Assembly: GCA_020073645.1 (NCBI GenBank)
Contig: JAIQET010000020.1
Location: 457-64,456 of the forward strand
Length of the DNA stretch: 64,000 nucleotides
Reading direction: 5' to 3'
DNA from: Terriglobia bacterium
GTDB taxonomy: Bacteria; Acidobacteriota; Terriglobia; Terriglobales; Acidobacteriaceae
Below, piece by piece: positions 1 through 64,000 of this stretch (the first letter of the stretch is position 1; each line of letters starts with the position of its first letter). The position numbers were made by a program, and so were the translations under genes. The notes below the pieces were generated by a model. The model worked only from the letters and a program-made list of their open reading frames with translations, ran no database searches and was not told the origin of the DNA.

Positions 1-1278
<1,278 letters not shown>

Positions 1279-1359
1279 ATTTCTTTTCTCGCGGGCCCGA
1301 TACAGGTTTGCGGCGAGAACCAGTTTGCATTTGCCTCTTCGATCAGCCCGGGCCTGCTG

Positions 1360-3510
1360 CTAAGCCTTGTGGCTCTGCACCAGCGCCTGAAACCGCGGAT
1401 GGGAGCGGAGTGCGGCCAGGTCGGGGTCATGCTCCATCCACTCGCGTTGTCCCCAGCCATGAGTCAGTGACTTCTCCAAGCAGTCGATGGCTCTTTCGGC
1501 TTCGCCCAACAGGGCATACACGCAAGCTACGTTGTAAAGCACCTGTGGTTCTTCCCCTTCCAGGGCCAGAGCCCGCTCGGCCCACTCCATGCTGCGTTGC
1601 TTTTCATTCAACTGGGACAGGGCATTGGCTCCGAAGTACAAGGCGCGGGAATCGCCCGGATGCAATTCCAGGTGTTTCTGGGCGGCTGCCAGCCCACGGC
1701 GATAGGCGGCTGCAGCTTCTTCCTGCCGGCCCAAACCGTGCAAGGCGCTGGCCATGAGCATGGGCGCCTGGTAATCCTCGGGATTCACGCGGCTGGCTTG
1801 TTCGAACCACTCGACCGCCTCTTGCAGGTTGCCCTGCGCATAGCAATTCCGGGCATAGAAGTAATAGGGTTCGAATAGTCGTGGCTGGAGCCGCATGGCA
1901 ATGCGGAACTCCTGCCCCGCTTCTTCATACTGCTTCTTCAAAGAAGCGGTGAGGCCGCGTGAGGCGTGGGCTTCGGCCAGGTCGGGATCGAGTTCCAAGG
2001 CCTTGCGACTGGCTTCGTCCGCTGTTTGCAAGTTGGCGGAGCTGGAGTCCCAGTAGAAGTACAGGAATGCGGAGCAATCGGCGATGCCGGCATAGGCCCG
2101 CGCGTAGGCCGGATCAATCTCGATCGCCTTGACGAACATCTGCCGGGCAAAATCGAAACCCTTACGCCGGAACTGGTGGAAGAACTGGCGGCCGCGCAAA
2201 TAATAGTCATAAGCCTGGACATCGGCGGTGGGGATCTTCTCAATGGCACGTTTTTCGGTGTCGGTCAGCACTACCTGCAAGGCCTGCGCGATGTTCTTGG
2301 CAATCTCATCCTGAATGGCAAACACGTCTTGCATCTGCCGATCGTACTTTTCCGCCCACACACAGTGACCGGTGCGTGTGTCCACCAGCTTCGCGGTGAT
2401 TCGCAGCCGGTCGGCTTCGCGGCGGATGCTGCCCTCCAGGATGTGCCGCACCTTCAATTGCTGAGCGACTTGGGAGGCCGAAAACGGCTTGCCGCGGAAG
2501 GCCAGCACGGCCGAGCGGGAGAATACGCGCAGGTCCTTGATTCGTGACAGCTCGGTGGTGATGTCTTCCGTAATTCCATCACGAAAGTATTCGTCGTCCT
2601 TCTGGCCACTCAGATTGTCGAAATAGAGCACAGCGATCGACTTGTCGGATTGCGTAGCACCACGCCGAAAATCCGCCAACAATTCGACGCAGGACTGATA
2701 GCGATGTCCCGGTTCCTTTTCCAGGCATTTCAGGATGATGTGTTCCAGTTCCGGAGAGAGTTCAGGACGCACGCGCCCCGGGGGTAGTGGAAATTTGTGC
2801 AGGATTGCGTCCGCGAGAGTTGTGCTCAGGGTGGTTTCGAATGGGCGGCGACCCGTGGCCATCTCGTACAGCACCATGCCGACCGAATAAATATCGCTGC
2901 GAGGGTCAACCGCCTCGCCGCGTAATTGCTCTGGAGCCATGTAGGCCAAGGTGCCGGAAAGCGTGTTCGTGCCGATCGCGCTTGCCGTCACAGTGGCATC
3001 TGCGGTCCGCGCGACCGAACTGGCCAGCCCGAAATCGAGGATTTTTAGACGCCCATCGGGCATCACTCGCAGGTTGCCCGGCTTCAGATCGCGGTGGACA
3101 ATGCCCAGGCCGTGCGCGGCTGCCAGCCCTTCGGCCAGTTGCGTGCCCAATCGCAGAATCTCCGGTTCCGGCAGTGGCCCAGAGGCTAATGCTTCGCTGA
3201 GGGCGACGCCAGGCACGTACTCGGTGACCAGGAAATCGGTCTGTCCCTGGGTGTCGAAGTCATGGACGGTAGCGATGCTGGGATGGTTTAGCCGGGAAAG
3301 AGCGCGTGCTTCCTGGTGGAAGCGATGGCGAGAAGCCTCGTCTGACAGTGCTCCTTCGGGAAGGAGTTTGATAGCGACCTCGCGGTCGAGGTGCTCATCG
3401 CGGGCGCGATAGACTTCGCCCATGCCACCCGCACCGATCTTTTCCAGGATGCGGTAGTGACCCAGGCGCTCGCCTACCAGCTGCCTCTCGGCAACGCCTT
3501 GCTGGTTCAC
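1360..3510 (-). CDS. Ser/Thr protein kinase fused to a TolB-N-like module and C-terminal TPR repeats
   Basis: GTG start with AAGGAG about 8 nt upstream. Hanks kinase motifs are present: GAGGMGEVY, VAIK, HRDLKPGN, DFG and APE. The C-terminal half is TPR-like. Confidence 0.9.
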   Translation of the reverse strand: MNQQGVAERQLVGERLGHYRILEKIGAGGMGEVYRARDEHLDREVAIKLLPEGALSDEASRHRFHQEARALSRLNHPSIATVHDFDTQGQTDFLVTEYVPGVALSEALASGPLPEPEILRLGTQLAEGLAAAHGLGIVHRDLKPGNLRVMPDGRLKILDFGLASSVARTADATVTASAIGTNTLSGTLAYMAPEQLRGEAVDPRSDIYSVGMVLYEMATGRRPFETTLSTTLADAILHKFPLPPGRVRPELSPELEHIILKCLEKEPGHRYQSCVELLADFRRGATQSDKSIAVLYFDNLSGQKDDEYFRDGITEDITTELSRIKDLRVFSRSAVLAFRGKPFSASQVAQQLKVRHILEGSIRREADRLRITAKLVDTRTGHCVWAEKYDRQMQDVFAIQDEIAKNIAQALQVVLTDTEKRAIEKIPTADVQAYDYYLRGRQFFHQFRRKGFDFARQMFVKAIEIDPAYARAYAGIADCSAFLYFYWDSSSANLQTADEASRKALELDPDLAEAHASRGLTASLKKQYEEAGQEFRIAMRLQPRLFEPYYFYARNCYAQGNLQEAVEWFEQASRVNPEDYQAPMLMASALHGLGRQEEAAAAYRRGLAAAQKHLELHPGDSRALYFGANALSQLNEKQRSMEWAERALALEGEEPQVLYNVACVYALLGEAERAIDCLEKSLTHGWGQREWMEHDPDLAALRSHPRFQALVQSHKA

Positions 3511-3606
3511 GGGGAAGACTCCTTCCCCTCACCCCCTGGAGGTCATCTTAGGTCCGACCCCGGGTGGCGTCAAAGGCATAGGTCACAGACCGGGGTGCAC
3601 TCGCGG

Positions 3607-4014
3607 TTAGGGTTTCTTGAAGGCCTGCGCCACCGGCTCCTGGAAGAGATAGAAGACAATCATCACCCGCAGAATCACGCCCAGCGCGCCCCAGGCCAGC
3701 CTGCCCATCTGAAAACCAGCTACGCTGCTGGACACGCTGGGAACCAGCAGGATGACCCCGAGCATGGCAATGATGATGGCGATCCAGCGCGCCCAGTTGT
3801 TCAGGCGCAAGAGGCCCAGACCAACGGCTGTTCCGGCCGCACCCGCCAGCAGGAACATGTAGGGGCCGGCGACTTCGAGGCCTCCGAGCAGAGGGGCTCC
3901 GGCGGTGAGGGAGATGGTGCCGGGGCGGAGCAGCATGATTATCCCCACGCCAAGAAAATAGGTAGCCGCGAGGAGGAAGGCGGCGGCGATGAGTTTGACT
4001 CCGGTGGGAATCAT
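3607..4014 (-). CDS. small integral membrane protein, unknown function
   Basis: 135-aa ORF with an ATG start and about four hydrophobic helices. It does not overlap any recognised gene. Confidence 0.55.
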   Translation of the reverse strand: MIPTGVKLIAAAFLLAATYFLGVGIIMLLRPGTISLTAGAPLLGGLEVAGPYMFLLAGAAGTAVGLGLLRLNNWARWIAIIIAMLGVILLVPSVSSSVAGFQMGRLAWGALGVILRVMIVFYLFQEPVAQAFKKP

Positions 4015-4071
4015 GCTGAACAGGATACGGCAGCGGTTCCCGCAAGGAGAAAGAGTTGGTGGTGCGTGGGC

Positions 4072-4125
4072 TGGGGGCGGGACGCCCCCAGGACAGCCGG
4101 TGAGACGCCGGCGCTACGGCGTCTT
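4072..4125. repeat. GC-rich tandem-hairpin REP-like element, family A copy 1
   Basis: Two hairpins: TGGGGGCG-GGA-CGCCCCCA, then GCCGGTG-AGA-CGCCGGC, followed by GCTACGG. About 90% identical to 52333-52383, with a compensatory T-A to C-G stem change. Confidence 0.8.
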
Positions 4126-5574
4126 CTCCACCGCCACCGTGGTCACCACGTCATACAGAATCCGGAACCCGCGCCGCACTTCTTCCACTCGGATGCGCTC
4201 GTCATTGCCGTGTTCGGTATTGCCTTCATCCTCGGTGGCGGTGTAGGGCGAAAAGCCGTAGGCCTCAATCCCCAGCGGGCGATAGCGCTGGTTCTCGGTG
4301 TAGCCGCTGGTCAGGCGGGGAACCACCGGGGTTCCGGGGAAGTAGTGGTCGGCTACCTGGCGGATCGCGCTGTACAACTCCGTGTCAGTGGGTGACGAAT
4401 TGGCCACACGAAATTCTGAGAGCTCCGGCTCGACGGTAACGTTGGGATCATTCACCACGCGGCGGATGGCTTCCAGGAACTCTTTGGGATTTGCCCCGGG
4501 CAGCAGGCGGACATCAAGGTTGGCCCAGGCTTCCGGAGGGATGACGTTGGTCTGCTGGGAGCCGCCCAACATGGACAGGGAGATGGTATCGCGCAGCAAA
4601 AAGTTCAGCGAGTCGTCGCGCTCTACCTCCTCCTGGAAATTCTTGTCCCGCAAAGCTTCCCGGATATTGCGAAATTGTTTGGCCCGCGCTGGCGACTCGT
4701 AGGCCGCCATGTCACGGAAATATTCCTCGACCACGGGCAACAGCCGCAACGGCGACTGGTAGGCGAGAATGCGGTTGAGCGCCTGCACCAGCCGGTTGGG
4801 GGCGGAGTCGTCAATGGGGCGGGAGGCATGTCCCGGACGGCCGTGCGCCACTATGTGCAGCCAGAAAGGCGTCTTCTCGCCGACATCCACGCCGACGTAC
4901 TTCACGTGCGAGCCCTCGAGCAGGTTCTCTCCGCCTTCGTTAATCAGGAACGCGGCGTTTCCCAGCAGCTCACGCTGGTGGGCGATGAACCAATCCGTCC
5001 CGGTGCCGTCGGCCTCCTCGTCGCTCACTGCGAGAAAAATCACATCGCGATTGAGCGCCACCTTCTCCCGCTTCAGCATCACCATGACAACCAGTTGCGC
5101 CAAGCCCTCGCTCTTCATGTCCTGGGCGCCGCGGCCGTAAATGGAGTCGCCAACAATGGCTCCGCTGAACGGCGGGACCTTCCAGTGGGAGGGATCGCTG
5201 GTGACTACGTCCATGTGGTTGAGCAGGATGATGGGGCGCTGGGCTTCCGCGGCGGTGTGAGGGAGCCGGGCCCACAGGTCAGCGCGTCCCGGAGCGTAGT
5301 CGAAAACGCGGTTTTCAATTCCTTCGTCGTCGAGAATTTTCTTGAAGAAAGCGGCGGAGCGCGCCTCGTTGCCCGGCGGATTGGTGGTATCAATGCGCAG
5401 GTACTCCTGGTCCCATTGCAGGGCGAGGTCGGAATACTGCTGCAGGCGATCCGCGGAAATGCTGGCGGAGGCAAGCGCTGGTTTCGACTGGGCCCGGGCT
5501 GGAGACCAAATGAGTGCGGAGAGAACCACCAACCACAGGACACCACGGCAACCACGTCCGTCTTGTCTGGGCAT
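4114..5574 (-). CDS. secreted M20-family metallopeptidase (dipeptidase/carboxypeptidase type)
   Basis: Signal peptide ending ARAQS. M20 motifs NHMDVV, GRGAQDMKS and SDEEADG. The last 4 codons and the stop lie in repeat family A copy 1. Confidence 0.85.
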   Translation of the reverse strand: MPRQDGRGCRGVLWLVVLSALIWSPARAQSKPALASASISADRLQQYSDLALQWDQEYLRIDTTNPPGNEARSAAFFKKILDDEGIENRVFDYAPGRADLWARLPHTAAEAQRPIILLNHMDVVTSDPSHWKVPPFSGAIVGDSIYGRGAQDMKSEGLAQLVVMVMLKREKVALNRDVIFLAVSDEEADGTGTDWFIAHQRELLGNAAFLINEGGENLLEGSHVKYVGVDVGEKTPFWLHIVAHGRPGHASRPIDDSAPNRLVQALNRILAYQSPLRLLPVVEEYFRDMAAYESPARAKQFRNIREALRDKNFQEEVERDDSLNFLLRDTISLSMLGGSQQTNVIPPEAWANLDVRLLPGANPKEFLEAIRRVVNDPNVTVEPELSEFRVANSSPTDTELYSAIRQVADHYFPGTPVVPRLTSGYTENQRYRPLGIEAYGFSPYTATEDEGNTEHGNDERIRVEEVRRGFRILYDVVTTVAVEKTP

Positions 5575-5939
5575 CCCACCTCCCGGGTTTACTGCCTCGG
5601 CACGCCGAACTTTTTATATCAGGTTTTGCCAAAATTACCCTCAGCATGGATTTTGTACCCCCACCGGGCTGGGCAGGGGGCTACAATGTTGTTGCATCCC
5701 AAGGGCTTAACTTTGCGGCAGTTTGGCATCTGACCTGTTATAGACAGGATGGGTGGCGGTTTCGCTGGCCACCGACTGGTTCTGAGCTCTTCGCCTTACA
5801 CCGTGTCAGTGTGAGGCCGCACGGCCCGAAGGGTTTTGCTTTTCGTTCACCCGTAGGGGACGCAATCAAATCACGCAACACGCCCGCAAGGCGGGCGGAG
5901 TGGAGCCCCCAAGTGCTCCACCACTCGGAGGAAGTTGAA

Positions 5940-6839
5940 ATGAAGAATCGCTTATTCGTAGCGCTGCTGCTGGCCGTTGTTCTCGCTGTGCCGGCCTTGG
6001 CGCAGCAAACCGGCTCGACCACGCAGGATCAATCGGCCCAACCTGCCGCAAGCCAGCCCGCGACCTCGGCTGACCAGGGTGCGACCGCCCAGAGCGCCAC
6101 CGGCAAGCCTCTGCAACCGCCCGCTCGGGAAGGTTTCTGGGGCCGCGTCAATCCTTTCGCTCGCAAGAAGTATGTGCAGCGGCAGACCCAGCCCATCCGC
6201 GACCGTCTGAACGAACTGGATGAGCTGACCGCGTCCAACAGCAAAATGATCAAGGACGTGGATGCGCGCGCGCAGCAAGGTATCCAACTGGCATCGGCCA
6301 AGGCAAATGAAGCCGACCAGCATGCGATCGACGCCGGCAACAAGGCCCAGATGGCGCAGCAGACGGCCACGCAGGCCAACACCCGTCTCACCACGGTGGA
6401 ACAGGTGGTCGGCAATATCGATCAGTACAAGGCTTCCACCCAAACCGAGATCCGTTTCCGTCCCGGGCAGAGCGCGCTGAGCAAGAACGCCAAAGCCGCT
6501 CTGGACGAGATGGCGACCCCGCTGAAGAACCAGCGCGGTTACATCATCGAAGTGCAGGGCTTCTCGTCCGGCCGCGGCCAGACGGCGATTGCGACCTCGC
6601 AGAAGATGGCCGACTCGGTGGTGCGCTACCTGGTGCTCAACCATGACATCCCGGTCTACCGCATCTACGTGGTGGGCATGGGCAATGCTCCAACGCCGAA
6701 CGCCGAGGAAACCGGCAAGAAGCACGTCAGCGGCGGCCGCGTGGAAATCAGCCTGCTGAAGAACGATCTGGAGCAGCTGGCTTCTACCTCCAGCCCAGCC
6801 GCGCCGGCCAGCACGCAGCAGCAGGAACCACCGAAATAA
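5940..6839 (+). CDS. OmpA-family protein with signal peptide, Q/A-rich coiled-coil linker and C-terminal OmpA/peptidoglycan-binding domain
   Basis: Likely start is MKNRLFVALLLAVVLAVPALAQ, an internal ATG of the 441-aa ORF with GGAGGAAG upstream. The C-terminus reads like an OmpA_C domain (IRFRPGQSALS...GGRVEISLL). Confidence 0.8.
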   Translation: MKNRLFVALLLAVVLAVPALAQQTGSTTQDQSAQPAASQPATSADQGATAQSATGKPLQPPAREGFWGRVNPFARKKYVQRQTQPIRDRLNELDELTASNSKMIKDVDARAQQGIQLASAKANEADQHAIDAGNKAQMAQQTATQANTRLTTVEQVVGNIDQYKASTQTEIRFRPGQSALSKNAKAALDEMATPLKNQRGYIIEVQGFSSGRGQTAIATSQKMADSVVRYLVLNHDIPVYRIYVVGMGNAPTPNAEETGKKHVSGGRVEISLLKNDLEQLASTSSPAAPASTQQQEPPK

Positions 6840-6881
6840 GTTAGTAGGACGACGGGTAACCGCCCGCGCCCTCCCCCAGAG

Positions 6882-6915
6882 AGCCTCTTGTGCAAGCAAG
6901 AGGCTTTTCTGTTTT
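6882..6915 (+). terminator. Rho-independent terminator after the OmpA-family gene
   Basis: 9-bp stem AGCCTCTTG/CAAGAGGCT with a 6-nt loop, followed by TTTTCTGTTTT. Confidence 0.75.
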
Positions 6916-6982
6916 GACCGATCTGTCCTTGACCGAAACGTCCCGACCGTGGACTGGTTGCGCTGCAGGTGGGGTGGGGCAT

Positions 6983-7027
6983 GGCGTCCCGGTGGCCGGC
7001 GGGACGCCGGCGCTACGAAACCGCCGT
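6983..7027 (+). repeat. GC-rich hairpin REP-like element, family B copy 1, in the 5' leader of the permease gene
   Basis: GGCGTCCC...GGGACGCC and the perfect hairpin GCCGGCG-GGA-CGCCGGC, followed by GCTACG. A 26-nt stretch (GTGGCCGGCGGGACGCCGGCGCTACG) is identical to the reverse complement of 10836-10868. Confidence 0.8.
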
Positions 7028-7030
7028 ATA

Positions 7031-8359
7031 ATGGCCCACCCCGTGGCTGCCAGCACCTCCACCGCGACCAAGTCTGCCCTCCGCAAGGCCGGGCTCTTCT
7101 ACTTCGTCTGGGTGATGTTCTCCTACTGCACCGGCGGCCCATTTGGGCTGGAGGACATGGTCACGACCTCAGGCCCGGGAATGACCCTGATTTACCTGCT
7201 GGTGCTGCCCCTGTTCTGGTGTATCCCGGTATCACTGGTTTCGGCCGAGCTCACCACCGCCATGCCGGTCGAAGGGGGCTTCTATCGTTGGGCACGGGCG
7301 GGGTTCGGCGACTTCTGGGGATTTCTCGCGGGATGGTGGAACTGGTGTGCATCGTTCCTGCTGGGCGCGGCGTATGCCGTGCAGTTCTCCGATTATCTCG
7401 GCTTCTACATTCCCCAATTGACCGGCTGGAAGCACTACATTGTTTCCCTGGCGATCGTGGCGATCATCACCTGGATCAATGTGCGGGGTATTCAAGCAGT
7501 AGGGAAATTCGCCACCGCGCTGGAGATATTCATTCTGCTACCGGTGCTGGTGCTGAGCGTCATCGGGCTGGCACATTGGAAGCACAATCCATTCGTTCCG
7601 CTCGTTCCTCCGCACCAGCCACCGTTCAGCGTTTTCGGCGTGGGCCTGGCGCTGGGGCTCTGGCTCTACTCCGGCTACGAACAGCTCTCCACAGTGGCCG
7701 AGGAGGTGGAGAACCCGCAGCGCAGTTATCCGCTGGCGCTGGCCATCGTGGTTCCCATGTCCATCGCGGTCTACTTCCTGCCGACGCTGGCCTCGCTCGC
7801 GGCGCTGGGCAACTGGCAGAGCTGGCACACCCGCTATTTCTCGGACGCGGCGCAACTCGTCGGTGGTCCGTGGCTGGGCGTTTGGATGACGCTGGCCGCG
7901 ATGGTTACCAACATCGCGCTGCTGAACGGCACCATCCTGGCCTCTACCCGCATGCCCTTCGCCATGGCCGAAGATGGATACCTGCCCCACGCGCTCACCC
8001 AGAAGCACCCCCGGTATGGCACGCCTTGGATTGCGATCATCGCTTCGGCCGTGGTCTACGGGCTGCTGGCGAGGCAGAACCTGCTGCAGATCATCGTTGT
8101 GTACAACTGGCTGCGCATTGCAACCACAGTGCTGACCGTCCTGTCAGCTTGGAAGTTGCGCCGCAAGCATCCGGACATGAACCGCCCCTTCGTGATTCCG
8201 TGGCGCCGCAAAGGCCTGTACTATGCTGTGGCCGCGCCGCTCATCATGAGCGCGGTGGCGCTGCTGGGAAGCGATCGCTACGGGCTGATCTGGGGGCCGG
8301 TGGCGCTGGCGGCGGGACCGGCTGCGTATTGGGTGATTCGGCAGAAGATCAAAATCTGA
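7031..8359 (+). CDS. APC-superfamily amino acid/polyamine permease
   Basis: About 12 hydrophobic segments and an APC-like N-terminus (FYFVWVMFSYCTGGPFGLE). The start is taken at internal ATG 7031 because the upstream part of the ORF is the repeat element. Confidence 0.85.
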   Translation: MAHPVAASTSTATKSALRKAGLFYFVWVMFSYCTGGPFGLEDMVTTSGPGMTLIYLLVLPLFWCIPVSLVSAELTTAMPVEGGFYRWARAGFGDFWGFLAGWWNWCASFLLGAAYAVQFSDYLGFYIPQLTGWKHYIVSLAIVAIITWINVRGIQAVGKFATALEIFILLPVLVLSVIGLAHWKHNPFVPLVPPHQPPFSVFGVGLALGLWLYSGYEQLSTVAEEVENPQRSYPLALAIVVPMSIAVYFLPTLASLAALGNWQSWHTRYFSDAAQLVGGPWLGVWMTLAAMVTNIALLNGTILASTRMPFAMAEDGYLPHALTQKHPRYGTPWIAIIASAVVYGLLARQNLLQIIVVYNWLRIATTVLTVLSAWKLRRKHPDMNRPFVIPWRRKGLYYAVAAPLIMSAVALLGSDRYGLIWGPVALAAGPAAYWVIRQKIKI

Positions 8360-8360
8360 T

Positions 8361-9659
8361 TCAACTCACCCAGTCGAGGAACTTGTAATACATCCCCGCG
8401 AAAGGCAGGAACCAGGGCCTGCCGTTGTAGAGGCCAAGCGGCGCACCGGGGAAGGGAATGCCGATGAACGGGTTGTCGTCCTTTCCGCCCGCGATGAGTT
8501 CCGCCATCCTCTGTCCCTGCCAGGTGGCCATGGCTACGCCGTGGCCGGCGTAGCCCAGCGCGTAGTAGATGCCGTCCATCTGTCCCGCGTGGGGCATGAT
8601 GTCGAAGGCGAAGTCCAGCGTTCCGCCCCAGACGTAGTCCACTTTGGTCTCGCGCAACTGGGGGTACACGTCAATCATGCCGCGGCGCAGGATCTCCGCG
8701 CTCTCGCGAATGGAACTCTCGGTTTCCGGAAAGAATGCCGCACGTCCCCCGAAGAGCATGCGCCGGTCAGGCGTCAGCCGGTAGTAGTAGAGGTAGTTCT
8801 TGGAGTCATAGATCATGCGGTTGCGCGGGCTCAACTCGTGCGCCAGCGGCTCGGGGAGAACTTCGGTGGTGATGATGTACGAGCCGATGGGAATAATCTT
8901 TTTCCGCAGCGTCGGCGTGGCGGGGCCGGTGTAGCCGCTGGTCGCGACAAACACGTCGCGCGCCCATACGGCTCCGCGCGACGTGGTCAGACGCCAGCCC
9001 GGGGCTGCCTGGCGCAACTCACGCTCGATCTTCTCGACACGCGTGTTCTCGAACATCGGTGCTCCCGTGCGCTGCGCCGCTCGCGCCAATCCAGCCACGT
9101 ACTGCGCTGGATTTAGCCCAGCACTGACATCGTCCACCATGCCTCCGTAATAAATAGATGAACCGATCTCCGTCTCCAGTTCATGCCGAGGCACAATGCG
9201 CAACTGGTGATTGCACTCGCGGGCAATGACTTCGACCTGGCGGGCGTAGTCGTCGAAGTGCTTCTGCTTGTAGGCGACCTCGAGATGACCGCAGCGGGAA
9301 AAGTCGCAGTCAATATTTTCTTCGCGGGTAAGTTGCTCTACGCAGTCAATCGACGCCAGTGACGCGGCATACATTCTCTGCGTGCGCTCACGTCCATACA
9401 TCGAGATGAGCTTATTCACACCGAGCTTAAGCCCGGTGAGGACCATGCCACCGTTGCGCGAACTGGCGCCCCAGCCGATGCTCTCCGCCTCGAGCACGGC
9501 AACCTTCGCACCGCGTTGTGCCAGCATGCGCGCCGCTGAGAGTCCGGTGAAGCCCGCCCCGATCACCGCGACGTCGATGTTCTCGGGCAGAGGCTGTCCG
9601 GCGTCGGCCTTTGGCATCTCCACCGTGGTCAACCAGAAGTTTTGTTCCCGGATGCTCAT
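8361..9659 (-). CDS. FAD-dependent oxidoreductase, DAO family (gamma-glutamylputrescine oxidase-like)
   Basis: Rossmann motif VAVIGAGFTGLSAA near the N-terminus; DAO-family length and layout. Confidence 0.85.
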   Translation of the reverse strand: MSIREQNFWLTTVEMPKADAGQPLPENIDVAVIGAGFTGLSAARMLAQRGAKVAVLEAESIGWGASSRNGGMVLTGLKLGVNKLISMYGRERTQRMYAASLASIDCVEQLTREENIDCDFSRCGHLEVAYKQKHFDDYARQVEVIARECNHQLRIVPRHELETEIGSSIYYGGMVDDVSAGLNPAQYVAGLARAAQRTGAPMFENTRVEKIERELRQAAPGWRLTTSRGAVWARDVFVATSGYTGPATPTLRKKIIPIGSYIITTEVLPEPLAHELSPRNRMIYDSKNYLYYYRLTPDRRMLFGGRAAFFPETESSIRESAEILRRGMIDVYPQLRETKVDYVWGGTLDFAFDIMPHAGQMDGIYYALGYAGHGVAMATWQGQRMAELIAGGKDDNPFIGIPFPGAPLGLYNGRPWFLPFAGMYYKFLDWVS

Positions 9660-9677
9660 TTTTCTTTGATTGATCCT

Positions 9678-10832
9678 CTATAGCACAGCGGTCTCATGGA
9701 TCGTTCTGCCCTCGCCGAAGCGCGCCAGATCGAGCAGCTTCGCGTCGATCAACTCCGTCTTCCCCGTGAGAATCAAGTCCGACAGAATTTTTCCGGTCGC
9801 CGGCGCGTGCATGACGCCGTGGCCGCTGAATCCGTTGGCCAGAAAGAATCCCGGCACGCCCGGCGCCTCGCCCAGAATCGGATGATGGTCCGGGGTCATC
9901 TCGTACAGCCCAGCCCAGGCCCGCTTCGGGTTCACCGCCAGGTTCTCAAACACCGGCACCCGGTCGGCTGCGCGGGTCAGGATTTTCTCGATAAATGAAG
10001 GCTCGAAATCCGTCTTGTATCCCGGCGTCTCTTCCGGATCGTTCCAGGCCAGCAGAAATCCCAGTGCTTCCGGCCGGAAGTGAAAGCCACTCGACATATC
10101 AATGATCATCGGCGCGGAGTGCGGGAATTGGTCGAACGGCTCGGTGGGCACCAGCATTCGCCGCAGTGGCTCGACCGGGAGATCAATGCCAACCATCTTT
10201 GCGATCGACGCCGCCCAGGCTCCCGCCGCGTTGATCACATGCTTGGTGGACACCTTTCCTCTTGTCGTTTCCACAACAAACGTCCCGTGATCCTGCTGAA
10301 TGGCCGAGACCAGCGTGTTCTTCCACAACTTGGCCCCGTGGTTGGCGGCCCAGGTCATGAAGCCGATCATGGCGCTGTAAGGATCGACAAAACCATCAGT
10401 CGAGCAGAAACTTCCGCCCAAAATGTCATCTGCACGCAACTGGGGAAACATCCTGCGGATCTCGTCGCCACTCACCATGCGGACGTTCTTCAATCCCAGC
10501 GCAATTTGTTTCTCCTGGTTGGCACGGAGATAGGCCAGATGCTTGTCGCTGGTCGCGCAGAACAGGTACCCCTGGGGCCGGTAGTCGCAGGGGTATCCCA
10601 GACGCTTCTCGAACGACGCATAGAAGGGGATTGAGTAGAGCGACATCTGGATATTCACCGGCGTCGAGAATTGCGCCCGGACGCCGCCCATGCTCTTGCC
10701 TGTGGATCCTTTGCCCTGCGCCGACTCCCGCTCGAGGACCAGAACGTCTTTGCAGCCCGCCGCGGTCAAGTGGTAAGCGATGCTCGACCCGACAATTCCT
10801 CCGCCAACGATGACGACTTCTGCTGTCTGCAT
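9678..10832 (-). CDS. FAD-dependent oxidoreductase, DAO family (sarcosine-oxidase beta-subunit-like)
   Basis: Start taken at MQTAEVVIVGGGIVGSSIAYHL (ATG 10832). The upstream 58 codons of the ORF are translated repeat sequence. Confidence 0.85.
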   Translation of the reverse strand: MQTAEVVIVGGGIVGSSIAYHLTAAGCKDVLVLERESAQGKGSTGKSMGGVRAQFSTPVNIQMSLYSIPFYASFEKRLGYPCDYRPQGYLFCATSDKHLAYLRANQEKQIALGLKNVRMVSGDEIRRMFPQLRADDILGGSFCSTDGFVDPYSAMIGFMTWAANHGAKLWKNTLVSAIQQDHGTFVVETTRGKVSTKHVINAAGAWAASIAKMVGIDLPVEPLRRMLVPTEPFDQFPHSAPMIIDMSSGFHFRPEALGFLLAWNDPEETPGYKTDFEPSFIEKILTRAADRVPVFENLAVNPKRAWAGLYEMTPDHHPILGEAPGVPGFFLANGFSGHGVMHAPATGKILSDLILTGKTELIDAKLLDLARFGEGRTIHETAVL

Positions 10833-10835
10833 GAA

Positions 10836-10868
10836 TCCGCCGTAGCGCCGGCGTCCCGCCGGCCACAG
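10836..10868 (-). repeat. GC-rich hairpin REP-like element, family B copy 2, in the 5' leader of the oxidoreductase operon
   Basis: The reverse complement reads CCTGTGGCCGGCGGGACGCCGGCGCTACGGCGG. The hairpin ends 14 nt before ATG 10832. Confidence 0.8.
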
Positions 10869-11055
10869 GAGAACCATGCATTGTAGTGCAAACGTAGGTA
10901 TAGCCGCCCCTTCGACTTCGCTCAGGGCCGCCCTCGGCTGTCCGGCCGGGCGACGCTGGGGCAATCTCGAATGCTGCCCGCGCGGGCAGGTCGCCCGCGC
11001 CCACACAAAACACGGTAACCTTGAACCAGCCCGCAGCCGAAACTAAACTTAGAGA

Positions 11056-11982
11056 ATGCACGTCCACGCCAGCCACGGTGAGAGTAACGGCCCTTCTCGG
11101 GTGTTGCGTATCTCGCTGGTCGTCACCCTGGCCTACATCGTGCTATTGGTTGTCGCCGGAATCCGCGCGCACTCGCTGGCGCTGCTCTCGGAAGCCGGGC
11201 ACAATCTTTCTGACTTCTTCGCCCTGCTGCTTTCGCTGTTTGCCGTGTACCTGCAGGCGCGGCCGCCGAGTTCCACCAAGACTTACGGCTACCATCGCGC
11301 GGGAGTGCTGGCCGCGCTGGTGAACGCGCTGTCGCTGGTGGTGGTGGCGTTCCTGATCTTCTATGAGGCGTTCCGGCGGCTGCAGAACCCGGGGCACGTA
11401 CATGCCGGCGTCATGATCGGTGTGGCGGCGGCCGGCGTGGTCATGAACGGCGTTATTGCCCTTCTCCTCTACCGCTCCGGGCGTGACGTCAACATTCGCA
11501 GCGCCTTCCTGCACGAGATCGGCGACACCCTCTCCACCGCCGCCGTGATCGCGGGCGGCTGGGCCATTCTCGTCACTGGGCAGGATTGGATTGACTCCGC
11601 GCTCTCGGTGGGAATTGGCGCGCTGATTCTGTGGTCTGCGTTTGGCATTGTGCGTGAGACGCTCAACATCCTGCTGGAGGGCACGCCGCGGGGGATCAAG
11701 CTCGACCGGGTCGAGTTTGTCATGCGCTCGATCGAGGGCGTAAACGATGTCCACGACCTGCACGTGTGGAGCATCGGGTCGGAGAGCCACGCGCTGTCCG
11801 CGCATATCACCATTGCGGACATCCCACCCTCCGCCAGCGAGCGCATACTTCGGGACGTGAAGGGAAAACTCCATCAGGATTTCCGCATCGACCACACTAC
11901 GATTCAGTTCGAGCACGCGGTGTGTGAGGTGGCGCATGGATGCGTGATGCCGGTGGGCGAAGAAGAAGGGCACAGCCACTGA
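11056..11982 (+). CDS. cation diffusion facilitator (CzcD/ZitB-like) divalent metal efflux transporter
   Basis: CDF signature HSLALLSEAGHNLSD, six TM segments, a C-terminal cytoplasmic domain and a His-rich tail. Confidence 0.9.
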   Translation: MHVHASHGESNGPSRVLRISLVVTLAYIVLLVVAGIRAHSLALLSEAGHNLSDFFALLLSLFAVYLQARPPSSTKTYGYHRAGVLAALVNALSLVVVAFLIFYEAFRRLQNPGHVHAGVMIGVAAAGVVMNGVIALLLYRSGRDVNIRSAFLHEIGDTLSTAAVIAGGWAILVTGQDWIDSALSVGIGALILWSAFGIVRETLNILLEGTPRGIKLDRVEFVMRSIEGVNDVHDLHVWSIGSESHALSAHITIADIPPSASERILRDVKGKLHQDFRIDHTTIQFEHAVCEVAHGCVMPVGEEEGHSH

Positions 11983-11983
11983 A

Positions 11984-12017
11984 TTGCAGATTGTTGATTT
12001 TTGATTGTTGATTGCAA
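11984..12017. repeat. short-word (TTGATTG-type heptamer) tract between convergent genes
   Basis: TTGCAGATTGTTGATTTTTGATTGTTGATTGCAA. Same word family as the hairpins at 42266-42345 and 43078-43134. Confidence 0.7.
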
Positions 12018-12049
12018 ACCCTGAAGCACAGCACGCAAGCCTCCGCACT

Positions 12050-13747
12050 TCAGTTCCTTTGATGGTCGTAGATCTCTCGCACTCTTTCAATCCTGTCGGC
12101 ATCTTCTGCTAGCTTGTCCTGCCGTATTCGCACAATCCTCGGAAAGCGCAGCGCGTACCCGCTCTCGTGCCGGCCGGACCGCATCATGTTGTTGAACGCC
12201 ACTTCCAGCACAATCTTCGGCTCAACGATCAGGCGGAAGCCCTGGTCTTCTACCGTGTGCTCCAGGAACCACTTGCTCATTTCCGCGATCTCGGCGTCGG
12301 TCAGCCCCGAGTAGGCCTTGCCGATGTTGACCAGGCGATCGCCATCCCAGACTGCAAACGTGTAGTCGCTGAGCACCCCGATGCGCTTGCCATGTCCGTA
12401 CTCGACCGCGGTCACGACTACATCGAGCGTGGCCAGTTCACGCTTCAGTTTCAGCCAGGACTTGCCGCGCTTGCCGGGGGTGTAGGCCGACCCGGGATCT
12501 TTGATCATCAAGCCTTCATTACCGCGGGCCTGCGCGGCTTCGAAAAGTTGATCGAGCTCTTTAGGTGATGCGGCTTGGAATACCGGCGCACGGATCACCG
12601 GCGCTGGCGCAGTTTGCTCCTCGGAGTCGAATGTCAGTCGGCCTTGTGCGCCTGTAGAACGCGCTTTCACGGGCTTCCGTGGTCCCGACAGAAGCTCATT
12701 GAGAATCTTTCCCCGCTCGCGCAGCGGACGGTCAATCAGCAGGTCGCCTCCGGCGTACAGCACATCGAACACCAGGTAGGCAACTGGCACCCGCCGGATC
12801 ATCTCGTCACTGACCTTCTTCCGGCCGAGCCGCTGCTGCAGCGCGCTGAAGGGAAGCGCTCTCCCGGTTTCGCCGGCGAGGTAACTCCATGCCACAATTT
12901 CTCCGTCGAGGATGGCGTCTTGCGGCAACCCAGCCAGCGCGTCGGGCAGCTCCGGAAAGGATTTGGTGATCTCGTCGCGGGTGCGGGAAAAAATCCGCAC
13001 TTCGCCGCCAGCAATGTGAGCCTGGGCGCGGATTCCGTCGTACTTGTCCTCGACCGACGCGTTCTCGAAATAGCTGAGCGCCTCTTCGGCGGATTCGGCT
13101 GGGCTGGCCAGCATGAAGCCCAAGGGATGGAACAGCCGCATCCGGGCCTGCGCCAACTTGCCGGCGATGGCTAGCTTCAGGGTCTCGCGGAGATCGCCCA
13201 GCAGCATGTTGGCGCGTTGCACCTCGGCCAGAGTCCCGCGGTAGGCCTTGGCGATGGCCTCTTCTACCAGGTTCTCCTTCAAGCCGATCCGCAAATCTCC
13301 GGTCATGATCTTGATGATGTACTTGGCCTCGAGCGGAGTCACTTGCGAGAGCAACTCGCGGACCAGTGCGCCTTTTGCGGCGGGGCCGCGAGCAGCCGCA
13401 ATCTCGCGGAACTTACCCTGTACGTCGAGCGGGCTTGGTTGCCTTGAGATCGAGACTTGCAGAACCTCTCCCGCGACCGCTCCAAGATCACCATGCCGCC
13501 GGTAGGCAGCGCGGAGTTCCTGCTCGGTCTTTCCGGAGAGTTCAGCAACGGTGCGCCACAGCAGCGTCCCACCCACCTGCAGCGTGGTTTCCTCCCAAAC
13601 AGGGAAGGGGCGTCCAGAGAGGAACACTACCGAGGCAGCGCCATCCTCGGGCGTGCGCGACTTGAGGTAGTCGGCAACGATGGCTGTCTTTTCCAACTTC
13701 TTCGTGGTGTTTGCGATTTGCTCGCAGGCTTCAGCTAGTTTCCGCAT
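12050..13747 (-). CDS. ATP-dependent DNA ligase (Lig1/LigB type, three-domain)
   Basis: Adenylation motif I EDKYDGIRAQ. The N-terminal DNA-binding domain and C-terminal OB fold pattern are also present. Confidence 0.9.
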   Translation of the reverse strand: MRKLAEACEQIANTTKKLEKTAIVADYLKSRTPEDGAASVVFLSGRPFPVWEETTLQVGGTLLWRTVAELSGKTEQELRAAYRRHGDLGAVAGEVLQVSISRQPSPLDVQGKFREIAAARGPAAKGALVRELLSQVTPLEAKYIIKIMTGDLRIGLKENLVEEAIAKAYRGTLAEVQRANMLLGDLRETLKLAIAGKLAQARMRLFHPLGFMLASPAESAEEALSYFENASVEDKYDGIRAQAHIAGGEVRIFSRTRDEITKSFPELPDALAGLPQDAILDGEIVAWSYLAGETGRALPFSALQQRLGRKKVSDEMIRRVPVAYLVFDVLYAGGDLLIDRPLRERGKILNELLSGPRKPVKARSTGAQGRLTFDSEEQTAPAPVIRAPVFQAASPKELDQLFEAAQARGNEGLMIKDPGSAYTPGKRGKSWLKLKRELATLDVVVTAVEYGHGKRIGVLSDYTFAVWDGDRLVNIGKAYSGLTDAEIAEMSKWFLEHTVEDQGFRLIVEPKIVLEVAFNNMMRSGRHESGYALRFPRIVRIRQDKLAEDADRIERVREIYDHQRN

Positions 13748-13948
13748 GGATCATCAGCTGTGTGCCAGCCTCGGAAGATTGCCGAGCTGTGCCCGGCCGA
13801 ACAGCCGAGGCGGCTGTCCCTACGTGTTCAGTCCCTAACTTGCCAAGATAGACACACTTACATCCCCCTCCTGCCATCCTAAATGAACCCCGACCTGTGA
13901 TAACCTTACATGTTGGTACCCTGGTCCCGGAAAGATCATCCAATCAAC

Positions 13949-14935
13949 ATGCGGCTTTTGCGAACATGGTGGCGTTTCCTCGCGGCGGTGCAGCTCTTGC
14001 CTGCATTGGAGAGCGGCGAGGAGACCTTGGTTGGCGGACAAGCGGTGCTGGAGGGCGTCATGATGCGCTCGCCGCACGCCTGGGCGATCGCCTGCCGCAA
14101 GCCGTCCGGAGAGTTGTCCACGTATAGCGAACCGCTGGAGCGGCCCTCCGACAAGCACAAATGGATGGCTTGGCCGGTGGTGCGAGGCGTCATCACCCTG
14201 GGGCACGCCATGGGGCTGGGTTTCAAGGCCCTGCGCTTTTCGGCGAATGTGGCGCTGGATGAGGTTCCGGCCGATGAAAAAGGCAAGAAGCTGGAAGTCA
14301 GTGGCTGGGTGGCCGCGGTGAACGTCATCTTTTCAGTCGGCTTCTTCATTTTTATGTACAAGTATCTTCCGCTGGTGGCGGCGACCGAGTTGAAACGGGT
14401 GAACCCGCTATTTGGCGAGCAGATCATCTTCAACCTGGTGGACGGCTTGATCCGCATTGCCCTATTCCTGCTGTTTATCTGGGGAGTGTCGCTGTGGCGT
14501 GACATTCACCGCGTGTACGAGTATCACGGGGCCGAGCACAAGACGGTATACGCTTTCGAGAACGGCGACGCGCTCGAGACCCGCGCGGTGCAGAAATACT
14601 CGACCTTCCATCCCCGCTGCGGCACCAGTTTCCTGATGACGGTGATGATCATCTCGATTTTGGTGTACATGCTGATCCCGGTAACCACGTTCTGGGCGCG
14701 GTTTGCAATTCGCATTGCGCTGCTGCCGGTGATTGCCGGAGTGTCGTACGAGATCATTCGCTTCGCAGCCAAGCACCGCGGATCGCTGTTCGCCCTGATG
14801 ACCGCTCCCGGACTGTGGCTGCAGCGCATTACCACCCAGCCTCCCTCGGACGACCAGGCGGAGTGCGCCATCGTGGCGCTGGGCCAGGCCATGGCGCTGG
14901 AGAAGCAGCGCGGCGGCGAGTTGGTGATTGCGTAG
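13949..14935 (+). CDS. DUF1385-family membrane protein (commonly encoded upstream of prfA/prmC)
   Basis: The hallmark VGGQAVLEGVMMRSP lies near the N-terminus, with HGAEHK and a TM-rich centre. The start is uncertain (13910 or 13949). Confidence 0.8.
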   Translation: MRLLRTWWRFLAAVQLLPALESGEETLVGGQAVLEGVMMRSPHAWAIACRKPSGELSTYSEPLERPSDKHKWMAWPVVRGVITLGHAMGLGFKALRFSANVALDEVPADEKGKKLEVSGWVAAVNVIFSVGFFIFMYKYLPLVAATELKRVNPLFGEQIIFNLVDGLIRIALFLLFIWGVSLWRDIHRVYEYHGAEHKTVYAFENGDALETRAVQKYSTFHPRCGTSFLMTVMIISILVYMLIPVTTFWARFAIRIALLPVIAGVSYEIIRFAAKHRGSLFALMTAPGLWLQRITTQPPSDDQAECAIVALGQAMALEKQRGGELVIA

Positions 14936-14938
14936 AAC

Positions 14939-14973
14939 CCGTCGTTGGTCGTTTGTCGTTGGTCGTTGGCCAA
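14939..14973. repeat. left arm of a 35-nt inverted repeat built from tandem heptamers (GTCGTTG x4)
   Basis: CCGTCGTTGGTCGTTTGTCGTTGGTCGTTGGCCAA matches the reverse complement of 15456-15490 at 34/35 positions. The single difference would be a G-U pair in RNA. Confidence 0.9.
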
Positions 14974-15047
14974 CGCTCCTAGCCTGGGTCATCCATCACA
15001 TACAGGTTGGCTAGTGAGACACTAAAAGTCGTGGTAGAGGTGTTCAC

Positions 15048-15401
15048 ATGCCATCATCGTTTAGGGATTTGCGGGTTTGGCAGGAAGCCATGAAACTGGC
15101 ATCAGAAATCTATCGGGCGACGGCGGGCTTTCCTAGGCACGAAGTGTACGGTTTGAGTCAACAGATGCGGCGCGCAGCGGTTTCGGTTCCCAGCAACATA
15201 GCCGAGGGGAAGGGTCATCGCTCTAATCGCGAATTCACAAACTTTTTGCTTCATGCCAGAGGCTCGCTGCTTGAACTCCAGACTCAGATGCTCATCGCAG
15301 AGGATTTAGAATACCTCTCGGAAGATCGGATGCAGAAACTAAGCGACCAAGCCGACCGCATCGGCCGCGGCCTGAACGGCCCTTATCAACTCTATTTGTG
15401 A
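15048..15401 (+). CDS. four-helix-bundle protein (23S rRNA intervening-sequence protein family)
   Basis: Family pattern FRDLRVWQEAMKLA...IYRATAGFPRHEVYGLSQQMRRAAVSVPSNIAEG..R.S.REF..FL..ARGSLLEL.TQ. GAGGTG lies 7 nt upstream of the ATG. Confidence 0.85.
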   Translation: MPSSFRDLRVWQEAMKLASEIYRATAGFPRHEVYGLSQQMRRAAVSVPSNIAEGKGHRSNREFTNFLLHARGSLLELQTQMLIAEDLEYLSEDRMQKLSDQADRIGRGLNGPYQLYL

Positions 15402-15455
15402 GAAAGCCGCTTGATCGCAGTGACCAAGGATACAGGGCGAACGGCCGGTTTAGCT

Positions 15456-15490
15456 TTGGCCAACGACCGACGACAAACGACCAACGACGG
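15456..15490. repeat. right arm of the 35-nt heptamer inverted repeat
   Basis: TTGGCCAACGACCGACGACAAACGACCAACGACGG. It ends 5 nt before the prfA ATG. Confidence 0.9.
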
Positions 15491-15495
15491 ATCTT

Positions 15496-16575
<1,080 letters not shown>

Positions 16576-16671
16576 AAAAACCAGTCAGACACATAGAAGC
16601 AAACCAGCTTGCTGGTCGGTTGTGTGAGTTTACTTCTCTGTGTCTCCCTGGCCCTGTGGTGAAATAGTCCA

Positions 16672-17511
16672 GTGCTCCTCCGCGACGCTCTCACTTCGGC
16701 GATCAACCGCCTCGCCACTGCTCACGTAGGCTCACCGCGGATGAATGCGGAAGTCCTCCTCATGTTCGTGCTCGGCGCCGATCGCGCCTATCTCTATGCT
16801 CATCCCGAACGCGAGTTCACACCCGAAGAAAATGCCCGGTATGACGAGGCACTGACGCAGCGCGCCCGGGGCGTGCCGTCGCAGTACATCGTGGGACACC
16901 AGGAGTTCTGGGGAATGGACTTCATTGTGACACCCGCCGTTCTCATCCCGCGCCCCGAAACCGAGCATGTAATCGAAACGGTGTTGCCGCTGGCGCGGAG
17001 CCTGGACAAGCCGAAAGTCGTTGACGTCGGTACTGGATCAGGCTGTATCGCCATTGTCCTCGCCAACGAACTGCCCCAGGCCGAGATTTGCGCCACCGAG
17101 ATTTCTTCCGAGGCGCTCGAGATCGCCCGCGCCAATGCCGCGCGTCTCCAGTTCGAACACCGGATTCGGTTTCACCACACCGACTTGTTACAAGGATTCG
17201 ATGCCAACGCTTTCGATTTCGTCGTATCCAACCCTCCCTACGTGGGCGAATCCGAAGAAGACCAGGTGCAGCTCGAAGTACGCAAGTTTGAGCCGCGCCA
17301 TGCGGTGTTCGCGGGGCCCAGCGGCCTGGAGGTGATTGAGCGCCTGATTCCACAAGCACAGAACACGCTGAAGTCTGGCGGATGGCTGGTCGTGGAAATC
17401 AGCGGCACGATTGCAGCGGGAGTGCGACGGTTGCTCGGCGGCTGGGAGGATGTTCGCATCGCCGACGATTTACAGGGGATCCCACGCGTAGCTTCGGCAC
17501 GCAAACCTTGA
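16672..17511 (+). CDS. prmC: release-factor glutamine N5-methyltransferase PrmC/HemK
   Basis: SAM motif VVDVGTGSGCIA and catalytic NPPY (VVSNPPYV). Lies downstream of prfA. GTG start. Confidence 0.93.
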   Translation: MLLRDALTSAINRLATAHVGSPRMNAEVLLMFVLGADRAYLYAHPEREFTPEENARYDEALTQRARGVPSQYIVGHQEFWGMDFIVTPAVLIPRPETEHVIETVLPLARSLDKPKVVDVGTGSGCIAIVLANELPQAEICATEISSEALEIARANAARLQFEHRIRFHHTDLLQGFDANAFDFVVSNPPYVGESEEDQVQLEVRKFEPRHAVFAGPSGLEVIERLIPQAQNTLKSGGWLVVEISGTIAAGVRRLLGGWEDVRIADDLQGIPRVASARKP

Positions 17512-17871
17512 CGAGTGTCTTGGCCGCGGAACATCGCACACGTGCCACTCGGTCTTGCGTCAGCGGATGAAAAACTTTGCACAACTAGCGCTGGCCGTAG
17601 TGCGCCCGCAAAACTTTCGTCCACTCTAGAAATTGCCGCTCGCCTGCACTACAATCCTCCGCAATTTGTGAACGAACTTAGGGCTGGTCCATGGCGACAT
17701 AGCAGTTACGACCTCCCGGTTCAGTTTGTGATTGAAAGCCGCTGCCCGCTTGTTAGGAAAGTGCTCTGCCCAGTCGTCATGCACTAGGCGAGCTGCAGTC
17801 TGCAGCGGCCAGGTCCCAAGGGCCCTTATCCGAACCCGCCTTTCCAAGAATCAACTATGCGAGGAGAAAAC

Positions 17872-19320
17872 ATGAAGGTGTTGCGAACGCTCGGAGTGGC
17901 AGTGGTGGTCTTGCTGACTTTGGCTGGCGTTGCCGGAGCACAGTCGTGGCAACCGCTAGCGCATAAGCCTACGTTTAGCGCCAGTACAGCGCTGCTGCTG
18001 ACCGATGGCACGGTCATGGTCCACCAGTACAGCGGCTTGCAATGGTGGCGCCTGACCCCGGATAACACCGGCAGCTACGTCAACGGGACCTGGAGCCAAC
18101 AGGCGTCGTTGCCGTCGGATTACAGTCCGTTGTACTACGCTTCTGCGGTCCTGCCCGACGGCCGCCTCCTCGTGGAGGGCGGAGAATACAATTTCGGCCA
18201 GTTCGCCTGGACTAACCTGGGGGCGATTTACGATCCGTTAGCCAACACCTGGACCCATGTTTCGCCTCCCACCGGGTGGGCCAACATTGGCGACGCGCAG
18301 AGCGTGATTCTGTCCAGTGGCACGTTGATGCTGGCGAATGCCCTCACCAGCCAGCAGGCGCTGTTGAATGCTACGAACCTGACCTGGACCAGCACCGGCA
18401 GCGGCAAAGCGGACGGCAATGACGAGGAAGGGTGGGAGTTGTTGCCGAACGGGTTGGTGCTGACCGTCGATGCCAACAACACCAGCGACCTTATGCACTC
18501 CGAGAAGTACAGCTTTCGCGCGGGCAAGTGGATCAGCGCGGGCAGCACGATTGTCAAACTGCCGGATACGAATTCCGACGGCAGCGGATCGCACGAGATT
18601 GGACCGGCGATACTGCGGCCCGACGGCACGGTGTTTGCCATGGGAGGCACGGCGCACACCGCCATCTATAACACCACAACCGGCATTTGGACGACAGGTC
18701 CGGACTTCCCGAATGTTGGGGGGCAACTGGATATGGCCGATGCTCCCGCGTCCCTGCTGCCCAGCGGCAACGTGCTCTGCGACACCAGCCCGGGCGTCTT
18801 CCTGAAACCGACCCACTTTTTCGAGTTCGATGGGACCAGTTTCATCCAGGTTCCGGATCCACCCGACGCGACGAAAAAAACGTCGTTCGAAGGACGCATG
18901 CTGCTGCTTCCCACCGGCCAGGTCTTCTTCACCGATGGCACCACGGATGTGGAAGTCTACACGGCCAGCGGAAGCCCCGATCCGTCGTGGGCGCCAACCA
19001 TCCACTCCGTCCCCACCTCGATCACTCGCGGCGGTTCGTTCACGCTCTCGGGGACGCAGCTCCATGGCCTTTCGGCCGGTGCAGCCTACGGAGATGATGC
19101 GCAAATGGCTACCAATTACCCGCTGGTGCGCATCACCAACCACGCGACCGGGCATGTCTTCTATGCCCGCACGCACGATCACAGCAACATGTCAATTGCT
19201 CCGGGAGCCCGCTCGTCCACGCATTTCGATGTCTCGTCGACCGTGGAGACGGGCGCCAGCGACCTGGTGGTGGTGGCCAATGGGATCGCTTCCAAAGCGG
19301 TCACAGTTACTGTGCAGTAA
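17872..19320 (+). CDS. secreted Kelch/galactose-oxidase-like beta-propeller protein with C-terminal Ig-like domain
   Basis: Signal peptide MKVLRTLGVAVVVLLTLAGVAGAQ and repeated blade-like units (LPDGRLLVEGG, LRPDGTVFAMGG, LLPTGQVFFTDG). The function is not determined. Confidence 0.7.
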   Translation: MKVLRTLGVAVVVLLTLAGVAGAQSWQPLAHKPTFSASTALLLTDGTVMVHQYSGLQWWRLTPDNTGSYVNGTWSQQASLPSDYSPLYYASAVLPDGRLLVEGGEYNFGQFAWTNLGAIYDPLANTWTHVSPPTGWANIGDAQSVILSSGTLMLANALTSQQALLNATNLTWTSTGSGKADGNDEEGWELLPNGLVLTVDANNTSDLMHSEKYSFRAGKWISAGSTIVKLPDTNSDGSGSHEIGPAILRPDGTVFAMGGTAHTAIYNTTTGIWTTGPDFPNVGGQLDMADAPASLLPSGNVLCDTSPGVFLKPTHFFEFDGTSFIQVPDPPDATKKTSFEGRMLLLPTGQVFFTDGTTDVEVYTASGSPDPSWAPTIHSVPTSITRGGSFTLSGTQLHGLSAGAAYGDDAQMATNYPLVRITNHATGHVFYARTHDHSNMSIAPGARSSTHFDVSSTVETGASDLVVVANGIASKAVTVTVQ

Positions 19321-19342
19321 GGGGCGGTTTACGTTGGTTCTG

Positions 19343-19368
19343 AGGACGGGCGAAAGCCCGTCCTTTTG
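19343..19368 (+). terminator. Rho-independent terminator
   Basis: AGGACGGGC-GAAA-GCCCGTCCT followed by TTTTG, 23 nt after the stop codon. Confidence 0.75.
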
Positions 19369-19505
19369 CTTGGCTAGAAGTGGAATTTCAGGCTGCCGCC
19401 AACGGTGCGCGACGGCGCGTACTGGGTGGGAATCTCCTCACGCGTTAATGTTGAAGGACAGGCCGCCCTGCCCTCGGCCGTCCAAACCGGGCGCAGTCCG
19501 GCGCT

Positions 19506-22500
19506 TCAGAACGTTACCCGCACGCCCAATTGTGCCGCAAACGGAATCCCCACCGTCGTTCCGGGTCCGAAGAAATCGCCCAATGCGCCCGCGGGTTTGC
19601 GCAGCTGATTCAGGCTGGTGATTGGAATCAGCGTGGTGCAGTCCGCATTTCCGCAGAGGTCCGTGATGTTGCCGCCGATCTGATCTGCAGGCACACCGAG
19701 CGCGGCAACATCGGCCACGTAGTTGTTCGAGGGATTGTTCCGGTTGAAGAGATTGAGGAACTCGACAAAGGGCACGACCGACCAGCGGTCGCCCACCTTG
19801 ATCGGGCGGGCCACCCGCAGATCCACTTGCGCAAACGGGGTCCCACGGAATTGATCGAGGGTAGTCTTGACTCCGTTGATTACGGCGCGATTATCGCCGT
19901 CGCCCAGGGTGAAGGGCCGCGCGCTTTCAATTTGAGTCAAGGTGGAGAGCTCAAACCCGAGCGGCGCATGCACGATTCCTGCCAGCACAAAGCGGTGTCG
20001 GACGTCTTCTCCCGAGGGACCATAATCGCCCGGGGCAAACGCATTCAGCGGGTCGCACACGCCATTGACGTAGTCGAACAACTCACCTACATTGCAGCCC
20101 CAGGTCTTTGCAGTGGCCAAGGTGTAATGCGCAGTGAGGTTGAGCCGGCTCATGTTCCCCTGCAGCCGGATCGTCATCGCATCATAGCGGGAGCGGTTGT
20201 CGGTCTTGTAGACGTCGACGTTGGGGACGAAGTCCGCCTGTTCCGTGCCGTCTGGGAGGGGCAGCGGGGTAAACAGGCTGGCGCCACCGGCGAAGGGATA
20301 GGCGCGGTAAGCGTGCACGCCGTTCTCGTGGGTCCAGTCCGCACTCAGCGTCCAGTGCTCGTTCAGCGCATGCTGGATGCCGGCGCTGGCATGCAGGGCG
20401 TACGGCGTCTTGTAGTGCGGATCGATGATGGCGCCTTGCCCGCCAAAATTTGCGCCCGGAATGCACCCGGAGTTATCCACGCCCGGATTGGTCGGATCGG
20501 TGCAGGGACCAGGTGCTGCATTGACCGCCTGGAACGCTCCGACCCATCCGTTCTGCGCCAGGTCGTTGTAGTAGATGCCAATGCCAGCACGGATCACCGT
20601 GTTCTCGCTCCGTCCCGGTGAGTACACGATTCCCAACCGCGGCCCGAACTGGCTTCGATAGTCGTGCGGGGCGCTGTTGATCAGCGGAATCTGCAGCGCC
20701 TTCAACGTCAAGTAAGCCGGGTTTTGCAGTTGATTGCGGCCAGAGCCGGTGAACAGGCCGAAGGTCGTGTCGTAGCGCAATCCGTAATTCACCGTGAGGT
20801 GCGACGTCACGCGCCATGAATCCTGCGCGTACAGGCCCAGTCTTTGCAAGTTTTGTGAGAAGGTACCGTCCCCGGCCGGGGTGGCGGTGCAGGCGATGTT
20901 CGGATCCGGCACCGGGCTCAGGCAGGTGGGGTCAAAGTAGAACTGCGACGGATTGGTGGCATAGAAGCTGGGATTGTTCGGATACTGGATCAGCGCCTCC
21001 TCGGTGCCGGAAAGCGCTCCGCTCAGCACGGGTTCGTGAATAAAGTTGATGCCGAATTTCGGCGCATGGCGCCCCGAAGCGTGGCTTACGTCATAGCGAA
21101 ACTGGTACTTCTCCTGGTTGCGCAACACCGGAAACGCGGTGATCGGTGTGGCGAACTGGTTGTCGCCGAAGGTCTCGAAGCCGGAAATCGTTTGAAAGGT
21201 AGAGCTGAACGGGAAGGCGAGCGCAAAGCCGAGGTTCGAATTCCGCGACTCGGTGTGGTGCAGATAGCTGGCGCCGAAGGTGAACGACCCCAGCCACGTC
21301 GGGCTGAACGCGTAGGTGTTGCTGACGACCAGGTTCAGATAGTTGGATCCGGAAGTGGCGCCGGTGGAGGGCAGGGTCGCCTGCTGCACCAGGTCGTTGT
21401 TGGTGGTGTAGTTGTCGATTGCCGCACGCGCGAACCATTGCGACTTGAGTGATTGCGACCAGTCAAAGCGCAGCATCCCCAGCGCATCGCGGAACGGTAC
21501 CCTCACGTTGTTAGGCGCCGCGATCGAACTTACTCCCCTCGGCTGGCCCTCCAGGTTGAAGCCCATGATCAGCCCCTGCGACGCCAGCGAGGCCAGGGCG
21601 TTGAACTCCGAGAGACTGTCCGGGCTGTAGGCGACGCTGGCGTTCTCGTGGACGTACTCCAGCGACGAGAAAAACCACAGCTTGTCCTGCTTGATCGGTC
21701 CGCCCAGCGTGCCTATGTAGTTCTGTCGCGAGAATGGCTGTTTCGGCGCGGGCGGCGGGTTGTCAATCGGATAGCGTGCGTTCAGCGAAGCCGCGCGCCC
21801 GTAAAACGCCCCGCTTCCGTGCCAGGTGTTCGTCCCGTGCTTGGTGGTGATCACCACTGATCCGCCTACGGTCCGGCCGGTATCGGCGTCCTCCTGCGAC
21901 GTACGCACCGCGAATTCCTGGATCGCGTCCGGCGAGAAGTTCTGCAGGAATCCACCGATGTAGTCGTCCGAGTTGTCGGCGCCGTCCACCGACAAATCAA
22001 CGTTCAGCCCTGAACTCCCGCCGAACGAAACCGCCGTAATACGAGCCTTGGTGGGATCGGAGGGCTCGACCGGTTCGGTGCCCGGCACCAGATATGCGAT
22101 GTTGGCGAAGCTGCGGTGAGCCAATGGGATCGTGTCCAGATCATTCGCGGTGACCGCTCCCTGATGCACGGCGCTGGCTGTGTCGATTGGTTCGGCCGTA
22201 ATGGAAGAAGCCACGCCCTGAACGCTTATCGTCTGCGTCACTGCCTGTGGTTTCAGTGTGACCGAGAGGTCCCGCACGGTGCTGACCACGACGTCCACGT
22301 CAGCATCGGCATCCGCAAAGCCTTTGGCGTTGACCGCCACATGGTAGGCGCCCGGCAGCAGACCTTCGATGCGGAACTCTCCCCGGGCGTTGGTGAGCGC
22401 ATCCCTCATCAGATCCGAGCCCTTGGCCCGCACCACAATCTTGGCTGACGAGACCCGCCCGCCGCTGCCATCCTGTACCTCGCCACGCAGCGCACCCCGC

Positions 22501-22595
22501 GGGTTTTGCGCCAGGGCTGGGATGGCCAACTGCGAAACTAAAGCCACAATTAAACAGAGAAAGAACCGGAGAGTGACTGCTCGATGAAATGGCAT
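19506..22595 (-). CDS. TonB-dependent-receptor-like outer membrane protein with N-terminal carboxypeptidase-regulatory-like domain
   Basis: Signal peptide, then a CarboxypepD_reg-like Ig domain (GEVQDGSGGRVSSAKIVV...GAYHVAV) and a plug-like segment. A long beta-barrel follows, ending in an aromatic residue (VRVTF). Confidence 0.85.
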   Translation of the reverse strand: MPFHRAVTLRFFLCLIVALVSQLAIPALAQNPRGALRGEVQDGSGGRVSSAKIVVRAKGSDLMRDALTNARGEFRIEGLLPGAYHVAVNAKGFADADADVDVVVSTVRDLSVTLKPQAVTQTISVQGVASSITAEPIDTASAVHQGAVTANDLDTIPLAHRSFANIAYLVPGTEPVEPSDPTKARITAVSFGGSSGLNVDLSVDGADNSDDYIGGFLQNFSPDAIQEFAVRTSQEDADTGRTVGGSVVITTKHGTNTWHGSGAFYGRAASLNARYPIDNPPPAPKQPFSRQNYIGTLGGPIKQDKLWFFSSLEYVHENASVAYSPDSLSEFNALASLASQGLIMGFNLEGQPRGVSSIAAPNNVRVPFRDALGMLRFDWSQSLKSQWFARAAIDNYTTNNDLVQQATLPSTGATSGSNYLNLVVSNTYAFSPTWLGSFTFGASYLHHTESRNSNLGFALAFPFSSTFQTISGFETFGDNQFATPITAFPVLRNQEKYQFRYDVSHASGRHAPKFGINFIHEPVLSGALSGTEEALIQYPNNPSFYATNPSQFYFDPTCLSPVPDPNIACTATPAGDGTFSQNLQRLGLYAQDSWRVTSHLTVNYGLRYDTTFGLFTGSGRNQLQNPAYLTLKALQIPLINSAPHDYRSQFGPRLGIVYSPGRSENTVIRAGIGIYYNDLAQNGWVGAFQAVNAAPGPCTDPTNPGVDNSGCIPGANFGGQGAIIDPHYKTPYALHASAGIQHALNEHWTLSADWTHENGVHAYRAYPFAGGASLFTPLPLPDGTEQADFVPNVDVYKTDNRSRYDAMTIRLQGNMSRLNLTAHYTLATAKTWGCNVGELFDYVNGVCDPLNAFAPGDYGPSGEDVRHRFVLAGIVHAPLGFELSTLTQIESARPFTLGDGDNRAVINGVKTTLDQFRGTPFAQVDLRVARPIKVGDRWSVVPFVEFLNLFNRNNPSNNYVADVAALGVPADQIGGNITDLCGNADCTTLIPITSLNQLRKPAGALGDFFGPGTTVGIPFAAQLGVRVTF

Positions 22596-22830
22596 ATTTG
22601 TTAGTGTGGGACGGTAAGCGACAAGACAGCCGCCGACGCCCGCGGCGGTTGCTCAAAACTTGCCTGTGATCCTTTAAGGAGGATCCTTAGCCGAATCGCG
22701 TTTTAGCCTAGCCATGCGGCGGTCCTACTACCAGAGTTCGTAGATCGCGGGATGTGGACTTTTGTCTCCTTGTGATTCCCTCCGTGGTCCGGTAGCATGC
22801 CGTGTCTTCATCTCTGCCGGGGAGCCCCGG

Positions 22831-22854
22831 TTGACATATACAATTCAGTGTCAA
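22831..22854. promoter_or_regulatory. candidate BlaI-type operator / -35 element
   Basis: Dyad TTGACA-N12-TGTCAA lies 11 nt upstream of the blaI-like ATG. The function is inferred. Confidence 0.35.
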
Positions 22855-22865
22855 GTGAGTGGTGC

Positions 22866-23294
22866 ATGAACAGGGTTTTTCGCTTGCTGCGACCTTCGCC
22901 GCAAGTTCAACTCGGCCCGCTTGAGGGACAACTGCTGGAGGCGCTGTGGCAGTGCGGCAGCGCCACCGTCCGCGAATTGCTCGACCACGGCGATCTCAAA
23001 CTCGCCTACACCACGGTGATGACCACGCTGGACCGGCTTTACAAGAAGCAACTGCTGGACCGTGTCGCCGAAGGCAGAGCCTTTCGCTATTCCCCGCGCT
23101 ATACCCCGGCAGAGTTGCAGCAGGCCGCCGCCAGCGCGGCCATTCGCCAGCTACTCGGCTCTGACACAGCTTCGTCGCTTCCCCTGTCGTATCTGGTGGA
23201 GGCCGTCGGCGAGCATGACGCGCAGTTGCTTGATGAGCTGCAGCAGCTGGTGGAGCGCAAGCGTCGCGAACTGCGAGGCAAGGAGAAGCACTGA
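22866..23294 (+). CDS. BlaI/MecI/CopY-family transcriptional repressor
   Basis: Winged-helix N-terminal domain pattern (LGPLEGQLLEALWQCGSATVRELL...YTTVMTTLDRLYKKQLL). Its stop overlaps the start of the downstream M56 peptidase gene (ATGA). Confidence 0.85.
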   Translation: MNRVFRLLRPSPQVQLGPLEGQLLEALWQCGSATVRELLDHGDLKLAYTTVMTTLDRLYKKQLLDRVAEGRAFRYSPRYTPAELQQAAASAAIRQLLGSDTASSLPLSYLVEAVGEHDAQLLDELQQLVERKRRELRGKEKH

Positions 23295-24238
23295 TGTTTG
23301 CCGTCCGCGGTATCGGAGTGTCGCTCGCCGTATTCGCGCTGCTCTATCTCGCTGTCTCCTTTGCGGTCTCGTATGCGTGGAAGTTCGCGCAACGGTTGTG
23401 CGGGCGTCTGTCCGCCCAGCGTACCGCAGACACTCTGTTCGCCCTACGCATGTTGCCGTTGGCCGTGGCCTCAGCGGTGACGCTGGCCTACACCGTGCCA
23501 TCCTTTCTCTTGCTCGAACCGGCGGCCGCCGATGAGCCGGTTGGTGTCCCCCTGCTGGCGCTAGGTATTGGCTGTCTCGGGCTGCTGGGAGCGGGGATCG
23601 CACGCGCCGTCATCGCGCAGCGGAAGACCTCGGTGGCGCTGGCCGCCTGGTTGAACGGAGCGCGGGTGATTGACTCGGGCGCGGCCGTCCCGGTTTTCCA
23701 GACCGGCAAGGATGCGCCCACGCTGACCGTCGCCGGGGTGTGCGCACCCCAGGTGTTGATCTCGGAAACCGCCCTGGCCGTCCTCACCGAGCAGGAATTG
23801 CGGACCGCTTTGCGCCACGAGATCGCCCACGTGCGGCGTTACGACAATTTGAAGAAGCTGCTATTCCGGGTTTCGATATTTCCGGGCATGAAGCGCCTGG
23901 AAACGGCCTGGTCGGAAGCCTCCGAGTTGGCGGCCGACGATGCCGCCGTATCCAGCTTCCCGGACGCGCTGGACCTGGCCGCTGCCCTGATCAAGCTTTC
24001 CCGCTTTGCCCCGGTCCAATCCGCCGCCCTTGCCACCGGGCTGTTGCACACCTCGGTGGGATCGTTGAGCCTGCGCATTGAGCGCCTGTTCGCCTGGAAC
24101 AGTCGCCCCACCGCGGAGGGCCGCTGGCGGCGGTGGTATGCCGTCCCGGCCGCCGTAGCCACCGTGATTTGCATGGTCTCGACCTACGGCGTCGCACTCT
24201 CGGGCATGCACGAGCTCACGGAGTGGCTGGTGCGGTAG
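23294..24238 (+). CDS. BlaR1-like M56-family membrane metalloprotease (sensor/anti-repressor), no extracellular sensor domain
   Basis: TM helices and zinc motif LRHEIAHVRRYD (HExxH). Translationally coupled to the blaI-like gene. Confidence 0.8.
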   Translation: MFAVRGIGVSLAVFALLYLAVSFAVSYAWKFAQRLCGRLSAQRTADTLFALRMLPLAVASAVTLAYTVPSFLLLEPAAADEPVGVPLLALGIGCLGLLGAGIARAVIAQRKTSVALAAWLNGARVIDSGAAVPVFQTGKDAPTLTVAGVCAPQVLISETALAVLTEQELRTALRHEIAHVRRYDNLKKLLFRVSIFPGMKRLETAWSEASELAADDAAVSSFPDALDLAAALIKLSRFAPVQSAALATGLLHTSVGSLSLRIERLFAWNSRPTAEGRWRRWYAVPAAVATVICMVSTYGVALSGMHELTEWLVR

Positions 24239-24255
24239 GCCTGGCGAGATCCGTT

Positions 24256-25290
24256 CTAATCGTTATCCACGTCCGGTTCGTTGGGATTCGGCGGCGGCGT
24301 GTCGTATTTGTCAAAGTAGGTCTCGTTCACTGTGGCCTGGGAGAGTTTCTGGATCTGGGCGATGGCCTCGGTGGTTCCCTGGTTCTGCATACTGACCTGC
24401 ACCTGCTCGCGCACGCTGTCGAATGACGGCGTCTGCTTGGATACCAGCTTATAAATGTAGTAACCGGTATTGTCGGTCAGCAGGGATGAAATCTTGCCTG
24501 GAGCGAGATCGAATATCTCATTCTGCGCTTTAGGCAAACTGCCTCTTCCAACATTGTCCATGTTGACGTTGGGCTCGCTCTTGATGCCGGCCGCGGCGAA
24601 AACCTCCTTTTGCAGCGCCGCGAAGTCCTCGCCTGCTACCGCGCGCGTATGCATACCCTCGGCCAGAGCCTTCATGGCAGCCTCGGTTGACGGGCTGTCG
24701 CCCTTGGCCGCATCCTCCAGCGACATCGCCTCGCCCTGTTTCTCCTTGGGGATGAAAAGGCGCTGGAAGGTGTAAATGTCGAATGTGGCTTTGTGGCTGT
24801 GGTAGTACTTTTCTACCTGCTCGGGTGAGGCGCTGACCTGGTCGCGGTATATCTCTTTCGAAACCGCGCTAGCCAGGGCTGTGACGCTCGCGTAGCGCAC
24901 CAGCGCCCGCACGCGAGGCTCTTTGTCCAGGCCCTTTCGGATGGCCTCCTGCGACAGAGCCAGCAGTTGACCGTAGTTCCGCGCCAGATCGTGGCGGTCT
25001 TTCTTGAGCATCTTCGGATCGAGGGCCGCAACCAGGCCTTCAAACTCGGTGCGGGTCACGATAATCGGGCAACTCGACTTCGCCCCGGACTTGCCGCCCG
25101 TTTTGCCAGCCGGGCAGACTCCCTGAACGGTAATGACTGGATAATTCCTTGGCAAGGTGCTGGTCAGGGGCAACGGCGTGGTCGTATAAGACGTGTCCGG
25201 TTGGGTTTCCTGTGCAGCGGACCAAAGCGGCACCCCCAGCGTCAGTGAACCTAGAAGCAGGAAAGTGAGGACAGAAGGCTTGAGTGACAT
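24256..25290 (-). CDS. secreted peptidyl-prolyl isomerase / SurA-PpiD-like chaperone
   Basis: Start taken at MSLKPSVLTFLLLGSLTLGVPLWSAAQ (ATG 25290). SurA_N-like and parvulin-like layout. Confidence 0.65.
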   Translation of the reverse strand: MSLKPSVLTFLLLGSLTLGVPLWSAAQETQPDTSYTTTPLPLTSTLPRNYPVITVQGVCPAGKTGGKSGAKSSCPIIVTRTEFEGLVAALDPKMLKKDRHDLARNYGQLLALSQEAIRKGLDKEPRVRALVRYASVTALASAVSKEIYRDQVSASPEQVEKYYHSHKATFDIYTFQRLFIPKEKQGEAMSLEDAAKGDSPSTEAAMKALAEGMHTRAVAGEDFAALQKEVFAAAGIKSEPNVNMDNVGRGSLPKAQNEIFDLAPGKISSLLTDNTGYYIYKLVSKQTPSFDSVREQVQVSMQNQGTTEAIAQIQKLSQATVNETYFDKYDTPPPNPNEPDVDND

Positions 25291-25428
25291 GGTTATCCCT
25301 GATCTCCGATGTTGAACTCGAGTTGGTGTGAGACTGCTATCGCGACGTTCACTCCAGCTTGGCGTTGCAGGGAGGGCGACGGCAGCCAAGGCATTCTAGC
25401 AGAGCCCAACTACCACCGGCAGGAGGCC

Positions 25429-25463
25429 ACAAAAAACCAGGGCGCCGCATCGCGGCGCCCTGG
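25429..25463 (-). terminator. Rho-independent terminator
   Basis: 12-bp stem CCAGGGCGCCGC/GCGGCGCCCTGG with a 3-nt loop, followed on the minus strand by TTTTTTGT. It lies 22 nt after the stop of the 25485-27083 gene. Confidence 0.85.
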
Positions 25464-25484
25464 GCTGAATAGTTCTTTCCCGCC

Positions 25485-27083
25485 TCAATGGCAGTTATTG
25501 AACTTGAAGCTGTTGATGCGGGTGCTCCACTTAAACCCACCCGTCGTCTTGATGTATTCCTGCGTGTAGAAGAACGTGCAATCATCCGTCGGGTCGATGG
25601 ACATATCGCTGTAGTCGCCCCAGCGGTTCTGAGTGGCGGTCTGCACGCCGGTTCCCTTAATCACCACCTTGGGTCCTTCCATCATTCCCAGAGCGTCGGT
25701 GGGAATGCGCCCGGTGTAAATCACGCTGGGATCGAGGTTGGTGGCAGCAGAACCACTGAATCCCAGAGCGATATCACCGGCCTTGTCCATGGCGATGCTC
25801 GGCATCCACAGGCTGAATTTGCTGTGTTGGAAGGTGCCCGACTGGAACACGGTAAAGACGCCGCTGCCCACGGAGGTGGAGCGCAGCTCGTACCAGCGAG
25901 TCGCCGCCGTGGCCGTGGAGCCGGTTCCAGGCTTCACGGTGTGCGTGAGTACGATCGCCTCATGGTCACCGAAGTTGCGGTAAGCGAATCGGTACATGAG
26001 CCGGTTACCCAGCGAGTCCAGTTTTTCACCTGGAGAAGGCTGCGGAACGCAGGACCGGTTGGTTCCGTTGGCGCAGATCTCCGAAAAAGTGGGAACCGAG
26101 ATGGTTACCGGGCCGGTAAACGTGGAGTTCGTCGGGGTCACGAAGTCCACATGGAACTGGTAGATGTTGATCTGGTTGGTGGTGTTCCCCAGGTTGAAGT
26201 AGTAGTTGGGCGAGCCCGTGGGTGGAGCGGTGGCTCCATCCCAATCAGATGGGAATACCTCAAGTTGGCCGCTCTTGGTAAAGCACTGCATGGTAGCTGC
26301 ACTGCCGGCGAGAATCTTGGCCCGATCTGCGGCGCATGCCTGGGATCCAGTTTCGGACACGCCGTTCAGGAAGTTCCGGTAGCCCTGGTAGTAGGCATCC
26401 GGCCATATTCCCCACTTGGGATAGTCCGGGAAGTTGGTGGAACCAAGGTTGAACGCATAGCGGTTGTACGTGCCGGTCGCGTCCGACGTGGTCGAGACCG
26501 CCACGCATGCCATGTACGGCGGGGAGAACACGTTCTGAGCCACGAACCAGCGCTGCGCCTGCTTGTCGAAGATAACGATTGGATCACCGCTGTTGTTGGT
26601 CTGGCAGGACCCGCCAAAGCCGGACCAGAAAGCGTTACCAGCTATGGGGCCTAGAATCTTGGTACCCGTGGTCTTGTCGTAGACGTTGTACTCGATATTG
26701 ACCCACTGCACGTACTGCGTGGTTCCCACCGAGCCTTCGGTATCCGGCGGCGCCAGGCCATCCGCACCCTGGCCGTCGAAATTCAGCAGGTTGGTGGTCG
26801 AAACGTCGGGCAGCACCGCGGTTTGTGCCACTGGATCGGGTACATTACTCACCATTGGACGTCCAGGGGCGCCCGTCAGGTTGGGAACGATCCTCTGCGC
26901 GCGACTATCGGGCAGCGGAGTCAACCTCGCCATGTCCCGCAGCGGCAAAGAAATGTCGTGCTTGACTTCCGGGATGACCCGCACCCCTGTCAATCTCTCC
27001 TGGGCAAAGGTCGGAAGTACCAATAAGAACAGACATGCTAACAACAGCAGGCTGAGCAATCTGGGCAAGCGCGTACTTTGCAT
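25485..27083 (-). CDS. secreted hypothetical protein (possibly beta-propeller-like)
   Basis: Clear signal peptide (LLLLACLFLLVLPTFAQ) and a 532-aa ORF with ordinary amino-acid composition. A terminator follows. No motif was recognised with confidence. Confidence 0.7.
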   Translation of the reverse strand: MQSTRLPRLLSLLLLACLFLLVLPTFAQERLTGVRVIPEVKHDISLPLRDMARLTPLPDSRAQRIVPNLTGAPGRPMVSNVPDPVAQTAVLPDVSTTNLLNFDGQGADGLAPPDTEGSVGTTQYVQWVNIEYNVYDKTTGTKILGPIAGNAFWSGFGGSCQTNNSGDPIVIFDKQAQRWFVAQNVFSPPYMACVAVSTTSDATGTYNRYAFNLGSTNFPDYPKWGIWPDAYYQGYRNFLNGVSETGSQACAADRAKILAGSAATMQCFTKSGQLEVFPSDWDGATAPPTGSPNYYFNLGNTTNQINIYQFHVDFVTPTNSTFTGPVTISVPTFSEICANGTNRSCVPQPSPGEKLDSLGNRLMYRFAYRNFGDHEAIVLTHTVKPGTGSTATAATRWYELRSTSVGSGVFTVFQSGTFQHSKFSLWMPSIAMDKAGDIALGFSGSAATNLDPSVIYTGRIPTDALGMMEGPKVVIKGTGVQTATQNRWGDYSDMSIDPTDDCTFFYTQEYIKTTGGFKWSTRINSFKFNNCH

Positions 27084-27463
27084 GCATCCTCCTCAGGGTT
27101 TAGGAAAACGGTGGAGCGAAAGAGGTATTTCGAGACCAACGGCCCCTCGCGAACACAATCCCTCGACGCACCGGATTCGGAATCGACAACAATGGTTCAG
27201 TGATGGCGTACTCTAACGGGAAACTCGGAGGATTCTGCCTGGGCGTTCCAAATCCACCGGCTAGAGCGCGAACTACTATGCGCTACAGTACTAGTCGTGT
27301 CAATGGAGTCCTTTTACTCACAGGCGGATACGCGGCATGCAGGTTTTCGCAGCCGAGATGTTCTTGGCCGGGATCGTCATTCATGGTGTCGGCAGTCTGG
27401 ATGCCAGGCAGGGCGGGCCGGAGCGGCACCGCGCAGAAGGTAGGTGGTGTTCTGGCGGCAGGT

Positions 27464-28774
<1,311 letters not shown>

Positions 28775-28850
28775 TTAGCAATTAGCACTTGGCAATTAGC
28801 CAAAGCTCCTCTTTGCGCCCTTTGCGGCCTGCTTAGCGTCCTTTGCGGTC
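28775..28850. repeat. tandem short-word tract (TTAGCAA-type heptamer x4, then CTTTGCGG x3) in the purL-purF spacer
   Basis: TTAGCAATTAGCACTTGGCAATTAGCCAA...CTTTGCGCC CTTTGCGGCC...CCTTTGCGGTC. It directly abuts the purF start codon. Confidence 0.7.
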
Positions 28851-28889
28851 AAAGGCTTCGGAATTCGCCATCGGCAATCGAAAGTCGGG

Positions 28890-31211
28890 CTAATCCGCCG
28901 CCACCGTCGCCGGTTCGGTCCGCAAAGCCGCTTCGAGCGCGTTCTCGTACACCTCGCGCAGCTCAGACACGCCTGCCGACACCGCTACCCGGCCATCCAA
29001 CTTGATTTCCATCTGTTCGGGAGCGGTCTCGCCCAGCATGTCCAACGAGAGGCCGTATTTTACCCCTATTTGTTGGATTCCGGAGAGATTACTGTGGTCG
29101 CACGAGATCACGATCCGGCTGGCATCCTCGCCGAAGAGGGCAAACTCGGGCGGCAACCCTTGGGAAGCCACATCCACTCTCATTCCAATGCCCTTGGGGA
29201 ACGCCGCCTCGGCCAGGGCGACCGCCAACCCGCCTTCGGAGCAGTCGTGGGCGGAGTCCAGCAGACCCGCCTGAATCATCTCAATCACCGCCTTCTGCAG
29301 GGCGGCTTCGCGCTCCAGTTCCAGTTCCGGCGGATAGCCCCACACCGTGCCCAGAACCTCTTTGGCGTACTCGGATGAGCCGAACTCCGATTCGACATCG
29401 GTAACGTCACCCGGCTCGGTGGCGCGTAGCAGGACAATCGCATGCCCCGTCTCGCGGAAATGCGGCAGGATCGCTTTGTGCACGTCGTCGAGAATTCCCA
29501 CCACGCCCACGACCGGCGTCGGATAAATTCCCTCACCCAAGGTCTCGTTGTAGAAGCTGACGTTGCCGCCGGTGATGGGGACCTCGAGTTCTTCGCAGGC
29601 CCTGGTCATGCCATCAATCACTTGCGAGAACTGCCACATGATGTGCGCTTTCTCCGGGTTGCCAAAGTTCAGGCAATTGGTCGCTCCCACCGGGGTGGCT
29701 CCGGCGCAGGCGACATTGCGCGCGGCCTCGGCAACGGCGTGCATGGCGCCCAGCCGCGGATCGAGATAGCACCAGCGTCCGTTGCCGTCGAGCGCCATCG
29801 CCAGCCCCCGCTGCGAACCCTTGATGCGAATCACGCCGGCATCGCCCGCGCCCGGGCTCTCCACCGTGTTGGTCTGCACCATGTGGTCGTATTGCTGCCA
29901 CACCCAGCGCTTGCCGCAGATGTTAGGGCTGGCGAGGAGCAGCTTCAGATTGCCGGTTAGGTCGCCCGGCTCGGCGAGCCTGATGTTCTCCGGCATCTCG
30001 CGCGGTACCGGCGGTTCCCAGCGCTCCAGAGGCCGCTTGTACAACGGCGCATCGTCAGTGAGCGCTTCGTTGGGGATTTCGGCGACAACCTGCCCGTGTT
30101 GCTTGACCCGCATCTTGCCGTCAGTAGTGACGCGTCCGACTTCTACCGCGTCCAGCCCCCACTTCTGGAATACGCGGAAGACTTCTTCCTCGCGGCCTTT
30201 TTGCGCCACCAGCAGCATGCGCTCCTGCGATTCGCTGAGCATGATCTCGTACGGAGTCATGCCGGTTTCGCGCTGGGGCACGCGATCCAGTTCAATCTCG
30301 ATTCCGACATGCCCGCGTCCGCCCATCTCGCACGTGGAGCAGGTGAGCCCAGCCGCGCCCATGTCCTGAATGCCCACAATGGCCCCGGTCTGCATGGCTT
30401 CGAGGCAGGCCTCGAGCAAAAGCTTCTCCAGAAACGGATCGCCCACTTGCACGTTGGGACGCTTGGCTTCCGAAGCTTCGCTGAATTCTTCACTGGCCAT
30501 GGTGGCCCCGTGAATGCCGTCGCGCCCGGTTTTCGAGCCAACGTAGATCACCGGGTTCCCTTCACCCGCGGCACGGGCATAGAAAATTTGGTCCCGCCGC
30601 ACCAGGCCAAGGGCAAACGCATTCACCAGCGGGTTGCCGGAGTAGCAGGGCTCGAACTTGGTCTCGCCCCCGAGGTTGGGGACTCCGAAGCAGTTGCCAT
30701 ATGAGGCAATCCCGCTGACCACGCCCTCCAAGACGGAATGATTCTTGTGAATCTCTGCTTGCGCGGGCGAGTCGCCCGCGCCCACACGGGCAGTGATCGG
30801 CCCGAAGCGCAGCGAGTCCATGATCGCCACCGGCCGCGCGCCCATGGTGAAAATGTCCCGCAGAATTCCGCCAACCCCGGTAGCCGCGCCCTGGAAAGGC
30901 TCAATAAATGAGGGATGATTGTGTGACTCGATCTTGAAGGCGCAGGCCCAGCCTTCCCCGATGTCAATGATACCCGCGTTCTCGCCTGGGCCCTGCACCA
31001 CCCGCCGGCTGCGCGTCGGGAGGCGCTTGAGATGGACGCGGGAAGACTTGTAGGAGCAATGCTCGCTCCACATCACGCTGAAGATGCCCAACTCCGTGAT
31101 GGTCGGCTCGCGCCCGCCCAGCAGTTGCTTGATTTTCTCGTATTCTTCCGGCGTAAGGCCGTGCTCACGGATGAGTTCGGAAGTAATGGCAGCAGTGGCG
31201 ACAGTGTTCAT
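28890..31211 (-). CDS. purL: phosphoribosylformylglycinamidine synthase subunit PurL
   Basis: 773 aa with the duplicated AIR-synthase-like domain pattern ([33 protein letters not shown]). Confidence 0.95.
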
Positions 31212-31296
31212 GGGGAAGTCCTATTTTCGCACGTTGGGGGGCGGAGGGGTAGGAGAGTGTTTGGCGCTACTGGCGCCCCGTAACCGGTGCATAACC

Positions 31297-31437
31297 TCAC
31301 GAGCTCCGGATCGGCCCCGGATACTGCGCCACCGTCGAATCGATGGTCAGCAGCGTAATGCCTTCCACCATGGCCTGGGCAACGAGTATCCGGTCTATTG
31401 GGTCGCGGTAAAATGGTGATATAGTCCGTATCCGCAC
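31297..31437 (-). pseudogene. 3' remnant (~45 codons) of a PIN-domain (VapC-like) toxin gene
   Basis: The C-terminal pattern FYRDPIDRILVAQAMVEGITLLTIDSTVAQY matches the H/RDPFDR-LIAQA...T.D motif of PIN toxins. There is no N-terminal PIN part, and the rest of the 212-aa ORF is antisense to the next gene. Confidence 0.6.
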
Positions 31438-31470
31438 GTGAGTCGGTAAGCAGCATCTTGGAGTCGAATC

Positions 31471-32736
31471 ATGTGTTGCAGCTCCTTTGGTCACAGTGTC
31501 CGCTACATTCTGGCATCCGTGTTTTTCCTTTTCTTGGTCAGCGGGTCTTGGGCACAAACTGTCAAGGTCATATACAGCTTCGCCGGTGGGGCAGACGGCG
31601 AGTACCCCGACACCGATCTCGTGGTGGACCTGACCGGCAACGTCTATGGCACCACGGTGCTGGGCGGCGCCTATGGCGGCGGTACGGTGTTCATGTTGTC
31701 GCCCAACGGCAGCGGCGGGTGGACGCACACGGTTCTCTATAATTTCACGTCTGGAGCTGATGGAGGCCAGCCATATAAGGGCGTAACTTGTGACTACCCC
31801 GAGTGCGCGTTCTCCGTGACTAGGCTGTATGGCGCAACGGTAACAGGGGGCACCGGCAGCGCTTGCGAGGGCGGCTGAGGTGTTGTCTACGAACTCTCGA
31901 ACAACGGTGGGGTGTGGACCGAAGCCGTCCTGCATAACTTTGCCGGTGGCAAAGATGGCTCAGGCCCGGGAAATAGCGTCGTCGCCGGCCTGGCGGGCAA
32001 TTTATACGGCATGACGCCAACCGGCGGTACTTACGGATTGGGCACAATCTATCAAGTTCGCGGGGGTGACTTCCGAGTGCTTCACGAGTTCACCGGCGGT
32101 GCGGACGGCGCACCCGGGTTGACCGATCGATTGTTCTACACATATGACAAAGCCCACCTGCTGGGAGTAACCACCGCGGGTGGTGCGAACGGAGCCGGCA
32201 CTGCGTTTGAACTTGATTCGGTATCGGGAGCCAAGGGTCAGTGGACCTTTAACACGCTTTATAGTTTTGCGGGAACGCCGAACTCCGGATTCCCGTACAG
32301 TGCGATCATCTTTGATCCAAAAAAGAACATCTACGGCACGACGTACTACGGCGGGGCAAATAATCTCGGGTCCGTGTACCAACTTCACGGCACTCAGGTT
32401 GGGTATCGGGAAAAAGTGCTTTACAGCTTCACCGGTGGCACTGACGGCAACAGGCCCCTCGGCAATCTTGTAGACGACTTCCTGGGAGGGAGTCTGTACG
32501 GCACTACCAGCGCAGGCGGTACGGCGAACGCAGGCACGATATTCAAGCTGACCCCGAATGGTGACGGCACATGGAGTGAGAGCGTCGTGTACAGCTTTCA
32601 GGGAAGCCCAGACGCCGCACTGCCCTACACCGGGATGGTGGGGGCCAGTCCGGGTATCGTCAATAGCACCTACTACGGAGCAACGGTGTCGGGTGGCACC
32701 TACAACCAGGGCGCAATTTATCAGCTTGTACCGTAA
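31471..32736 (+). CDS. secreted tandem-repeat protein (Gloeo_Verruco/GloVer-type repeat, 7 units) interrupted by one in-frame TGA at 31876-31878
   Basis: ORFs 31471-31878 and 31879-32736 share one frame and the same ~55-aa repeat (LYSF.GG.DG..P......GNLYGTT..GG....GT[VI][FY].L). An N-terminal signal peptide is present. The TGA could be Sec, read-through or a nonsense mutation; this is unresolved. Confidence 0.7.
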
Positions 32737-32869
32737 CAAGCGCGGCCGCAGGCGAACGCCGGCATTCCTTACTCCGGTAATCCTAAACACGATGTGCGCC
32801 GGAGGCGAGTCGACCGACTCATTGCTGCCTGAAAGATCGTGTCTGCATCTCTAGTATCATTCTCCTCCC

Positions 32870-34771
32870 ATGAAGTCTGTGATCGTCGGTACCGCGGGCC
32901 ACATCGACCACGGCAAAACCGCGCTGGTCAAGGCATTGACCGGCATCGACGCCGACCGCCTGGAAGAAGAAAAGCGCCGCGGCATTACGATCGATATAGG
33001 CTTCGCGCATCTCGACCTAGCCGGTCCCGGCGGCGAGACTCTCCGGCTGGGCTTTGTGGACGTTCCCGGGCACGAGCGCTTCGTGCGCAACATGCTGGCG
33101 GGGGTGGGCGGCATTGACCTGGTCCTGCTGGTGATCGCGGCAGATGAATCCATCAAGCCGCAGACCCGCGAGCACTTTGATATCTGCCGCCTGCTGTCGG
33201 TGCGCCGCGGCATTACCGTGCTGACCAAGTCCGACCTGGTGGATGCGGAAACGCTCGAGGTGGTGCGGCTGGAGGTAGAAGAGTTCCTGTGCGGCTCCTT
33301 TCTCTCCGGAAAATCGCCAATTGTTCCGGTGAGCTCACTGACCGGCGCCGGCCTCGACCAGCTCAAACAAGCACTGGTCAAGGTGGCGGCCGAAGTCCTC
33401 GCCAAAGATTCCACCGCGCTGGCGCGCCTGCCGATTGACCGCGTGTTCACCATCAAGGGCTTCGGCACGGTGGTGACGGGCACGCTGGTTTCAGGCGCGA
33501 TTCGCAAGGAAGAGGAAGTGGAGGTCTTTCCCAAGGGGCAACGAGTGCGTGTCCGCGGAGTACAGGTACACGGGCAGCCGGCGGACCAGGCCGTGGCCGG
33601 CCAGCGAACGGCGCTGAACCTGGCGGGGGTGACCAAAGAAGAGCTGGAACGCGGCATGATGCTGGCGCCTCCCGCAACGTTTCACACCACCTGGCGGGCG
33701 GATGTCTCGCTTTCGCTGCTGCCATCGGCCAAGCCTTTGAAGGACCGCTCGCGCGTGCACCTTCATGCGTACACCTCGGAAACGCTGGCCGAAGTCGTGC
33801 TCCTGGGACAAAAGCAAATTGCGCCCGGGCAAACCTCGCTGGCGCACTTGCGCCTTGCTGACCCCCTGTTATTGCTGCCGGGCGATCGCTTCATCATTCG
33901 CCAATTCTCTCCGGTGGTCACGATTGGTGGAGGCGTGGTGCTGGATGCCTCACCCCTGGTGCGCAAGACGAGCTCGCAGGAGAGAATCCTGTTTCTGGAG
34001 AAAATGGACAAGGGTGGGCCCGAGGAAGTGCTGGCCGCCCGCATTCAGCGCCGCGGCAAGCTGGGGCTCACCGTCGCGTCGGCGATTGCGGAAACGGGAT
34101 GGACGCGGGGGCGGGTTGCTTCCTCGGCGGGTACCTTGCTCGCCGCAGCGGAAATCGTGCGGGCCTCCGATCTGTTCCTCTCCACCGAGACGTTCCGCGC
34201 CGCCAGCGCGGAGGCGTTGGTGGCCGTGACTGCGTTTCACAACTACGACCCCCTGGTGCCGGGCATCGGCCGGGAGACCCTGCGGGAACGGCTCGATCTA
34301 GGCCCAGAGGTATTCTCCGCAATTCTCGACTCATTGGTTCGCGACAAGAAGTTGGAGATCGCCGGAGAACAGGTGCACGCAGCGGGCCGCGGCGTCGTGA
34401 TGAAAGACGAAGAGGCCGAATCCAAGCAGATCATCGAGAGCGCGTTTGCATCCGCGGGCCTGAAGGTGCCTTCACTCCGCGATGTGCTGGCCGGGCTCAA
34501 GGTGGACAAGACCCGCGCCCAGAAGATTGTCACCTTGCTACTGCGCGACAAGGTACTGATCAAGATTTCCGAAGAACTGGTTTTCCACCGCGATGCGCTG
34601 GACGATCTCCGCAAGCGTATGCAGGCGCAGAAGAACGCCTCGCCGAAAATTGATGTTGCCAAGTTCAAGGATCTGGCCGGAGTCAGCCGCAAGTACGCAA
34701 TTCCGCTGCTGGAGTATCTGGACCGTGAGCGAGTGACGCGAAGAGTCGGGGATGAACGAGTGATTCTTTAG
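32870..34771 (+). CDS. selB: selenocysteine-specific translation elongation factor SelB
   Basis: GTPase motifs [17 protein letters not shown] and TKSD. EF-Tu-like domains II/III are followed by about 270 aa of C-terminal winged-helix repeats ending in [26 protein letters not shown]. Confidence 0.9.
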
Positions 34772-34876
34772 TTGTCTTGTCACCCGTGCAGCGAATTCTG
34801 GCGACGCATTCACCTCTTCGCCGGGCCGTTATAATAAGCGCTCGATCTCCCTCGCCCACCGGCCGGAGCAATCAAC

Positions 34877-35356
34877 ATGCTTTCAATTCGTCCTGCGACT
34901 GTCCAGGATGTGCCTCTGCTCAGCACACTCATCCGCGAGCTGGCAGAGTACGAGAAAGAGCTCGATGCGGTGGAGATCACGGAGTCGGAACTAGCGCGGG
35001 ACGGCTTTGGTCCCGACCCGAAGTTTCGCGCGCTGATCGCCGAGTGGGACGGGCAACCTGCCGGCTACGCCTTTTTCTTTGACTTTTACAGCACCTGGAC
35101 CGGCCGGCATCTGTTTCTCGAAGACCTGTTCGTGCGGCTGCAGTTTCGCGGTAAGGGAATCGGCAAGAGCCTGATGGCGCAGGTTGCAGCCATTGCTCAG
35201 CAGGAGAACTGCAGGGCCATGCGCTGGGAAGTGCTGGGTTGGAACCGATCCGCGATTGAAGTGTACCGCGCGCTGGGAGCGGAGTTTCTTGACGACTGGA
35301 ATCTGATGTTGCTGAGGGGCAAGCCATTGCGCGAGTTGGCGGAGAGTGCAAAGTGA
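34877..35356 (+). CDS. GNAT-family N-acetyltransferase (diamine/spermidine acetyltransferase-like)
   Basis: Acetyl-CoA motif RLQFRGKGIGKSLM; 159 aa. Confidence 0.85.
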   Translation: MLSIRPATVQDVPLLSTLIRELAEYEKELDAVEITESELARDGFGPDPKFRALIAEWDGQPAGYAFFFDFYSTWTGRHLFLEDLFVRLQFRGKGIGKSLMAQVAAIAQQENCRAMRWEVLGWNRSAIEVYRALGAEFLDDWNLMLLRGKPLRELAESAK

Positions 35357-36681
35357 GCTCACGGGTGCGCGTAATCGGCGCTGGTCTTGCCGGATCCGAG
35401 GCGGCGTGGCAGTGCGCTCGCCGGGGAGTGGCGGTCGAACTCTGCGAGATGCGGCCGATGCGCTCGACACCGGCCCACCAGACCGGCGACTTCGCGGAAC
35501 TGGTCTGCTCGAACTCGTTGAAGTCCGAGAGCGAGAACACCGCTCCCTGGCTGCTGAAAGAAGAGCTGCGGCGGGCAGGGTCGCTCCTGATCGAAATCGC
35601 GCGCCAGTGTGCTGTGCCGGCGGGGCATGCGCTGGCCGTTGATCGAGTGACGTTTGCGAAGAAGGTCACAGAAGCCATTTCGCGGGAACCGATGATCGCG
35701 GTGCGGCGGGAAGAGGTGATGCGCATCTCTGAGGACCAGATCACGATCGTCGCTACAGGGCCTCTGACCTCGGATGGGCTGTCGGAGGAGATTGGCCGGC
35801 TGAGCGGGTCGACACGCCTTTATTTCTACGATTCAATCAGCCCGATCGTGGAAGCAGAGTCGATCGACATGGCGAAGGTGTACCTGGCGGCGCGTTACGA
35901 CAAGGGCACGGCCGACTACATCAACTGCCCGATGTCGCAGGAAGAGTATGACCGCTTCTACGACGCGCTCATCTCGGCCCAGTCCGTGGAAGAACGCGAC
36001 TGGGAGAAACTGAATTACTTCGAGAGCTGTCTGCCGATCGAAGAGATTGCGCGGCGTGGGCGGGACACTCTTCGCTTTGGGCCCATGAAGCCGGTCGGCC
36101 TCAAAGACCCGCGCACCGGGCGTCCACCCTACGCCGTGGTGCAGTTGCGGCAGGAAAACCTGCGGGCGGATTCCTACAACCTGGTCGGCTTTCAGAACCA
36201 CCTGAAGTTCGGCGAGCAAGCACGGGTGTTGCAACTGATCCCCGGCCTGGAAAACGCGCGCTTCCTGCGCTACGGGCAAATCCATCGGAATACCTACATC
36301 AATGCTCCGACGCTTCTGCGCGAGACGCTGCAAATGAAAGAGCATCCCCGGGTATTGTTTGCTGGACAGATCTGTGGGGTGGAAGGCTACGTGGAGTCGA
36401 TTGCCACGGGGTTGATGGCGGGCGTGCACGCAACCGCGTTGTCGATGGGCGCCGAGCCCGTTGCGCCTCAGCGGGCGACGGCTCTCGGATCCCTGGTGCA
36501 CTACATTACTCACGCCGATGCCAATAGATTCCAGCCCGCGAACATCACCTTTGACCTGCTGCCCGCTCTGGAGCAAAAAATCCGCGATCGCCAGGTGCGA
36601 CACCGGCGCCAGTGCGAACTCGCCCTGCGGGAGTTTGAGAGCTGGCTGGAGAAAGTCGGGGTGGTCCAAGCGGTGCGGTAA
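35353..36681 (+). CDS. trmFO: methylenetetrahydrofolate--tRNA-(uracil54-C5)-methyltransferase TrmFO
   Basis: VRVIGAGLAGSEAAWQ FAD motif, ELVCSNSLKS, and typical length. The GTGA start overlaps the upstream stop. Confidence 0.93.
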   Translation: MSSRVRVIGAGLAGSEAAWQCARRGVAVELCEMRPMRSTPAHQTGDFAELVCSNSLKSESENTAPWLLKEELRRAGSLLIEIARQCAVPAGHALAVDRVTFAKKVTEAISREPMIAVRREEVMRISEDQITIVATGPLTSDGLSEEIGRLSGSTRLYFYDSISPIVEAESIDMAKVYLAARYDKGTADYINCPMSQEEYDRFYDALISAQSVEERDWEKLNYFESCLPIEEIARRGRDTLRFGPMKPVGLKDPRTGRPPYAVVQLRQENLRADSYNLVGFQNHLKFGEQARVLQLIPGLENARFLRYGQIHRNTYINAPTLLRETLQMKEHPRVLFAGQICGVEGYVESIATGLMAGVHATALSMGAEPVAPQRATALGSLVHYITHADANRFQPANITFDLLPALEQKIRDRQVRHRRQCELALREFESWLEKVGVVQAVR

Positions 36682-36920
36682 CTTTACCCCAGCGGCTAAG
36701 CCGCGCTGATTCCGGATAGTGATCGCAGCGCTGAAGCGCTGCGCCACCCAAAACCAGACTCCTATTAGCAGCCCCCTAATCCCCATTTGGCAGGTTCTCA
36801 ATCCTCCAATTCCTGCAACAAAAGCGATCAGGCTTGCGTATCACCAGGAGGGGCTCTTTGCCCCTACGGTCGGCTCACATTCGGTGAGTGTCTGCGTCCA
36901 TACAGCACGGGAAGTCCGGC

Positions 36921-38180
36921 ATGGTCCTGCGCGATCTTATTGGCGACGTATTCCGCACCCTGTGGTCACACAAGCTGCGCACCTTCCTGACGATGTTCGG
37001 TATTGCCTGGGGCATCGTCTCCATTGTGCTGATGGTGGCGGCGGGCGAGGGCTTGCGGAAAGGGCAGGAAGACCAGGCGAAGAACCTGGGCAAGGACATC
37101 ATGATCGTCTTCCACGGGCGCACCAGCCTGCAGGTGGGAGGCGCGCGCGCCGGGCGCGTGGTGCACTGGGAAGATTCCGACGTTGCGGTCGTCCAGACGG
37201 AGTCGCCGGACTGCCAGTACGCCATCCCGGAATTGGAGCAGGACAATGTCCGCTCGCACACGGCTCACAACGCGGCGGCGTTGACCGTGACTGGGTCGTT
37301 CCCAGAATTTGGGGACATTCGCAGCCTGGGTGTGGGCTCAGGACGTTACTACAACTGGGACGATCAAAACGACTCCCGGCGCGTGGCTTTCCTGGGCAGC
37401 GACGCCGCCAAACAGCTTTTCCCCCATGGGGATGCCGTCAATCAAACCGTGTATCTCAATGACATCCCCTACACCGTCATCGGAGTCATGCTGAAGAAGA
37501 AACAGGATTCGAGCTATGACGGCTGGGACGTAAACAAGATTTTCATTCCTTTTGCCGCCATGCGGCGGGATTTTCCGGACAAACCGCCGGGAACACCGAC
37601 TACCTTCGACCAGATGCTGGTCACTCCCAAGTCGGTGGAGCAGCACGAGGCGTGCAAACGCGAAGTCCGCGCAGCGCTGGGACGGATGCACAACTTCGAC
37701 CCCAACGACAAGGAAGCCTGTCCCATCTGGGACACGGTGCAGGAGGCGAAAGCCTTCCGCCAGATGACCGATGGCATGAAGTACTTCCTGGGTGCTGTCG
37801 GTCTTGTGACCCTATTTCTCGGCGGGCTGGGAGTGATGAACGTGATGATGGTGGCAGTGCGGGAGCGGACCCGCGAGATCGGTGTGCGCAAGGCGCTGGG
37901 TGCGCCGGCACGCACCATCCTGCAGCAGTTTTTTTATGAGGCCCTGCTGATCGCGTTTGTCAGCGGCGGCGTGGGCCTGGGGGTGGCCTACGGAATCTGC
38001 GGCCTGGTGAACCTGCTGCCCATGCCCGATTTCTTCGCGGGATTGCTGGCCACGTGGAAGTCCGGCTTGCTGGCCTGCGGGCTGCTGGGGACCATTGCGG
38101 TGCTTTCGGCCTTGTATCCGGCGCGCAGAGCCGCGTCGGTGGATCCGATCGAGGCGCTACGGTTTGAGGCGGGGGGATGA
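36921..38180 (+). CDS. MacB-type ABC transporter permease (MacB periplasmic domain + FtsX), no adjacent ATPase
   Basis: N-terminal TM helix (LRTFLTMFGIAWGI), a large periplasmic domain and a C-terminal FtsX 3-TM module (REIGVRKALGA). Confidence 0.85.
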   Translation: MVLRDLIGDVFRTLWSHKLRTFLTMFGIAWGIVSIVLMVAAGEGLRKGQEDQAKNLGKDIMIVFHGRTSLQVGGARAGRVVHWEDSDVAVVQTESPDCQYAIPELEQDNVRSHTAHNAAALTVTGSFPEFGDIRSLGVGSGRYYNWDDQNDSRRVAFLGSDAAKQLFPHGDAVNQTVYLNDIPYTVIGVMLKKKQDSSYDGWDVNKIFIPFAAMRRDFPDKPPGTPTTFDQMLVTPKSVEQHEACKREVRAALGRMHNFDPNDKEACPIWDTVQEAKAFRQMTDGMKYFLGAVGLVTLFLGGLGVMNVMMVAVRERTREIGVRKALGAPARTILQQFFYEALLIAFVSGGVGLGVAYGICGLVNLLPMPDFFAGLLATWKSGLLACGLLGTIAVLSALYPARRAASVDPIEALRFEAGG

Positions 38181-38185
38181 AAAGC

Positions 38186-38274
38186 AGGCTCCAGGCTCTG
38201 GGCTTCAGGCCATACTGCCTGGAGAAAGCGGTAGTCGCCACCTTGAAAAGCCTAGAACCTAGAGCCTAAAGCCT
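38186..38274. repeat. imperfect inverted repeat made of heptamer words (AGGCTCN x4 ... CCTARAR x4) between the two permease genes
   Basis: The left arm 38186-38211 and the right arm 38248-38274 are about 19/26 complementary. The right arm ends at the ATG of the second permease. Confidence 0.6.
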
Positions 38275-39531
38275 ATGTTGACCGAGATCATTCGCGAAGC
38301 CTGGATTGCGCTGAAGCGCAACTACACCCGCAGCATGCTGACCATGCTAGGTATCGTGTGGGGCATCGCGACCGTTACCCTGCTGATCGCCTATGGCAGC
38401 AGCTTTCGCCGCATCCTGGTCAACGGGTTTGACGCTTTCGGAAAGAGCGTCGTCATTTGCTGGCCGCAGCAGACCAGCGAACAGCCGGGTGGACAGCGTG
38501 CCGGCAAAAAAGTGCTGCTGGAGCGGGCCGATCTGGAAATGATCAAGCAGGACGCTCCCTTGGTGAAACACGCCTGTCTGGAGACTGTTCGCCGTCCCGG
38601 TGTCAGTTATGGTGACCGCATGGTGGGGACGGCCGCCGTACGCGGCGTCTGCCCCGAGTACGGCGAAATGCGCAACGAGGTGCCTTCGGAAGGCCGCTGG
38701 CTGAGCGCGGGCGACGAACTGGAGCGGCGCCGGGTGGCATTCCTGGGCGGACGCATTCGCGAACAACTGTTCAGCGGGCGCCCGGCAGTGGGGGAAACGA
38801 TCCAGATCGGCGGGGTGCGTTTCACGGTCGTCGGGGTGATGGCGCGCAAGATCCAACTGAGCAACTATTTCAGCTCGGATGACGAATCGGTGTGGATCCC
38901 TTATTCCGCGGCTGGCGATCTCTGGAATACCCGCTACGCTGCGGTGATGGTGTTTGAGCCCATCGCACCCCAGTTTGAGAAGAAAGCCATGGCGCAGGTG
39001 CTGGCGGCGATTGCCACGCGCCAGCAATTTTCGCCCACCGACAAGAAAGCCATCCAGATGTTCGGGCGCGACGAATTCCGCCCAGTGATTGACGCCCTCA
39101 CCATCGGGCTCCAGGTGCTGCTCACGTTCATCGGCACGCTGACGCTCGGCATCGGCGGCGTAGGCGTGATGAACATCATGCTGGTTTCAGTGGATGAGCG
39201 CATCCGGGAAATCGGCCTGCGCCGCGCCCTGGGTGCGAGAAAACGACACATCAAGCTGCAGTTCCTGGCTGAAACCTTGCTCATCATGCTGCTGGGCGGA
39301 GCCATCGGCGTCTTGCTGTCCTACGCCATCGCCGCTGCGGTGGGCACGCTGCCGCTGATGGGGCCGCTGTTCGAGGACGACTCGGGCAAGGGCGACATCC
39401 ACCTGAAGATCTCGCTGATGACCGTGATGCTTTCCACCCTCGTGCTGCTGGTAGTGGGAGTGATCAGCGGGCTGGTGCCGGCGCTGCGCGCCTCCAAGCT
39501 GGATCCAGTGGAAGCGCTAAGGTACGAGTAG
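38275..39531 (+). CDS. MacB-type ABC transporter permease (paralogue of the upstream gene)
   Basis: Same architecture as the upstream gene (MLTMLGIVWGI ... REIGLRRALGA ... ALRASKLDPVEALRYE). Confidence 0.85.
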   Translation: MLTEIIREAWIALKRNYTRSMLTMLGIVWGIATVTLLIAYGSSFRRILVNGFDAFGKSVVICWPQQTSEQPGGQRAGKKVLLERADLEMIKQDAPLVKHACLETVRRPGVSYGDRMVGTAAVRGVCPEYGEMRNEVPSEGRWLSAGDELERRRVAFLGGRIREQLFSGRPAVGETIQIGGVRFTVVGVMARKIQLSNYFSSDDESVWIPYSAAGDLWNTRYAAVMVFEPIAPQFEKKAMAQVLAAIATRQQFSPTDKKAIQMFGRDEFRPVIDALTIGLQVLLTFIGTLTLGIGGVGVMNIMLVSVDERIREIGLRRALGARKRHIKLQFLAETLLIMLLGGAIGVLLSYAIAAAVGTLPLMGPLFEDDSGKGDIHLKISLMTVMLSTLVLLVVGVISGLVPALRASKLDPVEALRYE

Positions 39532-39567
39532 GGACATTGATGATGGTTGATTGGTGACTGGAAACAG

Positions 39568-40383
39568 TTAGCGGTCCACATCTTTCACAGACTTGGCGCC
39601 GTAGCCGCCTCCCCATGAGAAGCGACGGCCAATGATGCACTTGATGATCAGGTGGTCGGTCGAGCGGGTCGTTCCCACACCGACTCCGAAGTTGAACTCC
39701 CATTTTGGACTCAGATTCAGGTCGATGGTAGGGAAGAATTGCTGTTGCTGGTCCGCGGCCGCATCGAAGCGGGTCAGCGGTCCGAATGCGCCGTAGTATT
39801 CCAGCCCGCCGGTAATCCGCTTGGTGAAGTCATAACTGACTTTGGCGTTGGGGGAGAACTCCACTCCCTTACCTACGCTCTCGCCGTGCCACGAGCGGTC
39901 CAGCGCCGGATTGAACGACAAATACCAGCGGCCCAGCTTCTTGTCGATGATGGGGCGGATTTCCCAGGTCCAGGTGTCGGGTGAAAAGGCCCGACGCTGG
40001 TAGCCGATCTCCTGGGAAAGGCTGAGGCCCACCGGCCAGTGCCAGGACTCGGGAACGGCCACGCGTGGGCGGATATGATCCCCCACCCATTGCCAGCCGC
40101 CATCCGACTGGATGCTGGTGAAGACGTAAAAGCCGGTTTCAAACCAGTCCGTAAAGCCGTGGGTAATCTCAAGAGTTTCGTGCACTGCGTGGTTGCTGGG
40201 CTCCACGCCGTCCACCACCGTCTTGCTGCCCTCGGCAGTGAAGTTCGTATGGAACTCGAGCATGGTGTCGCCGGCCGGAACCAGGTCCGACCCGTAGACC
40301 TGGATCTCGTAGTTATCCTGCGCCTGCACCCAGCAGGACGTGGAAAGCACAACCAGCAACGCTGTCAAAACATAAGTCCGCAT
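39568..40383 (-). CDS. putative outer-membrane beta-barrel protein
   Basis: Signal peptide ending VQAQ and alternating aromatic/hydrophilic beta-strand pattern. The function is unknown. Confidence 0.6.
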   Translation of the reverse strand: MRTYVLTALLVVLSTSCWVQAQDNYEIQVYGSDLVPAGDTMLEFHTNFTAEGSKTVVDGVEPSNHAVHETLEITHGFTDWFETGFYVFTSIQSDGGWQWVGDHIRPRVAVPESWHWPVGLSLSQEIGYQRRAFSPDTWTWEIRPIIDKKLGRWYLSFNPALDRSWHGESVGKGVEFSPNAKVSYDFTKRITGGLEYYGAFGPLTRFDAAADQQQQFFPTIDLNLSPKWEFNFGVGVGTTRSTDHLIIKCIIGRRFSWGGGYGAKSVKDVDR

Positions 40384-40566
40384 TCTCTCGGTTTCCGTCC
40401 CGCGCAGGATGATTCAGCGACTTCCCATGATGCACGCGGACTGCATCCCGGTTCAACTCCCAACAGCGAGGATTCGAGTCGATGAGAAAAACCGGGACGG
40501 GAACATCCCGTCGAGCCAAGGTGTCCAATGCTTTCAGAACACGCGCGTGCCGAGAGGAGCAACCCG

Positions 40567-40992
40567 ATGGCATTCTCAACGGCAGGCGGTGGTCCGTCCA
40601 ATCCACAAATCAATGTGACCCCACTGATTGATGTGTTGCTGGTGCTGATCATCATCTTCATGATTGTGGTGACCCAGCAAAAAGAGAGAGGCCTGGACGC
40701 GCAAATCCCGGCGCAGCCGCAAAGGCAGAATCAGCCTCCTGCGCCGGAGAGGACCATTGTGATCCAGGTAGTTGGCGACGCGCAGGCCGAGCCGCCCGCG
40801 CTGAAGATCAATCAGGAAAGCGTGCGCTGGGAAGACCTGACGGGCCGCCTGCAAGGCATTTTCAAAACACGCGCCGAGAAGGTCGCGTTCGTCAGGGGCG
40901 ACGACGAGGTTGCTTTCCAGTACGTAGCTGATGTGATTGATATTGCCCGGAACGCGGGCGTGAACAAGGTGGGGCTGCTGAGCAAGCCGTAG
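40567..40992 (+). CDS. exbD: biopolymer transport protein ExbD/TolR
   Basis: INVTPLIDVLLVLIIIFM TM anchor followed by the ExbD periplasmic domain. No exbB, tolQ or tonB is adjacent. Confidence 0.85.
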   Translation: MAFSTAGGGPSNPQINVTPLIDVLLVLIIIFMIVVTQQKERGLDAQIPAQPQRQNQPPAPERTIVIQVVGDAQAEPPALKINQESVRWEDLTGRLQGIFKTRAEKVAFVRGDDEVAFQYVADVIDIARNAGVNKVGLLSKP

Positions 40993-41042
40993 GGATCCCG
41001 GCCTTCCCAGCCGAGTTCAGAGACCCGTGATAACGCGATCTG

Positions 41043-41071
41043 AAGTAAGAAAGGGCGGCCGAAGCCGCCCC
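41043..41071 (-). terminator. Rho-independent terminator after the TPR gene
   Basis: GGGCGGC-CGAA-GCCGCCC, with TTTCTTACTT following on the minus strand. Confidence 0.6.
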
Positions 41072-41094
41072 GATCCCTTACGGAAACAAGGTTC

Positions 41095-42246
41095 CTATTT
41101 CTTCTTGGTCTTCTGCTTTCCAAAGCTGGTTTCGATGGTACCCCCGATGTATTGCAGCATCCCCTTAGCACCCTCGGCGTACTGCCCGTTGGGCTGCAAC
41201 TCCAGGTACTTGTTAAGCGCTTCCTCGGTGCCCGGCGCTGCGATCACCTTTCCACTCTTGTCGGTCGTGGCTTTGGCTACCAGGTTCACGCCCTTCCAGT
41301 AATATGCATCCGCCTTGTTGGGATCGGTGGCGATGGCCTTGTCGAAGGCCTGAATGGCCTCGTCACTCTTATTGGCGTTTGTCAGGACGGCGCCCAGATT
41401 GAAGTAGTAGGTCCCGGCACCGGCAGGATCCAACTGGGCCGCCTGAGTGTAGGACTTAATGGCATCCTCAGCTCTACCGGCCTTGGCTTGAGCGTCCGCG
41501 AGATTGTTGTAGTAGGCGGCAAGCTTCTTGTTGGCATCCGGGTCCTTTTCACCCTTGTCGAGGGCGTTCTGCTTCGCCTGCAGCGCCTTTTGGTATGCGT
41601 CGAGCGCCTCCTCAAAGCGCTTGGACTTTTCGGAAGGGTCGGTCTGCTTCGGGGCCGAGACACGGTACGCGTCTCCCAGGGTGGCCCAGAGCACGTCCCG
41701 GCTGGGGTCGAGTTGCGTGGCTTCGGTCATCAGCGCAATGGCCTCGTCATAGTTGGCGGTGGCGGGTTGCATGTCCGTCCGGGCTGCTGCCAGCTTTTCG
41801 TTCAGCGCCTTGATGGTGTTGGTTTCCTTCGCCGCTTTCTCGGCGGCTTCCTGGCGTTTCTTTAGCTCCTCGGGGCTGATCCCCTGGCCCTGGGCCTGCG
41901 CAGCCTGCTCTTTCTTCAGGTCAAAATCCAGGACGTTGGCATCCTCCTGCAGCGTCACCGGGACATTAGTAAAGTTGTACAACTGTTGCCCGTCCTTCAG
42001 CAGGGCAACTTTGTACTTGCCCGGCGCGATGCCCAGGGAGAAGTACTCGCCCTTACTGTTGGTTTTGATGTCGTACTTGCGTCCGGTCTCGGCGGCATAC
42101 CACTCCACGATCGCCCCCGCGATGGGATTGCCTTGCACATCCTTGCACACACCTTTTACCGAGGCCGTAGCCTGTGCGAACACTGGGGGGACACACAGCG
42201 CGGCCATCACCGCAACCAGCGCCAGCATCACAAGACGTTGCTTCAT
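41095..42246 (-). CDS. secreted protein with N-terminal carboxypeptidase-regulatory-like domain and TPR repeats
   Basis: Signal peptide MKQRLVMLALVAVMAALCVPPVFAQ, then VKGVCKDVQGNPIAGAIV and multiple TPR units. The start is 42246 or 42264. Confidence 0.8.
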   Translation of the reverse strand: MKQRLVMLALVAVMAALCVPPVFAQATASVKGVCKDVQGNPIAGAIVEWYAAETGRKYDIKTNSKGEYFSLGIAPGKYKVALLKDGQQLYNFTNVPVTLQEDANVLDFDLKKEQAAQAQGQGISPEELKKRQEAAEKAAKETNTIKALNEKLAAARTDMQPATANYDEAIALMTEATQLDPSRDVLWATLGDAYRVSAPKQTDPSEKSKRFEEALDAYQKALQAKQNALDKGEKDPDANKKLAAYYNNLADAQAKAGRAEDAIKSYTQAAQLDPAGAGTYYFNLGAVLTNANKSDEAIQAFDKAIATDPNKADAYYWKGVNLVAKATTDKSGKVIAAPGTEEALNKYLELQPNGQYAEGAKGMLQYIGGTIETSFGKQKTKKK

Positions 42247-42265
42247 CTTCGCCTCCCGGCTCAAA

Positions 42266-42345
42266 TCAATTCTTGATTGCTGATTCTTGATTGTTGATTG
42301 AAATCTGCGACCTGGAGCTTTTCAATCAACAATCAAAAATCAACA
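42266..42345. repeat. heptamer-word hairpin (TTGATTG family), 17-bp perfect stem
   Basis: TTGATTGTTGATTGAAA (42287-42303) pairs with TTTCAATCAACAATCAA (42320-42336). Both arms extend into tandem heptamers, and the right tract overlaps the queC stop codon. Confidence 0.85.
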
Positions 42346-43014
42346 ACTCTGCACTGTCGCCGCGTACTGTATCGGATCCACCGCTCCCGCTTCGCGGAAC
42401 GCCCGCAACCGTAGTACACAACTGTCACACACGCCACAAGCGCGGTCCTCCCGGCTGTAGCATGACCACGTTAAATCGAAGGGAGCACCCAATTCAAGGC
42501 CAAGCGTCACAATCTCCGCCTTGCGCATGGCGATCAGCGGCGTGACGATTTCAATCCGCCCTTCCTTCGTGCCCGCGCGAACTACCTCGTTGAACGCCCG
42601 ATAGTAAGCCGGACGACAATCAGGATAGCCCGAACTGTCCGGTTCGACTGCCCCGATGTACACCTTCTCTGCACCCAGCACCTCGGCCCAACTCACCGCG
42701 ACGGCCAGAAAATGTGCGTTACGGAAAGGCACGTAGGTGACCGGGATGCCGTGTCCAATCGCTGCCGACCCCGGCACGGGTATGTTCGCATCGGTGAGCG
42801 CCGAGCCACCAATTGCCCCCAAACTGTCGTTACGTACCAGCAGCCGGTCGCGGATACCCAGGCGGTCGCAGATACTCAGGAACGCCCGCCGCTCGCGCGA
42901 CTCTGTCCGCTGTCCGTAGCTCACGTGCACTGCGGCTGCATCGTAGTCCCGCGCCGCCAGTGCGGCACACACACACGAGTCCATCCCGCCACTGAGCAGA
43001 ACCACCGCGCGCAT
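42340..43014 (-). CDS. queC: 7-cyano-7-deazaguanine synthase QueC
   Basis: [12 protein letters not shown]-loop and C-terminal zinc cysteines ([10 protein letters not shown]). The start is 43014 or 43029. Confidence 0.93.
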
Positions 43015-43077
43015 CTGGGCCACTCCCATTCGATTAGATGACCTTCGAGACTGAATTGCCGTCCGAGCAGGGAAATT

Positions 43078-43134
43078 GTTGATTGTTGATTTCAAAGTCC
43101 CCTAGATCCGACCGTTTTCCAATCAACAATCAAC
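43078..43134. repeat. heptamer-word hairpin (TTGATTG family), 14-15-bp stem with 29-nt loop
   Basis: GTTGATTGTTGATT pairs with AATCAACAATCAAC. It lies in the queE-queC spacer. Confidence 0.85.
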
Positions 43135-43154
43135 ACTCAAAAATCAACAATTCT

Positions 43155-43838
43155 TTAGACTCCCTTCATCGCCGGGTCCCAAATGAATTTGTGGATTTGC
43201 AGGCCCAGCCGTGCGCGGACATTGTCGGCCAGCATCCACTCCGCCAGCTCCCGGGGATCAAGCAGGCAGTGGGACGTGTCGCGCGCGCCGGTCGCGTCCT
43301 TGCTGAATGCGGGGGAGAACAACACGGCGTTGACCCGGGCCGCCAGGTTGTGGCGGGCCACAAAATCGCGCGCGAACTCGTAATCCGCGCGGTCGCTCAG
43401 CACGAACTTCACCTCATCCTGCGAGTTCAGGGTCTCGAGATTTTCCATGTCAAAGCTATCGGGCTCGCCCGAGTTGGGACACTTTACATCCACGATCTTG
43501 ACCACGCCCTTGGGCACGTGAGCCAGCGGACGTTCGCCGCTGGTTTCCAGCAGCACCGTATAGCCAGCATCCAGCAACCGCTGTGCCAGGGGAACCACTT
43601 CCCGCTCCTGCAGCATGGGCTCGCCTCCGGTAATCTCCACTAGTCCGCCACCCGGGCTTAGTTGCTCTACCTCCTCCACCACCTCTTCCAGGTCCATCCG
43701 GTGACCGCCGAAGAAGGTGTACTCGCTGTCACACCATGAGCAGCGCAGGTTGCAGCCCGTCAGCCGCACGAACACACACGGCAGCCCGGCGTGGGTGGAC
43801 TCCCCCTGGATCGACTTGTAGATCTCGGTGATCTGCAT
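43155..43838 (-). CDS. queE: 7-carboxy-7-deazaguanine synthase QueE (radical SAM)
   Basis: MQITEIYKSIQGEST...GCNLRCSWCDSEY (CxxxCxxC). Confidence 0.93.
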   Translation of the reverse strand: MQITEIYKSIQGESTHAGLPCVFVRLTGCNLRCSWCDSEYTFFGGHRMDLEEVVEEVEQLSPGGGLVEITGGEPMLQEREVVPLAQRLLDAGYTVLLETSGERPLAHVPKGVVKIVDVKCPNSGEPDSFDMENLETLNSQDEVKFVLSDRADYEFARDFVARHNLAARVNAVLFSPAFSKDATGARDTSHCLLDPRELAEWMLADNVRARLGLQIHKFIWDPAMKGV

Positions 43839-43860
43839 GGGACCGGCTTTTGACAAATTG

Positions 43861-43938
43861 GATCATTGAATCATCGGATCATTGAGTCATTGAGGAGCTC
43901 AGCGGGGAATGATTCAATGACGCAATCACTCAATGATG
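43861..43938. repeat. imperfect long hairpin of CATTGA-type words in the queD-queE spacer
   Basis: 32-nt arms at 43861-43892 and 43907-43938 are about 24/31 complementary. The loop contains GAGCTC. Confidence 0.65.
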
Positions 43939-43951
43939 CAATTCCATGACG

Positions 43952-44329
43952 CTACTCGCTGTACGTGGCCGTGGTCGTGTCGGTCTCAAACACGGTCACG
44001 TTCTTCACCCGCACCCGTCCGCTGGTCACGCGGTCGAGCTTGACGTTGGTCTCGTCATAGAAGTACTTGGCCAGGTTTTCGGCGGAAGGATTGACCAGCG
44101 TAAAAGGCTCCAGATCATTGATCATCTGATGATCGAGGCGGTCGATGACGTGTTTCATGACCTCACGCAGGTCTTTGAAGTCGAGCAGCAGCCCCGCCTT
44201 GTCCAGTTCCTTGCCGGCCAGGGTCACCCGCACCTTGTAGTTGTGTCCGTGCGGGTTCTCGCACTTGCCCTTGTAATTGCGCAGATAATGCCCTGCGGCA
44301 AAGCAATCTTCCACAGTGACTTCGAACAT
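43952..44329 (-). CDS. queD: 6-carboxy-5,6,7,8-tetrahydropterin synthase QueD
   Basis: CENPHGHNYKV zinc-binding motif. About 125 aa when the start is taken at MFEVTVE. Confidence 0.9.
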   Translation of the reverse strand: MFEVTVEDCFAAGHYLRNYKGKCENPHGHNYKVRVTLAGKELDKAGLLLDFKDLREVMKHVIDRLDHQMINDLEPFTLVNPSAENLAKYFYDETNVKLDRVTSGRVRVKNVTVFETDTTTATYSE

Positions 44330-44531
44330 GAACCCTCTCGGCGGCCCCGCATGAATACAGGCCAAGCCGCGCCTTCGAGTCTAACCGATTATTCTACCCT
44401 TACGGACGGCCAAGGGGGTGCAAACCGGCGCGGCCTCATGTAACTTGATTCCGTGAACGTGCGGGGACGGACAGCGATTCCGCGATCGGTTTTGCTGGGG
44501 CTGGAAGCCGAGCGCCGCGCGGCACAAGAGT

Positions 44532-45242
44532 ATGGATATCGCCCGCCAGGTGCAGAGCAAGCTCCTACCCCAGAAATTTCCCCCACTGGCCACGCTGGAG
44601 TACGCGGGCGACTGCCTGCAGGCCCGCGCGGTGGGTGGCGACTACTACGATTTTCTCGACCTAGGGGCCGGCCGCGTAGGCTTCGTTTTGGCCGACATTG
44701 CGGGCAAAGGCATGTCGGCGGCGCTGCTCATGGCCAACCTGCAGGCCAATCTGCGCAGCCAGTACGTCATCGCCTTGGACAACCTGCCGCAGCTCTTGCA
44801 GTCAGTGAACCGGCTGTTCTACGAGTCCACCGAGCCCAACAACTATGCGACCCTGTTCTTCGCCACTTACGACGATGCGGCGCGGCGGTTGACCTATGTC
44901 AACTGCGGGCACAACCCACCGGTGCTGCTGCGGCGGGATGGGAGTATCGAGCGTTTGACGGGAACGGCCACGGTGCTGGGGCTGTTTGAAAAGTGGGAGT
45001 GCTCCGCGGCCAACGTGCAGCTCAATGCGGGCGATTTGCTCGTGATCTATACCGACGGCATCACCGAAGCCATGGACGCCCGGAATAACGAATTCGGCGA
45101 AACCCGCCTGCTGGAGACCCTGCGGACCAACCGCGGTTTGGAGCCTGCGTCATTGCTGAGCGTCCTGGTGGAAGCGGTGCAACGCTTCAGCGCTGGCGAG
45201 CAGAGTGATGATTTGACGCTGGTGGTCGCGAAGGGACGGTAG
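44532..45242 (+). CDS. stand-alone PP2C/SpoIIE-family serine phosphatase domain protein
   Basis: IARQVQSKLLP, GGDYYDF, LADIAGKGMSAAL and YTDGITEA motifs. There is no sensor domain. Confidence 0.85.
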   Translation: MDIARQVQSKLLPQKFPPLATLEYAGDCLQARAVGGDYYDFLDLGAGRVGFVLADIAGKGMSAALLMANLQANLRSQYVIALDNLPQLLQSVNRLFYESTEPNNYATLFFATYDDAARRLTYVNCGHNPPVLLRRDGSIERLTGTATVLGLFEKWECSAANVQLNAGDLLVIYTDGITEAMDARNNEFGETRLLETLRTNRGLEPASLLSVLVEAVQRFSAGEQSDDLTLVVAKGR

Positions 45243-45248
45243 GCGCGT

Positions 45249-45767
45249 TTACTGGAGGGCAAGCTCCAGAGTTCTGACGTCAAGAAACATAGGCTGGGTC
45301 CCTCCGGGCGAAGTCTCTCCTATCGGCATGAAACCGTATTTCTCATACCACTTCACAGCCGTGGGATAGGCATCCACAATCAGGTAGCGACAACCAATCT
45401 GCTTCGACAAACTCAGCACATTCTCAAGAGCGTGTCGCAGCAGTTCCTTTCCGAGCCCGGATCCTTGGAATCGCAGATCCACAGCCAAACGTGCGAGCAA
45501 GGCTACCGGCAAATTCTGATATCGTGGCAGGTCCTTGGTCAGTTCACCGGGAAGCGCGTGGCGTGGGATCGAACTGGTGGCGAGAGTGTAGTATCCGATG
45601 ACAAGCTTTGGATGGCTCTGGTCAGCGGCTACGTAGGTGACTCCCACCAGATTCTGCTGCTGATTGGCCCAGGCGTGCCGCTTGAGGTAGTCGTTCAATC
45701 GGTGATCGCCACAATCAAAGGTCTTGAGACCGTCATTCTGTTCAAGACGCCTGATTAGGATTGGCAC
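45249..45767 (-). CDS. GNAT-family acetyltransferase of the TacT/KacT-like toxin type
   Basis: FDCGDHRLNDYLKRHA...YYTLATSSI...LPRYQNLPVALLARLAVDLRFQGSGLGKELL...DAYPTAVKWYEKYGF. GTG start with GGAG 9 nt upstream. Local GC content is lower than in the flanks. Confidence 0.75.
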   Translation of the reverse strand: MPILIRRLEQNDGLKTFDCGDHRLNDYLKRHAWANQQQNLVGVTYVAADQSHPKLVIGYYTLATSSIPRHALPGELTKDLPRYQNLPVALLARLAVDLRFQGSGLGKELLRHALENVLSLSKQIGCRYLIVDAYPTAVKWYEKYGFMPIGETSPGGTQPMFLDVRTLELALQ

Positions 45768-45938
45768 GCTGAGGCTCCTGCCTGCAAGGTAGCGGGTAAT
45801 TATACGCGTTCAGTGCAGTAGCCATCCAATAAGAGTCCATATTCGGTACATTATCAGTATACTCATATGGTAATTAGTGTCCCAATGTGGTACAGTGTGT
45901 CAGGGAAGGGGCAGGTTCCTCGACCATTAGGTTGGGAT

Positions 45939-46331
45939 ATGCAGACTTCGAACAAAACACGAGCCAGAAAGATTCGCGTTCAAACCAAGTTCCAAGCCGA
46001 TCTTGCGCCGAGCGACGCAAGCACGTTGCAACGCCTCAAGCAGGAATTGGAAGTCCGCAGCAACGCTGATTTTTTGGCAGAAGCGGTGGCCTTGATCCGG
46101 TGGGCAGTCTCCGAGCGGAGCCGCGGATGCGCCATCGTCAGCGAAAGCGCCAGCGGCGAAAAGCGGGTCTTGGTTTCACCCCGCTTGGAGCGCGTCGCTC
46201 CGGAGCAGCTGCTTCCTCACGTGGAAATCAACTGGAGCAAGGAGCAATTGGAGAGCTTCGGCCAACTCGCGTCCGGGCCACCGGCAGCACCCAAGCGTGC
46301 GCTCGTAGATTTGATGAAGCAAAAACCCTAA
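45939..46331 (+). CDS. hypothetical protein with DUF1778/RHH-antitoxin-like N- and C-terminal segments
   Basis: By eye, IRVQTKFQADL...STLQRLKQELEVRSNADFLAEAVALIRWAV and INWSKEQLESFGQLASGPPAAPKRAL resemble the TacA pattern, with an extra ~35-aa insert between them. This is a weak call. Confidence 0.4.
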   Translation: MQTSNKTRARKIRVQTKFQADLAPSDASTLQRLKQELEVRSNADFLAEAVALIRWAVSERSRGCAIVSESASGEKRVLVSPRLERVAPEQLLPHVEINWSKEQLESFGQLASGPPAAPKRALVDLMKQKP

Positions 46332-46345
46332 GCTGAGGGTGGAAC

Positions 46346-48349
46346 TTATTCCACCCCGAAGAACTCCTCCACCTGCCGCAGGTCGGTCGTTTTCCGGTAA
46401 TTCGGCAGGCTTTCCACGAACACCCGCCCATACTGCTTTTTCAGGATGCGATTGTCGAGCAGCGCCAGCAAGCCGCGATCGTGCAGTGAGCGGATGAGCC
46501 GCCCAAAGCCCTGCTTCAGCGTGATCACCGCCGCCGGCACCTGGTATTGGAAGAATGCGTTCCCACCCTCAGCGTCAATCGATTTCACCCGGGCCGCCAC
46601 CACTGGGTCGCTGGGGACGGCGAACGGCAGGCGGTCAATGATCACGCAACTGAGCTGCTCGCCCTGCACGTCCACACCCTGCCAGAACGACGCCGTGGCG
46701 AACAGTACCGCATTGGGAGTAAGGCGAAATTCTTCGAGCAGGGCGCTCTTCGGGGCATCGCCCTGCAGGAGCATGGGGAATTCGAGCTCTCCCAGCAGGC
46801 GCTGGTGGATTTCGTTCATTTGGGCGTAGCTGGTAAACAGGACGAATGCCCGGCCGCGGGTGATTTCGAGCAGCCGTCGGATGCGGTCCGCGGCCTTGGC
46901 CGCAAACTGCGGGGTGCGCGGATCAGGCAAATCCGGAGGCACATATAGCACCGCCTGGTTTTCATAGTCGAAGTGAGAAGGCAGCACCAGCTCACGCACA
47001 TGGTCGAGCCCGAGCCTTCGCCGGATGTATTCGAAGCCCCCGCCCACAGCCAGCGTGGCTGAGGTCAGCACCGCGCACTCCAGCTTGTTGAACAGGCAGG
47101 TCTTGAGAATGGGCGCGACGTCGATTGGCGTGGCTTGCAGAGAAACGTTTGTCTTATCGCGTCCGCCTCGGCGGCGTTCGATCCAGAACACGGTGTTGTG
47201 ATCTTCCGATTCCATCAAAAAGCCCAGCTGGACCTGGAGTTCCTGGGCGCGCCGGGTAAAGTTGAAAACCTCTTCCGGCTTGGACGCCAGGTTCTCGAGT
47301 TCCGAGCCCAGCCGGTGCAGCGACTGCTGCAGGGCCAGAAACTCCTCGCCGTTCTCCTCCAGGAAATCGCGCCGGTTCTCGAATGCGAACCGTCCCTCAC
47401 CCTGCGGTAACAAGGCAAAGAAAAACAGCGAACGCTCGCGCAGCGACTTGATCGCGCTCGACACCCCCACGGTGTACATGCGGTTGCGCTGCAGGGAAGA
47501 CTCCACATCGCGACAAAGGTCCTCCACCCTGGCGTTGCTGACCGAAATCCCGAAGTAGCTTCCGGCCACATCCTCCAGTTCGTGGGCTTCGTCGAAGATG
47601 ACCGCGCCGACCTCCGGAAGGATTCCGGCGTCGGGCGCATACTCGGCTTGCTGCTTGATGGCCAAGTCGGCAAAAAACAAGTGATGGTTGACGATGATGA
47701 TGTCGCTTTCCATGGCCCGGCGGTGCATCTCGGTAATGAAACACTTGTCCCAAGAGCTGCACTTCTGGCCGAGACAGGTATCAGAGCGCGCGTCCAGCTT
47801 CCACCACAGCGGGCTGCCCTCAGGCAGCGACGCCAGTTCCGCCCGGTCCCCGGTAAGTGTCGTCTTCTCCCAGGCCGCAATCGCGCGGTAGTGCTCGATT
47901 TCTTCCAGGCCGCTCAGCACCGGCTGGTCGGTGAGGTCGTAGAGCTTCTTGCGGCAGAGATAGTTGTTACGGCCCTTCATGTAGGTGACGTTCAGCTTGC
48001 CCTCGCCGTTGGGAAAAAGCGCCTGCTCAAGAAAGGGGATGTCTTTGTAGAAGAGCTGCTCCTGCAGGTTCTTGGTGCCGGTAGAAATGATCACGCGTTT
48101 GCCCGAGCGGATCACTGGAACAAGGTAGGCCAGGGTCTTGCCTGTGCCGGTGCCCGCTTCCACGATGAGGTGGCGCTTTTCTTCCAGAGCCTCTTCGACG
48201 GCCTGCGCCATCTGCAGTTGTCCACGGCGAAATTCGTAGGCGGGATGGGTACGCGAAAGCAACCCACCCGGAGCAAAAAACTGGTACAGCGAGACGTCCT
48301 TCTTGGCCGTTGGAACGCTGGAAGATGCGGGCTGGGAGGTGGAGGCCAC
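46346..48349 (-). CDS. dinG: DinG/Rad3-family ATP-dependent DNA helicase with Fe-S domain
   Basis: EAGTGTGKTLAYL (Walker A), FDEAHELED (DEAH) and a Cys cluster (CRKK...CLGQKCSSWDKCF). The start is proposed at GTG 48349, because the upstream 110 codons of the ORF are repeat sequence. Confidence 0.85.
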   Translation of the reverse strand: MASTSQPASSSVPTAKKDVSLYQFFAPGGLLSRTHPAYEFRRGQLQMAQAVEEALEEKRHLIVEAGTGTGKTLAYLVPVIRSGKRVIISTGTKNLQEQLFYKDIPFLEQALFPNGEGKLNVTYMKGRNNYLCRKKLYDLTDQPVLSGLEEIEHYRAIAAWEKTTLTGDRAELASLPEGSPLWWKLDARSDTCLGQKCSSWDKCFITEMHRRAMESDIIIVNHHLFFADLAIKQQAEYAPDAGILPEVGAVIFDEAHELEDVAGSYFGISVSNARVEDLCRDVESSLQRNRMYTVGVSSAIKSLRERSLFFFALLPQGEGRFAFENRRDFLEENGEEFLALQQSLHRLGSELENLASKPEEVFNFTRRAQELQVQLGFLMESEDHNTVFWIERRRGGRDKTNVSLQATPIDVAPILKTCLFNKLECAVLTSATLAVGGGFEYIRRRLGLDHVRELVLPSHFDYENQAVLYVPPDLPDPRTPQFAAKAADRIRRLLEITRGRAFVLFTSYAQMNEIHQRLLGELEFPMLLQGDAPKSALLEEFRLTPNAVLFATASFWQGVDVQGEQLSCVIIDRLPFAVPSDPVVAARVKSIDAEGGNAFFQYQVPAAVITLKQGFGRLIRSLHDRGLLALLDNRILKKQYGRVFVESLPNYRKTTDLRQVEEFFGVE

Positions 48350-48401
48350 GGAGTCTCTATAATAAGCTCCAGACTCACGTAGGGACAGCCGCCATGTCCG
48401 T

Positions 48402-48498
48402 GTGGGGACGGGTCCCTGACCCGTCCAGCCGCGGCGTCTTTTGCCGCGGCAAGCATTGCCGAGCTTTACTCGGCCGGGCAGACGAGGACTGTCTGCCC
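48402..48498. repeat. GC-rich tandem-hairpin REP-like element, family C copy 1, plus two further hairpins
   Basis: GGACGGGTC-CCT-GACCCGTCC, then GCCGCGGC-GTCTTTT-GCCGCGGC, closely matching 62992-63045. GCCGAG/CTCGGC and GGGCAGAC/GTCTGCCC hairpins follow. Confidence 0.8.
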
Positions 48499-48521
48499 CT
48501 ACGCAAGCCTTGGTGGGTACG

Positions 48522-49961
48522 GTGACGTTGCCTGATTTCAACTCGACGACTGCCACGGCGACCGCGACGCGGTTTCCCACCCTCGCCATTGTGGGCCGCC
48601 CCAACGTGGGCAAATCCACACTGTTCAATCGCATTGTGGGTTCGCGCCGCGCCATTGTGGGCGACGAGCCAGGCATCACCCGCGATCGCCTCTACGGTGA
48701 GGCGGAATGGCGTGGGCGCGAGCTGCGAGTTGTGGATACCGGCGGCATCATCCCGGAAGAAAAGGATCTTATTCCAGCGGAGATTTTTCGCCAGGCCAGA
48801 GTCGCGCTCGCGGAAGCCGCTGCCGTCATCATGGTGGTGGACGGTCGCACCGAACTCGCCGCCCCTGATCTAGAACTGGCACGCCTGCTGATTCGCAGCG
48901 GCAAGCCAGTTTTCCTCGCGGTGAACAAGATCGATACCGACAAGCAACAGGGGCTGGCGGACGAATTCTATCGGCTCGGCGTCCGCAAGCTCTTTCCCAT
49001 CTCGGCGGAGCACGGGCGCGGCGTGGATGATCTGCTGGACGCGGTCCTGGAGGTGCTCCCGCCGGAAGAGAAGAGAACCACTGAGGACACAGGGGACACG
49101 GAGGAAAAGGCCGAGCCCGGTGAGACCAAGGTTGCCATCATCGGGCACCCCAACGTAGGCAAGTCCACGTTGCTGAACCAGCTCACCGGAACGTCGCGCG
49201 CCATCGTCTCCCCGATCCCCGGTACCACGCGCGATGCGGTGGACGAAATTGTCGAGCACGATGGGCGGCGCTTCCGCTTCATTGATACCGCTGGAATCCG
49301 CCGCAAAGGCAAAACCCAGTTGATGGCCGAGAAGCTCTCAGTCGTGATGGCGCGCAAGCACCTCGAGGCTGCCGACATTGCCTTACTGATCATCGACGCT
49401 ACCGAGGGCGTCAGTGCGCTCGATGCCACCATCGCCGGCTACGCCCATGAGAGCGGGCGCTCGGTCATCGTCGTCGTCAATAAATGGGACTTGGTCATCA
49501 GCGGTAAGAAGCGTGCGGTGAGCCAGTCCAAGGCCGCGCGCATGCAGGAGAGCAAACGCCCCGCGGACCGGGCCGCGTATGAGCAGCGCTTACGCTATGC
49601 GCTCAAGTTCCTGAGTTATGCCCCGGTGCTGTTTGTCTCTGCCGCTACCGGCGCCGGCACCGACAAAATCTGGCCCACGCTCGAAGAGGTCGCCGCCGAG
49701 CGCCGCAAGCGGATCGGAACCGGCGAGATGAACCGGTTCCTTAAACAAGTGGATTTCGAGCGCGCTTCGGTTCCGGCCCGCCAGCAGGTCAGGATCTATT
49801 ACATGACTCAGGCTGCGGTAGCCCCACCCACGTTCATCCTCTTCACCGACCGCGCGGTGAAGCTGCACTTCTCCTACCAGCGCTTCCTGGAAAACCAGAT
49901 TCGGCGAGCGTTCGGATTTATCGGGACGCCGATCTGGATCAAGAATCGCGCGCGGGATTGA
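48522..49961 (+). CDS. der: ribosome-associated GTPase Der/EngA
   Basis: Two G domains (GRPNVGKST and GHPNVGKST) plus a KH-like C-terminus. The start is uncertain (GTG 48513, GTG 48522 or TTG 48528). Confidence 0.92.
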   Translation: MTLPDFNSTTATATATRFPTLAIVGRPNVGKSTLFNRIVGSRRAIVGDEPGITRDRLYGEAEWRGRELRVVDTGGIIPEEKDLIPAEIFRQARVALAEAAAVIMVVDGRTELAAPDLELARLLIRSGKPVFLAVNKIDTDKQQGLADEFYRLGVRKLFPISAEHGRGVDDLLDAVLEVLPPEEKRTTEDTGDTEEKAEPGETKVAIIGHPNVGKSTLLNQLTGTSRAIVSPIPGTTRDAVDEIVEHDGRRFRFIDTAGIRRKGKTQLMAEKLSVVMARKHLEAADIALLIIDATEGVSALDATIAGYAHESGRSVIVVVNKWDLVISGKKRAVSQSKAARMQESKRPADRAAYEQRLRYALKFLSYAPVLFVSAATGAGTDKIWPTLEEVAAERRKRIGTGEMNRFLKQVDFERASVPARQQVRIYYMTQAAVAPPTFILFTDRAVKLHFSYQRFLENQIRRAFGFIGTPIWIKNRARD

Positions 49962-50166
49962 CGGTAGTTTCACCACAAAGGACGGGTCCACCAGCGAAGC
50001 CGATTCAACCCCGGCGGAGGATGTTCCCAGATCCGACATTACGAAGGTCTATGCACTTGTCGTTCTTCATGGAACGACAGGGTGGTTTTCGCTAGAGTAG
50101 GAATTTGGCACGATCCGTCCGGGATTCCACCCCGGTTCGCGCCGCGTCCTCCCCCAAAGGAAGCGT

Positions 50167-51312
50167 ATGGCTGCACCGGGTATCGCCCCAATACAGGTCA
50201 CGCTGGACACCCCGTCAGTCTCGGGACCAGTTCCCACTCACGCCTTGCTCGCAGCTATGCTGCGCGCCGCCGACCAGGTAAGTGACCTGATTTTTTCGCC
50301 GGGACGGCCGCCACAGGTAGAAGTGTATGGGCAACTGATCCCGGTGCAGGCTCCGGGTTTGCGAGTGATGACCGCCGACGATACGCGGCGCATCGCCTCC
50401 GATCTGATCGGCAACAACAAGCAGGCGATCACCACTCTGCGCGAGCAGGGCTCATGCGATGTTTCCTTCGGCCTGCCGGGACTCGCTCGTTTCCGGGTGA
50501 ATGTTTTCATCCAACGGGGCAGCTGCGCCGTCGTGATGAGGGTGATCCCAACCACCATCCCCGACTTTGCCTCGCTGGGACTACCGCCGCAGTTGCGGCA
50601 GATTGCCAGCCTGCGCGATGGCATCGTGCTGATCACGGGCCCCCGCGGGTCGGGGAAGTCGTCAACACTGGCCGCGCTACTGGACTGCATCAACCAGGAG
50701 CAAACCTGCCACATCATCACCATCGAAGATCCCATCGAGTTCCTGCACAACCACAAAAATGCCACCATTCATCAGCGCGAGTTGCACAGTGACACTCCCA
50801 GCTTCGCCCTGGCACTACGCGCGGCCTTACGGCAAGCGCCCAAGGTCATCCTGCTGGGCGAAATGCGCGACCGCGAGACCATGGAGATGGTGCTGGAAGC
50901 GGCGGAGACCGGGCACCTGGTGCTCTCCAGCTTGAACACGCTGGATGCGGCCAAGACCGTCGAGCGCATCGTGGGCGCGTTCGATGGGCCGGAACGAGGC
51001 GCCATCCGCAGCCGGCTAGCCAAGGCTTTCCGCTACATCGTGTCGCAGAAGCTCATCCCTCGCGCCGACGGCTGCGGCTGCGCCGCAGTCATCGAAATCC
51101 TCAAAGTGGGTCCGCGCACCGGTCAATACATCGAGCACGACGACCATCCCGGCCAGCTTCTGCTTCAGGCGATCAAGAACGGCGCCGCCGAGGGCATGCA
51201 ACACTTCGACGCCGAGATCGAGAAGCTGGTGCGGGCGGGAATTGTGGATCTGGAGACGGCCCTGGCGTATGCCACCGATGCCCCGGGGTTGCGGCAGACC
51301 CTGGGACAATAG
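50167..51312 (+). CDS. pilT: PilT-family type IV pilus retraction ATPase
   Basis: Walker A GPRGSGKSS, the ITIEDPIEF Asp box, LLGEMRD and His box. AAGGAAG lies upstream of the ATG. Confidence 0.88.
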   Translation: MAAPGIAPIQVTLDTPSVSGPVPTHALLAAMLRAADQVSDLIFSPGRPPQVEVYGQLIPVQAPGLRVMTADDTRRIASDLIGNNKQAITTLREQGSCDVSFGLPGLARFRVNVFIQRGSCAVVMRVIPTTIPDFASLGLPPQLRQIASLRDGIVLITGPRGSGKSSTLAALLDCINQEQTCHIITIEDPIEFLHNHKNATIHQRELHSDTPSFALALRAALRQAPKVILLGEMRDRETMEMVLEAAETGHLVLSSLNTLDAAKTVERIVGAFDGPERGAIRSRLAKAFRYIVSQKLIPRADGCGCAAVIEILKVGPRTGQYIEHDDHPGQLLLQAIKNGAAEGMQHFDAEIEKLVRAGIVDLETALAYATDAPGLRQTLGQ

Positions 51313-51317
51313 AAATT

Positions 51318-51397
51318 CCCAATTTTCAATTGCCGACTGCCAATTGAAGACCGCGCTAGCCATGCGGAGCTTCGGGACAAATTGGCAATTGACAATT
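51318..51397. repeat. composite hairpin built from CAATTG-containing words in the pilT-moeA spacer
   Basis: CCCAATTTTCAATTGCC pairs with GGCAATTGACAATT. Inside are nested CCAATT..GAAG/CTTC..AATTGG and CCGC/GCGG pairs. Confidence 0.6.
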
Positions 51398-51431
51398 CTT
51401 GTCCTCCTGCGCCTGTCGTATCATCTCCTGC

Positions 51432-52718
51432 ATGGCTGCCCAACCCGAGCCCTCCTTGATCCTGAGCTTTGAGGACGCGCGTCACCTGGTGGAGGAGCAT
51501 GCTGCGCGCCTGCGTCCACGGGGCAAGGAACTGGTCGAGTTGCTCGACAGCGTGGGACAGGTGTTGGCGGAGCCGGTGATCGCCGACCGCAACTTCCCTC
51601 CTTTTCCGCGCGCCACGCGTGACGGCTACGCGGTACGGACCGCCGACCTGGCGAAGCTTCCTGCCAAACTTGAAGTGATTGGTGAAATCAAGGCCGGGGT
51701 GGCTCCCGCCGATGTTCCTGTCAAGCTCGAGCCGGGGCAGGCAGCCGGGATCATGACGGGCGCTCCTGCACCCACTGGAGCCGACGCCGTGGTGATGGTG
51801 GAGTACACCTCGCGCAAGGACAATACGGTCGAGATCACAAAGGGGGTTGCCGCGGGCGACAACATTGTGCCGGTCGGTTCCGAGGCGAAGCGTGGGGAAC
51901 GCCTGCTTTCTCCAGGCATGCGGTTGGACCACGCCGCGATTGCGGTGGCGGCCTCGGTGGGGAGAAGCCATCTGCTGGTGTACGCCAAGCCTCAGGTTGC
52001 CGTGCTTTCTACCGGGGACGAGGTAGTGGATATAGATGTTCCGCCGGGGCCCAACCAGATTCGCAATTCCAATACCTATTCGTTGGCTGCGCAAATCCTG
52101 GCGGCGGGCGGTGAGCCGGTTCTGCTGCCGATCGCGCCGGACGAACCCGGACGCTTGCGCGAGTTGATCTCTGACGGATTCGAGGCCGACCTGCTGGTGC
52201 TGGCCGGGGGCGTGTCCATGGGCAAGTACGACCTGGTGGAGCAGGTGCTGGCGGAGTTTCAAGCAGAGTTCTTTTTTACCGGAGTGCAGATTCAGCCTGG
52301 ACGTCCGCTCGTGTTTGGACGCGTGCCGAGAGACCGGGGGCGGGACGCCCCCGGGACAGCCGGCGAGGACGCCGGCGCTAAGGCTTACTTCTTTGGTCTG
52401 CCGGGGAATCCGGTTTCGACGATGGTGTGTTTTGAGCTGTTCGCGCGGCCGATGCTGGAAGCGCTGGCCGGCGTGGCGCCGCGCAAACTCGTATTCCTGC
52501 ACGCCAAGCTCAAGTCCGACATCCGCACGAAAACCGGGCTCAAGCGTTTCCTGCCGGCGATCTTGTCCGGCGAGTTCGAGCAAGCAGAGGTGGGCCTGGC
52601 GCTCTGGCAGGGATCAGGAGATATCGCAGCCACCGCGAAGGCCAACTGCTACATCGTGATTCCTCCGGACCGCGAGCGAGTCGCCGCAGGCGAGTGGGTT
52701 CCGGTGCTGTTGCGGTAA
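51432..52718 (+). CDS. moeA: molybdopterin molybdotransferase MoeA (with a repeat-derived insertion)
   Basis: MoeA N/MoCF/C-terminal domain pattern: [18 protein letters not shown]. Start taken at ATG 51432. Confidence 0.9.
52333..52383. repeat. GC-rich tandem-hairpin REP-like element, family A copy 2, inside the moeA reading frame
   Basis: CCGGGGGCG-GGA-CGCCCCCGG, then GCCGGCG-AGGA-CGCCGGC, followed by GCTAAGG. It is translated as [18 protein letters not shown]. Confidence 0.8.
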
Positions 52719-52756
52719 GAAGGTTTCGACCCTTGCCTGTAAGATGTTTCTGCGCG

Positions 52757-53236
52757 ATGCCCAAGAAGCTTTCCCATTACGATCGCAAAGGCCGGGCCCG
52801 GATGGTGGACGTCTCCGCCAAAGAGCCGACCAGGCGCGAAGCCGAGGCCAGCGCCTTCGTGACGCTGAAACCCGCGGTGCTTAAGGCCTTGCCGAAGAAT
52901 CCCAAGGGCGACCCGCTCGAAGTAGCGCGGCTGGCAGGGATCATGGCCGCGAAGCGGACGTCTGACTTGATCCCCATGTGCCATCCCCTGCCGCTGGCCC
53001 ACGTTGATGTGCGTATGCGGCTGTGCGAGAATGGCGTCGCTATTACCTCGAAAGTTACGACTACCGCGGTGACCGGAGTGGAAATGGAAGCGCTCGTCGC
53101 CGCCAGCGTGGCCGCCCTCACCGTGTACGATATGTGTAAGGCCCTGGACAAGGGCATCGAGATTCGCGAAATCGCGCTCGAGCGCAAGTCCGGAGGCAAG
53201 AGCGGCGGTTACACTCGCACCCGGAAGAGAACGTAG
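52757..53236 (+). CDS. moaC: cyclic pyranopterin monophosphate synthase MoaC
   Basis: [14 protein letters not shown]...[22 protein letters not shown]...[10 protein letters not shown]. Confidence 0.93.
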
Positions 53237-53241
53237 CTGGC

Positions 53242-54009
53242 ATGCCGAACATCGTCAAAGTCCTGCTGGTGGATGACAATCCCATGATCCTGGGGATGCT
53301 CCGTGGCGCCTTGAGTCAACACGCCATCGTTGCCACCGCGAGTGACGGGGCCGACGCCCTCCTCAAGGCCGTGGATGATCCTCCCGACCTGCTGGTCAGC
53401 GACTATCGCATGCCCGGCATGGATGGCCGCCAGTTGGTGGAAAAGCTCAAGAGCCGCCCGGCGACCGCCGGGGTTTCTGTGATCCTGCTGGCCAGCAAGG
53501 CCGATATCACCGAAAAACTCCATTCGCAGGACCCAGCCGACGATTTCGTGGAAAAGCCGTTCTTCCTCAAAGAAGCGACTCACCGCATCAAGCGGGTGAT
53601 TGACAAGATCGCGCTGGAAAAGATGGCCAAGTCGGTGGCTTCCGACGGCGTGCTGCGCGGCAGCTTGACGCAGATGAACGTGATTGACCTGGTGCAGTCG
53701 CTGGAGATGGGCCGCAAGAGTTGTCTGCTCACGCTCACCAATGATGATGAGAAGTGCGAGATGTACTTCAGCGAAGGCCAGGTGACGCACGCGGCCTACG
53801 GTTCGCTGACCGGCGACGCGGCGGTGTTCAAGGTGCTGCGCTGGACGGGCGGCAATTTTCAGATCAACTTCGAAGCCAAGACTACGCAACAGACCACGAC
53901 CTTGAACACCCAAGGTCTGCTGATGGAAGGCCTGCGCCTGCTCGACGAGTCCGCACGGGATGGCGGTGGGACGGAGGAGGAAGAAGAAGATGTCCTCCTC
54001 GACAGCTGA
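53242..54009 (+). CDS. response regulator: CheY-like receiver + C-terminal DUF4388 (PATAN-like) domain
   Basis: Receiver residues LLVDDN, LLVSDYRMPGMDG and VEKPF. The C-terminus has LRGSLTQMNVIDLVQSLEMGRKSCLLTL...FSEGQVTHA...AVFKVLRW..G.F. Confidence 0.85.
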   Translation: MPNIVKVLLVDDNPMILGMLRGALSQHAIVATASDGADALLKAVDDPPDLLVSDYRMPGMDGRQLVEKLKSRPATAGVSVILLASKADITEKLHSQDPADDFVEKPFFLKEATHRIKRVIDKIALEKMAKSVASDGVLRGSLTQMNVIDLVQSLEMGRKSCLLTLTNDDEKCEMYFSEGQVTHAAYGSLTGDAAVFKVLRWTGGNFQINFEAKTTQQTTTLNTQGLLMEGLRLLDESARDGGGTEEEEEDVLLDS

Positions 54010-54487
54010 AACGCTGACCGCGGCCGTACTCACCGTGAGCGATTCTTCCGCGCGCGGCCAGCGGGCCGACCTCTCCGGACCCGCGGTGGCCGAAGCCCTG
54101 CGCAAGCGGAGTTTTGCCGTAGTCCAAACCGAGATCGTCCCCGACGAGCAGCCGGCCATTCAGAACGCGATTACGCGGCTGGCGGGAACCGCGCGCCTGG
54201 TGGTGACCACCGGTGGCACGGGAATCGCCGAGCGCGATGTTACGCCCGAAGCCACCCGCGCCGTCTGCGAACGCTTGCTGGAAGGGGTGGCGGAGCGGAT
54301 GCGCCTGGAGGGAGCCAAGAAAACACCCTTCGCCGTACTCAGCCGCGGCGTGTGTGGAGTGCACGGGAAATCTGTAATCCTGAACTTGCCGGGCAGTCCA
54401 GCGGGCGCTGTTGAGTCGCTCGAAGCCGTGATCGGCTTGCTGCCGCATGCGCTGCAATTGTTGAGCGGGAATACGGAGCACACGTAG
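53990..54487 (+). CDS. mog: molybdenum cofactor biosynthesis protein MogA/MoaB (MoCF_biosynth domain)
   Basis: AAVLTVSDS..RG...D.SGP...VVTTGGTGIAERDVTPEAT...NLPGSPAG. Overlaps the response-regulator gene by 20 nt. Confidence 0.88.
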   Translation: MSSSTAETLTAAVLTVSDSSARGQRADLSGPAVAEALRKRSFAVVQTEIVPDEQPAIQNAITRLAGTARLVVTTGGTGIAERDVTPEATRAVCERLLEGVAERMRLEGAKKTPFAVLSRGVCGVHGKSVILNLPGSPAGAVESLEAVIGLLPHALQLLSGNTEHT

Positions 54488-54532
54488 GCCATGGTTCCTG
54501 CCCGCTTTCGCGTACACTGCTGACTTACCGTT

Positions 54533-55183
54533 TTGAAGACCATCAAGCACATTTTCGCCCGCTATTCGGCACTGCTGTGGGCGTTGCTAAAGCCCCTGGG
54601 GGCGTGGGGAGTGTTCGCCATCGCCGCCCTCGATGGCAGCTTGCTCGGCCTGCCGGTGGACGCCATCGTCGCCGGCTACGTATACACGGACCGTTCCCGG
54701 TTCCTGCTGTACGTTTTCATGGCATCGGCAGGATCAGTGCTGGGCAGCATTGTCATCTACATCATCGGGTACACGGGGGGCGAAGCCTTGCTCCGCAAAC
54801 GCATTCCACCGGAGCGCTTCGCGAAGATCCACGCCGGATTCGAAAAGCATCCCTTCTGGACGCTGATGTTTCCCGCCATGCTTCCGCCTCCGACGCCGTT
54901 CAAGTTGTTTGTTCTGGCGGCATCGGTTTCCGAAATGCAGTTCGGCCACTTCCTGCTGGCAATCTTTGCCGGACGCCTGGTGCGCTTCACGGTGCTGGCG
55001 CTGCTGACCTTGAAGTTCGGTCCCGACATTGTGCAGATTACGGGCGAAATCTTCCGTCAGCATTTCAGTTGGGTGCTGGCAGCCGTGGCGGTGGGATTGG
55101 TGATCTGGCTGGTAGTGCGCCGGCTGAGGCGAAAATCTAAGACATTCACCGCCGAGACCGCGGAGAACGCCGAGAAGAAATGA
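54533..55183 (+). CDS. DedA/YqaA-family (SNARE-associated) membrane protein
   Basis: TTG start, 5-6 TM segments and a YqaA-like pattern (AALDGSLLGLPVDA...PPPTPFKLFVLAA). Confidence 0.7.
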   Translation: MKTIKHIFARYSALLWALLKPLGAWGVFAIAALDGSLLGLPVDAIVAGYVYTDRSRFLLYVFMASAGSVLGSIVIYIIGYTGGEALLRKRIPPERFAKIHAGFEKHPFWTLMFPAMLPPPTPFKLFVLAASVSEMQFGHFLLAIFAGRLVRFTVLALLTLKFGPDIVQITGEIFRQHFSWVLAAVAVGLVIWLVVRRLRRKSKTFTAETAENAEKK

Positions 55184-55218
55184 CCTCGGCTTACCCGGCG
55201 ATCCCGGCGGCAGATCTC

Positions 55219-55773
55219 TCAGGCCGCGGCGGTGTGGTCGCTTTCTTTGCTGAAGATCCCAGCCAGCGCGTGCAGGGCCACCGGGGTGGCGAACATCGCG
55301 ACGGTGAAGAGCAGATCGCCTTCAATGGCACGACGGAAAAACGGCAAACCCGCGGCGTAGGACATCATCAGCCCGCCCAGGTTCTTCGGATACATGTCCC
55401 AGGCAGCCCACACGGCCAGGTTGCTCAGCAGAAAGAAGGAAGCCGAACTGGCCAGGGCCGCCCCAATCACGCGCAGCGGGGTCACTTTCGCGCCTAGTTT
55501 CGTGCCCAGCCACAGGATGGCCGCGTACCAAACCCAAGTCACAAAGTGATCCCAGGAGAACGGGTAAGCGTAGAACACCTTGGTCAGGATGACGTCGGAA
55601 GCGGCCAGCAGCACGAGCGGCACCCACATCTGGCGGCGTGGTCCGCGGGCGCCGAAGAACAGCAGCGATCCGGCCACCGGGGTGAAGGCCAAAGGATGGG
55701 GAAGGAAGCGCACGGCCACGGCGAACAGCACAAACAAGTAAGCCAGCATGATCACCTCGACAATTCCAAGCAA
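55219..55773 (-). CDS. integral membrane protein, unknown function
   Basis: 184-aa ORF that is hydrophobic throughout. It does not overlap any recognised gene. Confidence 0.6.
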   Translation of the reverse strand: MLGIVEVIMLAYLFVLFAVAVRFLPHPLAFTPVAGSLLFFGARGPRRQMWVPLVLLAASDVILTKVFYAYPFSWDHFVTWVWYAAILWLGTKLGAKVTPLRVIGAALASSASFFLLSNLAVWAAWDMYPKNLGGLMMSYAAGLPFFRRAIEGDLLFTVAMFATPVALHALAGIFSKESDHTAAA

Positions 55774-55830
55774 CGATTGTGGCGCGTGAAAGGGACAACG
55801 TCAAGCCGGAGACTTGCGAAAAGCATCGCC

Positions 55831-56970
55831 TCACGGCTCGCTGTCGTCCTTGGCAGGCTTTTTCGCCGGCGGCGTCAGCTCCGGCACGTACAGTCCAGCC
55901 ACGTGGTGGGTGATGTCGTCCGGATGGGAGCCGGCCAGGTTGGTGAGCACGACGACCGTCAGCTTGTCGTCCACATAACGGGAGATGTTGGTGGTGAAGC
56001 CCTGCCAGGCGCCTTCGTGTTCGATGACACGATGGCCGCGCATGTCGTCGATGAACCAACCGAATCCGTAGTGGCCTGAGTCAGGTTCGCCGTTGTTCAG
56101 CTTGGCCACGGTCCACATCTGGTCCAGGCTGGATCGCTTCAGCAGCCTGTCGGTGTATAGCGCCGCGTCCCACTTTGCCAGGTCCAGGATGGAGAAATAC
56201 AGGCTGCCATCCGCCGTGGTATTCAGCGTAGGCGCAACCCACTCCTGGTTCTTCAATTCTCCTTTGACCAGGACATATCCGGCGGCACGGTTGGGGATGA
56301 CGTCGGCCTCGCTGATGATGCGGGTCGTAGTCATTCCCAGCGGCTGGAAGACCCGCTCCTGCAGAAAGTCGCCATAAAACTTGCCGGTTACGCGATGAAT
56401 CAGAATTCCTAAGGTCGCGTATCCCAGGTTTGCGTAGCTGTACTTGGTTCCCGGCGGGAAGGCCAGCGGGATAGCTTCAATGGCTTTCAGAATCTCGTCT
56501 TCGGTTCGGTCCTGGCGGAAGTTGAAGTTCTCCGGGTAGTCCGTAAAGCCGGCGGTGTGACTCAAGAGCTGGCGCACGGTAACCTGGTTCCAGGCGGCAG
56601 GGGCATCGGTGAAGTACTTGGTGATGGGATCGTCCAAGTGGATTCTTCCTTCTTCCACGAGCATCATGACCGCGGTCGCGGTGAACTGCTTGCCCATGGA
56701 GCCCGACTGAAACAGGGTCTCCGGCTTGACCGGAACCTGCAGCTCGACGTTGGACATGCCATATCCCTGCGCCCGCACGACTTTGCCGTCACGAGCTACC
56801 AGCAGGGCCAATCCCGGGATTTTCCGCTTCTGCATCTCGGCCTGGATGTACTGGTCGACGGGGTCGGAAGGGGTCTGGGCCAAGGCAGCGCTGGCCAGCA
56901 GGAAGAGGCAGGTGATCCAGACAATGCAGGAGCGCGATCTCAAATTTCCCTCCAGGGACGCAGTATGCAC
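55831..56970 (-). CDS. secreted serine hydrolase of the beta-lactamase/class C PBP family
   Basis: Signal peptide, SxxK motif (SGSMGKQF) and a YAN-type second motif (YSYANLGY). Confidence 0.85.
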
Positions 56971-56988
56971 GCAGGCTGTAAGGGTTTT

Positions 56989-58110
56989 CTAGCGCGTGCC
57001 GCCCGGACTCGCGCCGCGGCCCGACAAGACCCTGCGACGCATTCCAAACCTCTCTGCGACTACGTTCAGGTTGCGATCGAGTTCCACGCCCGCGCCAAGC
57101 GGACTCCGTCCCATCCGGCCGGGGTAATCGTACCTGAGATCACGGAAGCGCACGAGATAGCCCGGCTGCGGGTTTTCCAGTTCCTCGGTTTCTGTAACGG
57201 GATACTTCGCCCAGTCTAGATACACCCGACCCAGGTAGCTCTTCTTGGCCGACAGCGTCACGGCCGTCTCCTCGGGCTTATAGCGGATGCGCATCCGCCC
57301 GTCCGGATCAACATCGCCCGCAGAGGAATCTACCGACGTTTGCGCAAAGAAATTGCTGGTTTCGACCACGCCGTACCACTGGAATGGATTCCACATGTAG
57401 GGATAGGCCGAAGCCCGGATGGGATCGGCGTCCTTGTAAAGGCGCGCTTCGAGCGCGTTTACCGCCCGGCGATGCTCGTAGTCGCGGACACCCCACAGCG
57501 CGACCACCCCGAGCATCGCCAGGGTTGCCGCCACGCGTCCCTGCGGGCCTTTGCGGCGTCCGCTGATTTCCTGGTTGATCAAGGAGAACAGCCCGGTCAA
57601 CAACAAACCCCCAGCCAGGAAAATGAGCATGACCGGTTCAATAATGAACACGATGTCCCACGAGTACCATTTCTCAGAAAACGGCCAGAACGGACGTACT
57701 CCGTAATTGTTGGTGAAGTCGAGCAGGATGTGGGTCAGCCCGGCCAGATAGGCATACCCAAACAGCAATCCCCAGCGCGGCGGCAGGTTGGGATCCTTGA
57801 TCTTGCGCCCGCGCATCCGCCAAATCAAGTACATGAGACCGACCACCACGGCCGATACCAGGGCGATGCCCAGGAAGGAATGCGTAAACCCGCGATGATG
57901 AGCAAATCCGAAGGCCGGACCCTTGAAACTGCCGAGCACGTCGAGGTCGGGCGCCTCTGCTGCCAGGGTAAGAGTAGCCGTGGCCAGCGCCGTCTTGCGA
58001 TTCAGCCCGGCACGTCCCATGCAGGCGCCGGTCAGAAAGTGGGTGATGGGTTCCAAAGTTCGGCGAATGCCCTCGGGTGTCGAGTTACAGAGAATACATT
58101 GACCGCGCAC
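56989..58110 (-). CDS. membrane-bound metal-dependent hydrolase (YdjM/DUF457-like) with C-terminal extension
   Basis: ITHFLTGACMG...HRGFTHSFLG pattern plus TM helices. The start is uncertain (possibly TTG 58056). Confidence 0.65.
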   Translation of the reverse strand: MRGQCILCNSTPEGIRRTLEPITHFLTGACMGRAGLNRKTALATATLTLAAEAPDLDVLGSFKGPAFGFAHHRGFTHSFLGIALVSAVVVGLMYLIWRMRGRKIKDPNLPPRWGLLFGYAYLAGLTHILLDFTNNYGVRPFWPFSEKWYSWDIVFIIEPVMLIFLAGGLLLTGLFSLINQEISGRRKGPQGRVAATLAMLGVVALWGVRDYEHRRAVNALEARLYKDADPIRASAYPYMWNPFQWYGVVETSNFFAQTSVDSSAGDVDPDGRMRIRYKPEETAVTLSAKKSYLGRVYLDWAKYPVTETEELENPQPGYLVRFRDLRYDYPGRMGRSPLGAGVELDRNLNVVAERFGMRRRVLSGRGASPGGTR

Positions 58111-58189
58111 TCCTCAGTCAAAAACGTTTAGATGAACCGTTCCAAGCTACCGATGCAGCCCTTGCTCTTGTACCATTGTGTTCACGCGT

Positions 58190-58645
58190 ATGAAAACTCT
58201 CCTCAATCCCAGGGACAAAGAAGAAATTATTGCGCGGCTGGCAAGAATTCAGCCCGCCAGCGAACGGCGATGGGGTAAGATGTCGGCCCCTCAGATGGTG
58301 TGCCACCTGAGCGATTCCTTCCGCGGTCCCATGGGAGAGAGGACCGTGATGCCTGCGCCTTGGTTTGCGCGAGGGTTGGTGAAGTGGTTTGCGCTCTATA
58401 TTCCGCTCCCTTGGCCCAAAGGGTTCAAGACTCGGCCGGAGATGGACCAGCAGATTGGCGGCACACCGCCCGCGGAGTTTGAAGCCGACATGCGCGAGTT
58501 GCGCGGGCTTCTGGATCGCTTCACCCGCCAGCCCAAAGACTTCGAATGGCGTCCGCACCCCGTCTTTGGCTCCATGTCGGACAAGGACTGGCAGCGCTGG
58601 GGCTATCTGCACATGGATCATCATCTGCGACAGTTCGGCGCGTAG
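58190..58645 (+). CDS. DUF1569 (DinB-fold) protein
   Basis: RWGKMSAPQMVCHLSD...HPVFGSMSDKDWQRWGYLHMDHHLRQFG. Confidence 0.75.
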   Translation: MKTLLNPRDKEEIIARLARIQPASERRWGKMSAPQMVCHLSDSFRGPMGERTVMPAPWFARGLVKWFALYIPLPWPKGFKTRPEMDQQIGGTPPAEFEADMRELRGLLDRFTRQPKDFEWRPHPVFGSMSDKDWQRWGYLHMDHHLRQFGA

Positions 58646-58718
58646 GTTCTGAAATCTTGGCGTATCATCGGAAGTTCAAATTCAGGACGAACCGTCACTT
58701 GGCCAGTAATCGGGAGCC

Positions 58719-59096
58719 ATGCCCATGCTGCGCAGTGTGATTGCGGTGATAGCGGGTTACCTGGTGTTCTCTGCTTCCGCGGTGGCCCTTTTCAAGATCT
58801 CCGGCCACGACCCGCACGCACCGGCCGGCTGGGTCTTCATGGGGTTGAGCGTTCTCTATGGAATGTTTTTCGCGGCCGTTGGCGGCTTTGTTTCCGCCTG
58901 GCTTGGCCGGCGCTGGGAGTTTGAGCATTCACTCGCAGTGGCGGGCTTGATCGCGGCGAGTGGCGCAGCCTCTCTAGTCGCTCGCCCGGGACAGGGTGCG
59001 CTTTGGACGCAACTCGCTGCTGTGCTCATCATGGCGCCCATGGCGATGGCCGGGGGTTATCTGCGGCTGCGGCAGGTGGGCTCCACGATAGAGTGA
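58719..59096 (+). CDS. small membrane protein, unknown function
   Basis: 125-aa ORF with four hydrophobic helices and no competing gene. Confidence 0.5.
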   Translation: MPMLRSVIAVIAGYLVFSASAVALFKISGHDPHAPAGWVFMGLSVLYGMFFAAVGGFVSAWLGRRWEFEHSLAVAGLIAASGAASLVARPGQGALWTQLAAVLIMAPMAMAGGYLRLRQVGSTIE

Positions 59097-59097
59097 C

Positions 59098-60030
59098 TCA
59101 GGGCGCCAGCAGCATCACCGCATCCGGAATCATGGTGATCTCCGCCGGCACGGTTCCTAACAGTTCTCCATCCGCCTCCACAAAGATTCGTGATTCCGGC
59201 TGGGATTCCGGAGTGCGGCAGGTCACGCGATCGCCGTCTGCGAGTTCGATCCCAGTTCCACTCCATGTCGTCGCCAACAGGCCACGGATGATGTAGCGCA
59301 GATAAGTGATCCGGCTACGGGTGTGAAAGAGCACGAGGCGCAAGTCGGTGCGCTTGAGAGAGGCGCCGGGGGCCAGTTCCCGCAGCACGCCGCCGAAGGT
59401 CCGGATACGAACCGCCAATAGCTGAGAGACGCTGGCCTGTCGCACGACTCCGCCTGACCAAACTTCGACAGGGAATTTCTCTAACGGGTGGGTCAGCCAC
59501 AGCCCCGTTGCCTTGGCGTAATAAGCTGCCATGCCCAGGCGGCTCTTGGCCTGCGGGTTCAATTTGTAGAACAGGTGCGCATCCACCCCGACACCCACGG
59601 CGACCGTGAAGTAGCGCGAGTTGCGGTTGCCGGAGAAGTCGCGGTATTCCACTCGGCCTACGGCAATACGCCGGGCCTTCGCTCTGAGGGCGGCGCGAGC
59701 CGCCGGAACGGGTGAGAGTGGGAGTTCCAGGTCATGGGCAAGGGCATTGGCCGTGCCCAGCGGAATAATTCCCAGGGCCGCACGGCTGCCGACCATGCCT
59801 TGCAACACATCGTGCACCGTGCCGTCGCCACCGCAGGCGAAGATCGTGTCGCAACCTTCGGCGATCGCCTCCCGGGCCTGGCCACCGGTTTCCGCCGCGG
59901 AGCGCGTAGGAGTGGCGACGACCTCTACTCCGGCGGAGCGCAGCACTTGCGCGGCCGCCTCCACATCCGCCAGTCGCCGTTCGCGCCGGCCTCCGGAGAG
60001 CGGGTTGTAGAGGAAAGCGGCCTTGCGCAT
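59098..60030 (-). CDS. diacylglycerol-kinase-family lipid kinase (YegS/BmrU type)
   Basis: FACGGDGTVHDV and IPLGTANALA motifs. Confidence 0.88.
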   Translation of the reverse strand: MRKAAFLYNPLSGGRRERRLADVEAAAQVLRSAGVEVVATPTRSAAETGGQAREAIAEGCDTIFACGGDGTVHDVLQGMVGSRAALGIIPLGTANALAHDLELPLSPVPAARAALRAKARRIAVGRVEYRDFSGNRNSRYFTVAVGVGVDAHLFYKLNPQAKSRLGMAAYYAKATGLWLTHPLEKFPVEVWSGGVVRQASVSQLLAVRIRTFGGVLRELAPGASLKRTDLRLVLFHTRSRITYLRYIIRGLLATTWSGTGIELADGDRVTCRTPESQPESRIFVEADGELLGTVPAEITMIPDAVMLLAP

Positions 60031-60095
60031 GGCGTAGGGACGACGAAGATGGATTGTACTGGAAGGCTGGAGTCATCCTCACGCCGGCATGGTGC

Positions 60096-60593
60096 CTATT
60101 TCCCACGCGTTCCCCATTCCCACATGCCAAACATCGCCTTCTGCGACAAAGGGTGGCCGACCTGGCGGGCCAGCATGCAAATCTGGCCGCGATGGTGGGC
60201 ATCATGGGCGACCAGGTAGCCGAAGAACCCCGCCACATCAGGGCGGAAGCCCTTCACGCGGCCGTCGCCTTCGAGGGACGCCTTCAGCACCGCGCTGAGC
60301 GCTGCCCGACTTTGTTCCAGTCCCTTGGCCGCCTGCGCCGCAGTCACCGTGCTGCGGTCCAGTTGCTCGGGAATCTTGCTTCCCTTGGCCGCGGCCTTCA
60401 GCCACATCACGCGCACGTTGTGCATATGGGCCACAATGGCGGCGATGGTGCGTCCCTTCCCTTCGGGCGGCTCGGCGCGCCACGCCTCGGCGGGCAGGTT
60501 CTCCAGCATGTATTGGTTGATGCGGTCATTAGTGTCAAACGCGTTCAGCAACGATTGCGGCAGTGGAACTGGAGGCATAGCTGTTTTCGGCAT
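60096..60593 (-). CDS. DinB-family protein
   Basis: IVAHMHNVR...YLVAHDAHHRGQI His triad pattern. The start is 60593 (GGGGG upstream) or 60659. Confidence 0.75.
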   Translation of the reverse strand: MPKTAMPPVPLPQSLLNAFDTNDRINQYMLENLPAEAWRAEPPEGKGRTIAAIVAHMHNVRVMWLKAAAKGSKIPEQLDRSTVTAAQAAKGLEQSRAALSAVLKASLEGDGRVKGFRPDVAGFFGYLVAHDAHHRGQICMLARQVGHPLSQKAMFGMWEWGTRGK

Positions 60594-60740
60594 GAAGGCC
60601 CCCTGGATTTGGGCCAACAGCTTAACAGGCTCAAGCAACTCCATTGCGTGCCAGCGCACTTTTGGCTAATCTAGTGGCAACCGGGGCGCCATTCGTAGGC
60701 CATATCTCCTTTTTCAGAGATCTCAAGGAGGATCATCCAC

Positions 60741-62384
60741 ATGAAATACTCTTTGTCGGTTTTGATTGTTGCACTGTTGTGTGCTCTCGGGCTGGCCCAG
60801 GACCATTCAGTCCACAATCAGGCCAAGCCCGTAACCATGATGTCGGGGCTGGGGGACCTTCATCATCCCGTGTCCACCAGCAACCCTGAGGCCCAGCAGT
60901 TCTTCGATCAGGGATTGCGCCTGATCTACGCCTTCAATCATGACGAGGCGGGGCGTTCCTTCCAGCACGCCGCGGATCTCGATCCCAAGCTGGCCATGGC
61001 GTACTGGGGCATCGCCGAAGCCGTGGGACCGAACTACAACGATCCCGCCGGGGCCGAGCGATTCAAGCAAGCACACGAAGCCATCCAGAAGGCCGTGGAC
61101 TTGTCCGGCAACGCCTCACCTGCCGAGAAGGCCTATATCCAGGCCATGGCGAAGCGCTTTCCTGCCGGACCGAATGCTGACCTCCGCAAAGCTGCCGAGG
61201 AGTACCACGACGCCATGCGTGAGGTGATGAAGCAATTCCCAGATGATCTGGATGCGGCGACGCTGTTCGCCGAGTCCGGCATGAACCTGCACCCCTGGGG
61301 CTTGTGGCATCCCGATGGCACGCCCGAGGCCGGGACCGAGGAGATTGCGGCCACGCTGGAATCGGTGATCCGGCGCGACCCCAATCACGTGGGCGCGATT
61401 CATTACTACATCCACACCGTGGAAGCGTCTCCCTCACCGGAGCGCGCGCTGGCCGGGGCAAACCGCCTCGCCGCCCTCATGCCCGCAGCGGGACATATCG
61501 TGCACATGCCCGCGCACGTCTACATCCGCACCGGCGACTACGACGCCGCGGTCAAGACCAACGAAAAAGCCGCAGCAGCAGATGAGGCTTACATCAAGGC
61601 AAGTGGCGCGCAGGGCATCTACCCCATGATGTACTACAGCCACAACCTGCATTTCATCGCCATGTGCTCCGCCATGAACGGCAACTACGACGAGGCGATG
61701 AAAAATGCCGACATGCTTGCCACTCACGTGGGCCCGGCTGTCGCCATGATGCCTCCACTCGAAGGCTTCATGACCATCCCCATGGCGGTGCAGATTCGCT
61801 TCCACCGTTGGGGTGACATCCTGAAAATGCCGGCCCCGGATCCCGCGATGAAAACCGCCACCGTGTTCTGGCATTTCGGACGCGGCATGGCGCTCGCGGG
61901 CACGGGCAAGGCAAGCGACGCTGAGGCGGAGTACAAGATCGTCTCCGAGGCCGAGAAGAACACTCCCGAAGACGTAATCTTTGCCATGCCCATCAACAAC
62001 AAGGCCAAGGACATTATGAAGATCGCCGAGAATGTCCTGGGAGCCAAAATCGCCATGGCGAAGAAAGACAGCGCCGGGGCGATTGCCATGCTGCGCGAGG
62101 CCGTGGCCATCCAAGACACGTTGAAATACGGCGAGCCGCCGGACTGGTTCTTCCCCGTCCGCGAATCACTGGGCGCGGCCCTATTGATGAGCGGCGATGC
62201 CGCTGGCGCGGAGCAGGTCTTCCGGGCCGATCTCGACCGCAACCTCCGCAATCCGCGTTCGCTGTTCGGCCTGCAGCAGGCGCTCAAGGCACAGGGCAAG
62301 ACCTACGACGCCGGATTCGTCGAGAAGCAATTCCAGGCGTCATGGAAGGGCGGGAACACGCTGAAGATGGAAGATCTGGTTTAG
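60741..62384 (+). CDS. secreted TPR-like helical repeat protein, unknown function
   Basis: Signal peptide MKYSLSVLIVALLCALGLAQ, GGAGG upstream, and helical repeats throughout. Confidence 0.75.
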   Translation: MKYSLSVLIVALLCALGLAQDHSVHNQAKPVTMMSGLGDLHHPVSTSNPEAQQFFDQGLRLIYAFNHDEAGRSFQHAADLDPKLAMAYWGIAEAVGPNYNDPAGAERFKQAHEAIQKAVDLSGNASPAEKAYIQAMAKRFPAGPNADLRKAAEEYHDAMREVMKQFPDDLDAATLFAESGMNLHPWGLWHPDGTPEAGTEEIAATLESVIRRDPNHVGAIHYYIHTVEASPSPERALAGANRLAALMPAAGHIVHMPAHVYIRTGDYDAAVKTNEKAAAADEAYIKASGAQGIYPMMYYSHNLHFIAMCSAMNGNYDEAMKNADMLATHVGPAVAMMPPLEGFMTIPMAVQIRFHRWGDILKMPAPDPAMKTATVFWHFGRGMALAGTGKASDAEAEYKIVSEAEKNTPEDVIFAMPINNKAKDIMKIAENVLGAKIAMAKKDSAGAIAMLREAVAIQDTLKYGEPPDWFFPVRESLGAALLMSGDAAGAEQVFRADLDRNLRNPRSLFGLQQALKAQGKTYDAGFVEKQFQASWKGGNTLKMEDLV

Positions 62385-62400
62385 AAGATTTCAGAACCAC

Positions 62401-62430
62401 GGGGCCGGATCACTTCCGGCCCCTTGTTTC
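62401..62430 (+). terminator. Rho-independent terminator
   Basis: GGGGCCGG-ATCACTT-CCGGCCCC followed by TTGTTTC. Confidence 0.75.
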
Positions 62431-62468
62431 ACTCGGCCCGAACCTACGGGCTCAAACCAGACTCTTCC

Positions 62469-64000
<1,532 letters not shown>

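Follow-up and report, generated by a model that had tools for sequence, protein, structure and literature searches.

A hairpin-bounded cassette of the rRNA intervening-sequence type, with a four-helix-bundle gene in its loop, between DUF1385 and prfA of a Terriglobia bacterium

Why should a short gene for a four-helix-bundle (4HB) protein, enclosed by two long inverted arrays of tandem heptamers, be wedged between the stop codon of a DUF1385 family gene and the start codon of prfA? We addressed this question in a stretch of 64,000 nucleotides from a Terriglobia bacterium (contig JAIQET010000020.1), which we call the window and to which all coordinates refer. The identity of the insert as a hairpin-bounded 4HB cassette of the type known from rRNA intervening sequences (IVS), here in an mRNA setting, is well supported. 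We further propose, with a probability of about 0.6, that this ORF-bearing cassette in the DUF1385-prfA-prmC row would be cleaved by RNase III from read-through RNA.

An inverted-repeat finder places the two arms, each of 39 nt and neither assigned to a strand, at 14939-14977 and 15452-15490, with a complementarity of 95% and a spacing of 474 nt. The first-pass annotation of this DNA had described a 35-nt stem with a single G-U-type difference. This core (14939-14973 and 15456-15490) is confirmed, with 34 of its 35 positions matching and a left T against a right G, a U:G pair in RNA, as the sole mismatch; the repeat finder extends it to the 39 nt given above. The tandem GTCGTTG heptamers reported for the stem are likewise recovered by Tandem Repeats Finder, with period 7 and 4.1 copies per arm, as GTCGTTG at 14941-14969 on the left and as CCAACGA at 15460-15488 on the right. 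We also verified the position of the cassette between its neighbors. The upstream DUF1385 family gene (13910-14935, + strand; Pfam 1.7e-80) has its stop codon at 14933-14935, the left arm opens at the fourth base past this stop, and 5 nt separate the end of the right arm from the prfA ATG at 15496. The downstream gene prfA encodes peptide chain release factor 1 (15496-16575, + strand; PCRF 1.2e-76, RF-1 1.8e-43) and is followed by prmC (16672-17511; PrmC_N/MTS domains).

The loop contains one gene of 117 codons on the + strand (15048-15401; PF05635/TIGR02436, Avd-like fold), with a Shine-Dalgarno-like GAGGTG (15037-15042, + strand) 5 nt before its ATG at 15048. An alignment of the 5' loop shows a GGAGG-like block at the equivalent position in the orthologues. 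Further upstream, when the 5' loop regions of 22 orthologues are aligned, a conserved motif emerges, GGTCAT.C.TCACATACA (14987-15005, + strand), which lies ~45 nt 5' of the 4HB start; a TA-rich block comes ~18 nt after the motif, ahead of GGAGG. The region of this motif persists in some spacers from which the ORF has been deleted (L015, L059). The motif may serve as an internal promoter or as an element of the 5'UTR; a promoter scan of the + strand found no sigma-70 consensus match for it.

Could such an arrangement arise by chance? The heptamer-pair pattern occurs 7 times where 1.7 occurrences are expected, a number reached in 0 of 100 shuffles. The inverted-repeat flank score of the 4HB ORF is 33, compared to a median of 8 and a next-best value of 18 among the 55 ORFs of the window, and the predicted fold of the 586-nt RNA has an energy of -232.3 kcal/mol (z = -5.2), and the terminal stem is part of the MFE structure as well as of the centroid. 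On the basis of these three results we conclude that the structure is not a product of chance. Its G+C content of 0.54 against 0.61 for the whole window bears out the earlier remark that the cassette is poorer in GC than its surroundings. An assembly artefact is ruled out by three independent metagenome contigs, which carry the same protein in the same context, as do many relatives. Between 14500 and 16000 there is no Rfam or rRNA match, and an intrinsic terminator scan returned no terminator-like site on the + strand. An intrinsic Rho-independent terminator was rejected on account of the 474-nt loop and of a downstream T-richness that is mostly prfA's own ATGTTT. A giant bidirectional terminator, with an A-run before the left arm and a T-run after the right one, was rejected as well, as a run of at least four T follows only 11% of the right arms and prfA's ATGTTT accounts for much of the T-richness there.

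The annotation had taken the loop gene with its own GAGGTG site to encode a four-helix-bundle protein, and this assignment holds. The ORF 15048-15401 matches PF05635 with 2.6e-39 (score 134.1, cut-off 33.8) and TIGR02436 with 1.8e-35 (score 121.4, cut-off 24), and the protein also matches the bAvd family of Pfam (5.2e-06) and the Avd family of PHROG (8.4e-09). An AlphaFold2 model consists of four helices (pLDDT 88.9) and is structurally closest to 2GSC (TM 0.83), then to 2RLD (0.82), and then to the Avd structures 4DWL and 8UB7. The entry 2GSC is the crystallised homologue XCC0516, which is the top match of the window protein in both sequence and structure; it comprises five chains, and for 2RLD and 4DWL, too, chains A-E are among the matches. 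Xcc0516 and Avd are each said to be pentamers. Residues Arg-42, Ser-46, Asn-50 and Glu-53 are invariant across the 4HB alignments, and R-x3-S-x3-N-x2-E is the conserved motif of the family with the Xcc0516 and BT_0352-like fold (PMC3936711). By profile cut-offs, by a four-helix fold like that of Xcc0516/BT_0352 and by this motif, the window protein is a member of the 4HB family, which numbers 23,303 clusters at 50% identity (E<=0.001). The PADLOC defence models gave no match.

Among intact orthologous ORFs the dN/dS ratio is ~0.08 for the 4HB gene, 0.09 for DUF1385 and 0.05 for prfA, values that are rough since dS is saturated. The low ratio, close to that of DUF1385, shows the 4HB protein to be functional and under purifying selection. 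A 1-nt indel alters the C-terminal tail of the window protein relative to that of its relatives. In ~6 of the 25 orthologous cassettes the ORF is broken and the arms are kept, and the protein is therefore dispensable in some lineages.

A comparison of the DUF1385-prfA junction across related genomes had been suggested by the annotation, and for this we gathered 80 species-level relatives from the Terriglobales (Acidobacteriota) via DUF1385 (75-94% identity). The 4HB cassette fills the gap in 25 of the 80 relatives and is lacking in the other 55. The gap lengths are bimodal, with 486-590 nt at occupied sites and 69-209 nt elsewhere, apart from one odd spacer of 837 nt. Every occupied site carries a (GTCGTTG)n-like array on its 5' side and a (CAACGAC)n-like array on its 3' side. 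The heptamer may be swapped, and both arms are then swapped jointly, to GCTGTTC/GAACAGC in L068 and to GACGGTC/GACCGTC in L045 and L050. The mean duplex energy is -58.6 kcal/mol for arms of the same cassette and -48.8 kcal/mol for arms combined across cassettes (permutation p = 5e-5). In most relatives the right arm ends 0-10 nt ahead of the prfA ATG or overlaps it.

Placed on a neighbor-joining tree of DUF1385 and PrfA, occupancy requires 18 parsimony changes, compared to 19.1 for randomised labels, which argues that the presence of the cassette has no phylogenetic inertia. The distances of the 4HB proteins and of the flanking proteins show a modest correlation (Mantel r = 0.32, p = 0.008). 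The spacers without the gene are not alike, and several of them bear traces of the cassette. L009 is a deletion derivative that retains the end of the left arm and 25 nt of the loop, and L015 and L059 are deletion derivatives that retain the conserved loop motif. L010 and L016 have ORF-less hairpins built of the cassette's own heptamer, and five further relatives (L032, L043, L047, L048 and L083) have hairpins of a different heptamer, CAGTTCT; in L048 the array copy number is unstable, with 12 units against 3. At several cassette-less sites only a solo array resembling the right arm stands before prfA, and L028 has a cassette beside an older array of this kind. Occupied and empty alleles differ by the replacement of ~85 nt rather than by a clean insertion. 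A comparison of the window with the near-identical strain L003 gives 27 differences in the last 300 nt of DUF1385 and 1 in the next ~870 nt, which places a recombination breakpoint at the left arm; L003 also carries two substitutions in the arms that are not compensated.

Cassettes with GTCGTTR arms and 4HB proteins of 65-72% identity were found at further sites. Eight loci, forming a tight clade, have the cassette between lipA and a convergent M13-peptidase gene, and the nearest copies from the DUF1385-prfA site differ from them by 13%. At the lipA site the arms fill the whole gap between the two stop codons, and the last residues of LipA are even encoded by the left arm. Cassettes downstream of prfA occur in L109, L133 and L145, with L109 having one on each side of prfA. 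The earlier description of the module as mobile or copy-pasted is thus supported, both by these copies with the same heptamer and by the 55 of 80 empty sites that follow no phylogenetic pattern. The cassette shows neither a transposase or reverse transcriptase nor a target-site duplication, and no copy-and-paste mechanism is evident.

Is the association with heptamer arrays a peculiarity of the Terriglobales? We turned to the plasmids of PLSDB and the contigs of IMG/VR and collected distantly related 4HB genes, of 38-55% identity; in the scan of viral contigs a profile of close orthologues found one locus, and a diverse profile was needed for more. An inverted repeat with a score of at least 14 flanks 66% of 41 distant 4HB genes, compared to 1.3% of shifted control windows. 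In a gene-based control the figures are 59-65% for 4HB ORFs and 0-0.6% for other ORFs of the same loci. The annotation had asked whether 4HB genes generally carry flanking inverted heptamers, and in these two samples of distant genes 59-66% do, against 0-1.3% of the controls; the association with inverted arrays is specific to the 4HB gene family. The distant sample covers cyanobacteria, Gemmatimonadota, Planctomycetota, viral contigs and an IVS in Azospirillum 23S rRNA. The array units include TAGGGAG, GGGTGTA and GGGAAAA in Nostoc and Calothrix, the 8-mer AGGGCAGG in Gemmatirosa, and CAGTTGC, AGTGGAG, AAGGCAG, ACGTTCA and others in viral contigs. The best tandem period is 7 for 131 of 132 arrays next to close homologues and for 63 of 74 next to distant ones, the remainder being mostly 8, and the median length of more than 200 arrays is ~4 units. 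Of six further loci, five showed the pattern; among these are a Planctomycetes MAG and the chromosome of Chroococcidiopsis thermalis. The genes occupy operon gaps such as RNR beta|alpha, hlyD|ABC transporter, cas6|cas4, accB|XCC0516 and cmr3|cmr2. In 28 of 30 distinct distant cassettes the 5' arm is richer in G than in C (p ~1e-6). The 5' arm of an inverted repeat reads identically on either strand. This bias therefore indicates a polarity of the element and not of the ORF, and we rejected G-richness of the 5' arm as a marker of ORF orientation.

The unit of the array depends on the protein. Pairs of 4HB proteins that are less than 30% divergent almost always have a common heptamer (at most 1 mismatch), whereas pairs that are more than 45% divergent essentially never do. 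Because the heptamer tracks protein distance, because arms of the same cassette pair better and because both arms switch jointly, arms and ORF must travel together. Taken together, the cassette is old and its arms and ORF are inherited as a single unit; it is rarely copied into new intergenic sites, and it often decays to ORF-less hairpins or solo arrays or is exchanged by recombination.

The window itself contains other arrays. ORF-less array hairpins are located at 38181-38275 between two MacB/FtsX genes, at 43850-43942 in the queD|queE gap, at 43075-43151 in the queE|queC gap and at 42261-42346 in the queC|TPR gap, and solo arrays at 11989-12014 and 28769-28800. The hairpins in these intercistronic gaps had not been recorded in the earlier sequence-only description. 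Relatives also have array hairpins in their que gaps, often with units different from those of the window, and the unit family of one que junction in one genome recurs at another junction elsewhere. A search of the que-operon gaps of four relatives for decayed cassettes found no 4HB genes, only hairpins with other units.

How would such an insert be tolerated in an operon? On a read-through transcript the two arms could pair into a duplex of 35-39 bp, and a long duplex is the typical substrate of the double-strand-specific RNase III. Cleavage would free the cassette from the polycistronic RNA and leave DUF1385 and prfA on separate messages, in parallel to the excision of an IVS from rRNA, which is harmless to the ribosome. 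Judging from the behavior of rRNA IVSs, the stem is likely to be cleavable by RNase III and thereby to make the insertion tolerable. Cleavability of this kind would explain why the module can be accommodated by helices of rRNA as well as by narrow gaps within operons. Transcripts initiated in the loop would carry the right arm alone, as a CA-rich, unpaired leader before prfA; should the loop motif act as a promoter, the left arm would be missing from many transcripts, and in these the stem would never form.

The arms themselves provide a measure of selection at the RNA level. Transversions are frequent among the arm mismatches, and those of the G:U and A:C type number 68 vs. 99 in close and 26 vs. 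25 in distant cassettes. Neither the close nor the distant cassettes thus show among their arm mismatches the signature of wobble tolerance that selection on RNA would leave. The missing excess of G:U, together with the uncompensated changes in L003, weakens the case for per-base RNA selection on the stem. The pairing of the arms may instead be kept by concerted evolution or by replacement of whole cassettes.

These observations bear directly on the main rival of the RNA model, according to which the cassette is a mobile or recombining element of DNA, in which the arrays serve as DNA ends or as substrates for recombination (cruciform- or TIR-like), the 4HB protein is an accessory that helps to maintain or spread them, and the RNA hairpin is incidental. 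We regard this as unlikely, although much of the evolutionary record could be read in its favor: the arm mismatches without G:U bias and with many transversions, the uncompensated changes within a species, the sharp breakpoint that coincides exactly with the left arm when the window is compared with L003, the interchange of filled and empty alleles by replacement and not by simple insertion, the presence of the cassette at three or more sites, the unstable copy number in L048 and the G-rich 5' arms of 28 of 30 cassettes, which point to a directional process. On the other hand, neither the cassette nor its immediate neighbors encode a recombinase, transposase or reverse transcriptase, the arm ends show no visible target-site duplication, and we know of no catalytic activity in the 4HB family. 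Moreover, copies at different sites are old (at least 13% protein divergence), so movement must be rare, and for the same module in rRNA, handling at the level of RNA has been demonstrated (PMC4990558).

The hairpin might also be a generic intercistronic structure, of a kind spread over the genomes of these bacteria and serving mRNA stabilisation, processing or termination, into whose loop 4HB genes insert preferentially. ORF-less array hairpins with other units in at least four other gaps of the window, filled que-operon gaps of relatives with units differing at the same junction, and the abundance of inverted GGGAATC pairs without an ORF in Xanthomonas (PMC4692102) would fit this proposal. 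It is nevertheless quite improbable, as the heptamer follows the 4HB phylogeny even across genomic sites, which argues that the arms move with the ORF rather than pre-exist at the target, and some of the ORF-less forms found here, those of L009, L015 and L059, are clearly derived from the cassette by deletion. We consider it very improbable that the cassette is a regulatory device for prfA, in which pairing with the left arm would block the prfA initiation region on read-through RNA and the 4HB gene would be a passenger. The right arm does lie 0-10 nt before, or over, the prfA ATG in most relatives, and solo arrays like the right arm are kept before prfA at several cassette-less sites. However, two thirds of the relatives lack the cassette, the same cassette lies between the convergent lipA and M13-peptidase genes with no start codon near, and the module is also present in rRNA and, in other phyla, at loci that have nothing to do with prfA. 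We retain cleavage of an IVS-type cassette from read-through RNA as the preferred reading.

What do these findings mean beyond the single locus? The IVSs of 23S rRNA, the S23p ORF and the heptamers found in cyanobacteria and xanthomonads were each described decades ago, and for none of them is there agreement on its origin or function. Based on 59-66% of the sampled distant 4HB genes and one entry in a Xanthomonas table, rather than on a full census, our results point to one module behind the rRNA IVS, the S23p/4HB ORF and the heptamer repeats. The IVS-type cassette is then not restricted to rRNA, and IVS-type stems have ~4 tandem heptamers in each arm, with a heptamer that co-diverges with the 4HB protein. 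The protein family, the rRNA IVSs and the heptamer repeats were each known already; their 4HB-heptamer link across phyla may be a new regularity. In the literature library searched, we found neither a report linking 4HB genes to flanking heptamer arrays nor one of an IVS-type cassette between protein-coding genes. Eighteen 4HB genes have been counted as cas-associated (PMC3936711). Since the sampled 4HB genes wedge into many unrelated operons, some caution is suggested in reading them as functional partners of their neighbors, for example cas.

A wider reading, which we offer as speculative and rather improbable, is that PF05635 proteins and heptamer arrays are two halves of one widespread system. 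A homo-oligomer of the Avd-like protein would recognise its own, lineage-specific array of ~4-5 units, one unit per subunit, and the arrays would be laid down directionally; the five chains A-E in homologue structures (2GSC) would correspond to the ~4-5 heptamers per array. The G-rich strands run inward from both flanks, as they would if repeats were added to both 3' ends at a break. ORF-less hairpins and solo arrays would be footprints or non-autonomous relatives of 4HB cassettes, a class that would include STRR of cyanobacteria, GGGAATC of Xanthomonas and the ORF-less hairpins of the window, and the rRNA IVS would be a special case.

Comparison with known systems sets the cassette apart from ordinary mobile repeats. 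REP/BIME sequences and MITEs are likewise palindromic, intergenic (including intercistronic) and patchy, with ORF-less versions. Unlike these, the cassette has tandem 7-nt arrays as arms rather than a unique terminal inverted repeat, it lacks a target-site duplication, its conserved gene is not a transposase, and its unit varies by locus. An IS element or MITE was rejected on these grounds, as the arms are heptamer arrays, the outer bases TAGAAC and ATCTTA are unduplicated and the sole ORF is that of the 4HB protein. Avd, the accessory protein of diversity-generating retroelements, shares the homologous four-helix-bundle fold with the window protein and acts on RNA together with a reverse transcriptase. 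In contrast to Avd systems, the window locus has neither a reverse transcriptase nor a template or variable repeat in its vicinity. A diversity-generating retroelement was thus rejected; the score against NF033474 (NCBIfam Avd) is 30.7, compared to a cut-off of 80, and the neighbors are DNA ligase, DUF1385, prfA and prmC.

The closest counterparts are the ORF-bearing IVSs of rRNA (S23p in Leptospira and Coxiella, and L171). In L171, from Azospirillum lipoferum, a 4HB ORF and inverted GAGGACG/GATGACA arrays lie inside an LSU rRNA match, whose flanking sequence we take to correspond to helix 45 (E. coli 23S numbering). L171 decides the question of the IVS link: because it holds a homologous ORF between inverted heptamer arrays, the cassette is the same module as the rRNA IVS. 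Both have a stem of ~28-39 bp, a loop of ~400-480 nt with a PF05635 protein in it and tandem heptamers in or at the stem, and both are sporadic among relatives. The Coxiella IVS has a 28-bp stem, within which RNase III cuts, and tandem GACAGAT heptamers whose number varies among strains (PMC4990558). The claim of the first-pass annotation that the cassette has the architecture of an ORF-bearing 23S rRNA IVS agrees with both L171 and the Coxiella stem and heptamers (PMC4990558). The cassette has the long terminal stem and the PF05635 loop ORF of these elements and lies outside 23S rRNA: the rRNA IVSs sit in helix 25 or 45 of 23S rRNA, while the window cassette sits between protein-coding genes. 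Excision by RNase III is demonstrated for rRNA IVSs and, by analogy, probable for the cassette.

The arms, on the other hand, resemble the heptameric repeats STRR of cyanobacteria and GGGAATC of Xanthomonas. Both have a unit of 7 with ~4 units preferred, are intergenic and often lie between aligned ORFs, and their inverted pairs could form stem-loops; with period 7, 4.1 copies and a convergent pair, the window arms fall into this class. In Xanthomonas, ~70 convergent (inverted) GGGAATC pairs are described, with four units preferred and no gene family linked to them, and the supplement to that work lists a GGGAATC x4 array between bccP (XCC0517) and XCC0516 that overlaps the start codon of the latter (PMC4692102). 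The sense strand is G-rich after stops and C-rich before starts, both in the GGGAATC arrays (PMC4692102) and in the arms of 4HB cassettes. STRR and GGGAATC have been described as stand-alone repeats (G-quadruplex or regulatory), and the literature searched draws no link to protein-coding cargo. The arrays of the window differ from these descriptions in that they bracket a 4HB gene, and in that the heptamer differs with the 4HB lineage.

Four hairpins that carry no ORF fill intergenic gaps of the window; each is composed of a 7-nt or 8-nt unit repeated in tandem. One of them (38181-38275, unit CAGGCTC, RNA fold z = -2.6) lies between two MacB/FtsX permease genes, while the other three are located in consecutive que gaps, namely queC/TPR (42261-42346, unit ATTGTTG, z = -5.8), queE/queC (43075-43151, unit ATTGTTG, z = -1.9) and queD/queE (43850-43942, unit ATTGAATC, z = -4.0). 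Because the hairpins on the two sides of queC have one heptamer in common, this gene is enclosed by inverted ATTGTTG arrays (42261-42303 and 43117-43159; 43 nt, 79% complementary), and its flank inverted-repeat score ranks second among the 55 ORFs of the window.

Array hairpins are kept in the homologous intercistronic que gaps of the relatives L216, L218, L221 and L223, with a repeat unit that varies by lineage. The 8-mer CATTGAAT is found at queD/queE in the window, L216 and L218, and at queE/queC in L221. The comparison of units and junctions across these four relatives suggests that ORF-less hairpins turn over or move. Two tandem heptamer arrays of the window stand alone, with no inverted partner: one follows a cation-efflux gene (11989-12014, unit GATTGTT), and the other (28769-28800, units TAGCAAT/TAGCACT) is located in the gap between purF-like (amidophosphoribosyltransferase-like) and purL-like (FGAM-synthase-like) genes. 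The TTAGCAN unit is that of the hairpin at queE/queC of L218.

At many DUF1385-prfA junctions that are free of the cassette, the spacer contains one or two copies of a palindrome of about 25 nt, GTAGAGACGYAGCTTGC...GCRTCTC (L005, L012, L019, L022, L025, L030, L051, L073 and L081), which appears to be a repeat family of its own. In the spacer of L048 the right arm has grown to 12 x CTGAGAA, while the left arm has 3 units. Upstream of DUF1385 in the window, the divergent ATP-dependent DNA ligase gene (12050-13747, minus strand) looks ordinary; on the matching contig, Pfam recognises its N, M and C domains.

Within the cassette of the window, the C-terminal tail of the four-helix-bundle (4HB) protein (15375-15401) reads ...GLNGPYQLYL* and is slightly shorter than the ...GLNGLINS..KAA* of relatives, the source of the change being a 1-nt indel near codon 111. 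Over 14634-15812, divergence from the near-identical strain L003 is mosaic: the final 300 nt of DUF1385 contain 27 differences, and the stretch that follows, made up of the cassette plus 320 nt at the start of prfA, contains one. The left arm of the cassette coincides with this breakpoint.

Among the other loci compared, prfA of L109 lies between two 4HB cassettes (1356-1682 and 3001-3330 of that locus), and the 5′ end of the 4HB gene is partly duplicated in tandem in L127 (2947-3947). On a Pseudanabaena plasmid (L170), a 4HB gene in the cas6/cas4 gap has long arrays on both sides in equal orientation (AAAAGCT x16 upstream, AAAAGCC x10 downstream), and the inverted partner, AGCTTTT x3, is placed further upstream; L170 is a departure from the simple inverted array layout.

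Follow-up and report, generated by a model that had tools for sequence, protein, structure and literature searches.

An in-frame TGA on an invariant cysteine codon of a GloVer repeat gene upstream of selB in a Terriglobia bacterium: probably a young nonsense allele

A gene for a secreted GloVer repeat protein, located directly upstream of selB in a Terriglobia bacterium, is interrupted by a single in-frame TGA, which is probably a young nonsense allele that arose by conversion of a TGC codon in a newly inserted gene. The analysis covered a stretch of 64,000 nucleotides (the window). A sequence-only reading of this DNA had left two explanations side by side, a new selenoprotein and a very recent nonsense mutation or pseudogene; the second turned out to be the better supported one, while the first fails most of the tests described below. 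As a newborn selenoprotein the gene would have its UGA decoded as selenocysteine (Sec) by SelB with the help of a non-canonical SECIS element, for example the hairpin at 31902-31929; a C-x3-U selenenylsulfide loop would then be part of a secreted beta-propeller, and the gene and selB may share a transcript. We regard this as unlikely.

The two ORFs at 31471-31878 and 31879-32736 lie in the same frame, with nothing but the TGA between them, as proposed initially. Joined, they comprise 421 codons and run without any other stop or frameshift to the TAA at 32734-32736; the predicted signal-peptide-like N-terminus and the seven repeats were confirmed from the translation. Each repeat has a length of approximately 55 aa and carries the motif YG-T-x-GG-x(2-6)-G-[TVA]-[VIA]-[FY]-x-[LV]. 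The NCBIfam model TIGR03803 (GloVer repeat) matched the joined ORF in six stretches with 180.4 bits (cutoff 44), and by its sequence the protein is a member of this family; the term TIGR03803 itself was not mentioned in the literature searched. The stop is embedded in the context ...TGGTGSACEGG[TGA]GVVYELS and, relative to full-length homologues, represents codon 136 of 421. A peptide across it would read LYGATVTGGTGSACEGG(U/C/W)GVVYELSNNGGVWTEAVLHNFAGGK. Repeat unit 2 is indeed the sole unit with Cys residues (C107, C112 and C132); two more are found in the signal peptide. All features are listed in Table 1. The corresponding NCBI proteins are MBZ5705371-MBZ5705373 (LAN63_08460, LAN63_08465 and LAN63_08470).

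Table 1. Features of the purL-selB region and hairpins following the in-frame TGA (positions refer to the window).
Feature	Position	Strand	Remarks
purL (FGAM synthase II)	28890..31211	-	773-aa ORF; position to the left of selB conserved in relatives
Lineage-specific insert of ~1.6 kb with GloVer gene	31270..32835 (approximate)		Splits the ancestral purL-selB spacer of ~100 nt
GloVer gene, 5' part	31471..31875	+	Signal peptide and blades 1-2, ends ...SACEGG; NCBI LAN63_08460, hypothetical protein
In-frame TGA	31876..31878	+	Aligned with the second, invariant Cys of the C-E-G-G-C loop
GloVer gene, 3' part	31879..32736	+	Remainder of blade 2, then blades 3-7; 285 sense codons and TAA; annotated by NCBI as LAN63_08465 at 31912-32736
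Hairpin of the sequence-only reading, GUUGU-CUA-CGA-[ACUC]-UCG-A-ACAAC	31882..31905	+	-4.1 kcal/mol; loop without G; 14 nt from UGA
Alternative 35-nt hairpin, apical loop AACAA	31885..31919	+	-10.8 kcal/mol; spacing 21 nt
GUGG-tetraloop hairpin	31902..31929	+	-10.5 kcal/mol; 35 nt after UGA
selB, selenocysteine-specific elongation factor	32870..34771	+	Full length; TIGR00475 377 bits (cutoff 242)

GloVer (Gloeo_Verruco) 'choice-of-anchor' tandem-repeat proteins, which the joined ORF resembles in its signal peptide and its seven repeats, comprise hundreds of relatives of ~410 aa from metagenomes of soil Acidobacteriota and Verrucomicrobiota; they are 55-80% identical, and the C-E-G-G-C loop of unit 2 is common among them. 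The nearest homologue (P0001) shows 80% identity at a query coverage of 100%, and 17 others are 55-62% identical to the joined protein and free of gaps around the TGA column. This column is occupied by Cys in all full-length relatives (18/18 in alignment A1 and 45/45 in alignment A3) within the motif C-E-G-G-C-G-V, and the aligned codon of the nearest relative is TGC. The Cys-like position of the UGA is thus firmer than first claimed, and its exact placement on an invariant Cys speaks in favor of Sec. Two properties distinguish the window gene from its relatives: TGA takes the place of the second loop Cys codon, and the gene is inserted between purL and selB. An extra CDYPEC loop is shared with P0001 only.

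From TGC to TGA it is one step, a single C-to-A transversion. There are 27 possible single-base changes in the gene that create a TGA, six of them on Cys codons, and a random TGA-creating mutation would strike either of the invariant Cys codons with a chance of ~2/27. A random gene would be the immediate neighbor of selB with a chance of the order of 1 in 1000. Taken jointly, the TGA on an invariant Cys and the neighboring selB are an uncomfortable coincidence for the nonsense allele. Other observations at odds with it are the lack of relaxed selection in the 3' part, the lack of a detected intact allele, the stability of the allele, and a SECIS model that is not universal.

The same 40-mer, together with the same pair of ORFs (135 aa and 274 aa), was found in at least ten independent assemblies, represented by ten contigs: ERZ27247929, ERZ27247941, ERZ27247996 and ERZ27248000 from ENA, and SRR15677221, SRR15677227, SRR15677234, SRR29366187, SRR29366193 and SRR29366203 from Logan. 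These contigs differ by 0-2 SNPs over up to 6.3 kb, and the samples with the fixed TGA allele span at least two run series. The sole SNP within the gene is a radical exchange, Cys107Arg, in one contig (L009), which counts for the nonsense allele. The sequence-only reading had considered a sequencing error an equally good explanation. That the TGA is an artefact of sequencing or assembly, with TGC or TGT as the true codon, is a reasonable prior for a metagenome-assembled genome (MAG), but no support for it was found; since ten separate assemblies are identical around the TGA, this explanation was rejected and is effectively refuted. Reassignment of UGA was rejected as well, because TGA terminates 13 of the 36 genes of the window. 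A Cys allele of the window gene itself was not detected in the collection searched; the best match of full length is the 80% identical homologue, which resides in another genomic context, and close relatives lack the gene altogether. Fixation in 10/10 contigs and the lack of a known Cys allele are again points on the side of Sec.

The sequence-only reading had also described the part downstream of the TGA as free of further stops and frameshifts, which was borne out. Compared with the P0001 gene, dN/dS is 0.118 for the 285 codons downstream of the TGA and 0.107 upstream, and the 3' part is thus not decayed. Seven unique changes fall on the branch of the window gene and 19 on that of P0001; within the 3' part only one departure from strongly conserved columns occurs, and neither relaxed constraint nor a frameshift or second stop was found downstream of the TGA. 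It follows that the TGA, if it is a stop, must be very young; as a rough bound, we infer an age of less than ~1% synonymous divergence. An intact 3' part with an omega like that of the 5' part is also compatible with Sec, and with a leaky or hypomorphic allele, in which a near-cognate tRNA (Trp or Cys) would allow low-level read-through and the residual full-length propeller would maintain some selection on the 3' part. Among bacterial stop codons, UGA is the leakiest. Nothing in the sequence demands read-through, though, no structure that would promote it follows the UGA, and a mutation of recent origin accounts just as well for the intact 3' part; leakiness is accordingly an improbable explanation, more so than Sec insertion.

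For decoding as Sec, the bSECIS model demands a loop of 3-9 nt with a G in position 1 or 2, 4 bp or more in the upper stem, a spacing of 16-37 nt and an energy of -7.5 kcal/mol or lower (PMC13188914). None of the hairpins after the UGA satisfies this published model. Our own implementation was passed by the positive controls fdhF, fdnG and fdoG of E. coli, whose SECIS elements have energies of -11.9 to -14.2 kcal/mol, spacings of 18-19 nt and GGUC and GUC loops. The strict model was also passed by 52.5% of 400 random in-frame codons of the window, so that the site fails a test which all three controls and half of the random codons pass. The hairpin described in the sequence-only reading is indeed present at 31882-31905, but it is weak, fails three of the four bSECIS criteria (PMC13188914) and is not SelB-competent under this model. 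The hairpin at 31885-31919 has no loop G and an upper stem of 3 bp. In a relaxed model that allows an upper stem of 3 bp, the hairpin at 31902-31929 is the only candidate, and its tetraloop starting with GU, its spacing and its energy can be put forward for Sec, as can the fact that some bacterial SECIS elements depart from the consensus (PMC13188914). The relaxed model is passed by 75% of random in-frame codons of the window. Moreover, the homologous region of a Cys-encoding gene (in L011) folds into a comparable hairpin, so that the structure at 31902-31929 can be ascribed to the encoded segment NGGVWTE. Folding energies relative to shuffled sequences revealed no excess structure (z=+0.76 for 40 nt and z=+0.28 for 70 nt after the UGA), and Rfam returned nothing for 31700-32100 at E up to 10. 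In Sec/Cys pairs of bacterial selenoproteins, such as FdhF, FdnG and FdoG of E. coli, the in-frame UGA likewise faces a strictly conserved Cys of the homologues, and the organism encodes SelB; the GloVer site differs from them in the lack of a consensus bSECIS hairpin or excess structure, in that no other Sec-form relatives were found, and in its lectin-like propeller, which is not an oxidoreductase.

A second UGA-bearing relative was sought with the pattern C-E-G-G-TGA-G-V-x-[YF]-x-L in 241 million metagenome records and 185,579 species genomes. Among the matches listed, six from the JGI metagenomes and three from the species genomes were chance matches, and none was located in a GloVer gene. 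The Cys version of the same motif was present in 90 of the 120 best protein matches, a count among protein matches that stands in for a direct denominator of the TGA scans. Of 120 short homologous fragments, only the two alleles of this strain end in ...CEGG. Conservation of the UGA in other GloVer members was therefore not found among the listed matches from metagenomes, species genomes and short fragments, as opposed to thousands of Cys forms, which argues against Sec.

As had been stated before, a full-length selB follows on the same strand, its start being located 133 nt past the TAA of the GloVer gene; besides the TIGR00475 match, all Pfam domains of SelB (winged-helix and beta-barrel) are present. 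With an omega of 0.09-0.10 against three relatives, selB is under purifying selection. The intact and constrained selB directly downstream, with no terminator-like site in between, counts for Sec; the promoter and terminator scan of 31150-32950 revealed neither class and is uninformative for promoters of Acidobacteriota. Further Sec machinery is absent from the window, in agreement with the sequence-only reading: ARAGORN detected neither tRNA nor tmRNA in the 64 kb and hence no tRNA-Sec, Rfam gave no match at gathering thresholds over the whole window, and selA, selD and known selenoprotein families were not among the Pfam-scanned ORFs of the window, including 40 further ORFs.

The adjacency to selB, which had been used as an argument for Sec, loses its weight upon comparison with related loci. 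In the three closest relatives (L020-L022, SelB 90-93% identical) purL and selB are ~100 nt apart. The gene directly beside selB in these loci is 85-89% identical to the window purL at the nucleotide level, and the domains FGAR-AT_linker, AIRS and AIRS_C were seen in the same gene of L001. Homology to the three loci extends ~60 nt beyond the purL start and is found again from ~35 nt before the selB ATG. The spacer is variable: two further loci (L023 and L024) have a gene-free gap of 485 nt, and a TPR gene lies between purL and selB in another one (L025). None of these loci contains a GloVer remnant, nor does the insert match them at the nucleotide or protein level. Its GC content is 0.55-0.60, compared with 0.61-0.67 in the flanks. 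The linkage is therefore not conserved, the GloVer gene being part of a recent, lineage-specific insert, and the adjacency is best read as a by-product of the landing site without functional link.

No relatives of the GloVer protein were found in the PDB by sequence. For the closest intact homologue, AlphaFold predicts a single closed propeller with seven blades (pLDDT 85), and we conclude that the product of the GloVer gene is a secreted seven-bladed beta-propeller. Foldseek identified the Photorhabdus lectins as best structural matches of the model (PLL, PHL, PLL3 and PLL5; PDB 5c9l, 5mxh, 6t96 and 8q83), with E values of 3e-9 to 1e-7 and TM scores of 0.53-0.63; at an identity of 11-13% this is a likeness of fold only, and the fold search brought up nothing but generic propellers with seven blades. 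The Cys pair of blade 2 is located in a loop of the homologue model, with no thioredoxin-like redox site, and probably forms a small structural disulfide. The usual setting of Sec evolution is unlike such a pair in a propeller loop (PMC1794560). Fold and loop position, as modelled, suggest a structural rather than a catalytic Cys and hence speak against Sec.

The model also bears on the possibility that both halves are functional genes, encoding a secreted fragment of 135 aa and a cytoplasmic fragment of 274 aa starting from GTG 31912. Gene callers and the NCBI annotation do list two proteins. All 45 full-length relatives in alignment A3 are single chains, though, the break would lie inside blade 2 of one closed propeller, the 3' piece has no signal peptide, and among the 120 short fragments no other family member is split at the TGA site, so that two separate genes are very improbable, even more so than read-through.

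For the nonsense allele, which we prefer, the following course of events can be proposed. The lineage acquired the GloVer gene as an insert of ~1.6 kb in the variable purL-selB spacer, and a C-to-A transversion would then have changed the codon of the invariant blade-2 loop Cys. Most likely the UGA terminates translation and is read by the ribosome as an ordinary stop, like in 13 of the 36 window genes. The product would consist of the signal peptide and ~1.5 blades; as such a fragment could not close the propeller, it is presumably non-functional and the locus a very young pseudogene or null allele. The mutation is fixed in a nearly clonal population and would be too recent for damage to have built up in the 3' part.

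A Cys-to-Sec conversion near its birth, in which a structural loop Cys of a lectin-like propeller would be turned into Sec via the GUGG hairpin, is somewhat more doubtful still than Sec insertion in general. The GloVer gene would in this case probably be co-transcribed with selB, and successful insertion of Sec would hold the ribosomes on the transcript, which would sustain the expression of selB. If this were true, it would be the first GloVer or beta-propeller protein with Sec and a rare example of an exported selenoprotein that is not an oxidoreductase. If the UGA encodes Sec, it would define a new selenoprotein family beyond the oxidoreductases and provide a snapshot of a Cys codon on its way to a Sec codon, an open question in the evolution of selenoproteomes. 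In a review from 2026 on the selenoproteomes of prokaryotes (PMC13188914), the words 'repeat', 'secreted' and 'Acidobacter' do not occur. More likely, the TGA is an ordinary nonsense mutation of young age in a repeat-protein family that is large and redundant. The case calls for caution, as a UGA on a conserved Cys beside selB may be a coincidence, which synteny in close relatives reveals fast. The variable purL-selB spacer is possibly of minor interest for the regulation of selB in Terriglobia, as most of the ancestral sequence preceding selB has been displaced by the insert.

The ORFs 31471-31878 and 31879-32736 (+ strand) lie in a single frame, which is broken solely by the TGA at 31876-31878 (...TGGTGSACEGG[TGA]GVVYELS). 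The joined product of 421 positions, with a signal-peptide-like N-terminal segment (MCCSSFGHSVRYILASVFFLFLVSGSWA|QT) and seven copies of a repeat of approximately 55 aa, is as described in the sequence-only reading. In a profile search, the joined ORF matched NCBIfam TIGR03803 ("choice-of-anchor tandem repeat GloVer-containing protein") with 180 bits (cutoff 44) and no Pfam model. In the NCBI annotation, the two pieces appear as separate hypothetical proteins of a Terriglobia MAG (LAN63_08460 and LAN63_08465). Most likely, this gene adds a new member to a known family and carries an ordinary lesion.

At least 12 contigs carry the 274-aa downstream ORF with identical sequence. Of these, ten were retrieved, each from a separate ENA/Logan assembly, with two or more run series represented (SRR156772xx and SRR293661xx, plus ERZ272479xx). 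The 40-mer around the TGA is the same in every one of them, which excludes a sequencing error, and they show 0-2 differences to the window along as much as 6.3 kb. Hence, the population is nearly clonal, with the TGA allele fixed. The sole SNP within the GloVer gene, T31789C (Cys107Arg), is found on contig L009 (ENA ERZ27247929 k141_273046). Along the last ~100 nt of this contig (window 32935-33035), the selB allele is another one, differing mostly at third positions and 84% identical to L025, a relative's selB locus; both features suggest that a related strain co-occurs or that the assembly is chimeric.

The TGA was said to occupy a Cys-like position, and the homologs bear this out. The column is Cys without exception in an alignment of 18 full-length homologs (55-80% identity) and likewise in a second one of 45-46, and the Cys four residues upstream is also invariant in both (motif C-E-G-G-C-G-V). 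The exact string CEGGCGV.[YF].L was present in 90 of the 120 best database matches. In P0001, the closest intact homolog (80% identity), the codon is TGC. Among the other aligned sequences, P0001 alone shares the extra C-x-Y-P-E-C loop of repeat unit 2; the P0001 gene (L011 8001-9263, JGI Ga0070741_10009398; also on L012 and L013) departs privately from conserved family positions more often than the TGA-bearing gene does. AlphaFold modeling of P0001 with a 46-sequence alignment (pLDDT 85, pTM 0.85) predicts a closed beta-propeller. In the PDB, the model most resembles the seven-bladed Photorhabdus lectins PLL, PHL, PLL3 and PLL5 (TM 0.53-0.63), and it places the C-E-G-G-C segment in a loop (residues 124-137) preceding a blade strand. 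Judged by this model, a product ending at codon 136 would comprise the signal peptide and about 1.5 blades and would be unable to fold as a propeller. Single-base changes could create a TGA at 27 places in the gene, six of them on a Cys codon and only two on the invariant pair; the latter proportion favors decoding of the UGA as Sec through a non-canonical SECIS, a reading which we regard as unlikely.

For such decoding, a SelB-competent hairpin after the UGA was sought with the published bSECIS consensus model (loop of 3-9 nt with a G within its first two positions, upper stem of 4 bp or more, spacing 16-37 nt, energy at most -7.5 kcal/mol; criteria from PMC13188914). No hairpin at the TGA site passed the strict model, whereas the UGA sites of E. 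coli fdhF, fdnG and fdoG did so in three of three cases (-11.9 to -14.2 kcal/mol, spacing 18-19 nt, GU-containing loops). The hairpin proposed earlier (31882-31905) reaches -4.1 kcal/mol, with an ACUC loop 14 nt from the UGA; relaxing the stem to 3 bp yielded one candidate (31902-31929, GUGG loop, spacing 35 nt, -10.5 kcal/mol). Compared with dinucleotide shuffles, neither the 40 nt (z = +0.76) nor the 70 nt (z = +0.28) after the UGA were better folded; alongside the E. coli controls, the first 40 nt gave +0.09 versus -1.3 to -1.9. Moreover, 52.5% of 400 random in-frame codons in the window's genes passed the strict and 75% the relaxed model, as did the Cys homolog gene on L011 the strict model at the corresponding place. 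Thus, there is no positive SECIS evidence, and the strict-model failure counts mildly against Sec; the test is not absolute, since some real bSECIS elements do not fit the consensus (PMC13188914).

The 3' part is intact, as had been stated. Relative to the P0001 gene (dS ~0.8), dN/dS was 0.118 downstream of the TGA, compared with 0.107 in the mature upstream part. Polarization with 17 outgroups assigned 2 unique substitutions to the window branch versus 8 to the P0001 branch upstream, and 7 versus 19 downstream, where the window gene departs once from a strongly conserved column. Therefore, the 3' part has not evolved neutrally for any appreciable time, a constraint that speaks for Sec. As a stop, the TGA would be younger than roughly 1% synonymous divergence, a rough estimate based on ~640 non-synonymous sites without visible excess. 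A leaky hypomorphic allele is very improbable.

On the same strand, a full-length selB follows after 133 nt (TIGR00475, 377 bits, cutoff 242) with GTP_EFTU, D2, SelB beta-barrel and two SelB winged-helix domains. Its omega of 0.09-0.10 at dS 0.41-0.51 against three relatives indicates a functional gene by the usual criterion, so that the lineage very probably uses Sec somewhere. A random gene is improbable as immediate selB neighbor, which favors Sec, but this adjacency, offered earlier as support, is not conserved. In L020-L022 (SelB 90-93% identical) the same neighborhood of purL (-), selB, acetyltransferase and trmFO has ~100 nt and no GloVer gene between purL and selB. Where SelB identity falls to 80%, L023 and L024 have an empty spacer of 485 nt, and that of L025 holds a TPR gene (540 aa); spacer length and content thus vary within this Terriglobia clade. 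None of the six loci contained a GloVer remnant at nucleotide or protein level. By spacer alignment, the GloVer gene is a ~1.6-kb insert (~31270-32835) splitting the ancestral spacer, and the P0001 gene lies elsewhere, between pspA and a DUF4019 gene. The adjacency is thus recent and lineage-specific, at an already variable spot. As only ~35 nt of ancestral spacer are left before selB and the stretch from the GloVer stop to selB lacks a terminator-like site, expression of selB may now depend on transcription through the GloVer gene.

Relatives bearing the UGA were not found either. The exact pattern C-E-G-G-TGA-G-V-x-[YF]-x-L occurred at six loci in 241 million JGI metagenome records and three in 185,579 species genomes, all nine being chance matches in unrelated sequence, and the two alleles of this strain were the only ones of 120 short homologous protein fragments to end in ...CEGG. 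The database protein search also revealed no intact (Cys) allele of the window's gene, a point in favor of Sec. The points on this side keep the selenoprotein reading alive, and it would be of high interest if true; none is positive evidence for decoding. Of the two readings proposed initially, the very recent pseudogene is the one we consider probable: in the GloVer beta-propeller gene that recently entered the variable purL-selB spacer, a very young TGC to TGA change would have made a nonsense allele that was fixed in the clonal population, the link to selB being coincidental. Secreted GloVer beta-propellers form a large and probably redundant family.

Scans for tRNA, Rfam and Pfam confirmed the reported lack of selA, selD and tRNA-Sec in the 64-kb window: there was no tRNA, no Rfam match and, among 40 further Pfam-scanned ORFs, no selA, selD or known selenoprotein. 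RF2, the UGA-reading factor, is absent from the window. As TGA terminates 13 of 36 Pfam-supported genes, UGA reassignment was rejected. Some of the ORFs without Pfam match may not be real genes in this GC-rich window. The weak-Kelch gene is another secreted-propeller-type gene near the GloVer gene. The GNAT gene is present in L020-L022 and absent in L023 and L024, where trmFO directly follows selB; the tandem MacB-like arrangement is also kept in L020.

Features of the window and purL(-)/selB(+) spacers of related loci
Feature	Location	Strand	Remark
GNAT acetyltransferase gene	window 34877-35356		between selB and trmFO
trmFO	window 35353-36681		4-nt overlap with GNAT gene
Two tandem MacB-like permease genes (MacB_PCD plus FtsX)	window 36888-39531		downstream of trmFO
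prfA (RF1) and prmC pair	window 15496-17511		
487-aa weak-Kelch-motif protein and 1029-aa CarboxypepD_reg/OMP beta-barrel (TonB-dependent-receptor-like) genes	window 17857-22595	opposite to each other	
ORF without Pfam match (E up to 1e-5)	window 25485-27083	-	532 aa
ORF without Pfam match (E up to 1e-5)	window 3391-4395	+	334 aa
ORF without Pfam match (E up to 1e-5)	window 53209-54159	-	316 aa
purL/selB spacer	window 31194-32869		1.6-kb GloVer insert
purL/selB spacer	L020 525-627		~100 nt
purL/selB spacer	L021 1447-1548		~100 nt
purL/selB spacer	L023 7517-8000		485 nt, empty
purL/selB spacer	L025 6072-8000		TPR gene inside
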